DNA of 64,000 nucleotides, taken from the NCBI GenBank assembly GCA_031361295.1, contig JANMCN010000229.1, forward strand, positions 5,717 to 69,716, given 5' to 3'. Both the position numbers and the translations under genes were made by a program. Positions 1-64,000 of the stretch are shown here, piece after piece (the first letter of the stretch is position 1; each line of letters opens with the position of its first letter). Source of the stretch: Acidobacteriota bacterium. GTDB lineage: Bacteria; Acidobacteriota; Vicinamibacteria; Vicinamibacterales; 2-12-FULL-66-21. The notes under the pieces are model-generated. The model worked only from the letters and a program-made list of their open reading frames with translations, had not been told where the DNA came from and did no database searches.

Positions 1-1107
1 GATGCAGTTCTGGAGCTCGCGCACGTTCCCGGGCCAGCGGTACGTCTGCAGCTGCTCGAGCGCCTCCGGCGACAGCGTCAACGTTCTCTTCTTCAAGTCG
101 CGGCAGAAGCGATCGACGAAGGACAGCGCGAGCAGGGGGATGTCGGCGCCGCGATCGCGCAGCGGCGGGACGGTGATCGGGAAGACCGACAGCCTGAAAA
201 ACAGGTCTTCGCGAAAACGGCGCGCCGTGACGGCCGCCCGGAGCCCCTTGTTGGTGGCCGCGACGAGCCGGACGTCCACGCTGACGAGCGCCGTCCCGCC
301 CACTCGTTCGAACCGCCGCTCTTCAAGGGCGCGGAGGATTTTCGCCTGGAGCGCCAGCGGGAGGTCCCCGATTTCGTCGAGGAACAGCGTCCCGCGATGC
401 GCCATCTCGAACTTCCCGGGCTTGCGCGCCACGGCATTCGTGAACGCGCCCTTCTCGTGGCCGAACAGCTCCGTCTCGAGCAGCGTCTCCGGAATCGCCG
501 CACAGTTGATCGCGACAAACGGCGCCTCGGAACGCGGGCTGAGCGCGTGCAGCGACCGCGCGAACAGTTCCTTGCCGGTCCCGCTCTCCCCTTCGAGCAG
601 CACCGTCGTATCGGTGCCGGCGGCGCGTTGCAGCGACGCGAACACCTTCCGGAATGCGGGGTCCTGGCCGACGAGCTGCGGGGCTCCGCGCCGAACCGCC
701 AGCTCCTCCTTCATCAGGAGATTTTCCGTCACCAGGCGGCGCTGCTCGAGCGCCCGGCCGACGAGCAGCAGCAGATGGTCGGGATCCACCGGCTTCGCGA
801 GGAAGTCGAGCGCGCCCTCCTTCATCGCCGTGACGGCATCCTCGATACTTCCGTAGGCCGTCATGACGATGACGGGGACGTCGGCGTCGATTTCCTTCGA
901 GGCACGGAGCACGCCGAACCCGTCCCCTTCCGGCAGCCGCAAATCCGAAAGCACGAGCGCGGGCTGCGCTTCCTGGAGCAGCTTGACCGCCTCAGGCTGA
1001 TCCCGCGCCTCGACGACGGCGTGGCCCTGGCGTTCGAGGGCATGCCTGAGCATGGCTCGGAGCGAATCCTTGTCTTCGACGAGAAGAATCTGGGCGGGCG
1101 CCGGCAT
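1..1107 (-). CDS. sigma-54-dependent (NtrC-family) response regulator; C-terminus cut by the window edge
   Basis: Absent from the ORF track because no stop lies in the window. My reverse-complement translation from the ATG at 1107-1105 reads MPAPAQILLVEDKDSLRAMLRHALERQGHAV... (receiver domain). An AAA+ sigma54-interaction domain follows (LLEGESGTGKELFA, ETELFGHEKGAFTNA, WPGNVRELQNCI at position 1). The frame stays open for all 369 codons. Confidence 0.9.
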   Translation of the reverse strand, partial: MPAPAQILLVEDKDSLRAMLRHALERQGHAVVEARDQPEAVKLLQEAQPALVLSDLRLPEGDGFGVLRASKEIDADVPVIVMTAYGSIEDAVTAMKEGALDFLAKPVDPDHLLLLVGRALEQRRLVTENLLMKEELAVRRGAPQLVGQDPAFRKVFASLQRAAGTDTTVLLEGESGTGKELFARSLHALSPRSEAPFVAINCAAIPETLLETELFGHEKGAFTNAVARKPGKFEMAHRGTLFLDEIGDLPLALQAKILRALEERRFERVGGTALVSVDVRLVAATNKGLRAAVTARRFREDLFFRLSVFPITVPPLRDRGADIPLLALSFVDRFCRDLKKRTLTLSPEALEQLQTYRWPGNVRELQNCI

Positions 1108-1269
1108 GCGAGGACGCGAGCTCAGAGGGCTGGGCCCGCAGAGCCGAGGGGGCACTGGCCGGGCGCGATGGACGGGATGCTCATGGGTTGATTCAGTGTA
1201 GCAGGCGTTCGGGCCGCACGCGGGCCGAAAAGCTGCGGCCCGGCACGCGTCACCGCCACCTTTGCCCGG

Positions 1270-1938
1270 TCACCGCACCTCCCTCCAGGAGAGAACCCTG
1301 ACCGCGCGACGCGGTGCAGGCGGGGCCACGCCCGCCGCCGCGGCGCCACGAACGGTCTGGAGCGCCACCGTGGCTTCGACCGAGCGGTGCGCACCCGCGG
1401 CTCCGAACGCCTCAGCGCGCACGACCACCACGTCGTTTGAATCCCGTTCCGCATCCCCATCCCGTTCGTCCCCATCGTCCGCGACCCAGACCAGCAGGTA
1501 GGCCGGAGGGACGATGAGGCCGGCGGGCGCGAGATCGCTCAGCGGTCCATGGCCGAAGAGGTGCCACACGGGACGATTCGGGGATGGGGCAAAAGAGGCG
1601 TTGCTTGCCGCCTGGCGCTCCGCCGCGAGCGCAGAGAGATTCAGGATCCGTCCGTCGGGCGCGCGGGGCGCCTGCGCTCCGTCCTGAAGGCACGCGGACA
1701 CCGTGGCACCCGGGATCGCACCCCAGTCTGCCGAACGGAGCTCGCCAATCGTCTCTTCGAGGGCCGCGTCCGCAGCGTAGAGCGCCTGCTGCGCGGCGCC
1801 GTGGTTCGCGCTCGCCATCGTCTCCGACATCGTGACGAGAACGAGAGCCGCTGACATCGTCGCGAGCAGCGTGGTGACCATCAGGACGCAGATGAGCGCC
1901 GTTCCGCGCTCCGAACCTCGAGCCGTCAACGGCGTCAT
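1270..1938 (-). CDS. PilX-like type IV pilus minor pilin (module 2)
   Basis: The N-terminus ...GTALICVLMVTTLLATMSAALVLVTMSETMASANHGAAQQALYAADAALEE parallels the PilX_N-type start of ORF 23658-24437 (GSALIIALMAMMLLTALGAAVVMVSTTETRISGNYRDSQEALYAADAAVE). It has an ATGA overlap with the upstream pilW-like gene. Confidence 0.65.
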   Translation of the reverse strand: MTPLTARGSERGTALICVLMVTTLLATMSAALVLVTMSETMASANHGAAQQALYAADAALEETIGELRSADWGAIPGATVSACLQDGAQAPRAPDGRILNLSALAAERQAASNASFAPSPNRPVWHLFGHGPLSDLAPAGLIVPPAYLLVWVADDGDERDGDAERDSNDVVVVRAEAFGAAGAHRSVEATVALQTVRGAAAAGVAPPAPRRAVRVLSWREVR

Positions 1939-3071
1939 CGGATGCCCGTGTCGAGGACATTGCGGGGCGTGACGTCGAACGTGACCTGCAGGTCAGGGAT
2001 GTAGCGATCTGCGTCGAGCGAGGTGCCGCGGTTCGCAAATGCCCCGCCCGTGCCCCGGAACTCGGCGCCTTCCGCTTCGAGCCGCAGCGCGACGCCAATC
2101 CGGCGCACCCGCAGAAGATCGACGTCGAATCGGCCCGGCGATTGACCGCACCACGGGCCATCCGTCAGCTGCGCCCGGGTCAGGGGAACGAGCGTGGTTC
2201 CGCCGAGGTCTGACAGCAGAGGTACAGGTGGCGTGCCGGCCGCGTACGCGCAGTTCGCGCGGCCATCGCCGGGGGGCGTGACGCTCGTCGGAGCCGGGTC
2301 TGCGAAGTAGGAGAAACGCAGATCCACCACGTGATCGACGAGGGGCACATCACTTCGATCTCCGTCGTACGACATGAGCCGCCTCCCTGCCCGATCCAGG
2401 TAGTACACGCGCTGGACAAGGGTCGCGACGCGGCTTGTCGCGACGTAGCGCTGCGAGAGCGCCGCAGGAGGTACCAGGAGGGAGGCCACCGCATCGACAG
2501 CGGAAACCGTGAAGATGTCGCGCGCGCCGTCGCCGGCGTCCGGCGAGTAAATCAGGACCCGATCTCCCGCCTTGAAGCCGCACACGCCGTCGGACCCGCA
2601 CCCGGGCGCTCCCCCATCGACGACGATGGGGCCGGACGGGCCAGCCATCGCGGTCGCCAGCTTCGTTTGTGACGCATCGCCCGGTACAAAGAGGACCGTG
2701 ATGCGATCCGCGAAGTAGGATCTCTCCGGGTCCGCTCCGAGCACGCCGGTTCGGGCGGGCACGACGGGGGGAAACGCATCGATGAGCGGACCGCGGGGAG
2801 AGCCGTTCGAGACCCCCGCTCCCGCCGCCAGCAGGTCTCGCCGGATCGCTTCCACGGCGACCCGCAGCCGCTGCTGCAGGTCGGTTGCATCCCCCTGGGT
2901 CCGGATGGTGGCCTGCGCTGCAGCGCAGAACCTCAACAGGACTGAGAGCAGCGCGCACACGATTGCCGCCACGACCAGCAACTCGAGCAGCACGTATCCG
3001 GGCGCGGGCTGGAGCGCCAGACGTTTGCAGCTGCGGGAGGTGGCCGACCGTTTCCTGCCTTCGACAGTCAT
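1935..3071 (-). CDS. PilW-like type IV pilus minor pilin (module 2)
   Basis: It carries a class III signal, ...QPAPG/YVLLELLVVAAIV, with Glu at +5. The C-terminus LTDGPWCG..FDVDLLRVRRIGVALRLE parallels LTDGPYCGTGDNQFDVDLLRIRKVKVTLRMQ of ORF 24437-25543. Both ends have ATGA overlaps. Confidence 0.7.
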   Translation of the reverse strand: MTVEGRKRSATSRSCKRLALQPAPGYVLLELLVVAAIVCALLSVLLRFCAAAQATIRTQGDATDLQQRLRVAVEAIRRDLLAAGAGVSNGSPRGPLIDAFPPVVPARTGVLGADPERSYFADRITVLFVPGDASQTKLATAMAGPSGPIVVDGGAPGCGSDGVCGFKAGDRVLIYSPDAGDGARDIFTVSAVDAVASLLVPPAALSQRYVATSRVATLVQRVYYLDRAGRRLMSYDGDRSDVPLVDHVVDLRFSYFADPAPTSVTPPGDGRANCAYAAGTPPVPLLSDLGGTTLVPLTRAQLTDGPWCGQSPGRFDVDLLRVRRIGVALRLEAEGAEFRGTGGAFANRGTSLDADRYIPDLQVTFDVTPRNVLDTGIR

Positions 3072-3595
3072 GGCCGCCTGGCCTTGATGCTGGCGAGCCG
3101 CCAGTCGCCGCCGCCGACAGTCAGCACCCTGACTTCGAGCATCAGCTGGTTTTCTGGATCCGACGCGAGTGGCGCGATACGCCAGCGGCGCACATACGCC
3201 GCCGCAGCGGAAGAACTGACCGTCGTGCCTGCGGCATTTGCGTAGTCCACGTAGAAAGGAATGTCGGCGTCGAGCGACCCGGGAGCGGCGCCGAGCCCTG
3301 GGCCTCCGGACGAGGGAGGATCCACCGCGAGATTCGTCGTGCTGTCGGACAGCAGCTCACCGCCAGGGGAGTGGGCCCAGGCCAGAGAACGAAGCTGCTC
3401 CATTTTCTGCGCCGCGAGAACGGCGGCGAGCGTGCGGACTCGAGCGACGTGCATCGCACGTGTCGAGAACCAGAAGACCTGCGCGACGCCCGCCGCGAGC
3501 GTCGCCGCCATGCCGGCAGCGATGACTGCTTCGACGAGAGTGAACCCGGCGTCTCGAGGGATCGGGTCGGCCTGCGCTTCGCGTGGACCATCCAT
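3068..3595 (-). CDS. PilV-like type IV pilus minor pilin (module 2)
   Basis: It shows the prepilin motif ...RDAG/FTLVEAVIAAGMAA. AAQKMEQLRSLAWAH parallels AEQKLEQLRGLTWGF in ORF 25540-26121. I placed the start at the ATG at 3595 (17-aa leader). The track start at 3763 or the ATG at 3652 are alternatives. Confidence 0.65.
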   Translation of the reverse strand: MDGPREAQADPIPRDAGFTLVEAVIAAGMAATLAAGVAQVFWFSTRAMHVARVRTLAAVLAAQKMEQLRSLAWAHSPGGELLSDSTTNLAVDPPSSGGPGLGAAPGSLDADIPFYVDYANAAGTTVSSSAAAAYVRRWRIAPLASDPENQLMLEVRVLTVGGGDWRLASIKARRP

Positions 3596-3792
3596 GCGGG
3601 ACGGCGTTGCAACGCGCGGTCCGTCCGGAACGCGTTCAGTTTCGCGGGACATCCGCGGTGCGGCGTGCGGATGACACGATTCGCCGTGGCAGGAACTGCG
3701 ACGCGGAACAAATCGACGATCGGCAGAAACGGATCGACGCCGCAGCCGCGGGACGCGTTTCAAAAGGCCGACCAGCCGCGGACGTCCCAGGG

Positions 3793-6249
3793 TCAGTCAG
3801 GGAGGCGGCTGATTCGAGGGAGACGCTCCCGGTCGATGCCGCGAAACATCCACTCGACGGCATCCGACAGGGCGGCGGGTTCGAGACGCTTCACCTCCAG
3901 GCGCGGAACGCGGGCGGCGTCGAACGAGTCGCCCAGCTGTCGCGCGTCACACGACAACCCCCATCTGTGTGACCGCCTGATGTGGCCGGCTCCGTGCCGA
4001 TCGACGGCTCCATATGGGTAGGCGAAGAGTTCAATCGGACGGCCGGTGAGTAACGCCAGCGCCGTCCGGCATTCGGTGACCTCGCGCTCCTGGACATCTC
4101 GGGGCTGGTCGGGCAGCGCCACGTGATTGACGGTGTGGCCACCGATATCCATTCCCGGGATTCTCGCCAGCTGGCGCAATTCGTCCGCGAGCATCGGCCG
4201 CCGCTCCGCCCTGACGGGCGCACCTGTCCCGGCCCACGCACGCAGCGCATCCATGATCCGGTCACGCTCGGCAAGCGGCGCATGAACGAGCGCGTCGTGC
4301 AGTCGCACGTGCGCCGCATCGCGGGCCTCTGTCGTTGCGGCCGAGAAGTCTGTCGGCTCCCCCGCGATGTCGATCTGGAACCCCCCCGACCCAAGGACCG
4401 ACGTCCACAGGATTCGCTCGAGGGTGTCCCACCAGTACTCACCGGGCGCGTCGAGCCAGCGGCTCGTGACGAAAAACGTAGCCGGCACCCCGTACATTGA
4501 AAGCAGGGGGGCGGCGACGGTCAGGTTATCCAGGTACCCGTCGTCAAACGTGATCGCGACCGGCCGCTCAGGCCACGCGTCGGCCGGCGAGGTGCTCAAC
4601 AGTTCGTCGAGCTGCATCAGCGTGCAGTTCGTCCGAAGCCATTGGAGCTGCGCTTCGAAGAGGCCGGACGGTATCGAGAGATCGTGGACGTCCGCCGTGT
4701 CATCCAGCCTGTGGTACAGCAGGACGAGGCCTCTCGGTGCAACTCGTTCCGGTCCCTCGCTCTTTCTCGCACGCACTCCCGTGATCGCAGGAAAATACGG
4801 ATCAGCGGTCTCGAACTCGGCGTCGGTCAGCTCCTCGGCGGCAAGCCCGTGAAGAAAGGCCGTATTCGTCAGGATGTTGCCGTAAACGTCGTACGAGGCG
4901 TGCGACGGCTCGAAAGCCGCTTCGACGAGACGCCGGGCGCCGGCGGGGGTGACGCGCCACAGGTCGCCGTCCGTGCCGTACTCGAGGCACGAACGGCTGG
5001 CAGCCGGCAGTGTCGCAAGAAGAACGCCTCCGGGCTTCAGGATGCGGTGGCACTCGCGGAGGGCGGCGCCGACATCGTCGATCACATGCAGCGTCTGGGT
5101 CAGCACGATGCAGTCGAAGCGATCGGACGAGAGGTCCGGGGCGCACCGCAGGTCCGCGAGAATCGTCGCGCGGCCGCTGGACGGGTCGATGTCCACGACA
5201 TCGTGCGACGTGACGCGCGATCCGCCGAATGCGCGCGTGAAGTCGTCCTCCTGGACCTCGAGGACCGCACCGCGGACGTCGGACGAATGGGCCGCCAGGA
5301 ATGCCTCGATATGGCGTCGGTCGACCGGAGTGCCGCGGTCGTAGCCCCAGTCGCGGCTGACGGGATCGGTGCGCCGCAGGTCACCCCAATCGAGGCCCGC
5401 GCGCCCATGGTGTTCCAGGTACGCGCGGTGGTGCGCCGCCGTGGCTCTCAGGTGATCGAGCTCCGCCAGCTCGCTGTCGCGCCGCGCCAGGAGATCGCGG
5501 TGGCGTTCGCGCGACCGGCCGAACCGCAGCTCCCGGGTGACGAGCACGTCCTGCATGTGATCCCCGAGCGCGGACTCGTGTTTGGCGAGTACGTCTCGCA
5601 AGTGGCCGAGATACTCGTCGTCACTTACGTATTGCGGCGTCGTTCGCAGGCCGATTTCGCGCCGCACGAGGGGTTCGCGAAGCGGCGCCACGTGGCGTCC
5701 CGACAGCGTGAGCCTGAGCCAGAATTCGTACTCCGCCAGTGCGCGGAGGTGCTCATCGAAGCCGCCGACGGCGTCGACCGCCGAGCGTCTGACGACAAAC
5801 ACCGGCGGCACGCCGGCAGGGTCCGCCAGGACGGCCGCGGGATTCATCGCATCGGGCCTCCACACGGCACGGCCAAGCCCGTCAGCCGTTTGCACCTCCA
5901 CACCAGGTGCGAGCGCAGAGAGGGCCTCGTCGGCGCGGAATGCCAGCGCACAGCGCTCGAGGAACGTCTCCGGGATCACGAAGCCGGCCGGGACGAACGC
6001 AAGCTGGTCTCCGAGAGCCGAACGAACCGCCCGGTTGAGTGCGATACCCGGACGCGGCTCCGCGACGACGACGGATGCATGCAGCCGGGCCGCGACGGAC
6101 CCGACGAGGGGAGCATTCGGGTGGTCAGGATGGGTGACGAGCAGGAGATCGCTGCGCATCGCGCGCTGACGTGCAATGGAGTCCGCCGACATCAACAGCG
6201 CGCGGCCTCCCCGCCCTGACAGGATGAGGACCGAAATGCCTGACGTCAC
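3793..6249 (-). CDS. multidomain glycan-modifying protein: GT2-like domain, coiled coil, class I SAM methyltransferase, NodB-type polysaccharide deacetylase
   Basis: The N-terminus ISVLILSGRGG... is GT2-like. A coiled coil follows (RELRFGRSRERHRDLLARRDSELAELDHLRA). The methyltransferase core is VLEVQEDD...DCIVLTQTLHVIDDVGAALRECHRILKPGGVLLATLP. The deacetylase motifs are AITFDDGYLDN and GGHTVNH. I moved the start to the GTG at 6249, which makes a GTGA overlap with the upstream stop. The track start is 6312. Confidence 0.8.
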   Translation of the reverse strand: MTSGISVLILSGRGGRALLMSADSIARQRAMRSDLLLVTHPDHPNAPLVGSVAARLHASVVVAEPRPGIALNRAVRSALGDQLAFVPAGFVIPETFLERCALAFRADEALSALAPGVEVQTADGLGRAVWRPDAMNPAAVLADPAGVPPVFVVRRSAVDAVGGFDEHLRALAEYEFWLRLTLSGRHVAPLREPLVRREIGLRTTPQYVSDDEYLGHLRDVLAKHESALGDHMQDVLVTRELRFGRSRERHRDLLARRDSELAELDHLRATAAHHRAYLEHHGRAGLDWGDLRRTDPVSRDWGYDRGTPVDRRHIEAFLAAHSSDVRGAVLEVQEDDFTRAFGGSRVTSHDVVDIDPSSGRATILADLRCAPDLSSDRFDCIVLTQTLHVIDDVGAALRECHRILKPGGVLLATLPAASRSCLEYGTDGDLWRVTPAGARRLVEAAFEPSHASYDVYGNILTNTAFLHGLAAEELTDAEFETADPYFPAITGVRARKSEGPERVAPRGLVLLYHRLDDTADVHDLSIPSGLFEAQLQWLRTNCTLMQLDELLSTSPADAWPERPVAITFDDGYLDNLTVAAPLLSMYGVPATFFVTSRWLDAPGEYWWDTLERILWTSVLGSGGFQIDIAGEPTDFSAATTEARDAAHVRLHDALVHAPLAERDRIMDALRAWAGTGAPVRAERRPMLADELRQLARIPGMDIGGHTVNHVALPDQPRDVQEREVTECRTALALLTGRPIELFAYPYGAVDRHGAGHIRRSHRWGLSCDARQLGDSFDAARVPRLEVKRLEPAALSDAVEWMFRGIDRERLPRISRLPD

Positions 6250-7250
6250 CGCCGGCTCCTCGCGACCACCTCGTAAACCCGTCGCAGCGGGGCGGAGATA
6301 CGCCAGCTCCACGACGAACGCAGCTGCTGCACTTCGCTCCGCAGCGCAGCCGTCTCGACACGCAGCCGTGCCAATTCGTCCTCACGGTCCTGCACGGCGC
6401 GAGCCTTCGCCACTTTCCGGTCCGCAGCCGCTGTCTCCTCGCGCGCCCGCCTGAGCGCCGGCTCGAGCACGTCGAGCCGGTCCTGTTCCATCGCCGCGAC
6501 CTCCCGCGCAAGGTGGAGCGCCTCCCGCTCTTTCGCGAGAATCACGTCAACGATGTGCGTTCGATAGAATGACGCGTGTTTGGCCACCAGCACGTCGAGC
6601 GGGCGGCGATACGCCGCTTCCTGCAACATCATCCGGCTCATCGAATCGGCACGCCGCCGGTAGTAGAACAGGACTTCAGGGACGATCCAGCCGGCCCGGC
6701 CGCTTTCCACGAGCCGCAGCCAGAAATCCCAGTCCTCGCAGCCTTCGCGCATCGACTCGTCGTAGCCCCCTGCGGCCTCAAAGGCCTCGCGGCGGACGAG
6801 CGCTGCGCCGTTGACGGCATTGCGCGCCAGCAAGGCGGGCAGGTCGCACTGCGCAGGCGTCCACGTCCACCGTTCGTCCCCAAACGTCTCGAGCCAGTGC
6901 GACACGAACGACACCGACGGCTGCTCGTCGAGTACCCTGAGGGCTTTTTCGAACCACGTCGGCGCCAGCCGGTCGTCGGCATCGAGCGCGCAGTAGACGG
7001 CGCCGGAGGCATGGCGCGCAGCGTGATTGCGGGCGGCCGCCAGCCCGCGGTTCTCCGTTCGCAGCACCCGGACTCGCGGCAGGCTGCAGGACGAAAGCTT
7101 CTCCACCGTTTCGGGGTCCGTCGATCCGTCGTCCACGATGACGACCTCGAAGTCCTGGCACGTCTGTGCGAGGACGCTGTTCAGCGATTCGTCGATGAAC
7201 GCGCCGTGGTTGAAGCAAGGCAGCAGAACCGACACTCGCGGCGGCGTCAC
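6246..7250 (-). CDS. family 2 glycosyltransferase with a C-terminal coiled coil
   Basis: The GT2 motifs are VSVLLPCFNHGAFIDESLNSVLAQTCQDFEVVIVDDGSTD and DADD. The C-terminal ~90 aa are heptad-rich (EREALHLAREVAAMEQDRL...RLRVETAALRSEVQQLRSSWSWRISAPLRR). Confidence 0.9.
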   Translation of the reverse strand: MTPPRVSVLLPCFNHGAFIDESLNSVLAQTCQDFEVVIVDDGSTDPETVEKLSSCSLPRVRVLRTENRGLAAARNHAARHASGAVYCALDADDRLAPTWFEKALRVLDEQPSVSFVSHWLETFGDERWTWTPAQCDLPALLARNAVNGAALVRREAFEAAGGYDESMREGCEDWDFWLRLVESGRAGWIVPEVLFYYRRRADSMSRMMLQEAAYRRPLDVLVAKHASFYRTHIVDVILAKEREALHLAREVAAMEQDRLDVLEPALRRAREETAAADRKVAKARAVQDREDELARLRVETAALRSEVQQLRSSWSWRISAPLRRVYEVVARSRR

Positions 7251-8017
7251 AGGCTGACCGGCTCGTCACCCGGCAGCGGCGGCGACTCGAGGAGTATGGA
7301 CAGATACCGATTGGCCACCGCCTCGGCTGGCCCGGCCAGGACGATGCGCCCCCCGTCGAGGAGCAAGGCTCGATCGCAGAAGAGGGCGATCGTCCGGGGA
7401 TCGTGGCTGACGAGGAGCATCGAGTGTCCCGCCGCATGCAGCTGGCGGTAGCGCACCTGGCAGCGCTCCTTGAATTCGGCGTCGCCCACGGCAAAAATCT
7501 CGTCCAGGATCAGGACGTCACGTACGGCCCTGAACGCCACCGCATAGGCGAGCCTCGCGGCCATGCCGCTCGAATAGTGCCGCAGCTCGAGGTGCGCGAA
7601 TCGCTCGAGGCCGGCAAACGCGAGGATGGACCCTGTCGCCCGCCGCAGCTCGCGCAGCGTGAGCCCCATCACCGTCCCGAGCAGCTCGATATTGTCGATC
7701 GCATCCAGATCGGGATTCCAGCCAACGCCGAGCTCCAGGATGGGCGTGACGGCGGCACGGACTTCGACCCGCCCGGCATCCGCCTGGTAGATCCCCGCGA
7801 CGATTTTCAAAAGAGTGCTCTTCCCGCACCCGTTCCGGCCCATGAGGCCGAGGCTCTCTCCAGGGCGCAGCTCGAAACTGACGTCGTCGAGGACCTGCAG
7901 GCGCTCCTTCCGGCGGGGGCGGAACAGATCGAGCGCGTGCTCCCGGACGGTCTCGCGGCGCCCAGTTGGAATCACGAAGCTCTTCGAGACGCCGACCGCT
8001 TCGATGCGGGGCGTCAC
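7247..8017 (-). CDS. polysaccharide-export ABC transporter, ATP-binding subunit (Wzt/TagH-like, no C-terminal carbohydrate-binding domain)
   Basis: Walker A is GLMGRNGCGKSTLLK, the signature is YSSGMAARLAYA and Walker B is ILILDE. The start is the GTG at 8017 (VTPRIEAVGVSKSF), 2 nt after the Wzm stop. The track start at 8068 is the alternative. Confidence 0.9.
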   Translation of the reverse strand: MTPRIEAVGVSKSFVIPTGRRETVREHALDLFRPRRKERLQVLDDVSFELRPGESLGLMGRNGCGKSTLLKIVAGIYQADAGRVEVRAAVTPILELGVGWNPDLDAIDNIELLGTVMGLTLRELRRATGSILAFAGLERFAHLELRHYSSGMAARLAYAVAFRAVRDVLILDEIFAVGDAEFKERCQVRYRQLHAAGHSMLLVSHDPRTIALFCDRALLLDGGRIVLAGPAEAVANRYLSILLESPPLPGDEPVSL

Positions 8018-8018
8018 G

Positions 8019-8810
8019 TCAGAGATCCTCCGCCACGCGCGGCGCACGCAGCCTGTAGACGAGGGCACCGATACCGAGGATCAGGCACGTCTCGGCCAGG
8101 AGCAGCGCATGCGCGAGGACGGACGGGGCCTTCCCCTGCAACAGCACGCTCCTGGCGAACAGGATCACGGGGGTCGGCGGCCACACGTACAAGTAGACGT
8201 GCAGCCGCTCCGGCAGGATGCCAATCGGATACACGATTGGCGCGACGAAAAAGCCGGCCTGTGTCACGACCTCCCAGACCTGGTTCAAATCCCGGTACCG
8301 CATGAACAGCACACTGGCCGCCAGCGAGAACCCCGAGACGATCGCGAACAGGAGGGCCACGTAGAGCGCATATAGGGCGACCGCACCACCCGAGGGCGCA
8401 CGGCCCGTCAGGGCCAGGAACGCCAGGAGCACGATCGAGAACAGCACGACGGTGATCACGGAGTTCGAGGCCGAGGTCAGGACGATGACCCACGAGGGAA
8501 ATCTGGCTTTCGTCAGCAGGTAGCCTTTCGCGCGTAGCGAGAGGAGCCCGGTCTTCGTGGATTCCTGGAAGAACTCATAGAGGAACAACCCGATGATCAG
8601 GTCGAGTTTGTATTGGGCCTGACCCGCAAACACGTAAGAGAAGACCGCCAGCAGCACGAGGAACATCGTGAGCGGCTTCAGGAGCGCCCACACGAAGCCG
8701 CCGATCGTGCCGTGGTAGCGAGTCTTGAAATCGGTGCGGATGAGGGTCCAGACCAGGCCGGCGAACCGCCCGTGACCCTGCCGGACATCTGTGGCGACCA
8801 CTGGAATCAT
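8019..8810 (-). CDS. ABC-2 type polysaccharide-export permease (Wzm-like)
   Basis: This is a 263-aa protein with about 6 hydrophobic segments and the ABC-2 style N-terminus (LIRTDFKTRYHGTIGGFVWALLKPL). It lies immediately upstream of the ATPase. Confidence 0.9.
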   Translation of the reverse strand: MIPVVATDVRQGHGRFAGLVWTLIRTDFKTRYHGTIGGFVWALLKPLTMFLVLLAVFSYVFAGQAQYKLDLIIGLFLYEFFQESTKTGLLSLRAKGYLLTKARFPSWVIVLTSASNSVITVVLFSIVLLAFLALTGRAPSGGAVALYALYVALLFAIVSGFSLAASVLFMRYRDLNQVWEVVTQAGFFVAPIVYPIGILPERLHVYLYVWPPTPVILFARSVLLQGKAPSVLAHALLLAETCLILGIGALVYRLRAPRVAEDL

Positions 8811-8871
8811 CGAGGGGGAACCCTGATACTATACGGCCATTCCCACTGAAATCACTGTGTCTGGGGCGTGA

Positions 8872-10080
8872 ATGTCCGCAGCGGCGCTTCGCATCCTGCA
8901 CGTCGTTCCGTACTACGAGCATGCGTGGGCGTATGGGGGTATTCCGCGCCTGGCGACCACCATGACGCGCACGCTCGCCCGCCGTGGGCATGCCGTGACC
9001 GTCTGCACCACGGATGTCCGCGACGAGCGCTCGCGCACGGCAGCGGCGCGCGAGTGGAGCCACGGTGTCGACGTGCGCATCTTCCGGAATGTGTCCAATC
9101 GGCTGGCCTACCACTTGCAGTTCTTCACTCCGATGGGCCTTCGCGCCCACCTGCGCGCCGTTGCCGCCTCATTCGACGTCGCGCACCTTCACGCCTGCCA
9201 TCACCTGCCCGGCGCCATCGCCGCCGCCGCGCTCACCCGGGCATCGGTGCCGTATGTGCTGTCGCCGAACGGCACGGCGCGGCCCATCGAGCGGCGCGTC
9301 GTGGCCAAGCGCGCATTCTCCGCCACGATGGGCAGACACGTGCTCAGCGGCGCAGCCCGTGTGCTCGCCGTGACCCGCGTCGAACATGACCAGCTCGCCA
9401 CGCTCGGGGTGGCCTCTTCCCGCATCACGGTCGTGCCAAACCCGCTCGACGACGAGAGGGACGCGCGACCCGACGCCGCGCGCTTTCGCTCCGCTCACGG
9501 ACTCGGCGACGGACGCCTCGTGCTGTTCCTGGGCAAGCTGACGCCGCGCAAGGGCGTCGAAGACTTGATTCAGGCGTTCAGCCGGTTGCGGCTGGCCGAT
9601 GCGATGCTCGTGATCGCCGGAAACGACATGGGCACGGGAGCGGCCTGCGACCGGCTCGTCAGACGCCTCGGACTCGAGGCGCGGGTGGTCCGCACGGGGC
9701 TGCTGCGTGACATCGAACGCCTCGATGCCCTGCACGCGGCCGACGTCGTCGTATATCCATCACGCGACGAGATCTTCGGGCTGGTTCCTCTCGAAGCGCT
9801 TCTCTGCGGCACGTCCGTTGTCGTATGCGGCGACAGCGGTTGTGGAGAAATCTTGGGCAGGGTCGGGGGCGGCCTGATCGTCGCGTACGGTATGCCGTCC
9901 GAGCTCAGCGAGGCGATCGCCGCCATTCTCTGCGATCCCGCCGGATGGAGTGATCGCGCCGCAGCGGCGGGGCGCAAGGCGCGGGCGTTCTTCGGCGCAG
10001 ACGTCGTGTGCGATCAGCTCGAGCGCGTCTACGCGGAGGTCTGCGGGGCGGGCGCAGCTGCCGAGCAGCTCCCCGCATGA
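8872..10080 (+). CDS. family 4 (GT-B) glycosyltransferase
   Basis: It starts LRILHVVPYYEHAWAYGGIPR. The C-terminal GT1/GT4 core is VVVYPSRDEIFGLVPLEALLCGTSVVV. Confidence 0.9.
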   Translation: MSAAALRILHVVPYYEHAWAYGGIPRLATTMTRTLARRGHAVTVCTTDVRDERSRTAAAREWSHGVDVRIFRNVSNRLAYHLQFFTPMGLRAHLRAVAASFDVAHLHACHHLPGAIAAAALTRASVPYVLSPNGTARPIERRVVAKRAFSATMGRHVLSGAARVLAVTRVEHDQLATLGVASSRITVVPNPLDDERDARPDAARFRSAHGLGDGRLVLFLGKLTPRKGVEDLIQAFSRLRLADAMLVIAGNDMGTGAACDRLVRRLGLEARVVRTGLLRDIERLDALHAADVVVYPSRDEIFGLVPLEALLCGTSVVVCGDSGCGEILGRVGGGLIVAYGMPSELSEAIAAILCDPAGWSDRAAAAGRKARAFFGADVVCDQLERVYAEVCGAGAAAEQLPA

Positions 10081-11879
10081 CACACAATCCGATCGGGGTG
10101 TCGTTCGTCATTCCGGTCCTCAACGGCCGCCGCACGCTGCGGTCCGCGCTCGACGCAGTGCTCGGGCAGCGCGACGGCAGGCCCTTCGAGATCATCGTCG
10201 TCGACGATGGCAGCACGGACGGGTCACTCGCGCTGCTGCAGGAGCGCGAAGGGGCCGGTCAGTTGAAGCTGATCCACGGACCCGGCATCGGCACCGCGGC
10301 CGCGATCAATGCCGGCATCCGCGAGGCATCCCACCCGATCGTCTGCCAGGTTGACCAGGACGTCATCGTCCACGCCGGGTGGCTCACGTCGCTGGCGAGC
10401 CGCTTCGCCGATCCCGATATCGCTGCCGCACAAGGACAATACGTGGTCGCAGGCGGAGCGGGGTTCTGGGCACGGGCAATGGGCCGCGACCTCGAACATC
10501 GCTATTTCCGGATGGGCGGCGGTGACGCGGACCACGTCTGCACCGGCAACACCGCCTACCGCGCCACCGCGCTCCACAGCGTGGACCTTCTGGATGAACG
10601 CCTCGGGTACGGATACGACAACGATTTGAGCTACAGGCTGGCGGCGCGGGGACATCGCCTCGTGTACTGCCCGGACGCTCTGAGCACGCATCACTGGCGT
10701 GAAGAGTTCGGGACGTATCTTCGGCAGCAGTTCGGCGTCGGGTACGGGCGTCTCGATGTCGTGGCCCGTCACCCGCTGCGCGTCCGGGGAGACGATGTGT
10801 CGGGGGCCGTCATGATGCTGCATGGTCCGGCCATGCTCCTGGCGTGGCTGCTCATGAGCACGGCCGCTGTCGCCGCGGCCGCCGGTCTCCCGTGGCGGGC
10901 ATCCGCGGAGTCGGCGCTCCTCCTCATCGCGGTCCTCGCGGGCGAGCGGGCGGTCGCGGGTGTCGCAGCCTGGATCCGGACGAAGGACGGCGCAGCGCTC
11001 GGCTTCCCGGTTGCTCACCTTGCGCGCGACTGCGCGTGGGCCGTGGCCATCGTGCTCTGGGGTGCCCGGCTCATCACGCGGCAGCGCCCTGCGCCGTCAC
11101 ACTCGATGCCGCGCCGTTCGGTGGTCGCGCCTCACGCGGCCGCGCGTGCGGCCCGCCACGGCATCCGTCGCGGGTCCCTGCTGGTGGTGGTCCCGGCATT
11201 CAACGAGGCGTCGAATCTCCCACGAGTGGTCTCCGATGTCCGCCGCGCGCTGCCGGAAGCGGACGTGCTGATCGTCAACGATGGTTCGAGCGATGCGACT
11301 GAGAGTCTGCTGCCCAGTCTCGGTGTGCCCTGGCTCACGATGTCGCAGCGGGTGGGCGTCGGCGGAGCGGTGCGCACGGGCATCCGGTACGCGGCGCGGC
11401 GGGGCTATCGATACGTCGTCCGCGTGGACGGAGACGCGCAGCACAGGGCCTGCGACATCGGGCGGTTGCTCGTTCCTGTACTCTCGGGTCACGCGGATGC
11501 GGCCATCGGATCACGATTTCTTGCACGCGGTTCTGGCGGGGGCCTCCGGCGCATGAGCCAGTTGGCGCTCGCCGGGCTGCTGACGCTGCTGACCGGACGA
11601 CGGGTCACCGATCCCACGTCGGGCTTCTGGCTCTTTGGCCCCCGCGCGCTCGCCCTCCTCGCGCGCCATCATCCGGGCGGGTATGCCGAGCCTGAGCTCG
11701 TGCTCCTCCTCAGCCGCAACGGTGTGCGCGTCGTGGAGGTGCCCATCCGCATGAGGCCGAGACTCGCCGGTCGGACCTCGCTGACGGCGCCGCGGGCTCT
11801 CATCGCGCTCGCCCGGACGGTGCTCGCGCTGATCGTCGTCCCATTCAGAGGCACCGTGGAGGGCGAACCGGGTGACTGA
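10077..11879 (+). CDS. fusion of a synthase-like GT2 domain, a TM segment block and a GtrB/ArnC/Dpm1-like GT2 domain
   Basis: Domain 1 reads VSFVIPVLNGRRTL...IIVVDDGSTDGS...VDQDV...RQQFGVGYG. About 4 hydrophobic helices follow. Domain 2 reads LLVVVPAFNEASNL...LIVNDGSSDAT...RVDGDAQH...DPTSGFWLF. The start is the ATG at 10077, which makes an ATGA overlap with the previous stop. The track start is 10008. Confidence 0.8.
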   Translation: MTHNPIGVSFVIPVLNGRRTLRSALDAVLGQRDGRPFEIIVVDDGSTDGSLALLQEREGAGQLKLIHGPGIGTAAAINAGIREASHPIVCQVDQDVIVHAGWLTSLASRFADPDIAAAQGQYVVAGGAGFWARAMGRDLEHRYFRMGGGDADHVCTGNTAYRATALHSVDLLDERLGYGYDNDLSYRLAARGHRLVYCPDALSTHHWREEFGTYLRQQFGVGYGRLDVVARHPLRVRGDDVSGAVMMLHGPAMLLAWLLMSTAAVAAAAGLPWRASAESALLLIAVLAGERAVAGVAAWIRTKDGAALGFPVAHLARDCAWAVAIVLWGARLITRQRPAPSHSMPRRSVVAPHAAARAARHGIRRGSLLVVVPAFNEASNLPRVVSDVRRALPEADVLIVNDGSSDATESLLPSLGVPWLTMSQRVGVGGAVRTGIRYAARRGYRYVVRVDGDAQHRACDIGRLLVPVLSGHADAAIGSRFLARGSGGGLRRMSQLALAGLLTLLTGRRVTDPTSGFWLFGPRALALLARHHPGGYAEPELVLLLSRNGVRVVEVPIRMRPRLAGRTSLTAPRALIALARTVLALIVVPFRGTVEGEPGD

Positions 11880-12336
11880 CGTCGTCCAGGTGGTGTCGAT
11901 TACGGTCAGCGGAGCGCTCCTGGTCGCGGTCATCGAGCTGGTGCGGCGGCGCGCGCTGACGGAGGAGTACTCCTTCATCTGGATCGTCTGCGCCGGCGCG
12001 CTGCTCGCGCTGTCGCTCTGGCGAAACGTGCTGGAGCTCGCCGCGGCGGCACTCGGCGTCCACTACCCGCCCGCGGTCCTGCTGCTGGTACTCACCCTGT
12101 TCGTCGTCGTCGTCTCGCTGTACTTCTCGGTGGTCGTGTCGCGGCAGCGCAAGCAAATCGAGAGGCTGGTTGAAGAGATGGCGCTGATCGACGCCGAAGT
12201 GAGGCAGTTACGGGACCGCACCAGCCGCACGCAGAGTCGTGAAGGTCGCACTTTGAAACCGGAACTGTCGTCAGTCCGACCCGTACCTCCCGCGGAAGTG
12301 GTGCCACGCCCCTCGGGCGACCGCGGAAAGACCTGA
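11872..12336 (+). CDS. small membrane protein, DUF2304-like
   Basis: It has three or four hydrophobic helices followed by a charged helix (SRQRKQIERLVEEMALIDAEVRQLR). The position directly after a GtrB-like GT2 is the usual DUF2304 context. It starts at a GTG and overlaps the upstream gene by 8 nt. Its 3' tail overlaps the convergent gene by 66 nt. Confidence 0.6.
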   Translation: MTDVVQVVSITVSGALLVAVIELVRRRALTEEYSFIWIVCAGALLALSLWRNVLELAAAALGVHYPPAVLLLVLTLFVVVVSLYFSVVVSRQRKQIERLVEEMALIDAEVRQLRDRTSRTQSREGRTLKPELSSVRPVPPAEVVPRPSGDRGKT

Positions 12337-14547
12337 GGGCACGCGCACTTCTGGCGAGAGGATCGCGTGCGCGGCGTTCAGCCCAATCACCGCGGCTGCT
12401 CCGATCGCCCTTCGGGCGGGCGCCCCGACCCGCGCCTGAAGCTTCAGGTGGTTGCGCGTCGCAAAGTACACGCGACGCGACGAGCGCCGGCCAATGGTGC
12501 TCGCTCCTTCGTGATACGCGACAGAGGCAAGCACGCATGCCGACTGGAAGCCGGCATCGGCTGCGCGAAGGCAGAAGTCAATATCTTCGAAAGAGAAGAA
12601 GTAATCCTCATCCAGCAGGCCGGCCGCCTCGAACACCGACCGGCGAATCAGCATCACGCACCCGCTGACGCCATTGATGGCCTCCGGGGCGCGGCCGAGC
12701 GCCGCAACCGTCCTGCCCGATCCCCGCTGCCGCATCCGTCCGGTCGTGCGGGAGTATCGAATCCCGGCCGACGCGATTCGCCCGGGTTCTTCGCGCGAGA
12801 GAAGAAGCGGCGCCACGATGCCCAGCGTGACGTCAGCCTCGAAGGCGGCCAGCAGGTGTTCGATGGCGTCCGGTGCCAGGACCACGTCGCTGTTCACGAG
12901 CAGCACGTGGTCCGCACCCGCCTCCAGCGCCGACCGGATTCCGACGTTACAGCCGCCGGCGAAGCCGAGGTTGAGGCCCGTTTCGACAATCTCCACGCGA
13001 GTCAGCGCCTCGCGGAGCATGGCCGCGGATCCATCACCGGATCCGTTGTCGACGACGAGAATCCGGTCCGGCGGCCTGTAGGACGTCTGCAGCGAGCGGA
13101 CGGCGAGCCACGTCTGTTCGGGCGTGCGGTAATTGAGGACCACGGCCGCCAGTACGGAGGCGACGGACGGCTTGGGCGCAGCAGGCGCCGGCGCGATGCC
13201 CCGCGGAGCCGGCGTCATCTCCGCGTACATGGCGCGCAGCCGCGCGGCGTCCGCGTCGATCGACATCGGCTTGACGATCCCGGCGCGAAGGCGGTCCAGG
13301 AGTCCGGGCTCCTCGATCAGCCGGCGGAGACACGCCGCAAGCGCCGCGGCGTCCCCCGGTGGGAACAGCAGGCCGTCAACGCCGTCGTTGACCATCTCCG
13401 CCATGCCACCCAGGTCCGACGCAACGGCCGGCGCGCCGGCTGCGAACGCCTCCCGGATGATGAACGGCGCATTCTCGATCCACACGGAGGGCACAACGAG
13501 GACGTCCACGTCGTGCAGAACCGCCGGCATCCGTTCGTGCGGAACGGGGCCGAGGCGGCGGATGGCCGGATGGCCCAGCCGTAACGTGAGGGAGTCTGCG
13601 TAGGTCTGCTGACCGTGGTAGGCGGCGGTCCCGCCGAGAAGATCGACGACGATCGACCCTGGCGGAAGGAGGTCAACCGCGTCCAGGAGAACGTGCGGGG
13701 CCTTGGACGGCGTGAGCCCTCCGGCAAATGCCACGCGCAAGGGGACAGAGGGAGACCGGCGCTGCCCCTCGAACGGCGCGAGCGAAATGCCCTGGTCGCA
13801 GCGCTCCATTCGGTCGGTCGGCACCCCGAAACGCTTGAATACGGCGGCAATCGTTTCTGACGGCGCCAGGACCCGGTTGACGCCGTCAACCGAGTGCCTC
13901 ATGTGCCGCAGCCGCTCCTCGGTCGCCCCGCACGTTGTCGCTGGCGGCCGGAGCGCTTCCACGACTCGCTCAGCGAGGTGTACTGCGCGGGTAGCTCCCG
14001 GAATCGGCAGGCGCCTCAGGAACCGTCCTGCCGCGTACGAACGCGGCCCGGCCAGTGCCGCCGCCGGGATACAGCGTGCGCAGCCGCCATCGAACGGTCC
14101 CTCGCACCGGGCCCCATCCAGGTCGAACAACTGCCCGCGGTGGCAGACCAGCCAGTAGTCGTTCAGCGTCAGCACGACCGGAATGCCCCGCCGCGCGGCC
14201 TCGCGGGGCAGGTGCGTGGACAGGCACGTCAGATGCTGGACGTGCACGACATCTGGTTCAAACTCGTCCAGCAGACCCCCGGCGACGCGCAGAAGGCGCG
14301 GGTTTTCGTAGCTCTCTGCAAAAGTCGCACAGGACTGGAACGTGTTGTTGATGCTGAACACCCTGACCGGCCCGACGCGACGCCGTCGGACGGCCAGTTC
14401 CGGCTGCTCCGAATCGGCGTGGCGGGTCAGCACCGCGACGTCGGTGCCGGGCATCGCCGACAGCGCGAGGGCGAGGTCGCGGACGTAGACTTCCGTTCCG
14501 CCATGCGCGGCGGGCGGAAAGCCGTGGACGACCAGCATGACGCGCAT
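12271..14547 (-). CDS. bifunctional GT4 (N-terminal) and GT2 (C-terminal) glycosyltransferase
   Basis: The ATG at 14547 gives MRVMLVVHGFPPAAHGGTEVYVRDLA and a GT4 core (VVPSVWIENAPFIIREAFAAGAPAVASDLGGMAEMV). The GT2 part reads AAVVLNYRTPEQT...ILVVDNGSGDGS...FFFSFEDIDFCLR. The start makes an ATGA overlap with the upstream stop. The track start at 14838 is over-extended. Confidence 0.85.
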   Translation of the reverse strand: MRVMLVVHGFPPAAHGGTEVYVRDLALALSAMPGTDVAVLTRHADSEQPELAVRRRRVGPVRVFSINNTFQSCATFAESYENPRLLRVAGGLLDEFEPDVVHVQHLTCLSTHLPREAARRGIPVVLTLNDYWLVCHRGQLFDLDGARCEGPFDGGCARCIPAAALAGPRSYAAGRFLRRLPIPGATRAVHLAERVVEALRPPATTCGATEERLRHMRHSVDGVNRVLAPSETIAAVFKRFGVPTDRMERCDQGISLAPFEGQRRSPSVPLRVAFAGGLTPSKAPHVLLDAVDLLPPGSIVVDLLGGTAAYHGQQTYADSLTLRLGHPAIRRLGPVPHERMPAVLHDVDVLVVPSVWIENAPFIIREAFAAGAPAVASDLGGMAEMVNDGVDGLLFPPGDAAALAACLRRLIEEPGLLDRLRAGIVKPMSIDADAARLRAMYAEMTPAPRGIAPAPAAPKPSVASVLAAVVLNYRTPEQTWLAVRSLQTSYRPPDRILVVDNGSGDGSAAMLREALTRVEIVETGLNLGFAGGCNVGIRSALEAGADHVLLVNSDVVLAPDAIEHLLAAFEADVTLGIVAPLLLSREEPGRIASAGIRYSRTTGRMRQRGSGRTVAALGRAPEAINGVSGCVMLIRRSVFEAAGLLDEDYFFSFEDIDFCLRAADAGFQSACVLASVAYHEGASTIGRRSSRRVYFATRNHLKLQARVGAPARRAIGAAAVIGLNAAHAILSPEVRVPSGLSAVARGAWHHFRGRYGSD

Positions 14548-15470
14548 CAGATGCGCCCCGTGCGCAGCCAGGCCCGGCCGTCGCGGGAAGACCGGGCGCC
14601 GAGATACTGGCCGAGAGGCAGCGCCACGCCGAGCGCGGCATTCCGGACGGCGCCTCGACACCGGCCCTGCTCGTCGGCCAGCGCGAGCCGGACGTTCGCG
14701 GGAACCGTCGCCGCAATCGCCCGCAGCAGCGAGGGCACGCTGGGGATCGTGGCCAGCCCGAACAGCGCGTGCAGCCGCTGATGCACGAGGTAGGTTCTCT
14801 GGAACTCGTACGTCACAGGCCGCTCGTGCGAGTGCCACACGATCGCCTCCGGCGCATAGGCGATCCTGTACCCGGCGAGGAGCACTTCACGGGCCCATTC
14901 GAGGTCCTCCGCAATGGGCGTCGCGCGGAACGGATGTGCACGCCACACGGTTAGCCGGACGCAGGCGCACACATTGTCGAACGCGCATGCGATGAGTCGC
15001 TCCGCCGGTGACATCGCCTCGTACTGTTCCGCGGTGAGCGGCCCGACGACTCTCGAGGCTGGCTGCGCGGCCACCCATCGCGACAGGTACTCCCTCGTGA
15101 GCCGTCGTGCGCCGTGGGCCGGACACTGCCGGCCGAAGCTCCCGGCCACCCGCTCGTCCGCGAGCAACGGCGCGATCAGTGCCTGCAGCCACTCGGACGA
15201 AGCGGGCACGGCATCCTGCACGAGCAGAACGGCGAACTCACCCTCGGCCAGCGCCAGACCCTGATTGCGCGTGGTCCCGTGGTTGAAATCACAGGGGCGC
15301 ACATCAAGCACCCGCGCGCCGCGGCGACGCAGCCGCTCGAGCGTGCCGTCGGTCGATCCGGAGTCCACGCCGACGACGCGACAGGCGAAGTCGCCGACCT
15401 GGCCGTCCACGGCGTCCAGCAGATCGTGAAGCCCCCCGCCGGCGTTGAGCGTGGGGATGACAACCGACAC
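14547..15470 (-). CDS. family 2 glycosyltransferase
   Basis: The GT2 N-terminus is SVVIPTLNAGGGLHDLLDAVDGQ...VVGVDSGSTDGT. It uses a GTG start. Confidence 0.85.
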   Translation of the reverse strand: MSVVIPTLNAGGGLHDLLDAVDGQVGDFACRVVGVDSGSTDGTLERLRRRGARVLDVRPCDFNHGTTRNQGLALAEGEFAVLLVQDAVPASSEWLQALIAPLLADERVAGSFGRQCPAHGARRLTREYLSRWVAAQPASRVVGPLTAEQYEAMSPAERLIACAFDNVCACVRLTVWRAHPFRATPIAEDLEWAREVLLAGYRIAYAPEAIVWHSHERPVTYEFQRTYLVHQRLHALFGLATIPSVPSLLRAIAATVPANVRLALADEQGRCRGAVRNAALGVALPLGQYLGARSSRDGRAWLRTGRI

Positions 15471-15478
15471 GACGGGTC

Positions 15479-16900
15479 TCAGAGATATCCCCCTGATGCT
15501 CGAGTCTCTGACGCGGTCTCGATGGGGGCGTCAGCGCGCTCCATCGCGACGTGCCTGCGTCGCAGGCTCTGGTATCTGGCCTGCCATTCGGCGGCGTCCT
15601 CGGCGATCGACTTCACTGGCGGGCTTGCGGCAGCCAGCCGTTCGCGCAACCCGGAGTCGGCGAGCAGCCGCCTCAATGCGTTGCGCAGCGAGTCCGCCGA
15701 AAATGGGTCCGCGAGCAGACCGTTTACTCCGTCAGTCACGAGGTCAGGTATGCCGCCGGTGCGCGACCCGACGACCGGTACGCCATGCATGAACGCCTCG
15801 TGGATCACGAGTGGTGAGTTCTCCGGCCAGAGCGACGGCACGGCGAGCACGTCGAGGGCGCCGTAGATGTGGGCGACCTCGCGGCGGTCGAAGCCGCCGT
15901 GGAAGACGACCGGCAGGCGGGCGGCGGCGCGGCGGAGAGCGGCGACGTATTCCGGAAAGGTCGAGGCGTCGCCGTGGAGATGGATTTCGAAAGAGCCTTC
16001 CAGCAGCCGTGCGGCGTCGAGCAGGACGTGCACGCCCTTGTGCCAGACCAGCGTGCCCACGAAGCCGATGCGCACCGGAGACCCGGCGTCGCGCGCGACG
16101 CGTGTGGAAGCGGGTGACCGGGCGAATCCGTAGTCGGAGATCTCCACCCGACCATCATCGACGCCGAGGCGCACCAGCTCGGCGCCGATGGAGGCCGAAG
16201 GGGCCACGAAGAGATCCACGGTTTCGAAGACGTGTCGTGCGCAGGCCAGGCGGCGACGGATATCGGACGGCAGGACCGGCGCCGCACCGATTGAGCGCGC
16301 GGCCGCCACGGCGGTCGCCGGCGCGAGGCGCCGCAGCAGCAGTCCAGCGCGCCCGATGACGCGCCCCGCAGACGCCCGCGTGAGCCGGCCCGCCGACATC
16401 TGCGAATACCAAGGCGACTGCACGAAGCATCGGCTGCAGCGTACCGGGTCGATCTCCGCGCACACATGCTCCTCCGCCACGTGCACTCTCTGGCCGCCGG
16501 AAGGGCAGACGAGCGTGTAATCGTGCACCGTGGCCGCCACGACCGCTCCCCGTTCCCTCGCCAGCCGCGGGAGGTCGAACGACAGATTGAGCAGGTTGTG
16601 GACGTGGAGCACGTCCGGCCGCACCGCGTCGAGGGCGTGGGCGAGCTGCGCGTTCATCCGGGGAGAACTATAGGTGTCTTCGAAGCTCCGGAACTCCCAG
16701 TTGTTGACGACCTCGATGACGGTGAGGCCGCCGACCGTGCGCCAGCGCAGCGTACCGTGAGCCGCCGCGGGATCGTACTCGGCGGCAAGCACGAAGACGT
16801 CGTCCTGGAGCGCCTGCTGACGGGCGAGCTCGAAAGCGTAGATCTCCGAACCGGCCCGGTGGCGCGGGAGAAAATCGTGAATCGCGTGCAGCACTCGCAT
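15479..16900 (-). CDS. family 4 (GT-B) glycosyltransferase
   Basis: The ATG at 16900 gives MRVLHAIHDFLPRHRAGSEIYAFELAR. The C-terminal core is LAVPSLWPENSPLVIHEAFMHGVPVVGSRTGGIPDLV. The track start at 17395 reads through the TPR gene in another frame. Confidence 0.85.
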   Translation of the reverse strand: MRVLHAIHDFLPRHRAGSEIYAFELARQQALQDDVFVLAAEYDPAAAHGTLRWRTVGGLTVIEVVNNWEFRSFEDTYSSPRMNAQLAHALDAVRPDVLHVHNLLNLSFDLPRLARERGAVVAATVHDYTLVCPSGGQRVHVAEEHVCAEIDPVRCSRCFVQSPWYSQMSAGRLTRASAGRVIGRAGLLLRRLAPATAVAAARSIGAAPVLPSDIRRRLACARHVFETVDLFVAPSASIGAELVRLGVDDGRVEISDYGFARSPASTRVARDAGSPVRIGFVGTLVWHKGVHVLLDAARLLEGSFEIHLHGDASTFPEYVAALRRAAARLPVVFHGGFDRREVAHIYGALDVLAVPSLWPENSPLVIHEAFMHGVPVVGSRTGGIPDLVTDGVNGLLADPFSADSLRNALRRLLADSGLRERLAAASPPVKSIAEDAAEWQARYQSLRRRHVAMERADAPIETASETRASGGYL

Positions 16901-16904
16901 GGGG

Positions 16905-18731
16905 CTATCGCCCCGCGTCGCGCGCGGCCGCGAGCTGCTGATTGCGCTCCACGCACTCGGCGACTCCCGGTGTCGCCGGTGCGAGGAGCCGGGCCTCGCC
17001 GCACATCCGCGCCGCCGAGTGGTAATCCTTGAATGTGTGCTCGAAGAGACTGGCGAGCTGGAGCCTGGCGAGCACGTTCCCGCTGTCGTGCGCCAGGGCC
17101 TGGCTGTAGTAGCGCCTCGCCGCTTCGGCATCGCCGGCGACCAGCGCGAGCGCGCCCAGATTGGTGTAGCCCCGCGCGAAATCGGGATCGATCTCGAGCG
17201 CGCGACGGAACGACCGGTCGGCTTCGTCCAGGTGGCCGGTCTGCGCCAGACAGATCCCGAGATTCGTGTGAGCGTCGCGATGGGCGGGCCGCAACTCGAC
17301 GACGGTCCTGTAGGCGGCCACCGCGTGCGCGCAGTCGCCGGCCTCGCGCAGCGCATCCCCGAGCGCGTAGGACGGCTCCCACATGCCGGCCGCATGCACG
17401 GTTGCCTCGGTCCAGAGCGACACGGGGCTGCTCCACACGCGGTTCCGGCTGACCGTCAGCGCCCCCAGCGTCACGAGCAAAGCGCCGGCGGCGGCCGCGA
17501 GACCGACGCGCACACGGGGCGACGGCCAGGCCCCTGCAAGCCATCCCGCCACCTGGCCGGCCGCGATCAGAAACAACCCGGCACTCGCGAGATACACCCG
17601 GTGCTCCGCCATGCCCTCCCGCAGCGGGATGAAGCTGGACGAGGGCGCGAGCACGGCCAGAAACCAGATCGTGCCGAAGGTCAGCAGCGGGCGCGAGCGA
17701 CGCAGCCGCACGGCCACCGCCAGGGCCAGCGCGAGGCCGCCAAGCGCGACGAGAGCCAAAGGATCCGCGGATGCGGTGACGCGGTGGACGGAATGCATGA
17801 TCGACTGCCCGCGCGGCCACACCAGCAGCCCGATGTACCGCCAGATGACGATGCTTTGCGTGAGAACATTCAGCGCGGACGTCTCGAGCGCGCGGCCCTC
17901 CGACAAGAACCCGAAGGCGAAGAGCCGGTAGATCGCGGCCGAAAGCAGCAGGACGGACAGCGGCACGAAGATCAGCAGCAGCCTGCGGCGCCGCGATGTG
18001 TCAGGGGTCAATCCAGGCGAAGCCTGGACGACGGTCGGATAGCCCGCCGGTGCAGCGGGCGCTGGCCGCTCCCCAAGCAGCCACGCGTAGGCGAGAACGA
18101 TCACCGGCAGCACGAGCGCGACCTCCTTCGAGGCCAGTGCCACGAGACCGCTGGCCGCGGCGACCGCGCCGGTCGCGACGCGGCCCGACCGCATGGCGCG
18201 ACGTGCAGCCAGGAGCGACGCCATGAACCACACGGCGCAGAGCAGTTCTGATCGTCCCGAGACATATCCGACGGCCTCGCTCTGGAGCGGATGGACCGCG
18301 AACAGCGCGGCCCCCAGCAGCGCGGCCGCTGCCCTCCCGCGTCGCAGACCGGCGTCCCCCAGCAGTCGCAGCAGCAGCAGGCAGAAAAGCGTGGTGGCGA
18401 CCGCGTGCAGCGCCACATTGGTGAGGTGGAACCCGAAAGGCCCACTCCCCCAGACGAAGCGATCGAGCGCATAGGTGATGTTGACCGCCGGACGGAACGG
18501 GCTGTAAACGAAGAGGAACCTGACGTTCGAGAGGTCGGTCAAGGAAGGGTTGGACAGGACCGTGTCGTGATCGTCGTAGACGAACGGATTGTGGAGCGCG
18601 TTGGCATAGACGACCGCGGCGAGCAGCCCGGCGAGCAGGGACCCACCCCAGCGGGACGCCGCCGTCCGGGAGGGCGCCGCGGCTGGCGATCGTTTCAGCG
18701 GTGCGCGGCGCATCGGCGGCTGCTGCGGCAC
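16905..18731 (-). CDS. TMTC/PMT-like GT-C membrane glycosyltransferase fused to C-terminal TPR repeats
   Basis: The N-terminus YANALHNPFVYDDHDTVLSNPSL sits in the first loop, where the DD/DE motif is expected. About 10 hydrophobic segments follow. The C-terminal TPRs read (ALGDALREAGDCAHAVAAYRTVVELRPAHRDAHTNLGICLAQTGHLDEADRSFRRALEIDPDFARGYTNLG...). Confidence 0.7.
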   Translation of the reverse strand: MPQQPPMRRAPLKRSPAAAPSRTAASRWGGSLLAGLLAAVVYANALHNPFVYDDHDTVLSNPSLTDLSNVRFLFVYSPFRPAVNITYALDRFVWGSGPFGFHLTNVALHAVATTLFCLLLLRLLGDAGLRRGRAAAALLGAALFAVHPLQSEAVGYVSGRSELLCAVWFMASLLAARRAMRSGRVATGAVAAASGLVALASKEVALVLPVIVLAYAWLLGERPAPAAPAGYPTVVQASPGLTPDTSRRRRLLLIFVPLSVLLLSAAIYRLFAFGFLSEGRALETSALNVLTQSIVIWRYIGLLVWPRGQSIMHSVHRVTASADPLALVALGGLALALAVAVRLRRSRPLLTFGTIWFLAVLAPSSSFIPLREGMAEHRVYLASAGLFLIAAGQVAGWLAGAWPSPRVRVGLAAAAGALLVTLGALTVSRNRVWSSPVSLWTEATVHAAGMWEPSYALGDALREAGDCAHAVAAYRTVVELRPAHRDAHTNLGICLAQTGHLDEADRSFRRALEIDPDFARGYTNLGALALVAGDAEAARRYYSQALAHDSGNVLARLQLASLFEHTFKDYHSAARMCGEARLLAPATPGVAECVERNQQLAAARDAGR

Positions 18732-18735
18732 TCCG

Positions 18736-19305
18736 TCAGCGGAGCCAGCCGGGAGGCACGCCGGCGTGGCGCGCCTCTTCGTCGATTGCGACGATCTCCT
18801 TCTTGGCTTGATCGATCTCGGCGGTCACGCGCGCGAGTTCGGCAATGGCCTTCTGCCGGTCCTCCGCCGCCTTGGCACGCTGGTACGGGTCGTCGCGATT
18901 CACCGCATCAGTCGACAGCGCATTGATGCGGCTCTGCAAGGCTTCGGCGAAGGCCTCGCCCCGACGCTGAGCCTCGCGAGCCTGGGTGACCCGTTCACGC
19001 CACCACGCTTCATCCTTCTCGTCTTTCGCGGGCGGGACCTCCGCCTTGGCGGTCGAGGTCGCCGGGGGCGGCGCCCCGGTGCCGGCCGCTGGCGCCGGCT
19101 CTGCGGGCTTCGGCAGGTCCTTGTTCGAATAGACCTTGCCGGCCGCCTTCACGGTCTTGCGCCGCTCCTGCTCCTTTTTCGCGAGCTCCCCGAGCGGCGC
19201 CGACTGTGCCCTGAGCGGCAGCGTCGCCGAGGCGAGCAGGACCGCCACGGCGGCACCGGCAATCATCAGCCGAATCGGCGGGAGGTTCATGGGGTGGCTC
19301 ATCAC
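18736..19305 (-). CDS. secreted Lys/Glu/Ala-rich coiled-coil protein, function unknown
   Basis: It has a signal-peptide-like start (LMIAGAAVAVLLASATLPLRAQS), a Pro/Ala linker and then a charged helical region. It is in the same orientation as its neighbours and tightly spaced with them. Confidence 0.55.
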   Translation of the reverse strand: MMSHPMNLPPIRLMIAGAAVAVLLASATLPLRAQSAPLGELAKKEQERRKTVKAAGKVYSNKDLPKPAEPAPAAGTGAPPPATSTAKAEVPPAKDEKDEAWWRERVTQAREAQRRGEAFAEALQSRINALSTDAVNRDDPYQRAKAAEDRQKAIAELARVTAEIDQAKKEIVAIDEEARHAGVPPGWLR

Positions 19306-19363
19306 ACGTCCGGGTTGATGACGTTCAGTTTAGCAGACCGCGCGACAAGGGCACAGCCGCGGC

Positions 19364-20302
19364 TCAGTGGTCCTGCGCCTGCCCGGCCGCGGGTTGCTCG
19401 GCGGTCCGGGCGAGTGTTTCCGCCGGACGGCCCGACTGCAGCTGCGCGATCCGTGCACGGACCTTATCGGCATCCGGAGCCGAGGGGGACAGTCGGAGAT
19501 ACTCCTCGTACGCCGCGGCCGCTTCCGGGGCTTTCCTCAGGCGCTCGTAACTGATGCCCAGCGCCTTCCGGAACGACGCGTCCTCCGGCTGCAGGGCAAT
19601 CGCCTTCTGGTACTGCTCGATGGCCGAGGCATCGTCACCTTTGCGGTGGAGCGTCATCGCCAGGTTGAACGTCGTCGCGTAGTCATCGGGAAACAGCGCC
19701 TGCGCACGCCGGTAGCCGGCGACCGCCTCGTCCATGCGCCCGAGCAGGCCAAAGGCGCGGGCGAGGTTGAACTGATACGCCCAACGCCCGGGAAGGATCG
19801 CCACGGCGCGTTCGAAGTACGGGATGGACTCGGCCGGGCGGTTCAACCTGATCAGCACCTGGCCGAGGTTGCTCAAGGACTCGGCATCATCAGGATTCTT
19901 CTCGACCGCGGCGAGGTAGCGGGCGAGCGCCGCATTGTAATCGCCCGCGTCGTACGCGATCGCGCCGGCTCCGGCGGGCTCGAGAAAAGGGCGCTCTTCA
20001 GAAGCCGGTGCACTGGCGACCTGGGGGGGCGCCATCGGCTCCGCGTTGTGCCGGCCGGACAACGGATCGGCAACGGGTCCGGCAGCCCTCGGCGCCGGCT
20101 CCGCATCCCGCATCAGCCACAGCGCCACCAGCACGAGCCCGAAGGCGCCGACCACCACCGCAGCGGCCCGCGCGAGTTTGCGGCTCGATGCGGCCGTCGC
20201 GGCGGGATCCGGCGCGGTCAGGTAGGCGCGGCACCGCGGGCACCGCGCTCGATCCCGCCGAACCTTGGCGCCGCACTGCTGACACAGAACCGCTGCGGAC
20301 AC
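19364..20302 (-). CDS. zinc-ribbon / single-TM / TPR protein, function unknown
   Basis: The GTG at 20302 shares 1 nt with the pilY1 stop (TAGTG). It reads VSAAVLCQQCGAKVRRDRARCPRCRAYL (CxxC..CxxC), then the TM AAAVVVGAFGLVLVALWLM, then about 5 TPRs. The track start at 20578 overlaps pilY1. Confidence 0.65.
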   Translation of the reverse strand: MSAAVLCQQCGAKVRRDRARCPRCRAYLTAPDPAATAASSRKLARAAAVVVGAFGLVLVALWLMRDAEPAPRAAGPVADPLSGRHNAEPMAPPQVASAPASEERPFLEPAGAGAIAYDAGDYNAALARYLAAVEKNPDDAESLSNLGQVLIRLNRPAESIPYFERAVAILPGRWAYQFNLARAFGLLGRMDEAVAGYRRAQALFPDDYATTFNLAMTLHRKGDDASAIEQYQKAIALQPEDASFRKALGISYERLRKAPEAAAAYEEYLRLSPSAPDADKVRARIAQLQSGRPAETLARTAEQPAAGQAQDH

Positions 20303-23300
20303 TACCGAATCTCCCGCCACGACAGAATCCGGACGCCGACCTGTCCGACGCCGTTGTTGAAGTCCGCCGGATCGCCGAGCGCTTCCACCTTGGCGCCGGT
20401 CGCCCCCGCAGTGCCGAAATACAGATGCTGATCGACAATGAACGGCGCCGTGGCGCGGCCGGCCATCGTTTTGGCGATCGGCGTTTCGTTGTTGTCGATC
20501 CGGCCGTTGCCATCCGCGTCGTACGCCGCGCCGCCCGCATACGTCAGGCCATACAGGTTGGCGCTGAAGTCCGCGCACGGCGTCGTCGCGTTTTCTGTCG
20601 TCGTCGTGTAGAAGACGATGTCGCCCGCCACGGATGGTGCGGTTGACGGGCGCTCACCCGTCGCGAGACCGCTTGTGTTGCTCACCGTGGCAAGGTCGAC
20701 GGCAAATTTCGTCGTTGCCGAGGTCCCCGTGTCCTTGAGGCCGTAAAGCCTGAACGTACCCGCTCCACCGGTCGTCGTCGTCGGCAGGATGTCGCTGCCG
20801 GTCGCGAAGAACATGTAGACGTCCACGCTCCCGACGAAGAGCAGTGCCGACGAGGCGTAAATGGGCACGCCGGTATCGACCATCAGGTTCACGGAGATCG
20901 TGCCGGTCGGCGTGAAGTTGAACCGCCAGTACCGGCCGTCGAGATCGCCGAGATACGCCTTCGAGACGGCAACCGCTCCACTGACCCCCGCGGCCGTCGG
21001 GTCCGCCTGCAGGGCATTCTTCCGCCCGTTCCCTGCCACATCGTTGACCATCACGCATCCGGAACCGGAGCCCGACCCGCTGGCGATCGTGGGGCACGTG
21101 GTCCCGGCCGTGTCGCCGACGAGCAGCCCCGAGTCGACGTCCAGGAGGTACAGCGCACTGCCGGCTTTCGGCGCGCTGGCGCCGCGGTTCGGCAGGAGCG
21201 TCTCGATGTCCGGGAAGTACCCCGATCCCATAATCACCACCGTCGAGTCCCGGGCCGCGTCCAGGGGGCCGACAGCCGGGTCGGACCAGGTAAATCCGAC
21301 GGTCTTCTCCGCCAATGGCGCATCACTCTTGAGGTCTCCGTACATCCGCAGCTTGCCGCCCGCTGAGCCGTCCGCCAGCGTGAACGTATTGAAGTACGTC
21401 GTGTCGAAGTGGTTGTAGTTGGGGAAGGCCCACTTGAACACAATCGACTCGCCGGGCGTATCGTACTTCGCCAGCATCGACGAAACGGCGCCCAGATCGT
21501 CGAGCGTCGGATCCACTCCCATGCCGGCCTCGGTGACGTCGAACTCCTGGTAGAACAGCCCCCCGGGCCCCTGTCCGAACAGCAACAGGCTGTGCCAGAC
21601 GCCGCCCACTTTGACCTCGGCGACTTTCGGCGAACTGTCCACGAAGTAGTCGAACACGTCCACGGCCTGGCCGTCGCTCAACGTCTTCAGCTTCGGCAGC
21701 AGGTTGTACGGGATGAAGGCCCACACTTCGTACCCCGTGCGCGCATCGATGGCGTGCATCATCCCGTCGTTCGCGCCAACGAAGATGATGCTGCGCCGAT
21801 CCTTGTGGATGCCGGCAAACGTCGTCGGCGCATCCGTGCGCCCGTACTGTTCGTCCGGAGGCGGATCGAGCGACGGGGCGTCCATGATGGCCGGTGTGGA
21901 GCCGATGATGGCGCCGATGTTCTGCGCCCGTACCGCGGCAATCAGGCTGAGCGTCGTGCTGCTCGTCCCCATCGCGATCCCGAGGGCCGTCGCGTTCGCC
22001 GCCGTGAAGGCGACCAACGATCCGCCACCGGTGCCGTCCGGAATGTACGTGTAGATGTTGCGGGTATTCGGATCGAGCGGGATCCGCGCCTTGCCGGCAA
22101 GCGCGGGCCGACCGTCGAGGTCCGGCCAGAGCCGGGTGCCGTCGTTGACGAACTTCCATCCCGTGGGCTTCGTCGCATCGGCGACGGGCTTGTAGGTTCT
22201 GAACGCGCGGAGCGCGCCGTCGAACCCGGGGAGAACGAACCCGCCGGTCAGCAGCATGTTGCTCCGCTGGGGCAGATGAAGCCCGCCGGGGTTCGAATTG
22301 ATGTCCGTGTTCGGCAGGGCCGCGCCCGCGGCGTCGCGCGCGTTCTTCAGGTTCACGGTTCCGACGATGGGACTGACGGGCAGAAATTCGCTTGCCGTCC
22401 CGGCGTCGAACTCGACCGATCGCGAGAACCCGAGCTGCACGGCGTAATCCACCGCCGCGGTCACGTCGGACGCGGTCGTCGCGCCGCGGTACACACCGCC
22501 GCTGTTGGTCGCGATCGTCTGGAGCGACGCGACGTCCGCGGCGTTTGGTTTGACGCCTACGACCACGATGGGCACGCGATGGGTGACGCCGCCGCCAGTG
22601 ACGGACAGAAAGGACGTCGCGGTCGTCGCGGTGTTGTTCGCCGCAGTGTAGGCGGCATCGCCGCTATCCTTCCCTCCCGTGATCAGCACGACCACCGTGT
22701 TGCGGCAGGTCCGGTTCGCCGCGGTGTCGGCCGCCATGGCCGCGATGGCCGCCGCTTTGGCATCGACGAGCGCGTAGTTGAGGGGCCGGTCCTCGTAGCC
22801 CACTCCGCCGATGCCGGCGGGAATCAGCGCAGTCGAATCGTTCGGGCCGCGTCCCAGGATCGAGACGATGGACGCCGAGGTGTTCGCCGCGGGAGTCACG
22901 ACCGTGGTGCCGGCCGGCGCCGCCGCTTGCGCGTAGTTGGACGCTGCGACGCTGGGCGCGTAAACGGCGTAATTGCCCAGCACCGCGCTGGCACTGCACG
23001 GCGTCGTATCCTTGTAGAGGACCTGGACGGCGTCGCTCACGAGCACCGGTTTGTCGCAGTTCGCGCCCGTCCGCCAGGCCGGAGTGTTCTGGCGAAGCTT
23101 GACGAGTCCCCAGCGGAAACTGCTGCTCCCGTTCTCGGTGACCGCGGCGGACAGGCCGCTCTTGGCGATGTTGTAGCGGGTTGCATCGAGGAACGCCACA
23201 TCGGCTGCGTTGTTCGAGGTCAGCGCGTTGGCCGGATCCCAGACCGCCGCCGTCGCGGTGATGCTGTTCGCCGTGTACTTCCCTGGCGACGCGGCATTCT

Positions 23301-23661
23301 GAAAGTTGTTGTACACGCGGCGGTACGTCTTCGTCGTCGCCGTATTGATCGACGGGAATGACGCCATCACGGCCGCGTCGTCCGAGACCTTGTAGAAATT
23401 GGGATCGTAGAGGTTGCCGTTGCCGTCGGTCAGCATCCGGAGCGACGTATCCATCACGACGATGATCGTCGGTGGGACGCGCTTGATGAAGAGCAGCGGA
23501 TCGAGCTGAGCGGATGCGGTGGACGACCACCAGAGGGTGACCATCACGGCAAGCAGGACCGTGGCCCCGCTTCGCCGTCCGAACGTGCGCCCACGCCTCG
23601 GGGCTTTGCGCCGCCGAGTGTCTGCCGGCCGGTTCGATCTGAACATTGTGTGGTCCATCAC
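20302..23661 (-). CDS. pilY1: PilY1/PilC-type pilus tip protein (vWA-like N-terminal region plus C-terminal beta-propeller)
   Basis: This 1119-aa protein has a signal-like N-terminus. IIVVMDTSLRM and VVVLITGGKD are vWA-like. The hallmark propeller motif is IFVGANDGMMHAIDARTGYEVWAFIPYNLLPKL. It follows fimT-pilV-pilW-pilX. Confidence 0.8.
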   Translation of the reverse strand: MMDHTMFRSNRPADTRRRKAPRRGRTFGRRSGATVLLAVMVTLWWSSTASAQLDPLLFIKRVPPTIIVVMDTSLRMLTDGNGNLYDPNFYKVSDDAAVMASFPSINTATTKTYRRVYNNFQNAASPGKYTANSITATAAVWDPANALTSNNAADVAFLDATRYNIAKSGLSAAVTENGSSSFRWGLVKLRQNTPAWRTGANCDKPVLVSDAVQVLYKDTTPCSASAVLGNYAVYAPSVAASNYAQAAAPAGTTVVTPAANTSASIVSILGRGPNDSTALIPAGIGGVGYEDRPLNYALVDAKAAAIAAMAADTAANRTCRNTVVVLITGGKDSGDAAYTAANNTATTATSFLSVTGGGVTHRVPIVVVGVKPNAADVASLQTIATNSGGVYRGATTASDVTAAVDYAVQLGFSRSVEFDAGTASEFLPVSPIVGTVNLKNARDAAGAALPNTDINSNPGGLHLPQRSNMLLTGGFVLPGFDGALRAFRTYKPVADATKPTGWKFVNDGTRLWPDLDGRPALAGKARIPLDPNTRNIYTYIPDGTGGGSLVAFTAANATALGIAMGTSSTTLSLIAAVRAQNIGAIIGSTPAIMDAPSLDPPPDEQYGRTDAPTTFAGIHKDRRSIIFVGANDGMMHAIDARTGYEVWAFIPYNLLPKLKTLSDGQAVDVFDYFVDSSPKVAEVKVGGVWHSLLLFGQGPGGLFYQEFDVTEAGMGVDPTLDDLGAVSSMLAKYDTPGESIVFKWAFPNYNHFDTTYFNTFTLADGSAGGKLRMYGDLKSDAPLAEKTVGFTWSDPAVGPLDAARDSTVVIMGSGYFPDIETLLPNRGASAPKAGSALYLLDVDSGLLVGDTAGTTCPTIASGSGSGSGCVMVNDVAGNGRKNALQADPTAAGVSGAVAVSKAYLGDLDGRYWRFNFTPTGTISVNLMVDTGVPIYASSALLFVGSVDVYMFFATGSDILPTTTTGGAGTFRLYGLKDTGTSATTKFAVDLATVSNTSGLATGERPSTAPSVAGDIVFYTTTTENATTPCADFSANLYGLTYAGGAAYDADGNGRIDNNETPIAKTMAGRATAPFIVDQHLYFGTAGATGAKVEALGDPADFNNGVGQVGVRILSWREIR

Positions 23662-24437
23662 TGCACGACCAGATTCCCCGTGGAAAGCCCCATGCGCATG
23701 TTGCTCAGCGTCTTGCCGGGCGTCTGCACGGCCGCTTTCCGGGCGCGTTGATTCAGTTCTTCCTGACCGCGCTGGGCGATCTGCCCGCGTTCGATTTCGG
23801 TGCTCGATGTCCGGGCGACGGTGACCTCGATGACTTTCCGCGTCCCGCCGGGGCCGATGGCCTCGGCGTGCAGCGTCAACGTGCCGTTCACGTCGGAGAG
23901 CGGGTCGCCGTCCACCACGCCGCCAGTGCCGTCCGCAGGGTCGTCCGCCACCCAGACCGCCACGTACATCGAACTGTCAATCTGGTTGTTCGGCAGCATG
24001 GTGTCGAGGGGACCCCAGGCGAACAGCTTCCACTGTGGATTGTTCGGGCCCCACAGGTTCAAGGTGTCGGTGTCGGCCTGCAGCTGGCCGGTCGCGGTGT
24101 TCGCGCCGCAGCAGAGCGTCATCGTGCGGCCGGCCGGGAGCGTCACGGTCGCCGTCATCGATCCGGTCGCGAAGTCGGACTGGGTCGTGCCGTTCAGGAT
24201 GTCGTTCCAGCGCGGGATCAGGAGGAGGTCCTGGACGACGCGTTCCACCGCGGCGTCGGCGGCATAGAGCGCTTCCTGGCTGTCGCGGTAATTGCCCGAA
24301 ATGCGGGTTTCGGTGGTGCTCACCATGACCACGGCCGCACCGAGGGCGGTCAGGAGCATCATCGCCATCAGCGCGATGATGAGCGCCGACCCGTCCTGGT
24401 TCGAAAGCCGCGTCCGGAGCCGCTGGATGGTCTGCAT
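23658..24437 (-). CDS. PilX-like minor pilin (module 1)
   Basis: It has the PilX_N-type start GSALIIALMAMMLLTALGAAVVMVSTTETRISGNYRDSQEALYAADAAVE and sits between the pilW-like gene and pilY1. Confidence 0.7.
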   Translation of the reverse strand: MQTIQRLRTRLSNQDGSALIIALMAMMLLTALGAAVVMVSTTETRISGNYRDSQEALYAADAAVERVVQDLLLIPRWNDILNGTTQSDFATGSMTATVTLPAGRTMTLCCGANTATGQLQADTDTLNLWGPNNPQWKLFAWGPLDTMLPNNQIDSSMYVAVWVADDPADGTGGVVDGDPLSDVNGTLTLHAEAIGPGGTRKVIEVTVARTSSTEIERGQIAQRGQEELNQRARKAAVQTPGKTLSNMRMGLSTGNLVVQ

Positions 24438-25543
24438 TATCGTGTCAGGTTCAAGTTCCGCGGCGACACCTCGAACTGCGTCTGGTAGTCGGGCACGTAG
24501 CGATCACCGCCGACGGCGGTGCCACGGTTGACGAATCGCACGGGGTCGTTGCCTCGCAGGCTCGCCGACGCGGCCTGCATGCGGAGCGTCACCTTCACCT
24601 TGCGGATTCGGAGGAGATCCACGTCGAACTGGTTGTCCCCGGTTCCGCAGTAGGGTCCGTCCGTGAGCATCGCGGCGGTGAGAGCGGCCAGCGAGCCGTC
24701 GGTGGCGGCCAGCGTGGGCCGGGGCACGAAATTCCCTGCCGCGTCATAGAGGCAGTTCGCGACCCCCAGCGGCGGCTTCGGCTGCGTGGGCGACGCGGTG
24801 TCCCCGAAATAGTCGAACCGGAGGGCCACTACGTTGTCGACGAGCGGCGTCTCGTTCGCGTGGCCGTCGTACCTCATCAGCTGGTTCGTCGCCGAATTCA
24901 GGTAAAAGGTGTCGCTGACGACCTGCGTGACCGAGGCGCCGGTGGCGTACGAATAGTTCAGGTCCTGGCCGCGGTGCTGCAGGTGCGCCGCCGCATCCTG
25001 CACTTCCGTGATGGTGAACGTGTCGTAGTTTCCGGACGTGTCGAAGATGATGACGTCCATGCCTGCCGTGAAGCCGCAGAGCGCCTGGGCCGCCGGGCAG
25101 TTCGGCTGGTTCGTGACCTTCAGCTCCGCCGACTGCGACGGCATCGCGTCGCTCAGCGTGGTCTGCGAGTAGCTGTTCGGAATGTAGGTGAGCGTGATCT
25201 TGTCGGTCGTGAAACTGCCGGCGCCTGTGGTCGGATCGGCGGCGAGATCACCGGTGCGGCGCGGCAGGATCGACGCAAAGAAGTTGACGAGCGATCCCGT
25301 GACGGGACCCTGGTAGGGGCCTGCGCCGGCGATGATGAGATCCTTGAACAGCGCGTCGGTCCCGACACGCATCCGCTGCTGGATGTCCACGACTTCCGGC
25401 TGCGCCTGGGCGTTCCCTTGCGCCGGATTCATCAGCGTGAAGATCGCCCCGGTGACGGCGAGCATGATGGCGGTCGAGATCAGCATCTCGACGAGCGAAA
25501 AGCCGGACTCGTCCGTGAGGCGACGCAGGCGATGCGGCCTCAT
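24437..25543 (-). CDS. PilW-like minor pilin (module 1)
   Basis: The ATG at 25543 makes an ATGA overlap with the pilV stop and gives MRPHRLRRLTDESG/FSLVEMLISTAIMLAV (prepilin motif, Glu+5). The track start at 25921 is over-extended. Confidence 0.75.
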   Translation of the reverse strand: MRPHRLRRLTDESGFSLVEMLISTAIMLAVTGAIFTLMNPAQGNAQAQPEVVDIQQRMRVGTDALFKDLIIAGAGPYQGPVTGSLVNFFASILPRRTGDLAADPTTGAGSFTTDKITLTYIPNSYSQTTLSDAMPSQSAELKVTNQPNCPAAQALCGFTAGMDVIIFDTSGNYDTFTITEVQDAAAHLQHRGQDLNYSYATGASVTQVVSDTFYLNSATNQLMRYDGHANETPLVDNVVALRFDYFGDTASPTQPKPPLGVANCLYDAAGNFVPRPTLAATDGSLAALTAAMLTDGPYCGTGDNQFDVDLLRIRKVKVTLRMQAASASLRGNDPVRFVNRGTAVGGDRYVPDYQTQFEVSPRNLNLTR

Positions 25544-26121
25544 GACGCTTTCCTCGTCTTGACCGTGACGAGCAGGGCGTCGGTGAGCATCCGCGTCCGC
25601 GTGAATGCCGTCGTGACGCGCGTCGCCTCGCTGGCCACCGGCGTCACGAGCACCTGCAGCACGAGCGTGTTGTTCGGATTCGTCGGCAGCGGCGTGATCG
25701 ACCAGCGGCGGATATAGACCGCCGTCCCCGTCGGCGTCGTGCCTGTGCCGATCCACGTGCCGTTGGCGTCGAGAAAATCCACGTAGCCGGGCGCGTTCCG
25801 CTCGAGCGAATCGGACGGCGAGGGGTTGAGGCCGCCGCCGGTCGCCGTCGGCGGGAACACTGCAAGGTTCGTCGTGTTGTCGCTCAGCGGAAGCCCCTGC
25901 CCCTGGAGGTCGAATCCCCACGTCAGGCCACGCAGCTGTTCGAGCTTCTGTTCGGCCATCGACGTCGCGGACGTCTGGCCATGCGCCACGAGATTCATGC
26001 GCGTGGACATCGCAAAGATCTGTGCGACGCCGAGCGACACGGTGGTCAGCAATGCCATCGAGATGATCACTTCGATGAGGCTGAAGCCCCGGTTATTGAA
26101 GCAGGATTTTGCCGATGGCAT
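25540..26121 (-). CDS. PilV-like minor pilin (module 1)
   Basis: The prepilin motif is MPSAKSCFNNRG/FSLIEVIISMALL, followed by AEQKLEQLRGLTW. Confidence 0.75.
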   Translation of the reverse strand: MPSAKSCFNNRGFSLIEVIISMALLTTVSLGVAQIFAMSTRMNLVAHGQTSATSMAEQKLEQLRGLTWGFDLQGQGLPLSDNTTNLAVFPPTATGGGLNPSPSDSLERNAPGYVDFLDANGTWIGTGTTPTGTAVYIRRWSITPLPTNPNNTLVLQVLVTPVASEATRVTTAFTRTRMLTDALLVTVKTRKAS

Positions 26122-26650
26122 TGATCGTCACCGTCTTGGACTTGCCGTCACGCGTAATCGTCACGGTTACTGGCGTCGTGATGGCCTGCACGGCACCGGC
26201 GACAACCTGGCTGGCGGCGCCGTCGGGCTGGAACTGGACCACCGTGGTCGTCACCGTGGCGCCCGTCGGCAGCGTCCGGACGGGCCCGTCGAAGTTGGGG
26301 CGGGTCATGACGTCTGTGTCGGCCGCCGGAAACGGGTATGCCGACGCGAGGCAGCGGTTCGACGCGGTGTCAGCCGCGGTGCTCAGCACCTCCACGATCC
26401 GCACGTACCCCGTCGCCGGGCAGTTCGTCCGAACGCGAAGGGGCCGGTTCGAGGACACCGCCTTGATCCGTGCGTCCTGGAACTCCCCCACGACCATCCG
26501 CGCCGCGTCATTCAGCTTGATGCTGGCGGTCATGTCCTTCATGACCGGCAGCGCCACGGCGGCCATCGTCCCGACGAGGGCGACGACGAGCAGGAGCTCG
26601 ACGAGCGTGAAACCGTTCGCGGTACTGCGGGAAGACATCTCGGGTGCCAA
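26093..26650 (-). CDS. FimT/FimU/GspH-family minor pilin
   Basis: The prepilin motif is ...STANG/FTLVELLLVVALVGTMAAVALP, followed by the GspH-like DAARMVVGEFQDARIKAV. It is the first gene of the minor-pilin operon. Confidence 0.7.
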   Translation of the reverse strand: MAPEMSSRSTANGFTLVELLLVVALVGTMAAVALPVMKDMTASIKLNDAARMVVGEFQDARIKAVSSNRPLRVRTNCPATGYVRIVEVLSTAADTASNRCLASAYPFPAADTDVMTRPNFDGPVRTLPTGATVTTTVVQFQPDGAASQVVAGAVQAITTPVTVTITRDGKSKTVTINAIGKILLQ

Positions 26651-26861
26651 TTGAGCAAGAGCACGGCCATAGCGGTGTTGGCCTCGCGATCGGGCTCGCT
26701 AACCATGGGTAATATCGCGGTTTAGGGCACGGGAACGGATGTCGCGGGAGACGTCGAGATCTGGCCGGTGTGCCGTTTTGGTACCGGCGCTAACAGTTCT
26801 GGCGTCAGGCCCAGACGAGGGCCTGTTCACGGGGGTCGAGGGGGTTCGGCGCGGGACGGAG

Positions 26862-28130
26862 TCAGCCGATTCCGAGCGGCAGAGAGATGGTCAGGCGGGC
26901 GCCTCCCTGGCCCGCGTTGCCGGCCGTAATCCGTCCGTTGTGCGTGACGATAATCTTCTGCACCAGCGCGAGTCCGAGGCCGGTGCCGCGGGCTTTCGTG
27001 GTGAAGAAGGGGGTGAATATCTTCGCTGCGGCACCCGGCTTGATGCCAGGGCCGTTGTCGCTGACGGTGATGCGGAGGATGTGCTGGGAGGCGTCCTCGA
27101 CCCCATCGATCGCGATCCGCGGCGGCACGTTCGCATCCGAGCACGCCTCGAGCGCATTCCGGCACAGGTTGCTGAACGCCTGACGCAACAGCACTTCGTC
27201 GCCTTCCACCCTCCCGAAGCGGCCCGTGACCGTCACGTCGCCGCCGCGGCTCCGCGCGTCCGCGCGGATCTCCTCGGCCGCGCGATCGACGATGCCCTGC
27301 ATCTCGACCGGCGTGAGGGTGAGATCGGCCGGCTTGGCGAAGTTCAGGAAGTTCGTGACGACCTGTCCCAGCGCCTCGGTCTCATCGCGTATGCCCTGCA
27401 CGTACGGGCGGAAGTCGGCCGGCAGCTGATCGAGCGCCAGCAGCCGCGCGTAGCCATGGATCGTCGCGAGACCGTTGCGGAACTCGTGCGCGATGCCCGC
27501 GGTGAGCTCGCCCAGCCGGGCGAGGCTGTCCTTGAGCCGCAGCTGCTCTTCGAGCTCGGCGACGTCGCTCAAATCCGTGAACAGGCAGATGGCGCCGTGC
27601 GCGTCGCCGGCGCCATCACGCACCGGCGACACGGTGATGCCCAGGTGCGTGGCGCCCCCGGCGGGCCGGACCATCTGCACGGCACGCCGGACGATCGGCC
27701 GCATCACCGTGAGGCCTTCGTTCACCACATCGGAGAGCGGGGCCGCGTTCGCCAGGACGTCCTTGTAGCTCGCGCTCACGTCCGCGTCGTCGGCGATCCC
27801 GAGCAGACGCCGCCCGGCGGGATTGAGCGTTCTGACCAGCCCCCCTTCGCTGACCACGAGCAGGCCGGACGTCATGCTCGCGATGATTTCGCTGCTCAGA
27901 CGCTCGGACGCCTCCGCCCGGGCCTTCATGGCAAGCTCCTGCGCCTTCAGGGCCTGGAGGGCGTCTTCCATGGCGTTGGCCATGAACACGGATTCCCCGC
28001 GAACCGGCGTGCCCCCTTTCGCGGCCGACCGCGCCGCCGCGAAGATCTTGACGACGGCGAATGAGAGGATCCCCGCGAGCGATCCGACGATCGCGGTGAG
28101 ACCGAGGAGAAGGTATCCGGCTCGCGTCAT
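26862..28130 (-). CDS. sensor histidine kinase (N-terminal TM, PAS-like, HisKA, HATPase)
   Basis: The H-box is GIAHEFRNGLATIHGYARLL, the N-box is FSNLCRNALEA and the G-boxes are DNGPGI and GTGLGLALV. Confidence 0.9.
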   Translation of the reverse strand: MTRAGYLLLGLTAIVGSLAGILSFAVVKIFAAARSAAKGGTPVRGESVFMANAMEDALQALKAQELAMKARAEASERLSSEIIASMTSGLLVVSEGGLVRTLNPAGRRLLGIADDADVSASYKDVLANAAPLSDVVNEGLTVMRPIVRRAVQMVRPAGGATHLGITVSPVRDGAGDAHGAICLFTDLSDVAELEEQLRLKDSLARLGELTAGIAHEFRNGLATIHGYARLLALDQLPADFRPYVQGIRDETEALGQVVTNFLNFAKPADLTLTPVEMQGIVDRAAEEIRADARSRGGDVTVTGRFGRVEGDEVLLRQAFSNLCRNALEACSDANVPPRIAIDGVEDASQHILRITVSDNGPGIKPGAAAKIFTPFFTTKARGTGLGLALVQKIIVTHNGRITAGNAGQGGARLTISLPLGIG

Positions 28131-28140
28131 GGTTTCAGTT

Positions 28141-28217
28141 CTCAGCTCTGCGCTCTCAACTGTCGGCTGTCAATTCTCGGCCGACGGCTGACAGCGGTGT
28201 GCTGTGAGTTGCCGGCT
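28141..28217. repeat. degenerate heptad-phased tract (GCT every 7 nt, 11 heptads) between the sensor kinase start and the pilD stop
   Basis: It reads ctcaGCT ctgcGCT ctcaACT gtcgGCT gtcaATT ctcgGCC gacgGCT gacaGCG gtgtGCT gtgaGTT gccgGCT. There is partial dyad symmetry around tcggccga (ctgtcggctgtca / tgacagcg). Confidence 0.5.
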
Positions 28218-28986
28218 AGTAAAAACTCATATACCAGCGGATCAGCCGATCGCCGGCGAGCGAGGCCGCAAGGGCGCCAAGGGCGAGGAACGTGCCATAT
28301 GGCAGCGCGTACTTCATCCCGCCCCGTTTGAGCGCCATCACCAGAATTCCGATGAGCGATCCCGCCACGGACGATAGCACCAGCGTGACGAGCACGAGCT
28401 TCCACCCGAGGAAGGCGCCGATCATCGCGAGCATCTTGACGTCGCCGCCCCCCATGCCTTCCTGGCCGGAAACACGGAAGTACACTTCTCCGATCGCCCA
28501 CAACACCCCGCCACCGATCAGGATCCCGAGCAGCGCGTCCACGATGCCGGGGGGCAGCGCGACGCTTGCCGCGAGCCCGGCGACGATACCGGGAAGTGTG
28601 ATGACGTCCGGCAGCAAGTGATGTTCGAGGTCGATGGCAAACAGCACGATCATCGCGCACGCGAACACCAGCCGGACGACGAGGAGGGCGCTCCAGCCGA
28701 AGACCGCGCCGTGGACGATGAACACGGCGAGCGTCGCGAGCTCCAGGGCGGGATACCGGATCGAGATGGGCTCACGACACCGGCGGCAGCGGCCCCGGAG
28801 CAGCGCGTAGCTCACGAGAGGCACGTTGTCGAACCATCGCAGGGCGTAGCCGCAGTGCGGGCATCGCGATCCGGGGCGCACGAGCGACTCGCCGAGCGGC
28901 ACCCGGTGCACGCAGACGTTGAGGAAGCTTCCGACCGACAAGCCGAGAATCGACAGCACCGCCAGGTGCAACGCGGCGACGCTCAC
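28216..28986 (-). CDS. pilD: prepilin peptidase / N-methyltransferase (A24 family)
   Basis: It reads GSFLNVCVHRVPLGESLVRPGSRCPHCGYALRWFDNVPLVSYALLRGRCRRCREPIS, with the catalytic-Asp contexts AIDLEHHLLPD and GGGDVKMLAMIG. The start is the GTG at 28986, which makes a GTGA overlap. The track start is 29136. Confidence 0.9.
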   Translation of the reverse strand: MSVAALHLAVLSILGLSVGSFLNVCVHRVPLGESLVRPGSRCPHCGYALRWFDNVPLVSYALLRGRCRRCREPISIRYPALELATLAVFIVHGAVFGWSALLVVRLVFACAMIVLFAIDLEHHLLPDVITLPGIVAGLAASVALPPGIVDALLGILIGGGVLWAIGEVYFRVSGQEGMGGGDVKMLAMIGAFLGWKLVLVTLVLSSVAGSLIGILVMALKRGGMKYALPYGTFLALGALAASLAGDRLIRWYMSFY

Positions 28987-29888
28987 TGCGGCTGTCCTGG
29001 TTCGGATGGCATGGGGAACAAGGGAGACGCGGAACTGACGCGGACGCGCCCGGAGAAGGCGTCCAGACTGTACGGCGTGCCCGCCGGATCGACCGGGACG
29101 CCGCTGAGCATGCCGCGACCCGTCAACGCGTACCACGAATACGCTCCGGCGGACCGGCCCGCGCGCGCGACGATCGCCTGGAGCTGGTCAATCTGATCGA
29201 GGGCCTGGAGCTGGAGCAGCGACCGCTCCGCATTGCGGCGTATCCAGGCTTGCTCCGACCGCATCAACTGCTGCCACATGAACCGGGCGGTCGCGCGATC
29301 GCTGCTGCGCGACACCATGGAGGCCGCGACCGCCGGCAGCCAGTTCGGCGCGTGGGGCTGGCTCGCGGCGCGCTGGAACCACTCGCCGGCGGCCTTGTAG
29401 TCGTGCAGGCGCCAGTAGTACACGAACGCGATGTCGTGATAGTACTCCCACTTCTGCGGCATGGCGGCGATCCCTTTGCGCAGCAGCGTCACGGCCAGGT
29501 CGGGCCGCCCCGGTCCCCCCGGGTAGGGTTCGCCCAGGAAAATGGCGCCGAAGCGGTACGCGATGTTGAAGTAGGGGTCGAGCGACGTCGCGATGTCGAG
29601 CAGCGGGTAGAGCAGCTCATACCTGCGGGCCTGGGCCCGCTCTCGCTTCTCGAGCCGATCCCCCCCGTAATGCTGGATCGCGCGGATCCAGTAGACATCC
29701 GCCGCGAGCGCCTCGAACCCGAACGTCAACCGCTTCATCGCCGCCGGGGAACGCACATACAGCACGCGCGTTCGAGCGGCGTCGCCCCGCGGATACGCCT
29801 GGTCTCTCGCGGCCTGGAGCGCCATGGCCCCGCCGAGCGCACAGAGTGCGAGGGCCGCGGCCACCGGTCTCGTCGGTGCGGCGGTCAC
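28983..29888 (-). CDS. conserved hypothetical protein with a signal/anchor and TPR-like helical repeats
   Basis: The hydrophobic start is VAAALALCALGGAMALQAA. Helical-repeat-like segments follow (YWIRAIQHYGG, FNIAYRFGAIFLGE, YYHDIAFVYYWRLHDYKAAGEWFQRA). It is translationally coupled on both sides. Confidence 0.55.
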   Translation of the reverse strand: MTAAPTRPVAAALALCALGGAMALQAARDQAYPRGDAARTRVLYVRSPAAMKRLTFGFEALAADVYWIRAIQHYGGDRLEKRERAQARRYELLYPLLDIATSLDPYFNIAYRFGAIFLGEPYPGGPGRPDLAVTLLRKGIAAMPQKWEYYHDIAFVYYWRLHDYKAAGEWFQRAASQPHAPNWLPAVAASMVSRSSDRATARFMWQQLMRSEQAWIRRNAERSLLQLQALDQIDQLQAIVARAGRSAGAYSWYALTGRGMLSGVPVDPAGTPYSLDAFSGRVRVSSASPLFPMPSEPGQPQ

Positions 29889-30677
29889 TTGAAATCCCGG
29901 CGGGAGAAGATGAGGGTCCCGGACACCAGGAGCGCGACGATGTACAGGCCGCCGTACGCCGCGGTGGTCGCGACATAGCCGGCGGCGACCGGCAGGCCGT
30001 GCACCACCTGGGTCTTGACATCGAACGCCGAGAAATCCGGCAGCAGGTGATACACGGCCCGGGCGATCCAGATGGTGGGCCGTGAATTGACGACCTGGTC
30101 GAGATTCTTCAGATCCGCGTTGAAACGTCCGGCGACGTACAGCCCGAACGTCAGGGCGGCCGACAGCAGTGGACTCGAGAACGTCGAAAAGAAGAGCGCG
30201 ATCGCGGTCACGAGCATGAGCTCCACCGTGATGAGGACCACGGCCTTGAGGAGCGCCGGGTCCGCCGCTGGCGCTTCCCAGCCCGCCTTCATCGCCTCCG
30301 TCTCGGTCCAGCCCATGTACCCGAGCACCAGGTACAGACCAACCGTCATCGCCGCCACATTCACGGCGAGTGTCAGCACGAGCCCGGCGTACTTGCCGCT
30401 GATGAACTGTCCGCGCGTGACGGGCTTTGCGAGCAGCGCATAGATGCTCCGTCGCTCCACTTCCTTCGAGACCAGCCCGATCCCGATGAAAATGGCGATG
30501 AAGAGTCCGAAGACCGACATGGCCGCGAGCCCGAGGTCCTTGATGATCTTCACGTCCTGGCCGGCCGTCAGCTGACCGAGCACATACGACGCCCCGATGA
30601 GGAGCAGCGCAAAAATAACCAGGTTGTACAGCACGCGATCCCGGACCGACTCGCGAAACACGTTGACGGCGACGATG

Positions 30678-30691
<14 letters not shown>
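29885..30691 (-). CDS. ABC-2 family transporter permease (PilI-like position)
   Basis: This 268-aa protein has about 6 TM segments. It overlaps the ATPase gene by 14 nt. Confidence 0.8.
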
Positions 30692-31640
<949 letters not shown>

Positions 31641-31658
31641 GACGTGGGCGCAGCCAGG

Positions 31659-32849
31659 CTACTTCGCGCGCTGCAGCTCCACGGTGATCAGCGCGTCGAT
31701 ATATTCAGGGGGCACGACGCCGGGTGGCAGCTTGCGGCCGTTGAGAAAGTACGTGGGCGTGGAGGCGACGCCGAGGAGGGCGCCCATGCGGGCATCAGCC
31801 TTCACTTCCTCGAGAGCCTTCGCATACCCGCCGTTGAAGTCGGCAATCCCGCCGACGTCCTTCGCCGCGTCCCTCACCATGGACGGCGTGAGCGTCGTCT
31901 GGTGCTCGTACAGCCAGTCTTCCATCACCGCGGCCTTCCCGGTCTGTCGCGCCATGACCACGGCCGCGGCGGCCTCGCAGGCGGCGAGGTGACTGCCGTT
32001 CGGCGCATTCGGGTTGCACTCGCCTTCGAGGGGAAAGTGCCTGGCGATGAAGCGGACCTGGCCGTTGCCGGAGTACTTGGCATTCAGCCCCTTGTACGAT
32101 TCGTGCGCGCTCCGGCAGTGTGGGCACTGAAAGTCGCTGAATCCGACGAGGAGCACCTTAGCGCCATCGGGGGGAACCGACATGTCCACGCGAGGCTGCA
32201 GATCCCACCACTTGACGAGCTCGGCACGCTGCTGGTCGGTGAGCGGCGTCATCGGTGCGGCGGCGGTCTGCGCGTGCGCAGTTTCGCTCGGGAAGTAGGC
32301 GATGACCGATCCCGCCCCGACGATGTAGAGCAGCGCGAGGACGACAGCCAAGGGGCTCGAGAACAACGTACGGAAGTCGCGCGGCGCGCGGCGAGGCAGC
32401 GTGGTCATGGGGAACGTCGTGGCTCCACCGGAAATGATGAAGAGCGCCACCACCGCAACATACGTGGCCGCGCACAGCATGCAGAACGTCTTCAGTTGCA
32501 CGTAAGAAGCCCAGGCCAGGTACAGCGCGAACGCAAGGCCCACGGTGGAGAGGGCAAAGACGTACGCCGGGACGGACTCGCGCGCCCGGGACGTGTCGCT
32601 CCCTCCAATCGCGACGAGCAGGAGGACGAGCAGGAAGTAGAACACCCCCGCGACCGCGACGGGCACGCCCAGAAAGCTGCCGTACCGACTCAGGTAGGCC
32701 TGCGTGCAGCTCACCGTGGCATTCACGTCGCAGAAGCTGGTGTAGCCGGGGTTCGTCAGGAGCTTGTAGTGGACGACGGAAGATGCGGAGGCGGCCGCGA
32801 GCCCGAGGGCCGCAAAAGCGAGGAGGAGCCTGCGGCTCAAAATACTCAT
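31659..32849 (-). CDS. VKOR (vitamin K epoxide reductase) membrane domain fused to a DsbA/thioredoxin-like domain
   Basis: The VKOR loop cysteines are SFCDVNATVSCTQ and the active site is FCMLCAATY, within about 5 TM segments. The periplasmic Trx-fold domain reads GFSDFQCPHCRSAH. Confidence 0.85.
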   Translation of the reverse strand: MSILSRRLLLAFAALGLAAASASSVVHYKLLTNPGYTSFCDVNATVSCTQAYLSRYGSFLGVPVAVAGVFYFLLVLLLVAIGGSDTSRARESVPAYVFALSTVGLAFALYLAWASYVQLKTFCMLCAATYVAVVALFIISGGATTFPMTTLPRRAPRDFRTLFSSPLAVVLALLYIVGAGSVIAYFPSETAHAQTAAAPMTPLTDQQRAELVKWWDLQPRVDMSVPPDGAKVLLVGFSDFQCPHCRSAHESYKGLNAKYSGNGQVRFIARHFPLEGECNPNAPNGSHLAACEAAAAVVMARQTGKAAVMEDWLYEHQTTLTPSMVRDAAKDVGGIADFNGGYAKALEEVKADARMGALLGVASTPTYFLNGRKLPPGVVPPEYIDALITVELQRAK

Positions 32850-32925
32850 GGTTGAGGCTCAGTTGTACCGCCGCGCGGGCGCAATGGTCAAGGGCCCTGA
32901 CGCCGCCTTCAAATCCGGCCGCTCC

Positions 32926-33456
32926 CTACTTCAGTTCCGCGCCGTGAGACGGCGCGCCGGTTTCCGGCATGTTGCCGGAGAAGCTGGAGGTATCGGCAAA
33001 GACGACCCGATCGCTGTTGCTGCCGAAAAAGCGGACGCCCGAGAGCCCCGGTCGCAGCGGGTCTGCCGTCACCGAGTAGTGCTCCAGCAGCCCGTCCCCG
33101 GTGCACGACTTGTATTCCAGGTTGAGTGGCGTTCCGGCCATGGCGAACTGGTAGCCCGCCTTGACGAGCGGATCGACCGCAAGGTCCGGGCTGAGGAACG
33201 CGCTCCCGGTCGCCGGCAGCGGGACCGCGAGGCCCGCCAGTGTCGGCGCGTAACGCTGATTGCCGCAGGCCTGCGCGAAGGCGAATTGTCCCTGGTTGAC
33301 AGCGCCGAGCGTCGCGATGGCGGACGCTTCGTTACCCTGGACCCGCGCGTGGATGTAGATGGCCATGCTGATGGACGCGAGGATGCCCACAATCGCCACC
33401 ACGATGAGGAGTTCGATCAGCGTGAAGCCGCGCGAGCCGGGCGTGCGAATGGGCAT
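32926..33456 (-). CDS. type IVa pilin, divergent third copy
   Basis: The prepilin motif is MPIRTPGSRG/FTLIELLIVVAIVGILASI, and there are two Cys residues (AQACGN, YKSCTG). Confidence 0.85.
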   Translation of the reverse strand: MPIRTPGSRGFTLIELLIVVAIVGILASISMAIYIHARVQGNEASAIATLGAVNQGQFAFAQACGNQRYAPTLAGLAVPLPATGSAFLSPDLAVDPLVKAGYQFAMAGTPLNLEYKSCTGDGLLEHYSVTADPLRPGLSGVRFFGSNSDRVVFADTSSFSGNMPETGAPSHGAELK

Positions 33457-33460
33457 TCTC

Positions 33461-33496
33461 CAAAAGACAAGGGTGGTGCCCTTGCGGACACCACCC
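33461..33496 (-). terminator. rho-independent terminator after pilA copy 1
   Basis: The minus strand reads GGGTGGTG-tccgcaaggg-CACCACCC followed by TTGTCTTTTGG. The stems are 33471-33478 and 33489-33496. It begins 23 nt after the pilA stop. Confidence 0.75.
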
Positions 33497-33518
33497 TCGA
33501 GTATGACGCGAACGCGGC

Positions 33519-34055
33519 TTACTGGACGGGCGTCGTCGCGGTATTCACGGTCGCGTTGGTGTACGTCGCGCCCGTATTGTCCTGGAAAATCGTCGCGCGC
33601 TGGTCGGTGCCGAACGAGCGCTGCCCGGTCGAACCGATGGAGGACGGGTGCGCCTCGGCGAAGTACGACGCGATGGCGTCGGCCGCCGACACGTTGCAGG
33701 TGTTGGCCGCGAGCACGACGACGGTCGCCAGCAGGCCGGGGCCCGCGTTCACGATGTAGCCGCTCTTGACGATGGCGTTCGCGTTGAGGTCGGGGCTGAT
33801 GAAGCCCGCCGTGCTGCCCGCCGGCGCCTTCGCGAGGTCGGCCAGGCTCTGCGCATAGCCGCCGCTCGCGCAGCTCGACGAGAAGGTCGACTCCGCGCTG
33901 TTGACCGCGCGCATCGAGCCGATGGCCGACGCCTCGTTGCCCGACATCCGGGCGCGGAGAAGGCCGGGAATCGCGATGGCCGCGATGATACCGATAATGG
34001 CCACGACAATCAGCAGTTCGATGAGCGTGAAACCCTTTTGATTACGAACCTTCAT
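33519..34055 (-). CDS. pilA: type IVa major pilin, copy 1
   Basis: The prepilin motif is MKVRNQKG/FTLIELLIVVAIIGIIAAIAIPGLLRARMSGNEASAIGSMRA. It has two Cys residues and a Thr-rich C-terminal tail. A sigma54-type promoter lies upstream and a hairpin with a T-tract lies downstream. Confidence 0.9.
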   Translation of the reverse strand: MKVRNQKGFTLIELLIVVAIIGIIAAIAIPGLLRARMSGNEASAIGSMRAVNSAESTFSSSCASGGYAQSLADLAKAPAGSTAGFISPDLNANAIVKSGYIVNAGPGLLATVVVLAANTCNVSAADAIASYFAEAHPSSIGSTGQRSFGTDQRATIFQDNTGATYTNATVNTATTPVQ

Positions 34056-34143
34056 TTAACTCACTCCTCGAAAAATTTTGCCGCCTGGATGAACTCTTCG
34101 CCGGTCGCGCTCGGGTTAGCCCAGCGGCGACGGGAGCTCTAGA

Positions 34144-34158
34144 GCAACGGCAGTGCCG
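34144..34158 (-). promoter_or_regulatory. candidate sigma-54 (-24/-12) promoter of pilA copy 1
   Basis: The minus strand reads cGGCAC-tgccg-TTGCT, against the consensus TGGCAC-N5-TTGCW. It lies 89 nt upstream of the ATG at 34055, and a sigma54 activator (pilR) is encoded nearby. Confidence 0.65.
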
Positions 34159-34382
34159 TCGAATCGCCTGCGTCGTGCCGGCCCGGAAGTGATTGGATTC
34201 ACACGGCTTGGAGAGACTGGACCTGTCCGGGGCAGCAAATGGACTACTGACAATTTTTGACTACCCGCCAAATCCTGTCAACCGCAGGAGCGTGAAAGTG
34301 TCACCCGTTAGAGGGCAACATGACCCGAGGGGTTGGGTCGAGGGACGAAAAGCACGATCAGGCGTCCGAGCCGGCCCGGCCA

Positions 34383-34414
34383 CCAGGGAAGCGCCGTTCC
34401 GGGCGCTCCCCTGG
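34383..34414 (-). terminator. GC-rich hairpin after pilA copy 2 (no U-tract)
   Basis: ccagggaagcgcc (34383-34395) pairs at 12/13 positions with ggcgctcccctgg (34402-34414), leaving a 6-nt loop. It lies 20 nt after the stop. No T-run follows on the minus strand, so terminator function is uncertain. Confidence 0.35.
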
Positions 34415-34433
34415 TTGCGGTCGGAATCCCCGG

Positions 34434-34970
34434 TTACTGAACCGGAGTGGTCGCCGTATTCACGGTCGCGTTGGTGTACGTCGCGCCCGTGTTGTTCTGG
34501 AAGATCGTCGCGCGCTGGTCGGTGCCGAACGCGCGCTGCCCGGTCGAACCGATGGAGGACGGGTGCGCCTCGGCGAAGTACGACGCGATGGCGTCGGCCG
34601 CCGACACGTTGCAGGTGTTGGCCGCGAGCACGACGACCGTGGCCAGCAGGCCCGGACCGGCGTTCACGATGTAGCCGCTCTTGACGATGGCGTTTGCGTT
34701 GAGGTCGGGGCTGATGAAGCCCGCCGTACTGCCCGCCGGCGCCTTCGCGAGGTCGGCCAGGCTCTGCGCATAGCCGCCGCTCGCGCAGCTCGACGAAAAG
34801 GTCGACTCCGCGCTGTTGATGGCGCGCATCGAGCCGATGGCCGACGCTTCGTTGCCGGACATCCGCGCGCGCAGGAGTCCGGGAATCGCGATGGCCGCGA
34901 TAATCCCGATGATGGCGACGACGATCAGCAGCTCGATGAGCGTGAAACCCTTCTGGTTACGAACCTTCAT
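34434..34970 (-). CDS. pilA: type IVa major pilin, copy 2 (3 aa different from copy 1)
   Basis: The ATG at 34970 gives the same MKVRNQKG/FTLIELL... 178-aa protein. The track start at 35084 is over-extended. Confidence 0.9.
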   Translation of the reverse strand: MKVRNQKGFTLIELLIVVAIIGIIAAIAIPGLLRARMSGNEASAIGSMRAINSAESTFSSSCASGGYAQSLADLAKAPAGSTAGFISPDLNANAIVKSGYIVNAGPGLLATVVVLAANTCNVSAADAIASYFAEAHPSSIGSTGQRAFGTDQRATIFQNNTGATYTNATVNTATTPVQ

Positions 34971-35061
34971 TGTGTGAACTCCTGAAAATACTGTTTCTGC
35001 CGCTTGGCACGTCTTGGGGTAATCGCCGGGCCCGCACCGAGCGGCCGACATCAACACTGGA

Positions 35062-35076
35062 GCAACACCGCGGCCA
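35062..35076 (-). promoter_or_regulatory. candidate sigma-54 (-24/-12) promoter of pilA copy 2
   Basis: The minus strand reads TGGCCG-cggtg-TTGCT, with correct GG-N10-GC spacing. It lies 92 nt upstream of the ATG at 34970, the same offset as copy 1. A second, out-of-register TGGCAC lies 7 nt further upstream. Confidence 0.5.
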
Positions 35077-35101
35077 TGTGCCACATCTCTAAAAGCGTGG
35101 A

Positions 35102-35210
35102 TAAATCACTGATGCAAAGTGGTTTAAGGTCCAAGTATACCGTCGGATAGGGGTGACAATAATTGCCGGTAGCCACTTAATGTCACAAGCGCCTCGCCAT
35201 TAAATGTCCC
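35102..35210 (-). promoter_or_regulatory. AT-rich candidate enhancer/UAS region for PilR, with an IHF-like site
   Basis: This is locally the most AT-rich stretch of the window. GTGACA (35153-35158) and TGTCAC (35181-35186) form an inverted pair. TTAATGTCAC and TTAAATGTCCC form direct half-sites. On the minus strand cATCAGtgatTTA (35102-35114) resembles the IHF consensus WATCARnnnnTTR. Confidence 0.35.
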
Positions 35211-35245
35211 GGTAGGGGCGTCCCGGCGACCGCGCCAGCCCCCAG

Positions 35246-36684
<1,439 letters not shown>

Positions 36685-36688
<4 letters not shown>

Positions 36689-38346
36689 CTCAGCACCGGG
36701 CGCGCGCGCGTCGCGACCGGCAGCGTGACCTCGACCTGCGTCCCGGACCCGCGCTGCGACGTGACGTGCACCGCGCCGCCGTAGTCACTCACGATGCGAT
36801 GCACGATGGCCAGGCCGAGCCCCGTGCCGCCCGCGAAGCCGCCGCGGAACGGCTGGAAGATTCCGTCAATCTCGTCCTGCGCGATGCCGACGCCCTGATC
36901 CTCGACCCGTATCACCAGGTCGCCCGGCCGCCCGGCGACGTCCGGCGCCTGCTTGACGCACAGGCGTAACTCGCCCCCCTCGGGCATGGCGCGGACCGCG
37001 TTGGTGGCCAGGTTCCAGACGATCTGCCGGATCTGGTTCTCGTCCGCCTCGTACCAGGCTTCGGCCGCCGGCACGTCCACCGCGATGGCGTGCGCGTCGC
37101 TCAGCTCGGCGTTGTTCTCGAGGAGACGCGCCGTGTCCGTGATCACCTGCCGGACGTCCACGCGGGTCGTCGCGAGCCGCTGCGGGCGCGCGTAAGCCAG
37201 GAAGCTGCGTATCGTGTCGTTCAACCGGTCCGATTCCCGGAGGACGATGTCCATCAGTTGCGACTGATCGATCGTCAACGGAAGCTCCTGCCGGAGGATC
37301 TGAATCGATCCCGACATCGAGGCGAGCGGGTTCCGGATCTCGTGCGCGATGCCGGCGGCCATCTCGCCGACCGCCGCCAGCCGTTGCTGGACGCGCGCCT
37401 CACGCTCGTGCTTGCGGGCGTCGGTGACGTCCTGGAACGTGAACAGGAACCCGGTCTCGCCGCGGGGGGTGATGAGCGGGGCGGTGCTGAGCCCCACCAT
37501 CACCTGCCGGCCGTCGGGCCTGGTGAATCCGAAGTCGACCCTGGGCAGCGGAGGCCGGTCCTCGCGCGCGCCGAACAGGTCGCTGAAGTCCGGCGGGAGC
37601 TGCAGGACCACGGCCGCCGGGTGCCCCACCGCGTCGGCCGCCCGCACCCCCGTAATCGCCGAAGCGGCGCGGTTGAACGTGAGCAGGCGCCCGTCGATGT
37701 CGCTCGTCGCCAGGCCGCTCGTCAGGCTGTCGATGACGTGCTGGCTGAAGGCCTGCAGGTCGGCAATCTGGTTGGACGCGACGGCCAGCTTCTCGTCGGC
37801 CCTCCGCAGCCCTTCGGCCAGGTAGCCGCTCAAGGACGCGACGGCGACGAACCCGAAGACGTTCAAGCCGACCGTGAAGCCGGCCACGCGCAGCTGCGGC
37901 AGCACGGCCGGGCCGTACCAGACCGCTGAGGCATCCGGGGCGGAGTACTGCGCCAGCACCAGCCCCGAGTACAGGATCGAGCTCAGCACGCCCACCATCA
38001 CGCCGCCGCGCCGCGACTCGATGGTGCTGGCGGCAATGATCGGCAGCGCGTAGAGCGGCGTAAAATAACTCCCGACCCCGCCGGTGAGACCGACGATGGC
38101 CGACACGATCACGGCATCGCATCCGAGCTGCAGGTCCACCAGCCAGCGATACCGCTCGGAGTAGGTGAGCAGCAGGCTGTACACGACCGTCAACGCATAC
38201 GTCAGCCCGATGAGCACGAAGAACGGATCGATCGGGAACGCCCCGGGCGATGTGGTCTGGATCAGGATCGCCGACCCGAGCAGCAGCGTAATCGCCGCGG
38301 CCCGGCCTGCGATCAACCAGAGAAGTTTGCGCCGGAGTGAGTTCAT
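36685..38346 (-). CDS. pilS: sensor histidine kinase PilS (polytopic N-terminus, PAS, HisKA, HATPase)
   Basis: It has about 6 N-terminal TM helices. The H-box is GIAHEIRNPLASMSGSIQIL and the G-boxes are DQGVGI and GTGLGLAIV. It is paired with pilR. Confidence 0.85.
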
Positions 38347-38353
38347 TCGATTT

Positions 38354-38479
38354 CAGCTGCCAGTTACGAGCTCCCAGCTACCAGCTATAGCTCCCAGCTC
38401 CCAGCTCCCAGCTCCCAGTCACGCCCGGGTCGTTCCAGCTGGAAGCTGGAAGCTGGAAGCTGAAAGCCTGAAGCTAAAA
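38354..38479. repeat. heptad-phased palindromic array, AGCT-core family (pilS | pilC gap)
   Basis: The left arm is cagctgc cagttac gagctcc cagctac cagctat agctccc agctccc agctccc agctccc. The loop is agtcacgcccgggtcgttc. The right arm is cagctgg aagctgg aagctgg aagctga aagcctg aagctaa. Confidence 0.9.
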
Positions 38480-38486
38480 CTCCTGC

Positions 38487-39722
38487 CTACGTCAGCTTGC
38501 TGATCATGTCGAAGATCGGCATGTACATCGCGATGACGATGCCGCCGACGACGACGCCGAGGACGGCAATCATCACCGGCTCCATCAGCGTCAGGAGGCC
38601 GGCGACGGCCGTGTCGACCTCCTCTTCGTAGAAGTCGGCGATCTTCCCGAGCATCGCGTCGAGCGCGCCGGTGGTCTCGCCTACGTTGATCATCTGCACG
38701 ACCATCGACGGGAAGACGTTCGTCTCCCGCAGGGGCGTCGAGATGGTCTCGCCGCGCTCGATGCTCGTCCGGGTCTTCTGCACCGCGGCCTCGATGACCG
38801 CGTTGCCGGCCGTCCGCGCGGTGATGTCCAGTCCGTCGAGGATCGGCACACCCGAGGCGAGCAGCGTCGAGAGCGTGCGGCAGAACCGGGCGACGGCCAC
38901 CTTGCGCAGAATGTTCCCCAGAATCGGCAGCTTGAGCGAGATCGTATCGACCATCAGCCGGCCCGGCTCGGTGGCGTAGTAGCTCTTGAACGCATAGGCG
39001 CCGAGCCCCATCGCGATGACGCCGATCCACCCGTACGAGACCAGGCCGTTGCTCAGCGCGATGACCACGCGGGTCGGAAGCGGCAGCTGCGCTCCGAGTC
39101 CCGCGAACATCGCGGCGAAGGTCGGGATGACCTTCCAGAGGATGGCGCTGACCACGAGCGCGGCGATGACGATGACCGCCACCGGGTAGATCATCGCGGA
39201 CTTCACTTCGCCGGTCAGCTTGACGCTCTTCTCGATGTACTCGGCGAGGCGCTTCAAAATCGTGTCGAGAATACCGCCCGCTTCGCCCGCCGCGATCATG
39301 TTGGTGAAGAGCGGGTCGAAGGTCTTCGGGTGTTTCTTCATCGCGTCGGCGAGCGCCGCGCCCGACTCGACGTCCTCGCGGGTCTTCAGGATCACCGCCG
39401 CGAAGTTCTTGTGCGGTTCCTGCTTGCCCAGGATCTCGAGGCACTGGACGAGCGGAAGCCCGGCGTCGATCATGACCGAGAACTGGCGGACGAAAATCGC
39501 GAGGTTCTTCGCCGGCACCTTCTTGCCCGCTTTCGGCCCGCCCGGCTTCGCCGGCGCCGCGGCCGCGGCGGCGGCTTTCTGGGCTTTCGACGGGTCGATC
39601 CGCGTGACCATGATCTGATCGCGGCGGAGCGCCGCCACCGCGGCGTCCATCGAGTCGGCCGTGTGTTCCCCGGAGACGGACTGCCCCGCGCGCGTTCGTC
39701 CTGAATAAGCGAATGTAGGCAT
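38487..39722 (-). CDS. pilC: type IV pilus platform protein PilC (GspF family)
   Basis: This 411-aa protein has two GspF repeats (FVRQFSVMIDAGLPLVQCLE... and FCRTLSTLLASGVPILDGLD...). Confidence 0.92.
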   Translation of the reverse strand: MPTFAYSGRTRAGQSVSGEHTADSMDAAVAALRRDQIMVTRIDPSKAQKAAAAAAAPAKPGGPKAGKKVPAKNLAIFVRQFSVMIDAGLPLVQCLEILGKQEPHKNFAAVILKTREDVESGAALADAMKKHPKTFDPLFTNMIAAGEAGGILDTILKRLAEYIEKSVKLTGEVKSAMIYPVAVIVIAALVVSAILWKVIPTFAAMFAGLGAQLPLPTRVVIALSNGLVSYGWIGVIAMGLGAYAFKSYYATEPGRLMVDTISLKLPILGNILRKVAVARFCRTLSTLLASGVPILDGLDITARTAGNAVIEAAVQKTRTSIERGETISTPLRETNVFPSMVVQMINVGETTGALDAMLGKIADFYEEEVDTAVAGLLTLMEPVMIAVLGVVVGGIVIAMYMPIFDMISKLT

Positions 39723-39726
39723 AAAT

Positions 39727-39838
39727 CAGCTCACCGTTCCAGCTCACAGCTCACAGCTTCCAGGTCCCAGCTTCCAGCTCCCAGCTGCCAGCTCATGTTG
39801 CACATTGCACATTGCACGTTCCACGCTCCACGTTGCTA
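39727..39838. repeat. one-armed chimeric heptad array of 16 consecutive heptads (pilC | pilT gap)
   Basis: It reads cagctca ccgttcc agctcac agctcac agcttcc aggtccc agcttcc agctccc agctgcc agctcat gttgcac attgcac attgcac gttccac gctccac gttgcta. The first ten heptads are AGCT-type and the last six are (A/G)TTGCAC-type. There is no complementary arm, and the pilT stop lies inside the last heptad. Confidence 0.85.
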
Positions 39839-40969
39839 TCTCGCCGGCGCGCGCGCCGGCAGGCCGGCGCCCGGGCGAGCCATGCCGGCCCCGGGCACGA
39901 CGCCGGCGCCGCGGCTGATCATCTGTTCGAGCTCGTCCTTCAGCGACGAGGCGCCCATCGCCGTGTCGAGCGTGATCAAACGCTTCTGATACAGCGTCGC
40001 GAGCGACTGGTTCATCGTCTGCATCCCGAACTTGTCCTGTCCGGTCTGCATCGTCGAATAGAGCTGGTGGACCTTGTCGTCGCGAATCAGGTTGCGGATG
40101 GCCGGGGTCGGGATCAGGACTTCGAGCGAGATGACCCGGCCCTGCCCGTCGGCGCGCGGCATGAGCGCCTGGCAGACGATCCCTTCGAGCACGAGCGAGA
40201 GCTGCGTGCGGATCTGCCCCTGCTGGTGGGCAGGAAAGACGTCGATGATGCGGTTGATCGTCTGCGCCGCGGAATTGGTGTGCAGCGTGGCGAACGTGAG
40301 ATGCCCCGTCTCCGCGACGCGCAGCGCCGACTCGATGGTCTCGAGATCGCGGAGCTCGCCGATGAGCACGATGTCGGGGTCTTCGCGAAGGGCGGCGCGC
40401 AGCGCGACCGCGAACCCGTGGGTGTCGCTGTGCACCTCGCGCTGGTTCACCAGGCAGCCCTTGTGCTGATGGATGTACTCGATCGGATCCTCGATCGTGA
40501 GAATGTGCTCGCGCCGTTCAGTGTTGATCTTGTCGATCATGGCCGCGAGCGTCGTGGATTTGCCGCTGCCGGTCGGCCCGGTGACGAGGACCAGGCCGCG
40601 CGGACGATCGGCGAGGGTCGCGAGCACCGGGGGGAGCCCCAGCTCGGCGAAGCTCTTGATCGTCTCCGGGATGACCCGGTAGACCGCCGCCACCGCGCCG
40701 CGCTGGTTGAACACGTTGCAGCGGAACCGCGCGAGGCCCCGGATGCCGAACGAAAAGTCCAGCTCCAGCGATTCCTCGAACCGCTTCTTCTGCGCGTCCG
40801 TCAGCACGCTGTAGGCGAGCCCCTTGGTCTCGGCCGGTCCCAGGCTCGGCAGATCGAGCGTCTGGAGCTTGCCGTGGACGCGAATCTGCGGCGGAGTGCT
40901 CGTGGTCAGGTGCAGGTCGGACCCGCTCTGCTCAACGAGAGTCTTCAGTAGTTCGGGCAGTGTGGCCAT
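39836..40969 (-). CDS. pilT: twitching-motility retraction ATPase PilT
   Basis: It reads MATLPELLKTLVEQSGSDLHLTT..., with Walker A GPTGSGKSTTLAAM, Asp box ILTIEDPIEY and HLTFATLHTNSAAQ. The start is the ATG at 40969. The track start at 40978 is a TTG. Confidence 0.92.
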   Translation of the reverse strand: MATLPELLKTLVEQSGSDLHLTTSTPPQIRVHGKLQTLDLPSLGPAETKGLAYSVLTDAQKKRFEESLELDFSFGIRGLARFRCNVFNQRGAVAAVYRVIPETIKSFAELGLPPVLATLADRPRGLVLVTGPTGSGKSTTLAAMIDKINTERREHILTIEDPIEYIHQHKGCLVNQREVHSDTHGFAVALRAALREDPDIVLIGELRDLETIESALRVAETGHLTFATLHTNSAAQTINRIIDVFPAHQQGQIRTQLSLVLEGIVCQALMPRADGQGRVISLEVLIPTPAIRNLIRDDKVHQLYSTMQTGQDKFGMQTMNQSLATLYQKRLITLDTAMGASSLKDELEQMISRGAGVVPGAGMARPGAGLPARAPAR

Positions 40970-40979
40970 ATTTTTCAAT

Positions 40980-41164
40980 CCCAGCTTCGAGCTTCCGGCT
41001 TCCAGCTTCCAGCTTCCCGGCTTCCAGCTTCCGGCATCCGGCTTCCAGCATCCGGTTTCCAGCTTGCGGCTCGTCTGGAACTCGGCCTCAAGCCATCCCG
41101 CTCCGCTGGGAGCTGGGAGCTGGAAGCTGGAAGCTGGCAGCCGGCAGCTGGAGACTGGAAGCTC
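40980..41164. repeat. heptad-phased palindromic array, AGCT-core family, the largest instance (pilT | pilB gap)
   Basis: The left arm (~12 heptads) is cccagct tcgagct tccggct tccagct tccagct tcccggc ttccagc ttccggc atccggc ttccagc atccggt ttccagc. The loop is ~38 nt. The right arm is ctgggag ctgggag ctggaag ctggaag ctggcag ccggcag ctggaga ctggaag. Confidence 0.9.
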
Positions 41165-41168
41165 GTGC

Positions 41169-42953
41169 CTACTTCACCGTCTCCCGCGCCACTTCCTCGA
41201 TGGTCGTGACGCCTTCCATCACCTTGTGGAGTCCGCTGCGGCGCAGCGTGATCATCCCTTCCTCGACCGCCTTGCGCCGGAGTTCCAGGCCCGACGCGCC
41301 GACGAGAATCAGCTCGCGAAGCTGCTCGCCGATTTCCATCACTTCGTAGAGGCCGACCCGGCCCTTGTACCCGGTGTTGTTGCATTTCTCGCAGCCGCTG
41401 CCCTTCTTGGGCACGACGGTCTCGGCTTCGTCCTTCGTGAAGCCCGCCTCGACGAGGGCCGGCGGCGCATGCCGTTCTTCGACCTTGCACTGCGTGCAGA
41501 TCCGGCGCACCAGGCGCTGCGCGCAAATCAGATTGACGGAGCTCGCCACGAGGAACGGCTCGATCCCCATGTTCATCAGCCGGTTGATCGTGCTCGGCGC
41601 ATCGTTCGTGTGGAGCGTGGAGAGCACGAGATGGCCCGTCAGCGCGGCCTTGACGGCGATTTCGGCGGTTTCGAAATCGCGGATTTCGCCGACGAGAATG
41701 ATGTTGGGATCCTGCCGGAGGAACGACCGCAGCGCGGCCGCGAAGTTCAGCCCGATGTTCTCCCGCACCTGGACCTGGTTCACCCCGACGAGGTTGAACT
41801 CGACCGGGTCCTCGGCGGTCATGATGTTCGTTTCGGTGGTGTTGATCTTCGCGATGGACGAATAGAGGGTGTTGGTCTTGCCGCTTCCCGTCGGCCCCGT
41901 CACGAGCACGAGCCCCCAGGGCTTCGCGATGGCGGCCTCGAGCTTCTTGAGCGAGTTCGGCTCGAATCCCAGCTTCGTCATGTCGAGCATCAGCTTGTCC
42001 TTGTCGAGCAGACGCATGACGATCTTCTCGCCGAAGAGCGTCGGGAGACAGGACACGCGGAAGTCGATTTCCTTGGTCTGGCCGTTGTCGGCAAAGCGGA
42101 TTTTGATGCGCCCGTCCTGCGGCAGCCGCTTTTCGGCGATGTCGAGCTTCGCCATGATCTTCACGCGGGACGTAATCGCGTCCCGGAACTTCATCGGCGG
42201 CGCCATGACGTTGTAGAGAATGCCGTCGATGCGGAACCGGACCCGGAACTCCTTCTCGTAAGGCTCGACGTGAATGTCGCTCGCGCCCTTCTGAATCGCC
42301 GACATCAGCATCAGGTTGACGAGCCTGATGACGGGAGCCTCGCCCCCCTGCCGCTCGAGGGAAGCCACGTCGATCTGCTCCAACTCCTGGAGCACTTCGA
42401 CGTCTTCATCGACGATGGCGGCTGATTCCTCGAGGGCCTTGGTGACCATGTCGAGCGAGGCCGCGCTCGACAGCGAGTCGCCGGATGCCGCCACGGCGGT
42501 CCCTTCTCGCGGACCGCGCGCCGCCGGGGCTGCGCTGTAGTACTTCTGGATGGCGTCGGTGACGGCCGTCTCCGACGCCACCACCGGTTCCACGTTGTAG
42601 CCCGTCATGAACTTGATGTCGTCCATGGCGAACACGTTGGTCGGGTCCGTCATCGCGATCGTCAGCGTCGCCCCGGCGCGGCTGAGCGGAACGATCTGGT
42701 ACTTGTGCGCGGTCTCGGACGGGATCAGCTTGATGATGCTGGCGTCAATCTCGAACTGCGTCAGGTTGATCGAGGGGACCCCGTACTGCTTGCTGAGGAG
42801 GGCGGTGATCTCCTCGTCCTTGACGAGCCCGAGCTTGACCAGATTGAAGCCGAGCTTCCCCCCGTTGGTCTTCTGATAGCTCAGGGCTTCCTGCAGTTGA
42901 GCAGGCGTGATGCGCTTTTCTTTGAGCAGCAGCTCGCCTATGCGGACGGGCAT
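41169..42953 (-). CDS. pilB: type IV pilus assembly ATPase PilB (GspE family with N-terminal MshEN-type domain)
   Basis: The ATG at 42953 gives MPVRIGELLLKEKRITPAQLQEALSYQK. Walker A is GPTGSGKTNTLYS, and the tetracysteine motif is CTQCK...CEKCNNTGYKGR. The track start is 43052. Confidence 0.92.
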   Translation of the reverse strand: MPVRIGELLLKEKRITPAQLQEALSYQKTNGGKLGFNLVKLGLVKDEEITALLSKQYGVPSINLTQFEIDASIIKLIPSETAHKYQIVPLSRAGATLTIAMTDPTNVFAMDDIKFMTGYNVEPVVASETAVTDAIQKYYSAAPAARGPREGTAVAASGDSLSSAASLDMVTKALEESAAIVDEDVEVLQELEQIDVASLERQGGEAPVIRLVNLMLMSAIQKGASDIHVEPYEKEFRVRFRIDGILYNVMAPPMKFRDAITSRVKIMAKLDIAEKRLPQDGRIKIRFADNGQTKEIDFRVSCLPTLFGEKIVMRLLDKDKLMLDMTKLGFEPNSLKKLEAAIAKPWGLVLVTGPTGSGKTNTLYSSIAKINTTETNIMTAEDPVEFNLVGVNQVQVRENIGLNFAAALRSFLRQDPNIILVGEIRDFETAEIAVKAALTGHLVLSTLHTNDAPSTINRLMNMGIEPFLVASSVNLICAQRLVRRICTQCKVEERHAPPALVEAGFTKDEAETVVPKKGSGCEKCNNTGYKGRVGLYEVMEIGEQLRELILVGASGLELRRKAVEEGMITLRRSGLHKVMEGVTTIEEVARETVK

Positions 42954-43161
42954 CGTTTGAGGCTCTTGGTCGAAGGGCCGCCGGGAACGCGGCTGAAGCT
43001 GAGGTCGAGCTGGGGGAACAGTATTCGAGCACGCCTTGACACTTTTTGTCAAGCCAGCCGATTGCGAAAAGGTGAGACGACACTAAAGAACAGTGAAGAA
43101 CAGTGAACTAAGCCCGATGCGGGGGTCTGGGTTGGGTTCTTGAGAAGCGAGCCGGCTCCGG

Positions 43162-44142
43162 CTAATAGGCGAACCGGGCGGCCACTCCCCAGCCCCGCTG
43201 GGCAGGGTCGGAGCCGCGGGTCACCTGGATGTCGAGGAACAGCGAATTGGTCGCCGCGAAGCTGCCGCCTGCGCTCAGGGCACGGGCCCGTGCTCCGGTA
43301 GTATTGAGGTTGAACCCGCCGCGAACCGTCGCCCGGCGGTAGACCCGGCCCTCCGTGCCCGCCGCAACCCGCCTCGAGGGGCCGTTCAGCCCCTCTGTCT
43401 GCAGAAGGTCAGAGTCCGCCGCCACGATCCAGCCTGCCAGCGGAGTCACCGCGACGCCCGCCCGCGCCTGGCGCTGGAGCCGAAGGGCTGCCCCGCCGGC
43501 GGTGCCGAACGACGGTTCACCGGCGTTTCTGAGGGTCAGCCCGGCTTTGAGCTTCCCCACGGTCCCCATGACACCGAGATCGGCGTCAAAATGCGTGGTT
43601 TCCTGCGTCGCGACGTCTCCAGGGGGTGTCAACAGGGCCATCCGCTCGCTGACGGGCCCCAGCACCGAAGACGCGTAGCCCCGCACCATCTTCAGCGTGG
43701 CCCCCACGGTAAGGCCGGGCACGATCGACTGGACGACCGTGGCACCGAGGTGGTGGGTGACGAGCGTGTCGGCTTCCAACAGAGAGTTCGCCGTGTCCAA
43801 CCGCCTGGCCGGTGCCACCTGCCTGGAGCTCAGGCGGTAATAGGACAGGCCGAGAGCCGGTATTCCGAGCGCCACGAGGAATCCCGACCGGTCGCCCGCC
43901 GGTCCAGCTCCAGGCGGTTTCAACTCAGCATTACCGCGATCCAGGACGAAACTGAAGAGAGATCCTGACGCGAAGCCTGCCGGATTCCAGTACGCCGCCG
44001 ACGCATCATCCGCGACGGCGACGAAGGCGCCTCCCATTCCCGCGGATCGGGTGCCGACGGTGTCGAACGACTGGGCGGCCGCAGGCGCGGTCGCCGCAGC
44101 CACGACCAACACGGTGACGAGACCCCGCTGACGCACCATCAT
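43162..44142 (-). CDS. putative outer-membrane beta-barrel protein
   Basis: MMVRQRGLVTVLVVAAATAPAAAQS looks like a signal peptide. GMGGAFVAVADDASAAYWNPAG follows, then alternating beta-strand-like segments and a C-terminal ...GVAARFAY with an aromatic end. The start could instead be the ATG at 44211. The rest of track ORF 43162-44820 is antisense to a real plus-strand gene. Confidence 0.6.
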   Translation of the reverse strand: MMVRQRGLVTVLVVAAATAPAAAQSFDTVGTRSAGMGGAFVAVADDASAAYWNPAGFASGSLFSFVLDRGNAELKPPGAGPAGDRSGFLVALGIPALGLSYYRLSSRQVAPARRLDTANSLLEADTLVTHHLGATVVQSIVPGLTVGATLKMVRGYASSVLGPVSERMALLTPPGDVATQETTHFDADLGVMGTVGKLKAGLTLRNAGEPSFGTAGGAALRLQRQARAGVAVTPLAGWIVAADSDLLQTEGLNGPSRRVAAGTEGRVYRRATVRGGFNLNTTGARARALSAGGSFAATNSLFLDIQVTRGSDPAQRGWGVAARFAY

Positions 44143-44238
44143 CCCAGAGAGCTTAACGTACGAGTCGCGCCGGCCCGAACGCCGTGGCCGCAACGACTTA
44201 AGAGGAAACATCCGCACCCCGGCTGTCGTATTGCTTGG

Positions 44239-44247
44239 TGCTAGAAT
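44239..44247 (+). promoter_or_regulatory. candidate extended -10 promoter for the yip1-macA-permease operon
   Basis: TGcTAGAAT lies 46 nt upstream of the ATG at 44293, in the divergent gap shared with the beta-barrel gene. There is no good -35 element. Confidence 0.25.
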
Positions 44248-44292
44248 CGTTCGTCCCACGGTCCGCAACCAGAAGGGCGCACCCCACAATTT

Positions 44293-45021
44293 ATGGCCAC
44301 TCCTGCCGCCCAGACCGGAGCCATCCAGGCTCCCCTCAGTCTCCCCGCGCGTGTCATCGGCATCATCACCGCGCCGCGTGCCACCTACGAATCGGTCGTG
44401 GCCCACCCGAAATGGCTGGGCATGCTGGCGCTGGTCGCGATGGTCATGGCGGTCGTGGTCGGCGGCTTCCTGCTGACGAAGGTCGGGCAGGAAGCCTGGC
44501 TCGACGCCGCGCTGAACAGTCCGATGTCGGGGCAGGTGTCGGACCAGCAGATTCAGGGGATGGAGAAGATGGCGGGGTATGTCGGCTACATCACGGCCGT
44601 CTTCTTCCTCGTCGGCACCCCCATCCTCCTGGCGGCTTGCTCGGGCGTGCTGTTCGCGGTGTTCAACGCGGCGCTGGGCGGCGACGCGACCTTCAAGCAG
44701 GTGTTCACCGTGATGGTGCACGTCGGCCCGATCGGGCTGCTCGGGCAGCTCTTCACGGTCCCGCTCAATTACGCACGCGGAACCATGTCGAGCGCGACGA
44801 ACCTGGGCGTCCTCACGCAATCCGTGCTCGCGGACGGATCGTTTGCCGCTCGCCTGCTCGGCATGATCGACATCTTCGTCATCTGGCAGGTGATCGTCCT
44901 GTCCATCGGGCTGGCGGTGCTGTACCGCCGCCGCACGCAGCCGATCGCGATGTCGCTGTTCGTGCTGTATGCCGTCATCGCCGTGATCGTCGCCTTCGTC
45001 CGGCGCGGAGCTGCAGCATGA
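44293..45021 (+). CDS. Yip1-domain-like polytopic membrane protein
   Basis: This 242-aa protein has 5 hydrophobic helices after a ~35-aa N-terminus. It makes an ATGA overlap with the downstream adaptor gene. Confidence 0.6.
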   Translation: MATPAAQTGAIQAPLSLPARVIGIITAPRATYESVVAHPKWLGMLALVAMVMAVVVGGFLLTKVGQEAWLDAALNSPMSGQVSDQQIQGMEKMAGYVGYITAVFFLVGTPILLAACSGVLFAVFNAALGGDATFKQVFTVMVHVGPIGLLGQLFTVPLNYARGTMSSATNLGVLTQSVLADGSFAARLLGMIDIFVIWQVIVLSIGLAVLYRRRTQPIAMSLFVLYAVIAVIVAFVRRGAAA

Positions 45022-46354
45022 GCCGGAACAGGAAGATCCTCGTCGGTCTCGCGATCGTGCTCGCGCTCGGCGCGATTGCGTTCGCCAATGTCCGGTTCAA
45101 GCGCAACGATGGCATCGAGGTCACGACCGAACCGGTCAAGAAGCGCCACCTCGAAGCGATCGTGTCCGCGTCCGGAAAAATCCAGGCCAAGCGCGACGTC
45201 AACATCAGCGCCGACACGATGGGGCGCGTCACGGAGCTGGCCGTCGACGAGGGATACCGCGTCAGGAAGGGGCAGTTCCTGCTGCAGATCGACCCGCGCA
45301 ACCTGAAGACCGCGGTGCAGCGGACGGAGGCGTCCCTCGCCGCGGCCCGGTCGAACGCCGAGCAGGTGCGACTGGCGCTCGACAGCGCCAAGGTCGCCCT
45401 GAAACAGGCGCAGGACAACTACAAGCGCCAGCAGGATCTCTGGAAGGGCGGGCTCACCACCCGCGAGACCCTCGAGCGCGCCGAGAACGAACTCAGAGCC
45501 CGCCAGGCGGATCTCGCCTCACAGGAGCAGAACGTCCGTACGATGCAGCTCCGCATGGAGTCCGAGAGCGCCACCGCCGCGAGCGCGAAGTACGACCTGA
45601 GCAAGGTCCGCATCGAATCACCGATCGACGGCATCGTGACCCGCCGGAACATCGAGGCGGGTGAAACGGTCGTCATCGGGACCATGAACAACGCCGGAAC
45701 GGTGCTGCTCACGATTGCCGACATGTCCGTCATCCAGGCGGAAGTCGAGGTGGACGAGACCGACATCCCGTCGCTGCGCATCGGGCAGCCGGCGAAGGTC
45801 AAGATCGACGCCATGCCGGGGCAGACGTTCACGGGCAAAGTGACGGAGATCGGCAACAGCCCCATCCAGGCAGCCACCGGCGCGTCGACCACTCAGGCGA
45901 CTAACTTCAAGGTCGTGGTGACACTGGACAAGGAAATCCCCGAAGTGCGGCCCGGCTTCACGTGCACGGCAGAAATCACGACGGCCGTCCGGGACGGCGC
46001 CGTCACGGTGCCCATCCAGGCGACGACCGTGCGTGAGATGATCCTCGACGAGAAGGGCGGCATCGTCCGTCCCCCGGACGCGGCGAAGGGCAAGCGTCGT
46101 TCGACGCCGGCTGCCGGCGCGGCTTCGACCGAGCTCGCGCCGGGGCAGACGCGCAAGGAGCTCGAAGGCGTGTTTGCGGTCCAGGACAGCAAGGCGGTGT
46201 TCATGCCGATCAAGACGGGCATCGCGGGGGAAAAGTACTTCGAGGTGCTGTCGGGGCTCAAAGAAGGCGATGCGGTCATCACGGGACCGTTCGCGTCGGT
46301 GCGCTCACTCGCGGAGGGAGCCGCGGTGAAGCCCGCAACGACGCCAGTCAAGCC

Positions 46355-46358
<4 letters not shown>
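45018..46358 (+). CDS. HlyD/MacA-type periplasmic adaptor (membrane fusion protein)
   Basis: The ATG at 45018 gives MSRNRKILVGLAIVLALGAIAF. A lipoyl-like region follows (VSASGKIQAKRDVNISADTMGRVTELAVDEGYRVRKGQFLLQID), then a long coiled coil and a beta-barrel (TGKVTEIGNSP). Confidence 0.85.
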
Positions 46359-47581
<1,223 letters not shown>

Positions 47582-47616
47582 GCTCGGGACTCGGGGACTG
47601 GAGACTGGGGACTTTG
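47582..47616. repeat. short direct heptad tract (GACTNGG x5) in the permease1 | permease2 gap
   Basis: It reads gctcggg actcggg gactgga gactggg gactttg. I could not see a convincing complementary arm in the rest of the 93-nt gap. Confidence 0.4.
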
Positions 47617-47674
47617 CACCAGACCCGTTAACTGCAGGCTGATAGCTTGACTGACTGAAAGCTGAGATCCAACT

Positions 47675-48982
47675 ATGGCCGCCCTGCGCTCCGGGTTACT
47701 CGGCGAAATCGTGACGATGTCGCTCGACACGCTGCGCACGAACAAGATGCGCTCGGCGCTGACGGTGCTCGGCGTCGTCATCGGCATCACGTCCATCGTC
47801 GGTATGACGTCGCTCCTGCGCGGGTTCGACAATTCGCTGCGCGACTCGATCAGCCAGCTCGGACCCGATACGATCATGGTGCAGAAGTGGGGCGCACTCA
47901 GCTTCGCGTCGGGAAAGAGCTTCCTCGAGGTCGCGCGCCGGCCCAACCTGTCGAGGGAAGATGCGCTGGCGATCGAGCGCGACTGCCCATCGGTGGCTCT
48001 CATAGATGTCTGGCTGGGAGCGATGGGAAACACTCAGTCCCGCATCTTCTACGGGCACGACAAAACGAAAACCATCGCGATCCTCGGCGCGACGGAGAAC
48101 TGGGCTGCGGTCAACTTCGCGAAGCTGGAAATGGGACGGCTCTTCCTGCCGTCCGAGGTCGAGCATCGCCGGCAGGTGGTCGTACTCGGGCAGTCCCCAT
48201 GGCAGTCGCTGTTCCCGAACATCGACCCGATCGGCAAAGTGGTGCGGATCGGCGGCAACGAGTTCACCGTCATCGGAGTCCTGGGCAAGCGGCCGAGCCC
48301 GGGCGGATTTTCGACCGGTGCTGACGACTTCGCCGTCATCCCGTTCAGTGCGCACGAAAAATTCTACGGCAAGGTGCTCAAGGGTTCGGCGAAGATCTCC
48401 GCGAACAGTTTCAATCCGGCGGTGTTCCGCACGGCCATGATCGCGGTGGTCCCGCGCGAAGGCATGCGCGACGACGCGATGCGCGAGGTGGAGGCGCTGA
48501 TGCGCATCCGCCACAAGCTCAATCTCGAGCAGCCCAACGATTTCGACCTCGTGACCCAGGATGCGATCCTGAAGGTGTGGGATCAGATCAGCCAGGCGAC
48601 GTTCCTGGGGCTCGTTGTCATCTCGTCAATCGCGCTGATGGTCGGCGGCATCGGCGTCATGGCAATCATGATGATCTCCGTCACCGAGCGCACGCGCGAG
48701 ATCGGCGTCCGCAAGGCGCTCGGTGCGCGCCGGCGGGAGATCCTGTGGCAGTTCCTGATCGAAGCGGCCTTCCTGACCTCCGCCGGAGGAGTCCTCGGAA
48801 TCATCTTCGGCAGCACAATCGGTCTTGTCGTGCACTGGCTCTCGGGATTCCCCGTGTCGCTGCCCTGGTGGTCGTTCGCCATCGGCATCGGCTTTTCCGC
48901 GACCATCGGGATCTTCTTCGGCCTGTTCCCCGCCATCAAGGCATCGCGGCTGGATCCGATCGAAGCGCTGCGGTACGAGTAG
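47675..48982 (+). CDS. MacB/FtsX-type ABC transporter permease 2 (paralogue)
   Basis: It has the same architecture, with TERTREIGVRKALGARRREI. Confidence 0.85.
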   Translation: MAALRSGLLGEIVTMSLDTLRTNKMRSALTVLGVVIGITSIVGMTSLLRGFDNSLRDSISQLGPDTIMVQKWGALSFASGKSFLEVARRPNLSREDALAIERDCPSVALIDVWLGAMGNTQSRIFYGHDKTKTIAILGATENWAAVNFAKLEMGRLFLPSEVEHRRQVVVLGQSPWQSLFPNIDPIGKVVRIGGNEFTVIGVLGKRPSPGGFSTGADDFAVIPFSAHEKFYGKVLKGSAKISANSFNPAVFRTAMIAVVPREGMRDDAMREVEALMRIRHKLNLEQPNDFDLVTQDAILKVWDQISQATFLGLVVISSIALMVGGIGVMAIMMISVTERTREIGVRKALGARRREILWQFLIEAAFLTSAGGVLGIIFGSTIGLVVHWLSGFPVSLPWWSFAIGIGFSATIGIFFGLFPAIKASRLDPIEALRYE

Positions 48983-49028
48983 CTTCCGGCTACCAGCTTC
49001 CAGCTCGGAGCTCCCGCGCTCGGGCGCC
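48981..49028. repeat. left (pyrimidine-type) AGCT-core heptad arm upstream of the four-helix-bundle gene
   Basis: It reads agcttcc ggctacc agcttcc agctcgg agctccc gcgctcg ggcgcc. Positions 48993-49015 are complementary at 21/23 positions to 49510-49532. Confidence 0.8.
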
Positions 49029-49087
49029 AATGGGACATCCACTGAGTACCGTCTTTGCACACGCCCGACCGTTCAAGGACCGACGCG

Positions 49088-49456
49088 ATGCAGGACTATC
49101 GCAACTTGCATGTGTGGCAGAAGGCCCACGCTCTGGCGGTGGCGACGTACGGAATTTCTGCGTACTTACGGCAGGCTGAGGCTTGGCCATTACGCGACCA
49201 GGTGTTTCGTGCCGCTATTTCGATCCCCTCCAACATCGCCGAAGGTGCCGGTAGAGGCTCAGACCTGGACTTCAGGCGGTTTCTCCTTCACTCGTTGGGA
49301 TCCTGCAATGAACTTGAGTATGATTTGCTTCTTGCGCGGGAGTTGGGATTCCTGCCATCTCCCGTCCAGACCAAGCTTGCGGGCGAACTCGAGGAGGTTC
49401 GACGGATGCTCTCCAGCCTCGTCCAGCGTCTGACCCCCCGGAAGCTACGAGTCTGA
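49088..49456 (+). CDS. four-helix-bundle protein (23S rRNA intervening-sequence protein / Avd family)
   Basis: MQDYRNLHVWQKAHALAVATYGISAYL...SIPSNIAEGAGRGSDLDFRRFLLHSLGSCNELEYDLLLAREL is the characteristic family pattern. The start is the ATG at 49088. The track start at 49055 is a TTG. Confidence 0.85.
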   Translation: MQDYRNLHVWQKAHALAVATYGISAYLRQAEAWPLRDQVFRAAISIPSNIAEGAGRGSDLDFRRFLLHSLGSCNELEYDLLLARELGFLPSPVQTKLAGELEEVRRMLSSLVQRLTPRKLRV

Positions 49457-49504
49457 AGATTACGCAGGACACGCAGTCGCCCGGAGCTTGCACCAAACGC
49501 GGGA

Positions 49505-49544
49505 CTGCTGGGAGCTGGGAGCTGGAAGCTGGAAGCCCGGAGGG
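49505..49544. repeat. right (purine-type) AGCT-core heptad arm downstream of the four-helix-bundle gene
   Basis: It reads ctgctgg gagctgg gagctgg aagctgg aagcccg gaggg and ends 6 nt before the EF-G-like ATG. Confidence 0.8.
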
Positions 49545-49550
49545 TAAGCC

Positions 49551-51650
49551 ATGAGAGTCTATGATGCGCCGAGCATCCGGAACATCGCCCTTGTGGGCCA
49601 CAGCGGCGCCGGTAAGACACAGCTCGTATCGGCGCTGCTCTTCGATGCCGGGGCCGTCCCCCGACTCGGGCGCGTGGACGACGGGACGACGGTCACGGAT
49701 TACGACGAAGAGGAAATCGCCAGGAAACACACCCTGGCGTGCAGCCTCGCCTACCTCGAGTGGAATAAACACAAAGTCAATCTGATCGACACGCCCGGCA
49801 TGGCGAACTTCCTGAGCGATGCGCGGGCGGGCCTCCGGGTGGCGGACGCCGCCCTCGTCGTCGTGGACGCGGTGCACGGCGCGGAAGTATCCACTGAAAA
49901 AGTGTGGGCCGCGGCGGAGGAGCTCCAGCTCCCCCGGATCATCGCGCTCAACAGGCTCGATCGGGAGCGCGCCAGCCTCGAGCGTTCGATCGAGTCGCTG
50001 CGTGCGGCCTTCGGCCGGGCGGTCGTGCCGCTGCAGCTGCCGGTCGGCGAGGACAGGGGGTTCCGCGGCGTCGTCGACCTCGTCTCGATGAAGGCGTGGA
50101 CGTTTGCCACGGACGAGAGCGGCAGGCCGTCGCCGTGCGACATCCCGGGCACGATGCGCGAGCCGGCGCAAGCCGCGCGCGACGTCCTCATCGAGATGGT
50201 CGCCGAAGCGGACGACGGACTGATGGAGAAGTTCTTCGACGCCGGCACCTTGACGCAGGAGGAGCTCGTCGGAGGACTGAAACGCGCCATCGCGGCGTCG
50301 CGGATCTTTCCCGTCCTGTGCACGTCCGCCCAGGCGAACGCGGGCATGCAGCCGCTGCTCGATGCGCTGATCGAATACGTGCCCTCGCCCGCGGAGCGCC
50401 ACGTGCGCGGCTTCAGGCCCGGCACCGAGAACGTCGTCGATGTGGCGCCCGCCGAAGGGGCGCCGGCGTCGGCATTCATCTGGAAGACCGTGGCTGACCC
50501 CTTTGCCGGGCGGATCACCATGTTCAGAGTGATCACCGGATCGCTCAAGGCCGATTCCACCGTCCAGAACGTCACGAGGAACACCACTGAGCGGCTCGGG
50601 CACCTCGTGCTGCTGCAGGGCAAGACGCAGACGGCGGTCCCGGAGATCAAGGCCGGAGACCTCGGCGCGGTTGCGAAGCTCAAGGAGAGCCAGACGAACG
50701 ATCTCATTGCCGACCGGCCGCCGGCGTTCACCCTGCCGGCGATCACGTTCCCGGCGCCGGTCCTCGCGTACGCGATCGAGCCGAAGAGCCGCGCCGACGA
50801 GGAGAAGATCAGCACGGCCCTCCACCGGCTGCAGGAAGAGGATCCGACCGTGAACTACACGCGCGATGCGCAGACGAAGGAACTGCTCATCGCGGGCCAG
50901 GGACAGTCGCACATCGAAGTCACCGTCGCGAAGCTGAAGCGGCGGTTCGGAGTCGAGGTGATCCTGAAGCTCCCGCGCATCGCGTATCGCGAGACGATCA
51001 CCGCGTCGGCGGAAGCGCACGGCCGGCACAAGAAGCAGACCGGCGGGCACGGACAGTTCGGCGACTGCAAGGTGAAGTTCGACCCTCTGCCGCGCGGCGC
51101 CGATTTCGAGTTCGTCGACGATATTTTCGGCGGCTCGATTCCGCGGCAGTTCATCCCCGCCGTCGAGAAGGGCATCCAGGACGCGCGCCTTCGCGGCTTC
51201 CTCGCCGGATTCCCGATGGTCGATTTCCGCGCGACCGTGTTCGACGGATCGTTCCACGCCGTGGATTCCAACGAGCTGTCCTTCAAGATGGCCGGCTCGC
51301 TCGCGTTCAAGGACGGCATGTCGAGGGCCAGGCCCACGCTGCTCGAGCCGGTGATGGACGTCGAAGTCTATGCGCCGAGCGACTATGCGGGAGACCTGAT
51401 GGGCGATCTGAACAGCCGGCGCGGGCGGATTGGCGGGATGGACACGCGTGGCACGGCGACGATCATCCGGGCCAAGGTCCCGATGTCCGAGATGCTGACG
51501 TACGAGCAGCACCTCACGTCAGCGACGGGAGGGCGGGGGTCGTACCACATGACGTTCTCCCACTACGAGGAGGTCCCGTCACACCTGCACGGAAAGATCA
51601 TCGCCGCCGCACGCGCGGAGCGGGGGCACGAAGCGGCGGAGGAAGTGTAA
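49551..51650 (+). CDS. elongation factor G family GTPase (EF-G paralogue outside the str operon)
   Basis: G1 is VGHSGAGKTQL and G3 is LIDTPGMANF. Domains II-V follow (TMFRVITGSLK..., HGRHKKQTGGHGQFGDCKV, SFHAVDSNELSFKMAG). Confidence 0.9.
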   Translation: MRVYDAPSIRNIALVGHSGAGKTQLVSALLFDAGAVPRLGRVDDGTTVTDYDEEEIARKHTLACSLAYLEWNKHKVNLIDTPGMANFLSDARAGLRVADAALVVVDAVHGAEVSTEKVWAAAEELQLPRIIALNRLDRERASLERSIESLRAAFGRAVVPLQLPVGEDRGFRGVVDLVSMKAWTFATDESGRPSPCDIPGTMREPAQAARDVLIEMVAEADDGLMEKFFDAGTLTQEELVGGLKRAIAASRIFPVLCTSAQANAGMQPLLDALIEYVPSPAERHVRGFRPGTENVVDVAPAEGAPASAFIWKTVADPFAGRITMFRVITGSLKADSTVQNVTRNTTERLGHLVLLQGKTQTAVPEIKAGDLGAVAKLKESQTNDLIADRPPAFTLPAITFPAPVLAYAIEPKSRADEEKISTALHRLQEEDPTVNYTRDAQTKELLIAGQGQSHIEVTVAKLKRRFGVEVILKLPRIAYRETITASAEAHGRHKKQTGGHGQFGDCKVKFDPLPRGADFEFVDDIFGGSIPRQFIPAVEKGIQDARLRGFLAGFPMVDFRATVFDGSFHAVDSNELSFKMAGSLAFKDGMSRARPTLLEPVMDVEVYAPSDYAGDLMGDLNSRRGRIGGMDTRGTATIIRAKVPMSEMLTYEQHLTSATGGRGSYHMTFSHYEEVPSHLHGKIIAAARAERGHEAAEEV

Positions 51651-51660
51651 GCGACCTTGG

Positions 51661-52293
51661 CTACGCTCCGCCGGACTTGCGCGGCGCGCGCGGAGCCGAG
51701 GCTTTGCCCTTGGTCGTGGCGCGGCCTCCCTTGTCGCTCTTCAACTGGCGCTGCGGCTTGGCCTTGTTCTCGGTTGGCTCGTCGCCGCCTTCGTCGCCTT
51801 CCGCCTTCTTGCCTCGAAGCCGCTCGGCCGCCGCGCGCAGCCGGCCGCCGACGCCCTTCGGCTTCGCCTTGCCGGCCTCGGTCTTCTCAGCCTCGGCATT
51901 CGGGTTGAACTCACTCCCCACGAGCTCGATTTGCGCGACCTCCGCGCTGTCGCCCCGCCGGAAGCCAATCCGCAGAATTCGCGTGTAGCCGCCCGGCCGG
52001 CCTTCGAACCTCGGCGCGATGGTGTCGAACAGCTTGCCCACGACGTCGCGGTCCTGGATGTCTCGCAGGACGAGCCGCCGCGCGTGCAGCGACTTGCCGT
52101 TCGCATCTCCCGCCGCGAGCCCCCGCTTGGCGAGCGTGATGATCCGCTCGACGAACGGCCGCAGCTCCTTGGCCTTGGGCACCGTGGTTTCGATGCGCTC
52201 GTGGAGAATGAGCGCCGCGGCCTGGTTCCGCAGCATCGCGATGCGGTGCTCGGTGACGCGGCCGAGTTTCCGGTGACTGACTCTGTGACGCAT
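51661..52293 (-). CDS. rplQ: 50S ribosomal protein L17 with an ~85-aa basic low-complexity C-terminal extension
   Basis: It begins [37 protein letters not shown]. It follows rpoA. Confidence 0.97.
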
Positions 52294-52324
52294 GATGTGT
52301 CTGTCCTACGCTAAGTCGGGATTT

Positions 52325-52410
52325 CAGCTCCCGCTGTCCGCTGTCAGTTCCTGGTCTGGGCCCGGCGAACCGGAACAGCAGGAACTGACAGCTGATGGCG
52401 GATCGCTGTG
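52325..52410. repeat. heptad-phased hairpin variant (rplQ | rpoA gap)
   Basis: It reads cagctcc cgctgtc cgctgtc agttcct g ... caggaac tgacagc tgatggc ggatcgc tgtgatc. A perfect 14-bp stem pairs 52340-52353 (gctgtcagttcctg) with 52379-52392 (caggaactgacagc). Confidence 0.7.
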
Positions 52411-52415
52411 ATCTG

Positions 52416-53399
52416 TTAGTCCTGCGCGTGCGCCGCCGGCTGATCCAGCCGCATGCCGAGGCTCAGCCCCATAACGGACAGGATCTCCTTGATCTCGTTG
52501 AGCGACTTCCTGCCGAAATTCTTCGTTTTCAGCATCTCCCCCTCGCTCTTCTGCACGAGCTCGCGGATGGTCCTGATGTTCGCGTTCTTCAGGCAGTTGT
52601 ACGACCGGACCGACAGCTCCAGCTCCTCGACGCTCTTGTCCAGGTTCTCGTTGAGCGCCGCCCGCGGCGTATCGGCGAGCGCATCGGTCTGCAGGTCGCC
52701 GACGTCCTCGAGGTTGATGAAGATGTTCAGGTGATCGCGGATCAGCTTTGCCGAGAGCGACACCGCGTCACGCGGCGTGACGGATCCGTTGGTCCAGACG
52801 TCCACGGTCAGCTTGTCATAGTCGGTCGTCTGGCCCAGCCGCGCGGCTTCCACCAGGTAATTGACCTTCTTGACGGGCGAGTGCACCGAGTCGATCGGAA
52901 TCCAGCCGATCCCGAGGTCTTCGTCGAAGTTCTTGTCCGCCGACACGTAGCCGCGCCCGCGCTTCACGCGCATCTCCATGTGGAGTTTGCCGCCCTCTGA
53001 CACGGTCGCGATGTGCGCGTCGGGCTCCAGGATTTCCACGTCGGCGTCGGTCTCGATGTCGCTCGCCTTGACGACTCCGGCCTTGTCGATCCGGAGGTAC
53101 AGCGTCTTGGTCGAGTCGACGTGCATCTTGAGCGGAACCTGCTTCAGGTTCAGGATGATGTCGGTCGCGTCCTCGGTGACGCCGGGGATGGGCGAGAACT
53201 CGTGCAGCACGCCGTCGATCTTGACCGCGGTCACGGCCGCGCCTTCAATCGAGGACAGCAGCACGCGCCGCAGCGCGTTGCCGACCGTCGTGCCGAACCC
53301 GCGCTCGAAGGGCTGGGCATAGAACCGGCCAAATCGATCCGTGAGCGTCTCGCGCTCGAACTCCAGCCGCTTCGGCCGCTGAAAACCTTTCCAGAGCAT
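52416..53399 (-). CDS. rpoA: DNA-directed RNA polymerase alpha subunit
   Basis: It reads [35 protein letters not shown], with the C-terminal domain [24 protein letters not shown]. Confidence 0.97.
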
Positions 53400-53446
53400 G
53401 GTGCTATCTGTCCTTTCAATCGGGCTCCCGACACGTGGGGGCCGCG

Positions 53447-53490
53447 CCAGACCTGCCGTTGACGTCCCTCGCCTCCCACCGCAGGTCTGG
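53447..53490. repeat. 10-bp perfect inverted repeat (rpoA | rpsD gap)
   Basis: ccagacctgc (53447-53456) pairs with gcaggtctgg (53481-53490), leaving a 24-nt loop. Confidence 0.6.
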
Positions 53491-53508
53491 AATGGCTGCG
53501 GGCGAAGG

Positions 53509-53580
53509 ACGTGCTACGTGCAACGTGCTGCGTGCGACCTGCAACGTCCTGTTGCACGTCGTACGTTGCACGTAGCACGT
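53509..53580. repeat. heptad-phased palindromic array, ACGT-core variant (rpoA | rpsD gap)
   Basis: It reads acgtgct acgtgca acgtgct gcgtgcg acctgca acgtcct gttgcac gtcgtac gttgcac gtagcac gt. The outer 18 bp are a perfect inverted repeat: acgtgctacgtgcaacgt (53509-53526) with acgttgcacgtagcacgt (53563-53580). Confidence 0.9.
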
Positions 53581-53581
53581 T

Positions 53582-54211
53582 TTATTTGCTGTACAACTCG
53601 ACGATGAGCTGCTCCTGCACGGGCAGGTTGATCTGCTCGCGGGTCGGGAGCGAGGCGATGCGACCCGTCAGCTGACCGGCGTCGAACAGCAGCCACTCGG
53701 GGATGCCGCGCCCCTTCACTTCCTCCATGGCGTGCACAATCGCGGTGTTCTGCGCGCTCGTGCCGCGAACCGACACGACGTCACCCGCCTTCAGCGAGTA
53801 AGACGGGACGTCGACCTTCCGCCCGTTCACCATGAAGTGGCCGTGGCGCACGAGCTGCCGCGCCTGGGCGCGGGAGGTGGCCAGCCCGAGCCGGTAGATG
53901 ACGTTGTCGAAACGCCGCTCGAGCAGCTGCAGCAGCGTCTCGCCCGTGATGCCCCGCGTGCGATCCGCCATCTCGAAATAGCGGCGGAACTGATTCTCGA
54001 GGACCCCGTAGATGCGCTTGACCTTCTGCTTTTCGCGCAGCTGGAGTCCGTAGCCCACGAGTTTCGCCTTCCGGAGCTTGCCGTGCTGCCCGGGGGGCAG
54101 GTTGCGCTTCTCGATCGCGCACTTCTCCGTGTAGCAGCGCTCCCCCTTGAGGAAGAGCTTCATGCCTTCGCGCCGGCAGAGCCGGCAGACGGGACCGATA
54201 TAACGTGCCAT
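53582..54211 (-). CDS. rpsD: 30S ribosomal protein S4
   Basis: It begins [26 protein letters not shown]. Confidence 0.97.
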
Positions 54212-54224
54212 TTTGATCCTTGTC

Positions 54225-54360
54225 GCTTCCAGTAACCAGCTTCCAGCTTCCGGCCTTCAGCTTTCCGTCCCAACCGCAACCCGACGCTTCCGCGACTGTC
54301 CCAGGTGATCCTGTCCGACCGTAGCCGGAAGCTGGAAGCTGGAAGCCGGAAGCTGGTTCC
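54225..54360. repeat. heptad-phased palindromic array, AGCT-core family (rpsD | rpsK gap)
   Basis: The left arm gcttccagtaaccagcttccagcttccggccttcagctttcc and the right arm gtagccggaagctggaagctggaagccggaagctggttcc are separated by a ~54-nt loop. The perfect 18-bp core pairs 54236-54253 with 54325-54342. Confidence 0.9.
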
Positions 54361-54816
54361 CTACACTCGTCTCCGCTTCGCCGGGCGGCACCCGTTGTGC
54401 GGAATCGGCGTGACGTCGCGGATCGACTTCACGTCGATCCCGATCGTCTGCAGGGCGCGAATGGCCGACTCGCGGCCTGCGCCAGGCCCCTTGACCCGCA
54501 CCTCGACGCTGCGCATGCCGAACGCCTTGGCGGCGTTGCCGGCCGCAATCGCGGCCTGCGTCGCTGCGAACGGCGTCCCCTTGCGCGAGCCCTTGAAGCC
54601 GATGCCGCCGGCGCTCGACCATGCGACCACGGCCCCCTCGGGATCCGTAATCGTGATGATGGTGTTGTTGAAGGAGGCCTGGATGTGCGCGAACCCGTGG
54701 TGCACGATCCGCTTCTCGCCCCGCTTCTTGAACGCCTTCTTCTTGACGGGCCGACCTGCGCCCTTTTTTCCGCCTTCGGGCGGCGCCGACGCGTCGATGG
54801 TTTCGATTTTGGCCAT
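54361..54816 (-). CDS. rpsK: 30S ribosomal protein S11
   Basis: It reads [27 protein letters not shown]...RPAKRRRV. Confidence 0.97.
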
Positions 54817-54821
54817 AAACT

Positions 54822-54920
54822 CAGCTTCCAGTTTCCAGTTCCCAGCTACCAGCTGGAATGCTCATCCGCTCACATTGCTGCCGTCCGTTCCCAGCTGGAA
54901 GCCGGAAGCCGGAAGCCGAC
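54822..54920. repeat. heptad-phased palindromic array, AGCT-core family (rpsK | rpsM gap)
   Basis: It reads cagcttccagtttccagttcccagctaccagctgg ... ccagctggaagccggaagccggaagccgac. Confidence 0.85.
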
Positions 54921-54926
54921 AGCGGA

Positions 54927-55301
54927 CTACACCGTTTTCTTCTTCGCCACCGCGCCCTTGCGCGGGCCCTTGCGCGTGCGGGCGTTCGTCTTCGTGCGCT
55001 GACCGCGCACCGGCAGGTTCCGGCGGTGCCGCAGCCCGCGGTAGCTGCCGATCTCCATCAGCCGCTTGATGTTGAGCGAGATTTCCTTCCGCAGATCGCC
55101 TTCGACGCGCCCCTGCTCCTCGATCACCCGGCTGATCTTCCGGACGTCGTCTTCCGACAAATCCTTGATGCGGATGTCCGGGCTCACCCCCGCCGCCACC
55201 AGGATGTCGACCGAGCGCTTGCGCCCGATGCCGTAGATGTAAGTGAGCCCGATCTCGATGCGCTTGGCCCTCGGGAGATCGACGCCAGCAATACGTGCCA
55301 T
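54927..55301 (-). CDS. rpsM: 30S ribosomal protein S13
   Basis: It begins [26 protein letters not shown]. Confidence 0.97.
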
Positions 55302-55314
55302 TCTTTGATCCTTG

Positions 55315-55376
55315 TAGCTGCCAGCTGCCAGCTCCCAGCTGCCAGCTGGAAGCCGGAAGCTGGAAGCTGGTAGCTA
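55315..55376. repeat. loop-less heptad palindrome, AGCT-core family (rpsM | rpmJ gap)
   Basis: The left half is tagctgccagctgccagctcccagctgccag and the right half is ctggaagccggaagctggaagctggtagcta. The dyad is at CAGCTG 55343-55348, and 26 of 31 positions are complementary by hand count. The rpmJ stop (TAG) lies inside the terminal heptad. Confidence 0.9.
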
Positions 55377-55487
55377 TCCCTGTCTCTGCTTGTGCTTCTG
55401 GTTCGCGCAAATCACCCGCACCACGCCCTGGCGGCGGACAATTTTGCACTTGTCACAAATCTTCTTCACCGACGCTCGGACCTTCAT
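55374..55487 (-). CDS. rpmJ: 50S ribosomal protein L36
   Basis: It is not in the ORF track because it is too short. My translation is [37 protein letters not shown] (37 aa, stop TAG). It lies at the canonical infA-rpmJ-rpsM position. Confidence 0.93.
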
Positions 55488-55510
55488 ACCCGTTCCTTCT
55501 TCCTGGTCGC

Positions 55511-55744
55511 TCACCGCGACTTGACGACGGCGACAATCCGGCCGCGCGTCAGGTCCCGGGGCGACAGTTCCATCCGCACGCGATCCCCGATCAGCACGCG
55601 GATGAAATTCCGTCCAGCCCCGCCGGGCGCGTGCGCCACGACCTGCCGCTCGTGCTCGATTCCCACCCGGTACAACCCATGGGGCAGGGCGTCGAGCACG
55701 GTGCCTTCGACTGTGACCGCACCGTCGCGCCCGGTCTCAGCCAC
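55511..55744 (-). CDS. infA: translation initiation factor IF-1
   Basis: It reads [59 protein letters not shown]. Confidence 0.95.
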
Positions 55745-55751
55745 CGGAACG

Positions 55752-56515
55752 CTACACCGCGGGCGTCGACACGCTGCGACGGGTGAGCACGAGGGGCCCG
55801 CTCTTCGTGACGGCCACCGTGTGCTCGAAGTGCGCCGACAGGCTGCCGTCCTTCGTGACCGCCGTCCACCCGTCCTGCAGCACCTTCACCGCCGGCCTCC
55901 CGACATTCACCATCGGCTCGATCGCGAGCGTCATGCCTTCCGCGAGCCGCGGTCCGCGTCCGGGCTCGCCGTAGTTCGCGATCTGCGGCTCTTCGTGCAG
56001 CGCCGACCCGATCCCGTGCCCGACGAACTCGCGCACGACGGACAACCCGTGGGCCTCCACGTGCTGCTGGATGGCATGCCCGATGTCGGAGATCCGGCCG
56101 CCCAGCCGGACCTGCTCGATGCCTTTCTCGAGCGACTCGCGCGTGACGCGCAGCAGCGTCGCGGCCTCGTCCGACACCGCGCCGACCGGCACCGTCACGG
56201 CCGAGTCGCCGTAGAAGCCATTCAGCTTCACGCCCATGTCGAGGGAGATGATGTCTCCTTCGACCAGCGCGCGCGCCGACGGGATCCCGTGGACGACCTG
56301 TTCGTTCACGGACGCGCACAGCGTGCAGGGATAGCCGCGATAGCCTTTGAACGCCGGCTCGGCACCGCCGGCCCTCACCAGCTTCTCGGCCGCCAGGTCG
56401 AGATCGAGCGTCGTGACGCCAGGCGCGACCATCGTCGCAAGTTCCGCGAGGACGTCAGCCACGAGCGCGTTCGCAGCGCGCATCCGCTCGATCTCGGTTG
56501 GCGACTTGCACACAA

Positions 56516-56519
<4 letters not shown>
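55752..56519 (-). CDS. map: type I methionine aminopeptidase
   Basis: The GTG at 56519 makes a GTGA overlap with the adk stop and gives VIVCKSPTEIERMRAAN...GDIISLDMGVKLNGFYGDSA...FVGHGIG...EPM...HFEHTV. Track ORF 55752-58154 is this gene artificially extended through adk and secY in another frame. Confidence 0.93.
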
Positions 56520-57205
<686 letters not shown>

Positions 57206-58606
57206 TTACTGGCCCCGCCGCCCACGGATCCGGGTCTTCTTCATGAAGCCGTCGTAGTGCCGCATGATGAGCTGCGACTCGACCTGCTGCACGGTGTCCA
57301 TCGCCACGCCGACGATGATGAGCAGCGACGTGCCCCCCAAGAAGAACGACACCCCCATCCCCTGGGTGATGAACTGCGGCAGCGCCGCATCGAGACGTTC
57401 CCCGATGAACGGAATGGGCGCCACCTTGAACCCGCTGATGAGGAAGGTCGGCAGGATCGCGACCATCGCGAGGTAGATCGCGCCGACGATCGTGATGCGC
57501 GTCAGGATCGTGTCGATGTACTCGGCGGTGCGCTTGCCCGGACGGATCCCCGGGATGAACCCGCCATACTTCCGCATGTTCTCCGCCACGTCGTCCGGGT
57601 TGAAGATGATCGCGGTGTAGAAGTAACAGAAGAAGATGATCCCCACGACGTAGAGCAGGTCGTGCAGCGGCATGCCGGGGGCAATCTGCTCGATCGGCGA
57701 GCGCAGCCAGCCGAAGCGTCCTCCCTCCGTGACGAGCGGCGAGAGCGTGGCCGGGAACGCCAGGATCGACGAGGCGAAGATCACGGGGATGACGCCGCCC
57801 GTGTTGACCTTCAGCGGAATGTGCGTGCTCGATCCGCCGTACATCCTGCGGCCGACGACGCGCTTCGCGTACTGGACCGTGACGCGCCGGTGTCCGCGCT
57901 CGACGAAGACGATCGCCGCGATGACGCCGAACATCAGGACGACGAGCGCGACGAGGCGCAGCAGGCCCATCTGGCCGGTCTTGAGCTGCTCGAGCGTCGA
58001 GATGACCGCGTGCGGCAGGTTGACGACAATGCCGGCGAAGATGATGAGCGACATGCCGTTGCCGATGCCGCGCTCGGTGATCTGTTCGCCGAGCCACATG
58101 ATGAACGTCGTGCCCGTCGTCAGGGTGAGCACCGTCAGCAGCCGGAACGCCCATCCCGGGTTGTAGACGAGGGGGAGGCCTCCCGCGATGCCCGTGTTCC
58201 GCTCGAGAAAATAGGCAATCCCCAGCGCCTGCACGACGCTCAGCAGAATCGTCCCGTAGCGCGTGTACTGCGTGATCTTGCGCCGCCCGAGCTCGCCCTC
58301 CTTCGAGATCCGCTCGAGGTACGGCCAGACGACCGTCAGCAGCTGCAGGATGATCGACGCGCTGATATACGGCATGATGCCGAGCGCGAAGATCGTCATC
58401 TGGGACAGGTTCTTGCCCGAGAACATGTCGTACAGGCCGAACATCGTGTTCTTGGCCTGATCGACCAGCACCGCCAGCGCCGCGGGGTTGATCCCGGGCG
58501 TCGGGATATGGCCGCCGACACGATAGACGGCGAGCAGACCGAGCGTGAAAAACACACGCTTCCGGAGATCCGCGACCGCGAAGATGTTCTTGAGGCTTTC
58601 GAGCAT
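57206..58606 (-). CDS. secY: preprotein translocase subunit SecY
   Basis: This is a 466-aa, 10-TM protein that begins MLESLKNIFAVADLRKRVFFTLGLLAVYRVGGHIPTPG. Confidence 0.97.
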   Translation of the reverse strand: MLESLKNIFAVADLRKRVFFTLGLLAVYRVGGHIPTPGINPAALAVLVDQAKNTMFGLYDMFSGKNLSQMTIFALGIMPYISASIILQLLTVVWPYLERISKEGELGRRKITQYTRYGTILLSVVQALGIAYFLERNTGIAGGLPLVYNPGWAFRLLTVLTLTTGTTFIMWLGEQITERGIGNGMSLIIFAGIVVNLPHAVISTLEQLKTGQMGLLRLVALVVLMFGVIAAIVFVERGHRRVTVQYAKRVVGRRMYGGSSTHIPLKVNTGGVIPVIFASSILAFPATLSPLVTEGGRFGWLRSPIEQIAPGMPLHDLLYVVGIIFFCYFYTAIIFNPDDVAENMRKYGGFIPGIRPGKRTAEYIDTILTRITIVGAIYLAMVAILPTFLISGFKVAPIPFIGERLDAALPQFITQGMGVSFFLGGTSLLIIVGVAMDTVQQVESQLIMRHYDGFMKKTRIRGRRGQ

Positions 58607-58636
58607 GACACCCTTATGACACCGGCTTCCGCCGTG

Positions 58637-59080
58637 TTACGCCAGCACCTCTGCCTTGCCGCCCGCAGCGGCGATCTTCTCCGACGCCGAGCCGCTGAAC
58701 TTGTGCGCGTGGACCGTCAACGCCTTGTTGATCTCGCCACGCCCGAGCACTTTCACGCGCCCGGCGCGCCCGACCAGCCCGCGCTCGCGCAGCAGCTCGA
58801 CCGTCACGTCCGCGCCGGCCTCGAAGCGCTCCTCGAGCGTGTCGAGGTTCACGACCTCGTACTCCTGCCGGAAGATGTTGTTGAAGCCGCGCTTCGGCAC
58901 GCGGCGATGCAGAGGCATCTGGCCGCCTTCGAACCCGCGCTTGTGCGTGAAGCCGGATCGGGACTTCGCCCCCTTGTGCCCGCGGCCCGACTGCACACCC
59001 TGCCCGGACCCCTGCCCGCGGCCGACGCGCTTCTTCGAATGCTTCGCCCCCTTGGGCGGCTTCAGATTTGAGAGATCCAT
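58637..59080 (-). CDS. rplO: 50S ribosomal protein L15
   Basis: It begins [28 protein letters not shown]. Confidence 0.97.
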
Positions 59081-59086
59081 GCGTCC

Positions 59087-59302
59087 CTACTCCTGCACCG
59101 TCACGAGGTGACGGACCTTCAGAATCATGCCGCGCGTCGCGGGGGTGTCGAGGAGCTCGACCGAGTGGCCGATGCGCCGCAGGCCCATGCCCTGCACCGT
59201 CGCCCCCTGGGTGCGATCGAACCCGATCGGGCTCTTCACGAGCGTGATCTTCACCTTCCGGACGTCGCCGCTCTGTGCGGTCTGTGCGCTCTTTTTCGCC
59301 AT
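59087..59302 (-). CDS. rpmD: 50S ribosomal protein L30
   Basis: It reads VKITLVKSPIGFDRTQGATVQGMGLRRIGHSVE. Confidence 0.95.
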   Translation of the reverse strand: MAKKSAQTAQSGDVRKVKITLVKSPIGFDRTQGATVQGMGLRRIGHSVELLDTPATRGMILKVRHLVTVQE

Positions 59303-59305
59303 GGC

Positions 59306-59833
59306 TTACCGGGTCGCCGCGGCGAGATCGCCGGGCTGTTCTTCCTTGCCGCGCAGCTTGCGGACCGCGCCGGGATCTCTGAGGCCCATCAGCCCCGTGA
59401 ACGTCGCCCGCACCACGTTGTGCGAGTTCGCCGAGCCGAGCGACTTGGTGAGCACGTTCGAAATGCCGCACGCCTCGACAACGGCGCGCACGGCCCCTCC
59501 GGCGATGATGCCGGTGCCGTCCGGCGCCGGTTTGAGCAGAACCTGACCGGCGCCAAACCGGCCGAGCACCGGGTGCGGCACGGTCGTGCCGGCCAGGGGC
59601 ACGCGAATGAGCGACTTCTTGGCCGCCTCAATCCCCTTCTTGATCGCCGAGGGAACTTCCTTGGCCTTGCCGACGCCGAAGCCGACGACGCCCTGGCCAT
59701 CGCCGACGACCACGAGCGCGCTGAAACTCAGGTTCTTGCCGCCCTTGACCACCTTGGTGACGCGGCTGATGTTGACCACCGTGTCCTTGAGGTCGAGCTG
59801 CGACGCGTCGATTTTTTCTCGTGTTTCAATCAT
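59306..59833 (-). CDS. rpsE: 30S ribosomal protein S5
   Basis: It reads [46 protein letters not shown]. Confidence 0.97.
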
Positions 59834-59840
59834 AAAAATA

Positions 59841-59919
59841 AGCTTCCAGCTTCCGGCTTCCGGCTTCCAGCTGAGACTCCCGATTGACCCCGGGAGCTGG
59901 CAGCTGGGAGCTGGGAGCT
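59841..59919. repeat. heptad-phased palindromic array, AGCT-core family (rpsE | rplR gap)
   Basis: It reads agcttccagcttccggcttccggcttccagctg, then agactcccgattgacccc, then gggagctggcagctgggagctgggagct. Confidence 0.9.
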
Positions 59920-59923
59920 TGCC

Positions 59924-60298
59924 TTAAAATTCCAACCCCGCCTCGCGCGCGGCTTCCGCCACGGCGCGGATCCGGCCGTGATACAGGAATCCGCCGCGGT
60001 CGAACACGACGCGCTTGATCCCCTTCTCGATGAGCCGCTCCGCGATGGTCTTGCCGAGGGCCTTGGCGCCCGCCACGTTGCCTCCCCGGACCGTGCCCTC
60101 GAAGGCGCTCTTGAGCGCCGGCTCGGTGCTCGCCGCCGACGCGAGCGTCGTCCCGGTCATGTCGTCGATCACCTGCGCGTAAATGTGCGAGACGCTCCGG
60201 AACACCCGAAGCCGGGGGCGCTCGGTGGTTCCGGCAATGCGCTTGCGCTGGCGGAGCGCGATGCGCCGGCGCCGATCCTTGGTCGTGTTGATCTTCAT
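59924..60298 (-). CDS. rplR: 50S ribosomal protein L18
   Basis: The ATG at 60298 gives [43 protein letters not shown]. The track start at 60385 reads through a repeat array. Confidence 0.95.
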
Positions 60299-60300
60299 AT

Positions 60301-60383
60301 CTGCTACCAGCTTCCGGCTACCAGTTTCCAGTGCTCCCTGAATCAGTTTCCAGCTGGAAGCTGGAAGCTGGAAGCTGGAAGCC
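60301..60383. repeat. heptad-phased palindromic array, AGCT-core family (rplR | rplF gap)
   Basis: It reads ctgctaccagcttccggctaccagtttccag ... cagctggaagctggaagctggaagctggaagcc. Confidence 0.9.
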
Positions 60384-60388
60384 AAATG

Positions 60389-60928
60389 TCACTTCGCCCC
60401 CGTCTTGCCCGCCTTCTTCTTCAGCACTTCGCCCGTGTAACGCACGCCCTTCTGCTTGTACGGGTCCGGCTTGCGCAGGCGGCGGATATTCGCGGCGACC
60501 TGGCCGACGGCCTGGCGGTCGATGCCCGTCACGGTGATGTGCGTCTGCTTGTCGATCGCGACGTCGATGCCCGGCGGTATGTCGAAGACCACGATGTGCG
60601 AATAGCCGAGGGCGAAGATGACCTGCTTGCCCTTGAGCTCCGCGCGGTAGCCGACGCCGACGATGTCGAGATCCTTCCGGAAGCCCTCGGTGACGCCGCG
60701 CACGGCGTTCGCGACGAGGCTGCGGGCCAGCCCGTGGAACTTGCCGAGCTCGGGATCCTCGCGCAGCGTCCGCGCATGGAGGTGATCGCCGTCCACTTCG
60801 AACCCGATGCCCGCCGGCAGCGCCTGGCGCAGCTTCCCCTTGGGGCCCTGCACTTCGACCACACCCGGCTGCACGTCAATCTTGACGCCCTTCGGGATGG
60901 GGATGAACTTCTTGCCAATTCGCGACAT
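60389..60928 (-). CDS. rplF: 50S ribosomal protein L6
   Basis: It begins [33 protein letters not shown]. Confidence 0.97.
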
Positions 60929-60934
60929 GGTTAT

Positions 60935-61048
60935 CAGCTTCCAGCTTCCAGCTGCCAGCTCCCAGCCAACAGCTTCAATATCCCGCTGCCCGCGCCTCCT
61001 GGCCCCCAGTCTCCCGTCGCTGGAAGCTGGCAGCCGGAAGCTGGTAGC
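60935..61048. repeat. heptad-phased palindromic array, AGCT-core family (rplF | rpsH gap)
   Basis: It reads cagcttccagcttccagctgccagctcccagccaacagcttc ... gctggaagctggcagccggaagctggtagc. Confidence 0.9.
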
Positions 61049-61054
61049 GTCATC

Positions 61055-61459
61055 TCACCACACATTACAGAGCACTTCACCGCCGACGCCCGCTTTGACC
61101 GCTTCGCGTCCGGTCATCACGCCGCGCGAGGTGGTGAGGATGCTGACGCCCAGCCCCGCGAGCACATCCGGCACGTCGTCGCGCCCGAAGTACACCCGGC
61201 GCCCGGGCCGGCTGACGCGCTGGATTCCGGTAATCACGCGCTCGCCGCGCGGCCCGTACTTGAGGAACATCTTGAGCTGCGCCTGGACCCGTTCGCCCGC
61301 CGCCGCCTCGAGGACCTTGAAGCCCTGGATGTAGCCTTCGCTCTCGAGGATGCGCGCAATCTCGACCTTGAGGCGCGACGACGGCATCTCGACCCGCGCG
61401 TGATGGGCAATCGTCGCGTTCCGGATCCGCGCGAGCATGTCTGCAATTGGATCTGTCAT
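61055..61459 (-). CDS. rpsH: 30S ribosomal protein S8
   Basis: It begins MTDPIADMLARIRNATIAHHARVEMPSS. Confidence 0.97.
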   Translation of the reverse strand: MTDPIADMLARIRNATIAHHARVEMPSSRLKVEIARILESEGYIQGFKVLEAAAGERVQAQLKMFLKYGPRGERVITGIQRVSRPGRRVYFGRDDVPDVLAGLGVSILTTSRGVMTGREAVKAGVGGEVLCNVW

Positions 61460-61476
61460 ATTTCTCGGCTCTCAAT

Positions 61477-61556
61477 AGCTTCCAGTTTCCAGCTTCCAGC
61501 TTCCAGCCCTGTGATTCAGCGTTCCGCCGGTGGCCGGACGCTGGGAGCTGGGAGCT
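61477..61556. repeat. heptad-phased palindromic array, AGCT-core family (rpsH | rpsN gap)
   Basis: It reads agcttccagtttccagcttccagcttccagcc ... ctgggagctgggagct. Confidence 0.85.
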
Positions 61557-61559
61557 GTC

Positions 61560-61745
61560 TCACCACGAACTCTTCGTCACGCCCGCGATGTCGCCGTCGA
61601 GCGCCAGCTTGCGGAAGCAGAGGCGGCAGAGGGCGAACTTCCGCAGGTAGGCACGGGGACGGCCGCAGCGGTGGCAACGGTTCCGCAGCCGGACCTTGAA
61701 CTTCGGCGTCTTGGCTTCCTTGGCGATTTTTGCAGTCGTGGCCAT
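61560..61745 (-). CDS. rpsN: 30S ribosomal protein S14, type Z (zinc-binding, 61 aa)
   Basis: It reads [34 protein letters not shown]...KSSW. Confidence 0.95.
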
Positions 61746-61758
61746 CGTGATTCGTTCC

Positions 61759-62301
61759 TTACGCGGTCCTGAACGGCATGCCGAGCAGCTGCAGGAGCTT
61801 GCGCGATTCTTCGTCTGATTTCGCGGTCGTCACGACCGAAATGTTCATGCCGCGCGCCTTGTCGACCTTCATGTAGTCGATCTCGGGAAACAGCAGCTGG
61901 TCCTTCAACCCGAGCGTATAGTTGCCGCGGCCGTCGAACCCCTTCGCGGAGACGCCGCGGAAGTCGCGGACGCGGGGGAGCGCGACGGAGATCAGCCGGT
62001 CCAGGAAGTCCCACATGCGATCGCCGCGCAGCGTCACCATGGAGCCAATCGGCATGCCCTGGCGCACCTTGAACTGCGCGATCGACTTCTTGGCGCGCGT
62101 GGCCACCGGCTTCTGTCCCGTGATCCGCGCCACTTCGTCGGCCCCCGTGTCGACGATCTTCGCGTTCTGGGTCGCTTCGCCGAGCCCCATGTTCACGACG
62201 ATCTTCTCGATCTTCGGGATCGCCATCACGTTCGAATAGCCGAACTCCTTCTTCAAGGCCGGCGCGACTTCCTTGTCGTAGCGTTCCTTCAAGCGGCTCA
62301 T
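61759..62301 (-). CDS. rplE: 50S ribosomal protein L5
   Basis: The ATG at 62301 makes an ATGA overlap with the rplX stop and gives [39 protein letters not shown]. The track start at 62685 is over-extended. Confidence 0.95.
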
Positions 62302-62630
62302 TTGTCGACCACTCCCTCGCACTTGCGGCAGACCCGGACTTTCCGCCCGTCGCCGAGGATCTTCTTGCCGACCCGCGTCGGCTTCCCGCACTCGGGACAT
62401 ACGATCTGCACGTTCGACGCGTGCAGGGCCGCCTCGCGCTCCACGACGCCGCCCTTGATTCCGCGCTGCGGATTGGGCTTCGTGTGGCGCTTGATCACGT
62501 TCACGCCTTCGACGATGAGGCGGTTGTTGTCCGGCACGACCTTCAGCACGCGCCCGCGCTTGCCGCGATCCTTGCCGGTAATCACGACCACGCTGTCGTT
62601 CTTCCGAATCGGAGTTGCTAGTCTTGACAT
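62298..62630 (-). CDS. rplX: 50S ribosomal protein L24
   Basis: It reads [24 protein letters not shown] (KOW motif). Confidence 0.95.
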
Positions 62631-62636
62631 AACCCT

Positions 62637-62738
62637 TCAGCTTCCCGCTTCCAGCTTCCAGCTTCCCGCTTCCGGCTTCCAGCAAACCCTTGCTTCCTGC
62701 GTTTCCGGGCCGGGAGCTGGGAGCTGGGAGCTGGGAGG
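62637..62738. repeat. heptad-phased palindromic array, AGCT-core family (rplX | rplN gap)
   Basis: It reads tcagcttcccgcttccagcttccagcttcccgcttccggcttccagc ... cgggagctgggagctgggagctgggagg. Confidence 0.9.
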
Positions 62739-62741
62739 TGT

Positions 62742-63110
62742 CTAGAGCACCTCTGGCGCCAGCGAAATGATCTTCATGAACCGGCGCTCGCGCAGCTCGC
62801 GCGCGACGGGTCCGAACACGCGCGTGCCGATCGGTTCGTTCTGGTCGTTGATGAGCACGGCGGCGTTCCGGTCGAACCGGATGTAGCTGCCGTCCTTCCG
62901 GCGCTGCTCCTTGCGCGTCCGGACAATGACCGCCTTGACGACCTGCCCCTTCTTGACCGTCCCGTCCGGCGTGGCTTCCTTCACCGAGGCGGTGATGACG
63001 TCCCCCAGCCGGGCGTAGCGTCCCGTCGATCCGCCGATCGGATTGATCGCGGCGATCTTGCGCGCGCCCGAGTTGTCGGCGACGTCGAGAATCGATCGCA
63101 TCTGGATCAT
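62742..63110 (-). CDS. rplN: 50S ribosomal protein L14
   Basis: The ATG at 63110 gives [22 protein letters not shown]. Confidence 0.97.
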
Positions 63111-63112
63111 GG

Positions 63113-63367
63113 CTAAAGCTCCTTCGCCTTCTCGACGACCCGCGTCACGACCCACCGCTTCCGGCGGCTCATCGGGCGGGCCTCGACGATCGCCACGCGA
63201 TCCCCGATCCGCACGTCATTCGCCTCGTTGTGCGCCAGGAACTTCGAGGTGCGCTTCTGGGTCTTGCCGTAGAGCGCGTCCCGAATCTGCCGCTGGACCG
63301 AGACCACGACGCTCTTGTCCATCTTGTCGCTGACGACGACGCCGGTGATCTCCGCTTTCGTGGCCAT
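63113..63367 (-). CDS. rpsQ: 30S ribosomal protein S17
   Basis: It reads [29 protein letters not shown]...[28 protein letters not shown]. Confidence 0.95.
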
Positions 63368-63558
63368 TACGCCGTCTCCTTCTCGCGCAGCACCGTCTTC
63401 ACGCGCGCGAGATCACGCCGGACCGCCTGCAGCTTGTGCGCGGCCTCCAGCTGCCCCATCGATTTCTGGATGCGCAGCCGGAACAGCTGGTCGTCCATGT
63501 CCTTCTCCCGCTGCCGCAGCTCGTCGACCGCAAGGTCCCGGCATTCCGCCACCTTCAT
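63367..63558 (-). CDS. rpmC: 50S ribosomal protein L29
   Basis: This is a 63-aa protein reading [44 protein letters not shown]. Confidence 0.93.
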
Positions 63559-63980
63559 GACGCCTTCTCCTCAGCGAACCTGGTCGCGAACTTCGTCTTG
63601 ATCGGGAGCTTCGCGGCGGCGAGCCGCATCGCGGCGCGCGCGTCGATCTCGTTGACTCCCTCCATCTCGAACAGGATGCGCCCGGGCCGGACGACGCAGA
63701 CCCATTCCTCGGGTGCGCCCTTGCCCTTGCCCATGCGGGTTTCCTGCGGCTTCTTCGTAATCGGCTTGTCCGGGAACACGCGGATCCAGATCTTCCCGCC
63801 GCGCTTGATCGCTCTCGTCATCGCGACGCGGGCGGCTTCAATCTGCCGGGCGGTCATCCAGCAGGGCTCGAGCGCCTTCAGCCCGTAATCGCCGAACGAC
63901 ACGTCAGACCCGCGCCAGGCCTTCCCTGCCATCCGACCGCGCTGCTGCTTGCGGTACTTGACCTTCTTCGGCATCAACAT
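63555..63980 (-). CDS. rplP: 50S ribosomal protein L16
   Basis: It begins [37 protein letters not shown]. Confidence 0.97.
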
Positions 63981-64000
63981 AATTTGATCCTTGTAGCTGC

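What the first reader, a model, noticed from the sequence alone, without database searches (positions are those of the whole stretch)
10077..18731. Gtr-like three-part set (GtrB-like GT2, DUF2304, TMTC/PMT-like GT-C with TPRs) is a candidate periplasmic protein-glycosylation system next to Thr-rich pilins
The C-terminal domain of 10077-11879 carries the polyprenyl-phosphate-sugar synthase signature (NEASNL..., DGDAQH, DPTSGF), as in GtrB, ArnC and Dpm1. It is followed by a small DUF2304-like membrane protein.

At 16905-18731 lies a ~10-TM protein with an early-loop DD motif (FVYDDHDTV) and C-terminal TPRs. That is the architecture of eukaryotic TMTC O-mannosyltransferases and of actinobacterial and fungal PMT enzymes, which use lipid-P-monosaccharide donors to modify Ser/Thr of secreted proteins.

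There is precedent for a GT-C enzyme decorating pilins from a lipid-linked monosaccharide (TfpW in some P. aeruginosa strains). Both PilA copies end in a Thr-rich tail, ...NTGATYTNATVNTATTPVQ, with 7 Thr in the last 19 residues and NxT sequons.

Bacterial TMTC-like proteins are widespread but, to my knowledge, largely uncharacterised. A synthase / small membrane protein / TPR-GT-C triad beside a pilus locus would be a testable new protein O-glycosylation pathway.
Basis: partly seen in the sequence, partly recalled or inferred. Interest (0 to 1): 0.65.

Follow-up and report, generated by a model that had tools for sequence, protein, structure and literature searches.

The report
Lipid-sugar glycosylation module in glycan cluster
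The three genes are real and recur together, but they belong to a conserved polysaccharide-assembly cluster built around an ABC exporter in soil Acidobacteria, so they most likely decorate that exported glycan, not the pilins about 15 kb away.

Summary
- **10077-11879(+)** is a fused double GT2. Its C-terminal half is a polyprenyl-phosphate-sugar synthase (best matches PpgS, AglJ and Pyrococcus Dol-P-Man synthase).
- **11872-12336(+)** is a DUF2304 (GacJ/Rv3632-type) protein.
- **16905-18731(-)** is a GT-C-fold membrane enzyme with 11 TM helices, an invariant DD in the first periplasmic loop and a C-terminal TPR domain.

"Next to pilins" is overstated. The PilA genes lie 14.8 kb or more away.

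I compared 80 homologous loci. In distant relatives (under 46% identity) pilus genes are never nearby (0 of 30). The gene instead stays with Wzm/Wzt (22 of 30, median gap 83 bp) and/or the synthase/DUF2304 pair (15 of 30). No locus has a prepilin gene within 2 kb.

The triad is therefore a genuine module of an 11-gene ABC-transporter glycan cluster (3793-18731). Its closest analogues are GacI/GacJ/GacL and PpgS/Rv3632/Rv3779.

A protein acceptor is not excluded. The only characterised TPR-fused GT-C enzymes I found, TMTC and TfpW, both glycosylate proteins.

Verdict: partly supported, a new variant of a known kind, moderate interest.

The parts
11184..11879 (+). GT2C: polyprenyl-phosphate-sugar synthase domain (C-terminal half of the 600-aa fusion protein 10077-11879)
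   Evidence: Carries NEASNL, DGDAQH and DPTSGF. Best NCBIfam matches are PpgS, AglJ and Dol-P-hexose transferase. PDB 5MLZ Dol-P-Man synthase matches at E 1.7e-10 over residues 27-230, and ArnC 9HWJ also matches.
10077..11126 (+). GT2N: second GT2 catalytic domain followed by a hydrophobic membrane region (N-terminal half of the same protein); role unknown
   Evidence: Pfam Glycos_transf_2, Glyco_tranf_2_3 and Glyco_trans_2_3. Best NCBIfam matches are MftF and EpsD. PDB hits are generic GT2s. It is a separate gene in some relatives (L038) and persists where GT2C and DUF2304 are absent.
11872..12336 (+). DUF2304 small membrane protein (GacJ/Rv3632 type), presumed partner and activator of the synthase
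   Evidence: PF10066 at 77.7 bits against a 25.5 cut-off, matching profile positions 2-105 of 106. Its start overlaps the synthase stop by 8 nt. Where the synthase is detected it is almost always detected too. GacJ and Rv3632 stimulate their synthases (10.1101/180810).
17397..18731 (-). Membrane domain of the 608-aa protein: GT-C-fold glycosyltransferase, 11 TM helices, with the DD motif at 18570-18575
   Evidence: AF2 pLDDT 83 (full length) and 76 (domain), pTM 0.81 for both. The top 13 Foldseek PDB hits are all GT-C enzymes (STT3, AglB, EmbA/B; probability 0.90-1.00), followed by PglB, Pmt1/2, ArnT, DPY19, ALG9 and AftA. D53/D54 are invariant. A 39%-identical homologue (L055) passes the Pfam PMT_2 threshold.
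16905..17396 (-). Periplasmic C-terminal TPR domain (about 4 repeats) plus a conserved Cys-containing tail of the same protein
   Evidence: Pfam TPR_1, TPR_2 and TPR_11 over residues 454-560. C494, C577 and C593 are invariant and C467 is nearly invariant, consistent with a periplasmic location. 11 TM helices plus a K/R-rich N-terminus place the domain outside the cytoplasm.
15479..16900 (-). GT4 glycosyltransferase (GT4_a), 4 nt downstream of the GT-C gene
   Evidence: Pfam Glyco_trans_1_4 and Glyco_transf_4. Junction shown. Conserved in 21 of 21 close and 17 of 30 distant loci.
14547..15470 (-). GT2 glycosyltransferase (GT2_b)
   Evidence: Pfam Glycos_transf_2. Conserved in the cluster.
12271..14547 (-). 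GT4-GT2 fusion glycosyltransferase; the GT2 half resembles rhamnosyl- and galactofuranosyl-transferases
   Evidence: Pfam GT4 and GT2. NCBIfam rhamnosyltransferase 64 bits and GlfT1 52 bits, both below their cut-offs. Its start overlaps the GT2_b stop.
8872..10080 (+). GT4 glycosyltransferase (GT4_c), directly upstream of the synthase gene
   Evidence: Pfam. In distant loci it lies directly beside the GT-C gene, at a median gap of 144 bp.
8019..8810 (-). Wzm-like ABC-2 permease
   Evidence: PF01061. In distant loci it lies directly downstream of the GT-C gene, at a median gap of 83 bp, in 22 of 30.
7247..8068 (-). Wzt-like ABC ATPase; too short to carry a C-terminal carbohydrate-binding module; the true start is probably downstream of 8068
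   Evidence: PF00005. Present in 22 of 30 distant loci.
6246..7250 (-). GT2 glycosyltransferase with a C-terminal coiled-coil tail (GT2_d)
   Evidence: Pfam GT2. Sequence shown. Conserved in the cluster.
3793..6312 (-). Multidomain protein with methyltransferase and polysaccharide-deacetylase domains (glycan tailoring or capping); start uncertain
   Evidence: PF08241 and PF01522. Present in 19 of 30 distant loci.

Best explanation
The three genes are one module of a conserved 11-gene glycan-assembly cluster of about 15 kb (3793-18731), built around a Wzm/Wzt ABC exporter in a Vicinamibacterales-type acidobacterium.

**Proposed mechanism**
1. Cytoplasmic GT4 and GT2 enzymes build a lipid-linked glycan, which Wzm/Wzt exports (inferred from the gene content).
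2. In parallel, the GT2C domain of 10077-11879 loads a monosaccharide from a nucleotide sugar onto polyprenyl phosphate. The DUF2304 protein assists it, as GacJ assists GacI and Rv3632 assists PpgS (inferred from homology).
3. The lipid-P-sugar reaches the periplasmic leaflet. No flippase gene was found, so this step is unexplained.
4. The 608-aa GT-C enzyme uses the invariant DD in its first periplasmic loop to transfer that sugar onto an acceptor in the periplasm.

The most likely acceptor is the cluster's own exported glycan. That would be post-polymerisation side-chain decoration, as done by GacL on streptococcal polyrhamnose, by Rv3779 on mycobacterial arabinogalactan, and by the Klebsiella three-component system on an ABC-exported O-antigen. 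The TPR domain would then dock the enzyme to the polymer or to partner proteins.

**Shown:** domain identities, the GT-C fold, residue conservation and gene linkage.
**Inferred:** the donor, the acceptor, the topology and the order of steps.
For: **Domain identities**
- Synthase.
- DUF2304.
- GT-C fold: the top 13 Foldseek hits are all GT-C enzymes at probability 0.90-1.00, and every non-GT-C hit is at or below 0.16.
- DD is invariant in 30 of 30 homologues.
- PMT_2 passes the Pfam threshold in the 39%-identical homologue L055.

**Gene linkage**
- The GT-C gene is 4 nt upstream of a GT4 gene in a tight GT operon.
- All 21 close loci with adequate flanks keep every cluster gene that lies within the 10-kb flank.
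- In distant loci (under 46% identity) the same gene set is rearranged, yet the GT-C gene sits between GT4_c (median gap 144 bp) and Wzm (median gap 83 bp).
- Linkage classes among those 30 distant loci: synthase/DUF2304 plus Wzm/Wzt 13, Wzm/Wzt only 9, synthase/DUF2304 only 2, neither 6.
- Pilus genes are near 0 of 30 distant loci. No prepilin gene lies within 2 kb in 0 of 80 loci.

**Literature**
- GacI/GacJ/GacL acts on an ABC-exported rhamnan, and Rv3632 stimulates PpgS (10.1101/180810).
- Three-component systems also decorate ABC-transporter-dependent O-antigens (PMC11127046).
Against: - The only TPR-fused GT-C enzymes with a known acceptor that I found, TMTC1-4 and TfpW, both modify proteins (PMC7801869; 10.1101/2020.04.19.049825).
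- Nine of 30 distant loci keep the GT-C gene with Wzm/Wzt but have no synthase or DUF2304 within 10 kb. The donor synthase is therefore not obligatorily local, or the enzyme may use another donor.
- No flippase, initiating phosphoglycosyltransferase or WaaL-type ligase is encoded in the window or in the distant clusters examined.
- The fold evidence is moderate: Foldseek E about 1e-2 and query-normalised TM-score 0.29-0.48 for the top 13 hits.
- The window protein itself matches no GT-C Pfam model.
- The loci were retrieved with two peptide patterns, so the sample is biased towards this subfamily.
- There are no biochemical data.
Confidence: 0.5

Rival explanations
1. The enzyme is a protein O-glycosyltransferase, a bacterial TMTC/TfpW analogue. 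It transfers a sugar from the polyprenyl-P-sugar made by GT2C/DUF2304 onto Ser/Thr of periplasmic or surface proteins, and the TPR domain recognises the protein substrate. The Thr-rich PilA tails would be one possible target.
For: - The architecture matches TfpW and TMTC: 11 TM helices, a cytoplasmic N-terminus, DD(x) in periplasmic loop 1 and a periplasmic or lumenal C-terminal TPR domain.
- There are short motif similarities to TMTC: FVYDD, and ALFAVHPLQ(S/T)EAV against TMTC3 LLFAVHPIHT.
- L080 has a minimal triad island with no glycan cluster within 10 kb.
- In this genome the cluster is flanked on both sides by type IV pilus or pseudopilin genes.
- The PilA tails are Thr-rich.
Against: - tfpW is always immediately downstream of pilA. 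Here PilA is 14.8 kb away, and 0 of 80 loci have a prepilin gene within 2 kb.
- Pilus linkage is lost in all 30 distant loci and is interrupted by housekeeping genes in 21 of 29 close ones.
- The most frequent, closest neighbours in distant loci are Wzm/Wzt and GT4_c.
- There is no DUF1736 or PMT Pfam match in the window protein or in any homologue scanned.
- TPR domains also occur on periplasmic polysaccharide-export scaffolds such as BcsC and PgaA (own knowledge; weak matches), so a TPR domain does not prove a protein acceptor.
Confidence: 0.22
2. The GT-C enzyme handles the exported polymer itself. It would transfer the Wzm/Wzt-exported lipid-linked glycan en bloc to its final acceptor (lipid, protein or cell-wall component), or extend it in the periplasm as the Emb/Aft/Mpt enzymes do. 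GT2C/DUF2304 might then supply the lipid-P-sugar primer on which the glycan is built, as AglJ does.
For: - It is the only enzyme of the conserved cluster with a periplasm-facing active site.
- No WaaL/PglL-type ligase and no initiating phosphoglycosyltransferase is in the cluster.
- It is linked to Wzm/Wzt more often than to the synthase (22 of 30 against 15 of 30).
- The best structural matches are oligosaccharyltransferases (STT3, AglB) and EmbA/B.
- GT2C matches AglJ, which primes a Dol-P-linked glycan.
Against: - Ligase and initiating genes are commonly encoded outside O-antigen clusters (own knowledge).
- The Foldseek ranking among GT-C families is not discriminating, because E-values and TM-scores are similar.
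- The sequence-level link is to PMT_2, the ArnT/PMT-type clan that uses monosaccharide donors.
- The contiguous synthase-DUF2304-GT-C arrangement in L077 fits the donor-to-transferase logic of three-component systems.
Confidence: 0.15
3. The 608-aa protein is not catalytic. It would be a membrane-anchored TPR scaffold for the export or pilus machinery, and its resemblance to GT-C enzymes would be vestigial.
For: - The window protein matches no GT-C Pfam model.
- The Foldseek scores are modest.
- It sits between pilus and glycan genes in this genome.
Against: - The residues expected for catalysis and ligand binding are invariant in the extracytoplasmic loops: DD, HP..EAV.Y.SGR.E and L.E.MAEHR.YLA.
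- The family is very large and well conserved in its membrane domain (96,902 representatives).
Confidence: 0.05

Closest known systems
GacI / GacJ / GacL (with GacK and the GacD/E ABC transporter), Streptococcus pyogenes group A carbohydrate
   Same: - A GT2 polyprenyl-P-sugar synthase is followed immediately by a DUF2304 partner.
- A GT-C transferase is present.
- The polymer backbone is made in the cytoplasm and exported by an ABC transporter.
- All the genes lie in one glycan cluster (10.1101/180810).
   Different: - The GT-C here carries a C-terminal TPR domain.
- The synthase is fused to a second, membrane-anchored GT2 domain.
- There is no GacK-type (Wzx-like) flippase gene.
- The host is a Gram-negative acidobacterium.
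- The sugar and the acceptor are unknown.
PpgS (Rv3631) / Rv3632 / Rv3779, GalN decoration of mycobacterial arabinogalactan
   Same: - PpgS is the best-scoring NCBIfam model over GT2C, tied with AglJ at about 85 bits.
- Rv3632 is a DUF2304 homologue that stimulates the synthase.
- A GT-C enzyme then modifies an ABC-exported lipid-linked glycan (own knowledge).
   Different: - The score is far below the equivalog cut-off (85 bits against 370), so the sugar specificity is unknown.
- Rv3779 is not known to carry TPRs (own knowledge).
- The mycobacterial genes are dispersed rather than in one cluster.
Gtr-type three-component systems (GtrA/GtrB/Gtr*; the Klebsiella system on ABC-exported O2 antigen; Citrobacter GT136 system)
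   Same: The logic is the same: a lipid-P-sugar synthase plus a periplasm-facing GT-C, acting after polymerisation and also on ABC-transporter-dependent O-antigens (PMC11127046).
   Different: - The defining third component, a GtrA/SMR or MATE flippase, is absent.
- The small membrane protein here is DUF2304, a synthase partner.
- The GT-C is fused to TPRs.
TfpW, the pilin D-arabinofuranosyltransferase of Pseudomonas aeruginosa Pa5196/PA7
   Same: [quoted passage not shown]
- It uses a polyprenyl-P-monosaccharide donor.
   Different: - tfpW lies immediately downstream of pilA. Here PilA is 14.8 kb away, and no homologous locus has a prepilin gene within 2 kb.
- The annotated genes of the window include no DprE1/DprE2 or DPPR-synthase-type donor pathway.
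Eukaryotic TMTC1-4 O-mannosyltransferases
   Same: - 11 TM helices plus a C-terminal TPR domain.
- A strictly conserved DD in the TM1-TM2 loop.
- A similar TM3 motif ((L)FAVHP..(T)EAV).
- A Dol-P-sugar-type donor is expected (PMC7801869).
- Some homologues are auto-named 'protein O-mannosyl-transferase' by JGI.
   Different: - Pfam DUF1736, present in all TMTCs at E below 1e-19, is not detected in the window protein or in any homologue scanned.
- There are only about 4 TPRs here.
- The genomic context is a polysaccharide cluster.

Membership tests
Polyprenyl-phosphate glycosyl synthases (GtrB / DPM1 / PpgS / GacI / ArnC type GT2) | GT-A GT2 catalytic domain with the DxD-type motif, matching family members over the whole catalytic domain | tested here: met
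   PF00535. 5MLZ Dol-P-Man synthase matches at E 1.7e-10 over residues 27-230, and ArnC 9HWJ also matches. The motifs NEASNL, DGDAQH and DPTSGF are present.
Polyprenyl-phosphate glycosyl synthases (GtrB / DPM1 / PpgS / GacI / ArnC type GT2) | Score above a curated equivalog cut-off, which would name the transferred sugar | tested here: not met
   PpgS 85.3 bits against 370. AglJ 85 against 325. Dol-P-hexose transferase 47 against 375. ArnC 38.8 against 529. The sugar specificity is unknown.
DUF2304 (GacJ / Rv3632) | Match to PF10066 above the gathering score, in a small protein with about 3 TM helices | tested here: met
   77.7 bits against 25.5, matching profile positions 2-105 of 106. Three hydrophobic segments are visible in the sequence.
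DUF2304 (GacJ / Rv3632) | Encoded directly next to (or fused with) the polyprenyl-P-sugar synthase | tested here: met
   An 8-nt overlap with the synthase stop (11872 against 11879). The two are adjacent in every related locus where both were detected.
DUF2304 (GacJ / Rv3632) | Forms a complex with the synthase and stimulates it | not testable with these tools
   Needs co-purification and enzyme kinetics, as done for GacI/GacJ.
GT-C superfamily | Polytopic membrane fold shared with solved GT-C enzymes | tested here: met
   Model of residues 1-445 has pTM 0.81. Foldseek ranks 1-13 are all GT-C enzymes (STT3, AglB, EmbA/B; probability 0.90-1.00; TMq 0.29-0.48). All non-GT-C hits have probability at or below 0.16. 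E-values are only about 1e-2.
GT-C superfamily | Conserved acidic motif (DD, DE or DxD) in the first extracytoplasmic loop | tested here: met
   D53 and D54 are invariant in 30 of 30 homologues, within NPFVYDDHDT, between helix 24-41 and the next TM helix.
Pfam PMT_2 (PF13231; ArnT/PMT-type GT-C) | Match above the gathering score (26.1 bits) | tested here: not met
   The window protein gets no hit even at E <= 10. The link is transitive only: L055 (39% identical) scores 34.7 bits, while L035, L059 and P0270 score 19-22 bits.
PMT / GT39 protein O-mannosyltransferases (fungal and actinobacterial) | PMT domain (PF02366) and, in the eukaryotic enzymes, a lumenal MIR domain | tested here: not met
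   No PMT or MIR Pfam hit. Pmt1/2 (6P25) ranks only 22nd in Foldseek, with 295 aligned columns.
TMTC family | DUF1736 (PF08409) loop segment between TM7 and TM8 | tested here: not met
   No DUF1736 hit in the window protein or in the distant homologues scanned.
TMTC family | 11 TM helices, DD in the TM1-TM2 loop and a C-terminal TPR domain on the non-cytoplasmic side | tested here: met
   The AF2 model has 11 TM helices. The N-terminal 23 residues carry 5 K/R and 0 D/E. TPRs cover residues 451-583. TMTC features are taken from PMC7801869.
TfpW-type pilin glycosyltransferase | Gene immediately downstream of the major pilin gene pilA | tested here: not met
   The nearest PilA gene is 14.8 kb away. 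0 of 80 homologous loci have a prepilin-motif ORF within 2 kb.
TfpW-type pilin glycosyltransferase | Sequence homology to TfpW | not tested
Only the architecture could be compared.
Three-component (Gtr-type) extracytoplasmic glycosylation system | Dedicated flippase for the lipid-P-sugar (GtrA/SMR, MATE or Wzx type) | tested here: not met
   No such Pfam family was found among the window genes or in the distant clusters examined. A VanZ-like membrane protein appears in some relatives.
Wzy_C O-oligosaccharyltransferases and ligases (PglL / PilO / WaaL) | Wzy_C domain (PF04932) | tested here: not met
   No Wzy_C hit on the 608-aa protein or on any other cluster gene.

The most novel reading that the evidence does not exclude
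The 608-aa enzyme and its very large bacterial family (96,902 representative clusters) may be true functional counterparts of eukaryotic TMTCs. They would be TPR-guided protein O-glycosyltransferases that use a lipid-linked donor supplied by an ABC-transporter-coupled glycan pathway to modify envelope proteins, possibly including the Thr-rich type IV pilins. That would define a widespread, undescribed bacterial protein O-glycosylation route.
Probability: 0.18. Interest if true: 0.7.

Novelty: new variant of a known kind. Interest (0 to 1): 0.4.

Why it matters
Outside-the-cytoplasm glycosylation by a lipid-P-sugar synthase plus a GT-C transferase is well known. It shapes O-antigen serotypes, streptococcal and mycobacterial cell walls, and pilin glycosylation.

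**What is new here**
- The GT-C is fused to TPRs.
- The synthase is fused to a second, membrane-anchored GT2.
- There is a DUF2304 partner but no recognisable flippase.
- The module is embedded in a conserved Wzm/Wzt cluster of Vicinamibacteria, which are abundant but poorly studied soil bacteria.

TPR-fused GT-C proteins form a very large family. TfpW was the only characterised bacterial member I could find.

Learning whether the TPR domain recognises a glycan or a protein would say what this family does. It would also bear on how TMTC-type enzymes arose. If the acceptor is simply the cluster's own glycan, the finding is a useful annotation and not a discovery.

Tried and rejected
- **Full-length Foldseek against the PDB.** TPR proteins (CTPR, OGT, APC/C) swamped the list, so it said nothing about the membrane domain. 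I re-predicted residues 1-445 alone.
- **Sequence searches of the membrane domain.** phmmer of the whole protein and an hmmsearch profile of the membrane domain against PDB sequences found only TPRs or chance hits.
- **Pfam on the window membrane domain at E <= 10.** Nothing. DUF1736 was never found in any homologue, so TMTC membership in the Pfam sense is rejected.
- **Representative-library search.** It gave the family size. The 150 listed hits were too close to reach annotated GT-C families.
- **One Pfam call failed** because a frameshifted locus (L080) translated with stop codons. I repeated it without that locus.
- **Pilin target.** Considered, and rejected as the leading reading on the synteny evidence.
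- **WaaL/PglL-type ligase identity for the 608-aa protein.** Rejected, because there is no Wzy_C hit.
- **Motif-retention counts across the 80 loci.** These are not independent evidence, because the loci were retrieved with those same peptide patterns. I rely on alignment A1 instead.

Full report
**What is in the sequence**

The window is about 68% GC, so I called genes by codon-position GC content and annotated them with Pfam and NCBIfam. The finding's three genes are real.

The gene at 10077-11879(+) encodes a 600-aa fusion of two GT2 domains.
- The N-terminal domain (GT2N) is followed by a hydrophobic membrane region. It matches MftF- and EpsD-like models and only generic GT2 structures.
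- The C-terminal domain (GT2C, 11184-11879) carries NEASNL, DGDAQH and DPTSGF.
- The best NCBIfam matches over GT2C are polyprenyl-phosphate-sugar synthases: PpgS 85 bits, AglJ 85 bits and a Dol-P-hexose transferase 47 bits. All are far below the equivalog cut-offs.
- Among solved structures it matches Pyrococcus Dol-P-Man synthase 5MLZ (E 1.7e-10, whole catalytic domain) and ArnC.

The gene at 11872-12336(+) overlaps the synthase stop by 8 nt. It is a full-length DUF2304 (77.7 bits against 25.5).

The gene at 16905-18731(-) encodes 608 aa, with FVYDDHDTV at 18558-18584 and C-terminal TPRs.

The two PilA copies (33519-34055 and 34434-34976) are 98% identical. Both end in NTGATYTNATVNTATTPVQ.

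**What the 608-aa protein is**

Its membrane domain matches no Pfam family, even at E <= 10, and no solved structure by sequence or profile.

An AlphaFold2 model built on 30 homologues is confident (pLDDT 83, pTM 0.81). It shows:
- 11 transmembrane helices, with juxtamembrane helices in the first loop and in the loop after the seventh TM helix;
- about four TPRs (residues 451-583);
- a Cys-containing tail.

The first 23 residues carry five K/R and no D/E. The N-terminus should therefore be cytoplasmic, and the DD loop and the TPR domain periplasmic. The invariant cysteines C494, C577 and C593 fit that location.

A full-length Foldseek search returned only TPR proteins. A model of residues 1-445 alone (pTM 0.81) gave GT-C enzymes as all of its 13 best PDB matches: STT3 of OST, AglB and EmbA/B, at probability 0.90-1.00 and TMq 0.29-0.48. 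PglB, Pmt1/2, ArnT, DPY19, ALG9 and AftA followed. Every non-GT-C hit had probability at or below 0.16. The E-values are modest (about 1e-2), so the fold assignment is good but says nothing about the subfamily.

At the sequence level:
- D53, D54 and a set of loop motifs (HP..EAV.Y.SGR.E and L.E.MAEHR.YLA) are invariant in 30 of 30 homologues.
- A 39%-identical homologue (L055) passes the Pfam PMT_2 threshold at 34.7 bits against 26.1. Three others are just below it.
- DUF1736, the Pfam hallmark of TMTCs, was never detected.
- The DD position and the (L)FAVHP..(T)EAV segment do resemble those described for TMTCs (PMC7801869).

The family is very large: 96,902 representative clusters at E <= 1e-3.

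**Which genes it travels with**

This is the decisive evidence.

In the window, the glycan cluster runs from 3793 to 18731:
- a methyltransferase/deacetylase protein, GT2_d, Wzt and Wzm on the minus strand;
- GT4_c, the GT2N-GT2C fusion and DUF2304 on the plus strand;
- the GT4-GT2 fusion, GT2_b, GT4_a and the GT-C-TPR gene on the minus strand.

The GT-C gene stops 4 nt before the GT4_a start codon, and the next genes are equally tightly packed. Upstream on the same strand lies a pilus block: a 189-aa protein, a Zn-ribbon/TPR protein, a PilY1-like protein and minor pilins. PilA is 14.8 kb away.

I collected 4 loci by exact-protein look-up and 78 from species-representative genomes. Most are from Vicinamibacterales or Vicinamibacteria, with some from Thermoanaerobaculia and some MAGs labelled Myxococcales. 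I mapped the window's proteins onto them with tblastn.

Close homologues (46% identity or more, 21 loci with adequate flanks):
- Every cluster gene that lies within the 10-kb flank is kept.
- Of the 29 loci of any flank length that have the pilus block, it directly abuts the GT-C gene in only 8. In the other 21 it is separated from it.
- In L001 the intervening genes are a sigma-54 regulator, DHQ synthase, an FAD protein and ProRS.

Distant homologues (under 46% identity, 30 loci):
- PilY1, PilX, the 189-aa protein and the Zn-TPR protein are found in 0 of 30.
- The same glycan gene set is present but rearranged. The GT-C gene now lies between GT4_c (median gap 144 bp) and Wzm/Wzt (median gap 83 bp).
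- Linkage classes: synthase/DUF2304 plus Wzm/Wzt 13; Wzm/Wzt only 9; synthase/DUF2304 only 2; neither 6.

In the most distant examples the triad itself persists. L077 has GT2C, DUF2304 and GT-C contiguous on one strand. L080 has a minimal island, with DUF2304, GT2C and GT2N divergent from the GT-C-TPR gene, between housekeeping genes.

A scan for prepilin signal motifs found none within 2 kb of the GT-C gene in any of 80 loci.

Caveat: the species-genome loci were retrieved with two peptide patterns from this subfamily. They therefore sample the subfamily, not the whole superfamily.

**How it most likely works**

The synthase/DUF2304 pair corresponds to GacI/GacJ and to PpgS/Rv3632. In both, the small protein binds or stimulates a polyprenyl-P-sugar synthase. 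In S. pyogenes a GT-C enzyme (GacL) then adds the sugar to a polyrhamnose exported by an ABC transporter (10.1101/180810). Three-component periplasmic glycosylation also acts on ABC-transporter-dependent O-antigens (PMC11127046).

The parsimonious reading runs as follows:
1. The cluster's GT4 and GT2 enzymes build a lipid-linked glycan, and Wzm/Wzt exports it.
2. GT2C with DUF2304 makes a lipid-P-monosaccharide.
3. The GT-C enzyme adds that sugar to the exported glycan in the periplasm.

I put this at about 0.5.

Domain identities, fold, conservation and linkage are shown. The donor, the acceptor and the topology are inferred.

Unexplained points:
- No flippase, initiating phosphoglycosyltransferase or WaaL-type ligase is encoded in the window or in the distant clusters examined.
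- Nine distant loci keep the GT-C gene with Wzm/Wzt but lack a nearby synthase or DUF2304.
- The role of GT2N is unknown.
- The role of a TPR domain on a glycan-modifying enzyme is unknown.

**Rivals**

- **Protein O-glycosyltransferase (about 0.22; pilins specifically less).** TfpW, the pilin arabinosyltransferase, has exactly this architecture: 11 TM helices, DDx in periplasmic loop 1 and a periplasmic TPR domain (10.1101/2020.04.19.049825). TMTCs have it too. Both modify proteins. However, tfpW is always immediately downstream of pilA, which is not the case in any locus here.
- **The GT-C enzyme handles the exported polymer itself (about 0.15).** It would act as a ligase, oligosaccharyltransferase or periplasmic polymerase. 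This fits the missing ligase and initiator, the tighter link to Wzm/Wzt and the STT3/AglB/Emb structural matches. The evidence does not discriminate, though.
- **Non-catalytic scaffold (about 0.05).** The invariant loop residues argue against it.

**Comparison with what is known, and novelty**

The system works like the multi-component transmembrane glycosylation systems GacIJL, PpgS/Rv3632/Rv3779 and Gtr. It shares its GT-C architecture with TfpW and the TMTCs.

It is not a member of PMT/GT39 (no PMT or MIR domain). It is not a member of the Pfam DUF1736/TMTC family. It does not have the TfpW genomic context. It lacks the Gtr-type flippase.

I classify it as a new variant of a known kind: a TPR-fused GT-C enzyme, a double-GT2 synthase fusion and a DUF2304 protein, embedded in a conserved Wzm/Wzt cluster of Vicinamibacteria. 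In the searchable literature, TfpW is the only characterised bacterial TPR-fused GT-C enzyme.

**Verdict**

The features are real, but the adjacency to PilA is overstated.
The triad is a genuine module, but the pilin or protein target is not supported by gene context.
- Interest is 0.4.
- The most novel surviving reading is a bacterial TMTC-like protein O-glycosylation route fed by an ABC-transporter-coupled pathway. I give it about 0.18 probability, and it would merit about 0.7 if true.

Noticed in passing
window 32926-34976 (-): Two tandem PilA genes are 98% identical over 178 aa (33519-34055 and 34434-34976). A third, divergent prepilin gene lies at 32926-33456. All three are directly upstream of a VKOR-DsbA fusion gene (31659-32849), which may form the pilin disulfides.
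   Followed up: partly
window 1270-3790 (-): A second set of pseudopilin-like genes (1270-1938, 1935-3071, and a prepilin motif at about 3547), next to a sigma-54 response regulator (1-1269), flanks the other side of the glycan cluster. In this genome the cluster therefore sits between two pilus-type gene sets.
   Followed up: partly
L057 5647-6399 (-); L036 6941-7696 (-): A conserved membrane protein of about 250 aa, with sub-threshold VanZ similarity (22-26 bits), lies next to DUF2304 in L057. In L036 it lies next to GT2N, where the synthase and DUF2304 are missing. It has no counterpart in the window and could be the missing lipid-sugar handling component.
   Followed up: partly
window 3793-7250 (-): An 839-aa protein combines methyltransferase and polysaccharide-deacetylase domains. 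The neighbouring GT2 (6246-7250) ends in a long coiled coil, reminiscent of the chain-terminating and length-measuring proteins of ABC-transporter O-antigen pathways. The Wzt here is too short to carry a carbohydrate-binding module.
   Followed up: no
window 10077-11126 (+): The GT2N domain with its membrane region is fused to the synthase here, but is a separate gene in some relatives (for example L038). It persists where the synthase and DUF2304 are absent. Its function is unknown; it could make a glycolipid primer or help translocate the lipid-linked sugar.
   Followed up: partly
L018, L043, L054, L076: Contigs carrying this Acidobacteria-type cluster are labelled Dehalococcoidia, Bifidobacteriaceae or Enterobacterales MAGs. 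These labels are probably binning or labelling errors in the public records.
   Followed up: no
window 18736-23661 (-): The 1119-aa PilY1-like protein has no Pfam hit in the window copy, and its homologues show only faint or weak T4P_PilY1 hits. The following 189-aa protein (no Pfam hit) and the Zn-ribbon/TPR protein travel with the pilus block, not with the GT-C gene (L001).
   Followed up: partly
L056 and L071 (same contig); L061 and L063 (same MAG): Single genomes carry several paralogues of the TPR-fused GT-C gene, some with none of the glycan-cluster genes nearby. The family probably serves more than one pathway.
   Followed up: no

Follow-up and report, generated by a model that had tools for sequence, protein, structure and literature searches.

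In the window analyzed here, a stretch of 64,000 nucleotides from a member of the Vicinamibacterales (Acidobacteriota), a cassette made of a 122-aa gene and two inverted heptad arrays (48981-49544) occupies the spacer between a MacB-type permease gene and an EF-G paralogue, and the same architecture recurs in a real 23S rRNA intervening sequence (IVS) as well as between operon genes in many phyla. We consider it probable that this is an IVS-type cassette, whose arms would pair in the transcript of the operon to give a stem of the RNase III type, and we further infer RNA processing at the arms and a role for the 122-aa protein (IVP) in the element.

Between its two inverted arrays, the cassette holds the PF05635 gene, preceded by a short inner leader that contains a sigma-54-like motif and followed by a short inner trailer (Table 1). 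MacB and EF-G are co-directional, and the annotated neighbours are HlyD-type, MacB (twice), EF-G, L17, RpoA and S4. The original observation that the unit fills the MacB/EF-G gap could be confirmed to the base: the first heptad (gagTAGCTTCC) overlaps the MacB stop codon TAG (48980-48982), and the last 3'-arm heptad abuts the EF-G Shine-Dalgarno sequence (GGAGGG 49539-49544; ATG 49551). The proposal that the gene lies outside rRNA, in a loop closed by heptad arms, was likewise upheld, given that the arms are complementary, the stem appears in the predicted fold, and no Rfam family was matched at gathering thresholds anywhere in the window, so that the cassette does not represent an insertion into a 23S rRNA helix. 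PADLOC and PHROGs searches returned no match, and the exact 122-aa protein had no record in the assembly index.

Table 1. Features of the cassette, its flanking genes and heptad hairpins elsewhere in the window.
Feature	Position	Strand	Basis
ORF-less heptad hairpin, AGCT family, filling an intercistronic spacer	38354..38475	-	TRF and spacer analysis
ORF-less heptad hairpin, loop ~50 nt	40981..41163	-	TRF and spacer analysis
Second MacB-type permease (MacB_PCD+FtsX), left flank, outside cassette	47675..48982	+	Pfam domains, synteny (context)
5' arm, ~five AGCTNCC-type heptads	48981..49015	+	Direct reading, TRF, inverted-repeat search
Inner stem extension, 5' side, pairing with 49493-49504	49012..49023	+	12 nt, 83%; in MFE stem
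Sigma-54-like -24/-12 motif (TGAGTAC-N5-TTGCA)	49043..49059	+	Putative promoter, conserved position
PF05635/TIGR02436 four-helix-bundle gene, 122 aa	49088..49456	+	Profiles, AF2, Foldseek, dN/dS
Sigma-70-like consensus inside ORF (TTGGGA-18-TATGAT; codons LGSCNELEYD)	49295..49324	+	Sequence motif
Inner stem extension, 3' side	49493..49504	+	Inverted-repeat search; RNA fold
3' arm, ~five GGNAGCT-type heptads	49507..49542	+	Direct reading, TRF, inverted-repeat search
EF-G paralogue, right flank	49551..51650	+	Profile match, synteny (context)
ORF-less heptad hairpin, S11/S4 spacer	54225..54356	-	TRF and spacer analysis; gene identities by synteny
ORF-less heptad hairpin, S13/S11 spacer	54822..54918	-	TRF and spacer analysis
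ORF-less heptad hairpin, nearly loopless, after small L36-like ORF	55316..55375	-	TRF and spacer analysis
ORF-less heptad hairpin, ribosomal-protein operon	59841..59919	-	TRF and spacer analysis
ORF-less heptad hairpin	60935..61048	-	TRF and spacer analysis
ORF-less heptad hairpin	61477..61557	-	TRF and spacer analysis
ORF-less heptad hairpin	62638..62737	-	TRF and spacer analysis

The inverted-repeat search aligned 33 nt of the arms (48983-49015 and 49510-49542) with 85% complementarity, and the 21 of 23 complementary positions noticed initially between 48993-49015 (ccagcttccagctcggagctccc) and the reverse complement of 49510-49532 (ccagcttccagctcccagctccc) proved exact. TRF reported period-7 arrays at 48981-49005 (AGCTTCC) and 49507-49536 (GCTGGAA). 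Both the MFE and the centroid RNA folds of 48975-49550 contained the long-range stem between the arms, which is predicted to close the entire ORF into one loop and whose outer base sets the MacB stop codon beside the EF-G ribosome-binding site; the stability of the whole-region fold was not unusual (z -1.49). Given that many arm mismatches fall on the variable heptad position, the stem is interrupted approximately every 7 bp. By direct reading, the spacers beside the gene have one arm type each and no complete hairpin on either side. Mirror symmetry of individual heptads was weakly supported by heptad-order permutation, a test of low power when an arm has just 4-5 units.

The ORF, initially read as a 122-aa four-helix-bundle gene, indeed matched the profiles PF05635 (E 3.3e-31, 108.1 bits, cutoff 33.8) and TIGR02436 (E 8e-31, 106.4 bits, cutoff 24). 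An AF2 monomer model (pLDDT 92.2) had four helices at residues 4-26, 30-54, 59-85 and 91-115, and Foldseek retrieved the closest relatives with solved structures, two structural-genomics proteins assigned to the 'S23 ribosomal protein' family: XCC0516 (2GSC; TM 0.84-0.89; E 2e-13, 34% identity) and BT_0352 (2RLD; TM 0.78-0.91). Both share with IVP the motif R-x3-S-x3-N-x2-E, described for the family as (G)xxRxxxSxxxNxxE (PMC3936711) and present here as R41-AAI-S45-IPS-N49-IA-E52 with the leading G missing. S45, N49 and E52 were invariant in alignment A2, and R41 was nearly so (at least 90%). With dN/dS values of 0.04-0.08, the IVP sequences are under strong purifying selection, which is why we presume an action of IVP on the nucleic acid of the element itself.

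The sigma-54-like motif in the inner leader, a putative promoter, has its TTGC 33 nt upstream of the IVP ATG. This position is kept in ~30 orthologous cassettes, nearly every one of which has TTGC between -33 and -36, and one locus (L025) has a perfect TGGCAC-N5-TTGC. The window's own copy is degenerate (GTAC), and the strict sigma-54-type pattern GCAY-N5-TTGCA was not enriched in the window (1 match vs 0.66 expected). The sigma-70-like consensus within the ORF could be a promoter of EF-G, judging from the motif; this segment is nucleotide-invariant among orthologues, and TATGAT or TATCAT is retained in decayed copies.

The link between gene and arms was evaluated at 82 homologous loci with enough flank (33 from Acidobacteria and 49 from other phyla), by scoring the best stem that the two 250-nt flanks can form with each other without gaps, at a threshold of at least 30. 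This score was reached by 91% of the 33 IVP genes vs 8.8% of 285 same-loci control ORFs in Acidobacteria (Mann-Whitney p 2.5e-16), where most loci are orthologous and represent one evolutionary origin, and by 63% of the 49 IVP genes vs 0.8% of 380 control ORFs in other phyla (p 8e-29). Outside Acidobacteria, a strict period-7 detector recovered arrays at 12/49 IVP genes and 0/392 control ORFs, and 43 of the 86 arrays in these loci were located at most 300 nt from the IVP gene. The suspected association is thus real and no coincidence of this locus: inverted heptad arms also bracket other family members, in about a dozen phyla, and where relatives carry the ORF between MacB and EF-G, arms are nearly always present. 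Of the refuting conditions named at the outset, those open to computational checking did not go against the link.

The heptad unit varies with lineage (AGCTTCC, CAGTTCC, CCGCTTC, GAGCTAT, ACAGATT, CTCGGCT, GGCTGTT, TTAGGTG, TAGGGAA, GGGCTAT), yet in every case the 3' arm complements the 5' arm. No phylum departs from the period of 7, and a typical heptad has a constant 4-nt core and three variable bases. The operon contexts included Cpn10-IVP-Cpn60 (groES-groEL), hemF-IVP-hemB, argC-like-IVP-class III aminotransferase (an argC-argD-like pair), UDP-glucose dehydrogenase-IVP-epimerase, aminotransferase V-IVP-2-hydroxyacid dehydrogenase and cas6-IVP-cas4; a cmr3-IVP-cmr2 arrangement is found in the literature (PMC3936711). 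Given that the ORF caller used was crude and misassigns some neighbours in high-GC DNA, co-orientation is reported only with tblastn or Pfam confirmation. Literature searches (PF05635 and repeats; heptamer repeats in Acidobacteria) returned no earlier description of a general link between PF05635 and heptad repeats.

ORF-bearing 23S rRNA IVSs are known from Leptospira, Coxiella burnetii (helix 45), Brucella and Xanthomonas, with insertion sites in helix 25 or 45. No rRNA-embedded copy was detected among the first 84 loci by SRL-motif search. An example came from a plasmid tblastn alone: a 23S rRNA gene of Azospirillum lipoferum 4B (L170; RF02541, 2529 bits) contains an IVP ORF between heptad arms (tcagagg-acggatg-acagagg-acggagg / ccgtcct-ctgtctt-ctgtcat-ccgtctt), whose mismatches, by direct reading, are 3 G:U vs 1 A:C. 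In the Coxiella IVS, RNase III cuts the stem of the terminal repeats where tandem GACAGAT heptamers begin, and the study describing it terms the origin and function of such IVSs unclear (PMC4990558).

By analogy, in a transcript reading through from MacB to EF-G, the arms of the window's cassette would pair as an interrupted duplex of ~33-45 bp, which RNase III would cut as it does the Coxiella stem. Through cleavage, or through looping-out by itself, the operon would be shielded from the 560-nt insert and the IVP message set free, while the EF-G mRNA would keep a short leader and its Shine-Dalgarno sequence. The heptad periodicity may allow arms to grow or shrink by slippage and remain complementary in any register, and IVP, as suggested by its conservation, would act on the nucleic acid of the element.

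Comparison among loci showed that arms and ORF share a common fate, be it inheritance, replacement, inversion or decay. Between L001 and L022, MacB2, EF-G and rpoA are 98%, 97% and 100% identical, while IVP is 68% identical and the arm type differs; nucleotide identity collapses from 6 nt past the MacB stop to the EF-G Shine-Dalgarno sequence, and divergence already climbs within MacB, over its final ~40 nt. L023, L093 and L144 have the cassette in inverted orientation between the arms, L095 has nested arms, and L082, L148, L089, L105 and L112 have decayed copies. The window holds one copy, L025 is an armed copy with different surroundings, and at L056 two copies lie 3 kb from each other. The site is stable throughout an order-level clade, and one protein (P0099) found on 11 contigs occupied the same locus every time. 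Some copies in Gemmatimonadaceae have TIR-like, non-heptad inverted repeats of 37-70 nt.

Part of this behaviour would fit an element acting at the DNA level, in which the heptad arrays are terminal repeats of a mobile or invertible cassette and serve as recombination substrates, with the RNA stem as a by-product. Unit replacement between near-identical backgrounds, inversion between arms, the L095 arms, which resemble an armed cassette inserted within another hairpin, the L025 context, the TIR-like repeats and the presence of the family at unrelated sites in many phyla are all consistent with this reading. However, homologous recombination in the flanks can explain the replacement, as indicated by the rising divergence at the end of MacB, and site stability and the single locus of P0099 argue against this reading. 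Additionally, ORF and Pfam annotation identified no transposase or recombinase in the cassette or its neighbourhood, where the bundle protein is the sole cassette ORF, reading of the window locus revealed no target-site duplication at the arm ends (gagTAGCTTCC... / ...GGAAGCCCGGAGGG), and the arms demonstrably work as RNA in rRNA (PMC4990558). The lack of G:U bias in the arms would favour a DNA element: IVP-flanking arms had no RNA-specific wobble signature (G:T 70 vs A:C 54, p 0.18), and ORF-less hairpins, in transcribed sense, had a slight opposite trend (G:T 53 vs A:C 79), again with no RNA signature. Given the missing G:U signal, RNA and DNA action are not separable by the wobble test. We consider a DNA-level element somewhat unlikely as the explanation; it is compatible with the RNA-stem model, and both can be true. 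Against the RNA-stem model count the missing G:U signal, the regular stem interruptions and the unremarkable fold stability. It is further weakened by the inversions and by the positional conservation of the sigma-54-like motif, from which it follows that co-transcription of IVP with the operon is not obligatory and that the arms recombine as DNA.

The original observation that ORF-less stems are scattered through neighbouring operons was substantiated by a count of ~12 ORF-less heptad hairpins in other intercistronic spacers of the window, and period-7 tandem arrays in the window were restricted to intergenic DNA, as in the STRR/TAACTGA class of repeats. In other lineages, the MacB/EF-G junction itself has ORF-less hairpins (L117, and the L108 group of L108, L109, L114, L119, L121, L133 and L162). 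Outside this junction, heptad arrays numbered 2.64 per 10 kb in lineages with IVP there vs 0.38 and 0.60 in lineages without it, a comparison that draws on few arrays (9, 2 and 6, respectively) and is confounded by phylogeny.

Such arrays could be protein-binding sites, for a putative IVP pentamer or another factor with a 7-nt ruler, with the gene autoregulated via its arms and the protein acting in trans on the many ORF-less hairpins of the genome. This would account for the strict period of 7 in all phyla despite sequence variation, for the dispensability of pairing at variable positions, and for the strong selection on IVP, whose fold is common to Avd, a chain of the reverse-transcriptase ribonucleoprotein of diversity-generating retroelements (DGRs; 8UB7/4DWL, TM 0.74-0.80); the array densities point the same way, within the limits given above. 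We nevertheless regard this reading as unlikely, given that one genome with a single IVP of this subfamily holds several unrelated heptad units, and that the Coxiella IVS persists even though its protein, reported as decaying, is probably not made (PMC4990558). Finally, the chance landing of an unrelated small gene near or inside one of many heptad hairpins, conceivable from their number in the window and from the ORF-less hairpins at the same junction, is highly improbable and effectively refuted by the control-ORF statistics, including recurrence where arrays are rare and half of them adjoin an IVP gene, by the joint replacement of arms and ORF, by the single arm type in each gene-side spacer, and by the L170 rRNA IVS of the same design.

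If the IVS-type cassette is indeed a common occupant of operon spacers across a dozen or so phyla, ORF-bearing IVSs, so far viewed as a 23S rRNA curiosity, would exemplify a general lifestyle of inserts inside transcribed units. PF05635 genes in cas operons and other gene sets may then be cassette insertions and not functional partners, and intergenic heptamer repeats would gain a concrete genetic partner. The question would also become testable in organisms that can be cultured, among them Nostoc PCC 7120, Azospirillum lipoferum 4B and Solitalea. More broadly, though we find this rather doubtful, PF05635 genes and inverted heptad arms might constitute one pan-bacterial intervening element of transcribed-hairpin loops (23S helices and operon spacers), in which a putatively pentameric protein binds, propagates or chaperones the heptads, and of which the ORF-less arrays (Vicinamibacterales spacers, cyanobacterial STRR, Beggiatoa TAACTGA) would be footprints or non-autonomous derivatives. 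The two initial ideas, that the short arrays might be MITE-like derivatives and that the protein might bind the stems, likewise stay speculative.

Similar to 23S rRNA IVSs, the cassette has a PF05635 ('S23p') gene in its loop, a closing stem made by terminal inverted repeats and a size of ~430-560 nt, and its arms contain tandem heptamers, as do those of Coxiella (GACAGAT) and L170 (CAGAGGA/CGGATGA). In contrast to these IVSs, its host is an operon transcript, and the arms reach from stop codon to Shine-Dalgarno sequence instead of sitting in an rRNA helix; RNase III excision has been shown for rRNA IVSs only and would be a putative step here. Unlike the Coxiella ORF, the window's gene is strongly selected and has its own promoter-like motif. 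The arrays also resemble cyanobacterial STRR and the TAACTGA repeats of Beggiatoaceae, Cyanobacteria and Bacteroidetes, intergenic tandem heptamers (PMC4679880) that often end right before a start codon. Many cassettes have nAACTGn as the unit of their 3' arm, and cyanobacterial IVP genes have flanking heptamer arrays. Those heptamers were termed direct repeats, with one inverted set among 170 in Maribeggiatoa, and that study, in which neither '23S' nor 'helix bundle' occurs, makes no link to PF05635 genes or to IVSs of rRNA (PMC4679880).

Regarding Avd, IVP has the same four-helix-bundle fold and size class, 8UB7 being a nucleic-acid-containing RNP, and some database names of close IVP homologues read 'bAvd family'. 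However, sequence identity is ~11%, phmmer gave no match at E<0.01, and the annotated neighbours include no reverse transcriptase; to our knowledge, DGR layouts have no inverted heptad arms. Intercistronic stem-loops of polycistronic mRNAs are also known from the RNase III sites of phage T7 early mRNA and from E. coli REP/BIME, where processing or stabilisation at the T7 and REP hairpins need not harm the adjoining cistrons. The cassette shares with these its place in an intercistronic spacer, but its hairpin is built from heptads and holds a gene in the loop.

The association between the IVP gene (PF05635/TIGR02436, the 23S rRNA IVS protein family) and inverted heptad arms, suggested by the original prediction for one locus, extends to other copies of the gene family, with enrichment over control ORFs in Acidobacteria and in other phyla. 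In the window, the proposed four-helix-bundle ORF was borne out, direct sequence reading returned exactly the 21 of 23 complementary positions claimed for 48993–49015 and 49510–49532, and the cassette indeed fills the spacer between the second MacB permease gene (MacB2) and the EF-G paralogue, its first heptad overlapping the MacB stop codon and its last abutting the EF-G Shine-Dalgarno (SD) sequence. Both arms were identified as period-7 arrays (TRF). RNA folding of 48975–49550, a region of unexceptional overall energy (z −1.49), gave the arm-arm stem in both the MFE and the centroid structure. This PF05635 gene was the only one that an HMM scan detected in the 64-kb window, which stems from a Vicinamibacterales-like acidobacterium, and the gene's GC3 of 0.68, compared to 0.87–0.92 in its neighbors, fits foreign origin or different expression.

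Features of the cassette in the window, and gene pairs flanking IVP genes at other retrieved loci (L numbers)
Feature or locus	Window position	Description	Basis
5' and 3' arms	48983-49015 / 49510-49542	33 nt, 85% complementary	Inverted-repeat search
IVP ORF	49088-49456	122 aa	Profile matches: PF05635 (E 3.3e-31), TIGR02436 (E 8e-31)
Upstream neighbor	47675-48982	MacB_PCD+FtsX permease	
Downstream neighbor	49551-51650	EF-G paralogue	
L080		Cpn10 / Cpn60	Pfam on neighbors
L045		Coproporphyrinogen oxidase / ALAD	Pfam on neighbors
L067		argC-like semialdehyde dehydrogenase / class III aminotransferase	Pfam on neighbors
L061, L071, L081		Same argC-like/aminotransferase site as L067	Sequence reading
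L043		UDP-glucose dehydrogenase / epimerase	Pfam on neighbors
L034		Class V aminotransferase / 2-hydroxyacid dehydrogenase	Pfam on neighbors

A strict period-7 detector placed inverted arrays around 21/33 IVP genes versus 16/291 control ORFs in Acidobacteria, and around 12/49 versus 0/392 outside this phylum. With a register-free score, the best ungapped stem between 250-nt flanks, values of at least 30 were reached by 91% of IVP genes versus 8.8% of control ORFs in Acidobacteria (p 2.5e-16) and by 63% versus 0.8% elsewhere (p 8e-29). Given that the Acidobacteria loci mostly represent one orthologous site, their weight lies in arm co-variation, and the breadth of the association rests on the other phyla. 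Homologues there came from Anaerolineae, Acidimicrobiia and other Actinomycetota, Gemmatimonadota, Phycisphaerae, Planctomycetota, Zixibacteria, Nitrospiraceae, Bacteroidota, Ignavibacteriae, Armatimonadota (Fimbriimonadaceae), Opitutaceae, and Selenomonadaceae. Heptad arrays were scarce in these loci (0–6 per 12 kb), 43 of their 86 arrays were no more than 300 nt away from the IVP gene, and inspection by eye revealed short inverted heptad arms at almost all of them. Five loci from a viral-contig collection had the same arrangement, one of them (L182) with arms that are exact reverse complements over 32 nt, and IVP copies on cyanobacterial plasmids were likewise flanked by heptamer arrays. In four Gemmatimonadaceae loci (L054, L056, L068, L075), IVP genes were flanked by non-heptad inverted repeats of 37–70 nt, partly conserved between L054 and L056, indicating that arms need not be heptadic.

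Orthologous loci, retrieved from metagenomes (L001–L004) and species-representative genomes (L005–L031, L047, L082), shared the gene order HlyD, MacB1, MacB2, arm-IVP-arm and EF-G, followed by L17, RpoA and S4 on the opposite strand. Nearly all carried arms, so that relatives with the ORF at this site are almost always armed as well. The heptad unit varied from the majority AGCTTCC to CAGTTCC (L010, L011, L015, L022, L030), CCGCTTC (L026, L028) and CAGTCGC or CAGTTGC (L023, L025), and the 3' arm remained complementary to the 5' arm in every locus despite these changes; the repeat period was always 7. Among close orthologues (window 48981–49015 versus L001, L004/L006 and L005), the 5' arm ranged from ~5 to ~14 heptads, while the 3' arm was steady at 4–5 units.

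The cassette also behaved as a unit. Between L001 and L022, MacB2, EF-G and RpoA were 98, 97 and 100% identical, whereas the IVP proteins shared only 68% identity and the arm types differed; in nucleotide alignment, divergence covered the whole stretch from 6 bases beyond the MacB stop codon to the EF-G SD, arms included, and the flanks on either side were near-identical. The window and L005 represent the converse case (IVP 92%, MacB2 only 78% identical). The IVP gene was reversed between its arms in L023 (6001–6345) with surrounding gene order unchanged, as expected from recombination between inverted arms, and L093 (1699–2208) and L144 (555–1178) likewise had it running opposite to MacB and EF-G. 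L095 (~290–975) had nested arms, outer (CCAGCTT)n and inner (GGTTCCA)n on the 5' side, with (GGAACC)n followed by (AGCTGGA)n as their mirror on the 3' side, and decayed or truncated copies were found in L026, L027, L030, L082, L148, L089, L105 and L112. When metagenomes were searched with the N-terminal part of EF-G, more distant relatives proved to have other contents at this junction: some an armless spacer of 47–110 nt containing a sigma-70-like promoter, some a heptad hairpin without an ORF immediately 5' of the EF-G SD, and others an unrelated ~80-aa membrane ORF, after which come a promoter and an ORF-less hairpin of this kind. The ~80-aa ORF (L108, L109, L114, L119, L121, L133, L134, L142, L143, L146, L150, L161, L162) had one hydrophobic segment (…YDMLNEDKR.A.EIIVEE…DPED.DG.LP.L) and a downstream TTGCG-N17-TATGAT promoter, after which L108, L109, L114, L119, L121, L133 and L162 had the hairpin in the EF-G 5' leader.

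Elsewhere in the window, about 12 ORF-less hairpins of the same family as the cassette arms occupied intercistronic spacers, chiefly those of ribosomal-protein operons. Outside the MacB/EF-G junction (L085–L164), array density was 2.64 per 10 kb where the junction holds an intact IVP gene, 0.38 where the spacer is short and empty, and 0.60 in remaining loci, small counts for which phylogeny is a confounder. A second family of ACGTGCA/GTTGCAC type (53509–53581, 39797–39836) formed a hairpin of its own in the S4–rpoA spacer and adjoined a CCAGCTC array at 39727–39836, so that a single genome contains several heptad units unrelated to each other. Yet another unit, a short (CTCGGGA)n array, was present in the MacB1/MacB2 spacer (47583–47613), and the spacer at 55302–55510 (minus strand) contained a short L36-like ORF, below the ORF-calling threshold, directly followed by a nearly loop-less heptad hairpin.

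By Pfam, IVP neighbors were functionally linked, co-directional gene pairs, and at most operon-spacer loci the 5' arm began within a few bases of the preceding gene's stop codon and the 3' arm ended at the SD of the following gene. On a Pseudanabaena plasmid (L168, 1286–1965), the IVP gene lay between cas6 and cas4 (PLSDB annotation), preceded by a (TAGCTTT)n/(AAAGCTA)n hairpin and followed by a long (AAAGCCA)n array. A Pleurocapsa cmr3-IVP-cmr2 arrangement was previously read as functional association (PMC3936711); the published CRISPR association of the PF05635 family could reflect cassette insertion.

We take as established that this architecture exists and recurs, that it is identical to that of rRNA IVSs, that the cassette behaves as a unit and that the protein is under selection. 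By analogy with Coxiella, the arms would pair in the operon transcript, and RNase III would cut the stem or the insert would at least be looped out; the operon would thereby tolerate an insert of 560 nt separating a stop codon from the ribosome-binding site that follows. Alternatively, the arms could be terminal repeats of a mobile or invertible DNA cassette, with the RNA stem as a by-product. Wobble tests on mismatch types in the arms revealed no preference for RNA over DNA, and the inversions show that arms also recombine as DNA, so this alternative is probably partly true as well. The cassette has no transposase, nor was a target duplication seen, and a recognizable transposon was therefore rejected. 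Two promoter-like motifs make the RNA-processing picture less simple. A sigma-54-like −24/−12 motif (nGCAY-N5-TTGCA; window 49043–49059) lay with its TTGC 33–36 nt 5' of the IVP ATG in nearly all Vicinamibacterales copies, at a conserved position across L001–L031 and with perfect consensus in L025 (TGGCAC-N5-TTGC), and was missing where the arm directly adjoins the IVP start codon, the usual situation in other phyla; this putative promoter would account for expression of inverted copies. Inside the ORF, a sigma-70-like TTGGGA-18-TATGAT (49295–49324, codons LGSCNELEYD), nucleotide-invariant among orthologues, may drive EF-G; its TATGAT/TATCAT piece was the remnant upstream of EF-G in decayed lineages (L089, L097, L098, L105, L112).

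Strong purifying selection acts on the IVP gene (dN/dS 0.04–0.08). Its AlphaFold model was a four-helix bundle (pLDDT 92) closest to XCC0516 (2GSC; TM 0.84–0.89, 34% identity) and also similar to BT_0352 (2RLD), followed by DGR Avd (TM 0.74–0.80, ~11% identity). With no reverse transcriptase among the neighbors, a DGR was rejected, and searches of defense-system and phage families with IVP returned no match. Our literature search, with incomplete coverage that makes earlier description possible, returned no paper that connects PF05635 genes in general with inverted heptad arrays, nor a description of IVS-type cassettes in operon spacers.

A 23S rRNA IVS with similar arms, whose existence the original prediction had raised, was found in Azospirillum lipoferum 4B. 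There, a match on plasmid AZO_p2 (L170) without an annotated feature beneath it fell within a bacterial LSU rRNA gene (Rfam, 2529 bits), the IVP ORF lying inside an insert whose position in the 23S gene we interpret as the helix-45 region. The ORF sits between heptad arms (5', tcagagg-acggatg-acagagg-acggagg; 3', ccgtcct-ctgtctt-ctgtcat-ccgtctt) whose mismatches are three G:U and one A:C. The Coxiella IVS (428 nt, helix 45) has an S23p ORF and a closing stem of a 28-bp terminal repeat, in which RNase III cuts were mapped where two to three tandem GACAGAT heptamers start; the heptamer number differs among strains, and the heptamers were treated as a local detail only (Warrier et al., PMC4990558). 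Together, the arms of L170 and the Coxiella heptamers indicate that true rRNA IVS arms are built like those of the window, and the copy-number variation of the 5' arm resembles the strain-variable heptamer number of Coxiella. Compared to a 23S IVS, the window element lacks the defining location within rRNA but has all the architectural features.

Follow-up and report, generated by a model that had tools for sequence, protein, structure and literature searches.

The stretch of DNA analysed here, referred to as the window, comprises 64,000 nucleotides from an Acidobacteriota bacterium and shows 83-86% nucleotide identity to Acidobacteriota MAGs and 71% to a Vicinamibacterales MAG. Positions 54212-62741 belong to the spc/alpha ribosomal-protein operon, the ribosomal-protein genes of this span being located on the minus strand. 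As the earlier note had stated, the gaps of the operon fall into two classes, namely tight junctions of -4 to 30 nt and long gaps of 72-182 nt. Eight gaps of the span (72-149 nt) each contain a series of CCAGCTY heptads and then the complementary series, and all eight arrays were found at the positions previously assigned to them. These arrays fold into hairpins that reach from the stop codon to the ribosome-binding site. Also recovered were two variants at 52325-52410 and 53509-53581, the latter made of ACGTGCA/GTTGCAC heptads, an array start at the right edge of the window, and the 26/31 complementarity of 55315-55376 around CAGCTG, exactly as described before. The features of the window are as follows, with a strand given for the protein-coding gene only:

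38347-38486, pilC/pilS gap of the type IV pilus operon, arms 38354-38418 and 38437-38475
39723-39835, pilT/pilC gap, one-directional arrays of CCAGCTC (8 copies) and GTTGCAC (5.7 copies)
40970-41168, pilB/pilT gap, arms 40981-41065 (12 copies) and 41105-41163 (8.4 copies)
47583-47613, CTCGGGA array (4.3 copies) in the gap separating two genes for MacB/FtsX-type permeases
48983-49015, left heptad arm of the AGCTTCC type, upstream of the PF05635 gene
49088-49456, plus strand, PF05635 gene (23S rRNA intervening-sequence/four-helix-bundle, Avd-like; E 3e-31) in the loop between the arms
49507-49537, right heptad arm, GCTGGAA (4.3 copies), downstream of the PF05635 gene
52294-52415, rpoA/rplQ gap, imperfect hairpin with weak heptad phasing (CCGCTGT), MFE -55.3, z -6.7
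53509-53581, rpsD/rpoA gap, heptad hairpin with a different unit, ACGTGCA (5.6 copies)/GTTGCAC (4.4 copies)
54212-54360, rpsK/rpsD gap, arms 54225-54263 (GCTTCCA, 5.6 copies) and 54323-54356 (AGCTGGA, 4.9 copies), loop of ~60 nt; sense-strand MFE -76.1, z -5.6, tails of 1 and 3 nt
54817-54926, rpsM/rpsK gap, arms 54822-54854 and 54893-54918 (AGCCGGA variant), MFE -50.4
55302-55373, rpmJ/rpsM gap, near-loopless hairpin, arms 55316-55348 and 55344-55375
59834-59923, rplR/rpsE gap, arms 59841-59872 and 59892-59919, MFE -45.5
60299-60388, rplF/rplR gap, arms 60303-60329 and 60352-60382 (AGCTGGA, 4.4 copies, perfect)
60929-61054, rpsH/rplF gap, arms 60935-60974 and 61022-61048, MFE -77.4, z -7.7
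61460-61559, rpsN/rpsH gap, arms 61477-61507 and 61540-61557
62631-62741, rplN/rplX gap, arms 62638-62683 (also with a 21-nt super-period) and 62712-62737
63981-64000, beginning of another array, upstream of rplP and truncated at the window edge; its lead-in ...GATCCTTGTAGCTGC is the same as at 55302

The array entries between 38347 and 49537 lie outside the span 54212-62741, so that the arrays are not peculiar to the spc/alpha operon, but occur in the pilus operon and around the PF05635 gene of the same window as well. Clusters of at least three CCAGCT/AGCTGG hexamers were counted 12 times in the window, compared with 0.18 expected from Markov shuffles, and all 24 tandem arrays of at least 3.5 copies detected by TRF have a period of 7. 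The non-coding placement claimed for the arrays was borne out, since 24 of 24 are located between ORFs whose GC3 is of the coding type. Tandem-repeat and folding analysis likewise confirmed that imperfect 7-nt-phased hairpins fill the long intercistronic gaps. Relative to mononucleotide shuffles, the hairpin energies of 12 of the 13 window gaps gave z values between -3.5 and -8.8, with the longest hairpin of the window in the pilB/pilT gap (MFE -115, z -8.8); the pilT/pilC gap yielded no good hairpin (z -0.7). The stems comprise 16-37 pairs, about 85% of them Watson-Crick, and most gaps leave tails of 0-6 nt on the 5' side and 3-14 nt on the 3' side. The unit consensus of the window is (A77%/G18%)GCT(T60%/C24%)CC, and the unit types present are AGCTTCC, ACGTGCA, GTTGCAC, CTCGGGA and CCGCTGT. 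Outside the arrays, AGCT is neither avoided nor enriched. A search of the whole window against Rfam 15 at the gathering threshold gave no matches, and thus no rRNA, and no excess of promoters or terminators was found at the arrays.

The period, rather than the unit, is common to related genomes. The long gaps of 80 related operons share the 7-nt period, and the different units of which they are made number about 60. When 228 long gaps from 83 related operons were examined, the count at lag 7 came to 1289 as opposed to 75-256 at other non-multiple lags; with the window and its two nearest relatives left out it was 922, and the coding control secY displayed 3-nt periodicity only. TRF analysis of loci selected by SecY yielded 75 arrays of period 7 versus 15, 21 and 13 arrays of periods 6, 8 and 9. 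The AGCT core, which the earlier note had placed at the centre of the motif, accordingly proved to be incidental. The 88 arrays collected represent 61 distinct units, and the composition of the 88 units is non-random: CTG/CAG is present in 55 (22 expected) and TGA/TCA in 45 (20 expected), while ATG/CAT is depleted (5 versus 16 expected). This composition hints at selection or at a sequence-specific factor and counts against plain slippage. We know of no slippage mechanism that explains the sharp preference for 7 nt and, occasionally, 8 nt.

The window was compared with its relatives L121/L122, L054, L047 and L033. Where the ribosomal proteins are 93-99% identical, arrays occupy the same junctions with changed unit, copy number and loop. 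The pilB/pilT gap, 199 nt long in the window, measures 112 nt in L121. At rpsD/rpoA, the ACGTGCA of the window gives way to GAAGCCG/AGCTGAR in L121 and to AGCTTCC in L047, and L033 has GAATGCT in place of the rpsH/rplF array of the window. Among L213-L224 the length ranges from 170 to 670 nt between samples, and at a SecY identity of at most 85% the long gaps are found at other junctions. Copy number and sequence are thus polymorphic between close relatives, and since orthologous junctions keep arrays that differ in units, copy numbers and loops, the proposal of expansion and remodelling in place, as opposed to the spread of a master copy, was upheld.

The arm mismatches comprised 42 G:U, 60 A:C and 71 transversions among 942 Watson-Crick pairs, a count that covers ungapped stems only and has modest power. 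The more stable fold was that of the sense strand in 33 gaps and of the antisense strand in 23 (p = 0.13). Neither the mismatch classes nor the folding energies of the two strands thus bore a mark of selection for the sense RNA. Both are symmetric between the strands, so that the palindromes look as if made at the DNA level and not selected as sense RNA. Moreover, some arrays are one-armed and non-folding (39723-39835 in the window, rpsH/rplF of L137, and L155), and pairing is therefore not obligatory.

Several described systems resemble these arrays. The STRR heptanucleotides of heterocystous cyanobacteria were reportedly described by Mazel et al. in 1990. They share with the present arrays the period of 7, several units per genome, an intergenic location that includes operon interiors and a variable copy number, whereas STRR units are AT-richer and belong to a different phylum. 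A strict assignment to STRR1-3 of heterocystous cyanobacteria was rejected, as the window matches Acidobacteriota MAGs and the units differ. REP/BIME sequences of enterobacteria and pseudomonads are intergenic, often intra-operon, palindromic and mRNA-borne, and are reported mRNA stabilisers. The arrays are similar in being intergenic, often intra-operon and palindromic, but REP lacks internal tandem heptads, while the arrays combine free sequence with a fixed period. REP units are reported to be 20-40 nt long, with conserved sequence and a GTAG/CGTC head (PMC3733652), and the REP-associated TnpA_REP is the proposed mobilising transposase (PMC8266576).

The earlier note was not aware of a described family that joins heptad repeats and palindromic pairing at high GC, but such a family exists. 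Xanthomonas campestris and X. axonopodis contain intergenic tandem GGGAATC arrays of 2-26 units (Rehm et al. 2015, PMC4692102), with 70-75 convergent, stem-loop-capable pairs per genome, next to housekeeping genes such as groES, dnaE and pilU, and with lengths and sequences that differ greatly between closely related species (PMC4692102). High GC, convergent heptamer pairs (hairpins in 12 of 13 window gaps) and fast change are common to both. In contrast to the G-rich Xanthomonas unit, which forms G-quadruplexes in vitro (PMC4692102), the AGCTTCC/GGAAGCT unit lacks G-tracts, the unit matrix containing no stretch of at least three G or C; moreover, the arms usually fill the whole intercistronic gap, and the taxon is Acidobacteriota. 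The same study lists three heptanucleotides of Calothrix PCC 7601 and the pecE/pecF array of Nostoc PCC 7120, and reports that heptameric SSRs are over-represented in bacterial intergenic DNA, for which polymerase slippage was proposed (PMC4692102). Geobacter metallireducens carries GGGACCG (x4) in 49 copies and MTYCTGA (x5) at 15 sites, read as regulator binding sites or regulatory RNAs (PMC2700814); these are likewise multi-copy, mostly intergenic tandem heptamers, some drawn as strand-switching or hairpin-like, but they are short (4-5 units) and some lie inside genes. The 23S IVS of Coxiella burnetii replaces an rRNA helix and has strain-variable heptamers in its stem; its excision by RNase III, which cuts at the first heptamer, was shown experimentally (PMC4990558). 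The 23S IVSs of C. burnetii and Azospirillum lipoferum (L232) have a stem of inverted arms and a loop able to hold a PF05635 ORF, as does the window at 48983-49537, whereas the window elements reside in mRNA spacers between protein genes and most are ORF-less.

Alongside the observed period, placement, hairpins, turnover and strand symmetry, we favour, with a probability of about 0.6, the reading that the arrays are heptanucleotide SSR hairpins made in place at the DNA level and tolerated in spacers, probably with little effect on expression. The arrays would be both generated and remodelled where they stand: slippage by 7 bases may lengthen or shorten each arm, and copying between the arms of the palindrome, i.e. 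intrastrand template switching, may uphold their complementarity. Survival would be restricted to non-coding spacers and, in tightly packed operons, the persisting forms would be those in which the stem closes the whole insert, with the consequence that the stop codon of the upstream gene and the ribosome-binding site of the downstream gene stay adjacent at the stem base. In the polycistronic mRNA the arrays would have to form imperfect duplexes of 25-45 bp that are probably cut by RNase III, by analogy with IVS stems, or act as passive structural punctuation. Any influence on expression is most likely minor or neutral, without a selected regulatory code.

Two alternatives concern the hairpins themselves. 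It seems rather unlikely that they are selected mRNA elements which set the relative output of the cistrons as RNase III sites or stabilisers, or by translational coupling or insulation. The stems are strong and occupy exactly the interval from stop codon to ribosome-binding site, the final heptads of the 3' arm contain SD-like GGAAG/GGAG motifs, and RNase III acts on the Coxiella IVS stem, whose architecture is identical; nevertheless, folding fails in some arrays, the two strands fold with equal stability, and no sense-strand excess of G:U over A:C was seen (42 versus 60). Related genomes keep the array positions down to about 83% nucleotide identity, but the array-carrying junctions differ between lineages, and units and loops are freely replaced. 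Window arrays are confined to co-directional intra-operon gaps, with promoter- or terminator-looking spacers devoid of them, whereas L121 has heptads in the convergent gap fusA|rplQ. A REP/BIME- or MITE-type miniature element spread by a transposase encoded elsewhere is very improbable and largely refuted. The arrays are intergenic, palindromic, multi-copy in one genome and share a predominant unit, but they lack conserved termini, target-site duplications and a fixed length, heptad number and spacer letters differ in every copy, orthologous sites change in place, and relatives have unrelated units with the same period. For MITEs, the arms are variable-length tandem arrays, the loops are mutually unrelated and no duplications are visible at the array ends; for REP/BIME, there is no conserved unit beyond the heptad, copies vary in length and letters, and no GTAG/CGTC-type head is visible in the sequences.

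A further alternative centres on the PF05635 gene. Its relative Avd is a pentameric nucleic-acid-binding barrel. The flanks of the window gene showed a complementarity of 20.5 versus a shuffle maximum of 10, the synteny macB-IVP-fusA is kept in relatives, and orthologues of 55-71% identity retain arms composed of other units. Tblastn matches in PLSDB, 18 of 21 of which are cyanobacterial, 15 of these 18 being from the STRR-rich Nostoc, Calothrix, Anabaena and Aulosira, provided 12 PF05635 genes, 11 of them plasmid-borne and one a 23S IVS. All 12 are flanked by short-period, mostly inverted arrays (period 7 in ten, period 8 in two), with arm complementarity above all 100 shuffles in 5 of 12, against a background on the same replicons of arrays in 3 of about 46 gaps and in about 20% of gaps. 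Array-flanked PF05635 genes also occur in Anaerolineae, Luteolibacter and a MAG labelled Flavobacteriales, the Xanthomonas PF05635 gene XCC0516 (PDB 2GSC) adjoins GGGAATC repeat #15, and heptamers are present in the 23S IVSs of Coxiella and Azospirillum. PF05635 genes thus lie between short-period arms across several phyla, which may be a new, unplanned result. This tight link is not predicted by plain slippage and counts against it. It would suit a protein that recognises, generates or mobilises heptad hairpins, the ORF-less operon hairpins being non-autonomous copies or binding sites, but we regard this as distinctly unlikely: association is not causation, and a small gene lodged in operon spacers would have as its flanks whatever fills these spacers. 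The gene is syntenic, not jumping, in the lineage of the window, where one PF05635 gene faces more than 15 arrays in 64 kb; it is absent near the arrays of 80 ribosomal loci, and the flanking arrays are direct, not inverted, at two loci (L100/L213 and L226). The PF05635 protein is not known to have any biochemical activity on repeats.

Heptad arrays made in place and tolerated, as favoured here, place the window in a known class, to which cyanobacterial STRR, the paired Xanthomonas GGGAATC arrays and the ORF-bearing 23S IVS stems also belong; new is the occurrence of a member in soil Acidobacteriota (Vicinamibacterales-like). A bolder reading, possible if doubtful, is that heptad hairpins and PF05635 proteins form one system. 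The gene would be the cargo of hairpins that colonise transcribed spacers, namely rRNA helices and intercistronic gaps, in many phyla, and its protein would recognise or help to generate the 7-nt (rarely 8-nt) phased arms. The ORF-less arrays, including STRR, GGGAATC of Xanthomonas and AGCTTCC of the ribosomal operon, would be derivatives or targets. If true, this reading would account for where bacterial heptamer repeats come from and for what the IVS ORF does.

The rplP...rplQ gene cluster is located on the minus strand at 51.6-64 kb of the window, and its junctions fall into the two size classes described in the earlier note, a tight one of -4 to 30 nt and a long one of 72-182 nt. Every long gap within 54212-62741 was confirmed to contain a series of CCAGCTY-type heptads and, after it, the complementary series RAGCTGG, as exemplified by the segment 55315-55376, which is complementary at 26 of 31 positions around the centre CAGCTG. 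Ten long spacers in succession are occupied by heptad hairpins in this ribosomal-protein operon. The window, with a G+C content of 66.7%, contains 12 clusters of the hexamers CCAGCT/AGCTGG (at least three each), compared with 0.18 expected from Markov shuffles. Of the tandem arrays in the window, 24 reach 3.5 copies or more; all of them have a period of 7 nt and none is located in coding sequence, and the unit consensus is (A77/G18)GCT(T60/C24)CC. Folding of the gaps on the mRNA strand yielded minimum free energies of -40 to -115 kcal/mol, with z values of -3.5 to -8.8 in 12 of 13 gaps; the distance from the stop codon to the main stem is 0-6 nt, and that from the stem to the next start codon is 3-14 nt in most gaps. 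The simple GC3-based gene caller that served solely for listing the gaps overlooked several genes. The TRF program additionally reported a 21-nt super-period with up to 96% matches at 62638-62683, 39727-39795, 55316-55374 and 53510-53551, corresponding to three heptads or approximately two turns of B-DNA.

The observation of the earlier note is thus real and well described, whereas its interpretation was only partly right. Arrays of this type are not confined to the ribosomal-protein operon, as they were also found in the following regions of the window:

38347-41168: pilB/pilT, pilT/pilC and pilC/pilS gaps, filled by the same kind of heptad arrays
47583-47613: array between two MacB-type permease genes
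49088-49456: ORF of 122 aa specifying a PF05635 "23S rRNA intervening-sequence protein", with one heptad array on either side

Likewise, the AGCT core is not a defining feature, since units such as ACGTGCA/GTTGCAC, CTCGGGA and CCGCTGT are used in the same window and AGCT is ordinary outside the arrays. A restriction-modification or methylation signature was accordingly rejected (observed/expected ratios outside the arrays of 1.16 for AGCT and 0.85 for CAGCTG). The arrays were also rejected as intrinsic terminators (10 terminator-like sites versus 7.6 expected, none inside arrays), as promoters (1 promoter-like site versus 1.1 expected) and as phage-derived elements (just 10 exact matches among 2.9 million viral contigs). 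The sole window array resembling an intrinsic terminator or attenuator is the rplR/rpsE hairpin (59834-59923, sense strand), which is followed by UUAUUUUU immediately before the rpsE start codon and was not flagged by the simple scan. Heptads are absent from the short promoter- or terminator-like spacers at 1156-1269, 26651-26861, 33457-33518 and 35085-35245. A search of the whole window against Rfam at the gathering threshold gave no match, and a scan for tRNA and tmRNA genes detected none.

Nucleotide identity places the window in Acidobacteriota: the MAG MSU bin101 shares 86%, MFD06742.bin.2.107 shares 83% and a MAG of Vicinamibacterales 71%. Scanning metagenome contigs by SecY provided 80 orthologous operons (L133-L212; SecY identity 58-89%), in each of which 23 genes were mapped and all gaps were measured. 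The recurrence of 4-mers in the 228 gaps that measure 40 nt or more peaked at lag 7 (1289) and was 895 at lag 14, compared with 75-256 at other lags; removal of the window together with the two relatives closest to it left a lag-7 count of 922, and the secY coding sequence, used as control, revealed a 3-nt periodicity only. The 88 arrays comprise 61 distinct units, including AACTGAR, GTCGCTA, GCCTGAT, GGGATTG, AGTCAGG, TAGTTGT, CGATTTG and GGGGCCG, and the unit varies between loci as well as between gaps. The majority of arrays consist of an arm and its complement, while a few are one-armed and unfolded. The trinucleotide content of the units is non-random, with CTG/CAG present in 55 of the 88 units (22 expected) and TGA/TCA in 45 (20 expected), and with ATG/CAT (5 versus 16 expected) and GTA/TAC (1 versus 17 expected) depleted. 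What is retained across the comparative series is the period and the dyad symmetry, and not the sequence. An AGTCAGG/AGTCAGA arm is nearly alike in L202, one of the SecY-related metagenome contigs, and in Nostoc and Aulosira plasmids. When each species was represented by one genome, an exact-pattern scan located AGCTGGR arrays in many phyla; the hairpin-in-operon form was seen in Acidobacteriota, for instance in an ATP synthase operon (L004), and the arrays of Halomonas, Pseudomonas and flavobacteria are mostly one-directional microsatellites.

Closer relatives allowed the fate of individual junctions to be followed. The loci L121 and L122 (SecY 98% identical) share the array-bearing junctions of the window, but copy numbers and even the units differ: the pilB/pilT gap measures 112 nt in L121 and 199 nt in the window, and the rpsD/rpoA gap is built from GAAGCCG/AGCTGAR in L121 and from ACGTGCA in the window. 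The junctions were also retained in L054, L047 and L033 (ribosomal proteins 93-99% identical), with remodelled arms and loops and with one junction rebuilt from GAATGCT; tandem repeats leave the alignment register of orthologous hairpins arbitrary. L047 has gained an insert of 104 nt in the map/infA gap, which measures 7 nt in the window. This insert is of another kind, consisting of a motif of approximately 33 nt, itself containing the small hairpin GTCCGGCTTTAGCCGGAC, in three tandem copies. At SecY identities of 85% or less, long gaps occur at other junctions. The rpsD-rpoA spacer of the window moreover contains a non-heptad hairpin at 53447-53491, CAGACCTGC...GCAGGTCTG, approximately 50-90 nt upstream of rpoA; it recurs with a variable loop in seven relatives (L047, L121, L122, L136, L146, L148 and L152; SecY identity 74-98%) and may serve in the regulation or processing of the alpha operon.

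The association of arrays with PF05635 genes was examined at the window locus (48983-49550) and in L045, L068, L100 and L213-L236. The arms flanking the window gene are complementary, with a score of 20.5 against a shuffle maximum of 10. Orthologues of this gene maintain the macB-IVP-fusA synteny with arms made of other units, namely CTCTCAG/AGCTGAG (55% identity) and 17 AGCTTCC/CGCTTCC units (71% identity). An exact-sequence look-up of the window protein retrieved no record. A jumping multi-copy element was rejected for this lineage, as the 11 contigs encoding protein P0099 represent one syntenic locus from different samples. The AGCTGGR pattern had selected 120 loci; PF05635 proteins are encoded in six of these, and arrays directly flank the gene in four (Vicinamibacterales, Anaerolineae, Luteolibacter and a MAG labelled Flavobacteriales). 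Because pattern-chosen loci are biased by selection, a second sample was drawn through the PF05635 protein itself. A profile search for distant relatives returned mostly the same clade, with new contexts only from the proteins P0127, P0129 and P0138; at a pyrG-IVP-TonB-receptor locus, heptads extend over 170-670 nt on either side, the length differing between samples. A tblastn search of 72,556 plasmids matched 21 records, of which 18 are cyanobacterial and 15 of these belong to the STRR-rich genera Nostoc, Calothrix, Anabaena and Aulosira. Short-period arrays, mostly inverted, flank the gene in all 12 plasmid loci that were read, with a period of 7 in ten and of 8 in two. Representative loci are as follows:

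Nostoc edaphicum, nrdB to nrdA: (GTAGGGA)x8 ... (TCCCTAC)x5
Anabaena sp. 90, cas6 to cas4: (GGTGACA GGGAACA)x20 ... (TGTCACC)x4; the first arm has a period of 14
Gemmatirosa (L231), 560-700 and 1046-1080: period 8, GGGCAGGA/CTCCTGCC
Picosynechococcus (L228), 657-691 and 1049-1084: period 8, GGAGATAA/TCTCCTAA
Azospirillum lipoferum plasmid AZO_p2 (L232), 640-700 and 1060-1100: classical 23S rRNA intervening sequence with a PF05635 ORF (Rfam LSU, 1108 bits)

The stem of the Azospirillum intervening sequence is itself heptad-phased (CAGAGGA CGGATGA CAGAGGA CGGAGGA versus CCGTCCT CTGTCTT CTGTCAT CCGTCTT). Flank complementarity exceeded all 100 shuffles in 12 of 18 PF05635 loci. The background of array-containing gaps was 3 of approximately 46 on pANA02, two of them being IVP flanks, and approximately 20% on pNe_5, or roughly 7-20% overall, compared with 12 of 12 plasmid PF05635 loci. 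Array-flanked PF05635 genes were found in Acidobacteriota, Chloroflexota, Verrucomicrobiota, Cyanobacteriota, Gemmatimonadota and the MAG labelled Flavobacteriales.

Further features of these loci were noted. Plasmid pNe_5 of N. edaphicum carries three period-8 arrays alongside its period-7 arrays, and a 9-nt tandem array, TTCATCCTG x4.4, separates the reverse transcriptase gene from a bona fide DGR avd gene in Anabaena sp. 90 pANA02 (L237, 10137-10176). The plasmid genes (L225-L236) lie inside operons, between cas6/cas4 (twice), cmr2/cmr3, nrdB/nrdA, hlyD-like/ABC transporter and parA-like/parB genes, several on the strand opposite to the host operon. The PF05635 flanks of L213-L215 and L224 contain a second array type, GGCTGGTGGCCTGT..., with repeated GCTGGTGG; the latter is the E. 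coli Chi octamer, a likeness that is probably coincidental.

Heptamer repeats in bacteria have reportedly been on record since 1990. Many genomes contain more of them than expected, and we know of no reason for the 7-nt period and of no function. Over-representation of heptameric repeats in many bacterial genomes was reported in 2007, as cited in PMC4692102, and a passage of the same article mentions polymerase-footprint slippage as a proposed origin, with "no detailed literature" afterwards. Xanthomonas genomes contain 183-186 GGGAATC arrays, of which 70-75 cases are convergent pairs capable of forming stem-loops; most are transcribed, and they share flanking genes in two species despite extensive variation in length and sequence (PMC4692102). 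The closest solved structure to the PF05635 protein is XCC0516 of Xanthomonas campestris (2GSC), and according to published tables this PF05635 gene has a flanking repeat, GGGAATC repeat #15, between accB and XCC0516 and overlapping the XCC0516 start codon (PMC4692102). GGGGAYT arrays of Nostoc, one of them in the pecE/pecF gap, and three heptanucleotides of Calothrix, the STRR, are cited in that article, and the heptad elements GGGACCG and MTYCTGA are known from Geobacter metallireducens (PMC2700814). In the Coxiella intervening sequence, the S23p (PF05635) ORF follows two to three GACAGAT heptamers, strain-variable in number, and RNase III cleaves at the first heptamer inside a 28-bp stem (PMC4990558). 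PF05635 corresponds to the Avd family of diversity-generating retroelements according to PMC10053308. A generalised link between PF05635 and heptad hairpins was not found in the literature searched and appears not to have been made before. The heptad hairpins, possibly undescribed according to the earlier note, belong to a known but neglected class that is here represented in Acidobacteriota.

Three alternative readings were weighed against these data. Maintenance of pairing on the sense RNA would predict that G:U pairs predominate among the arm mismatches; in approximately 45 hairpins, the best stems free of gaps contain 942 Watson-Crick pairs, 42 G:U, 60 A:C and 71 transversion mismatches. 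The sense strand gave the more stable fold in 33 gaps and the antisense strand in 23 (Wilcoxon p = 0.13), with a ratio of 4 to 5 in the window itself; the two strands thus fold with equal stability, so that both tests were negative for sense-RNA selection and the palindromes are strand-symmetric. This symmetry is as expected if complementarity arises from palindrome manufacture and not from mRNA selection. The orientation of the PF05635 gene, which follows its neighbours in most loci and is opposite in at least four, also points to a strand-symmetric relationship at the DNA level. A selected RNA role of the hairpins is considered unlikely, and a system driven by PF05635 somewhat more so. Transposition of a master copy is highly improbable, as the arrays are rapidly remodelled in place at shared junctions, with units, copy numbers and loops changing; the in-place expansion favoured in the earlier note is supported by this pattern.

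The arrays combine a strict 7-nt period and a free unit with dyad symmetry, non-coding placement from stop to start codon, in-place turnover and strand symmetry. We favour, with a probability of about 0.6, the reading that they are slippage-made, arm-templated and tolerated hairpins with little selected function. Arrays would lengthen and shorten by 7-nt slippage, and the likeness of the arms would be maintained by templated copying across the palindrome. In coupled operons, the only inserts tolerated may be those with a stem closing the whole gap, because the stop codon of the first gene then stays adjacent to the ribosome-binding site of the next. The transcribed stems would be long imperfect duplexes of the type cut by RNase III in intervening sequences, so that the operon mRNA is probably segmented or punctuated at the arrays, with little selected function. 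None of the readings accounts for the sharp preference for 7 nt, the CTG/TGA-rich and ATG-poor units, the occasional period of 8 and the PF05635 link.

The locus represents an extreme case of heptamer repeats, in a new phylum and in the most conserved bacterial operon, and its interest resides in the full occupation of a core operon, in the conservation of a period and not of a sequence, and in the cross-phylum association with PF05635. If the arrays are merely tolerated mutational debris, they are still assembly-breaking and fast-evolving strain markers and a caution for the discovery of RNA motifs in Acidobacteriota. If the PF05635 link is true, it would join the large, functionally uncharacterised family of Avd-like proteins to 23S rRNA intervening sequences and to repeats of the STRR type, and all three would become testable.
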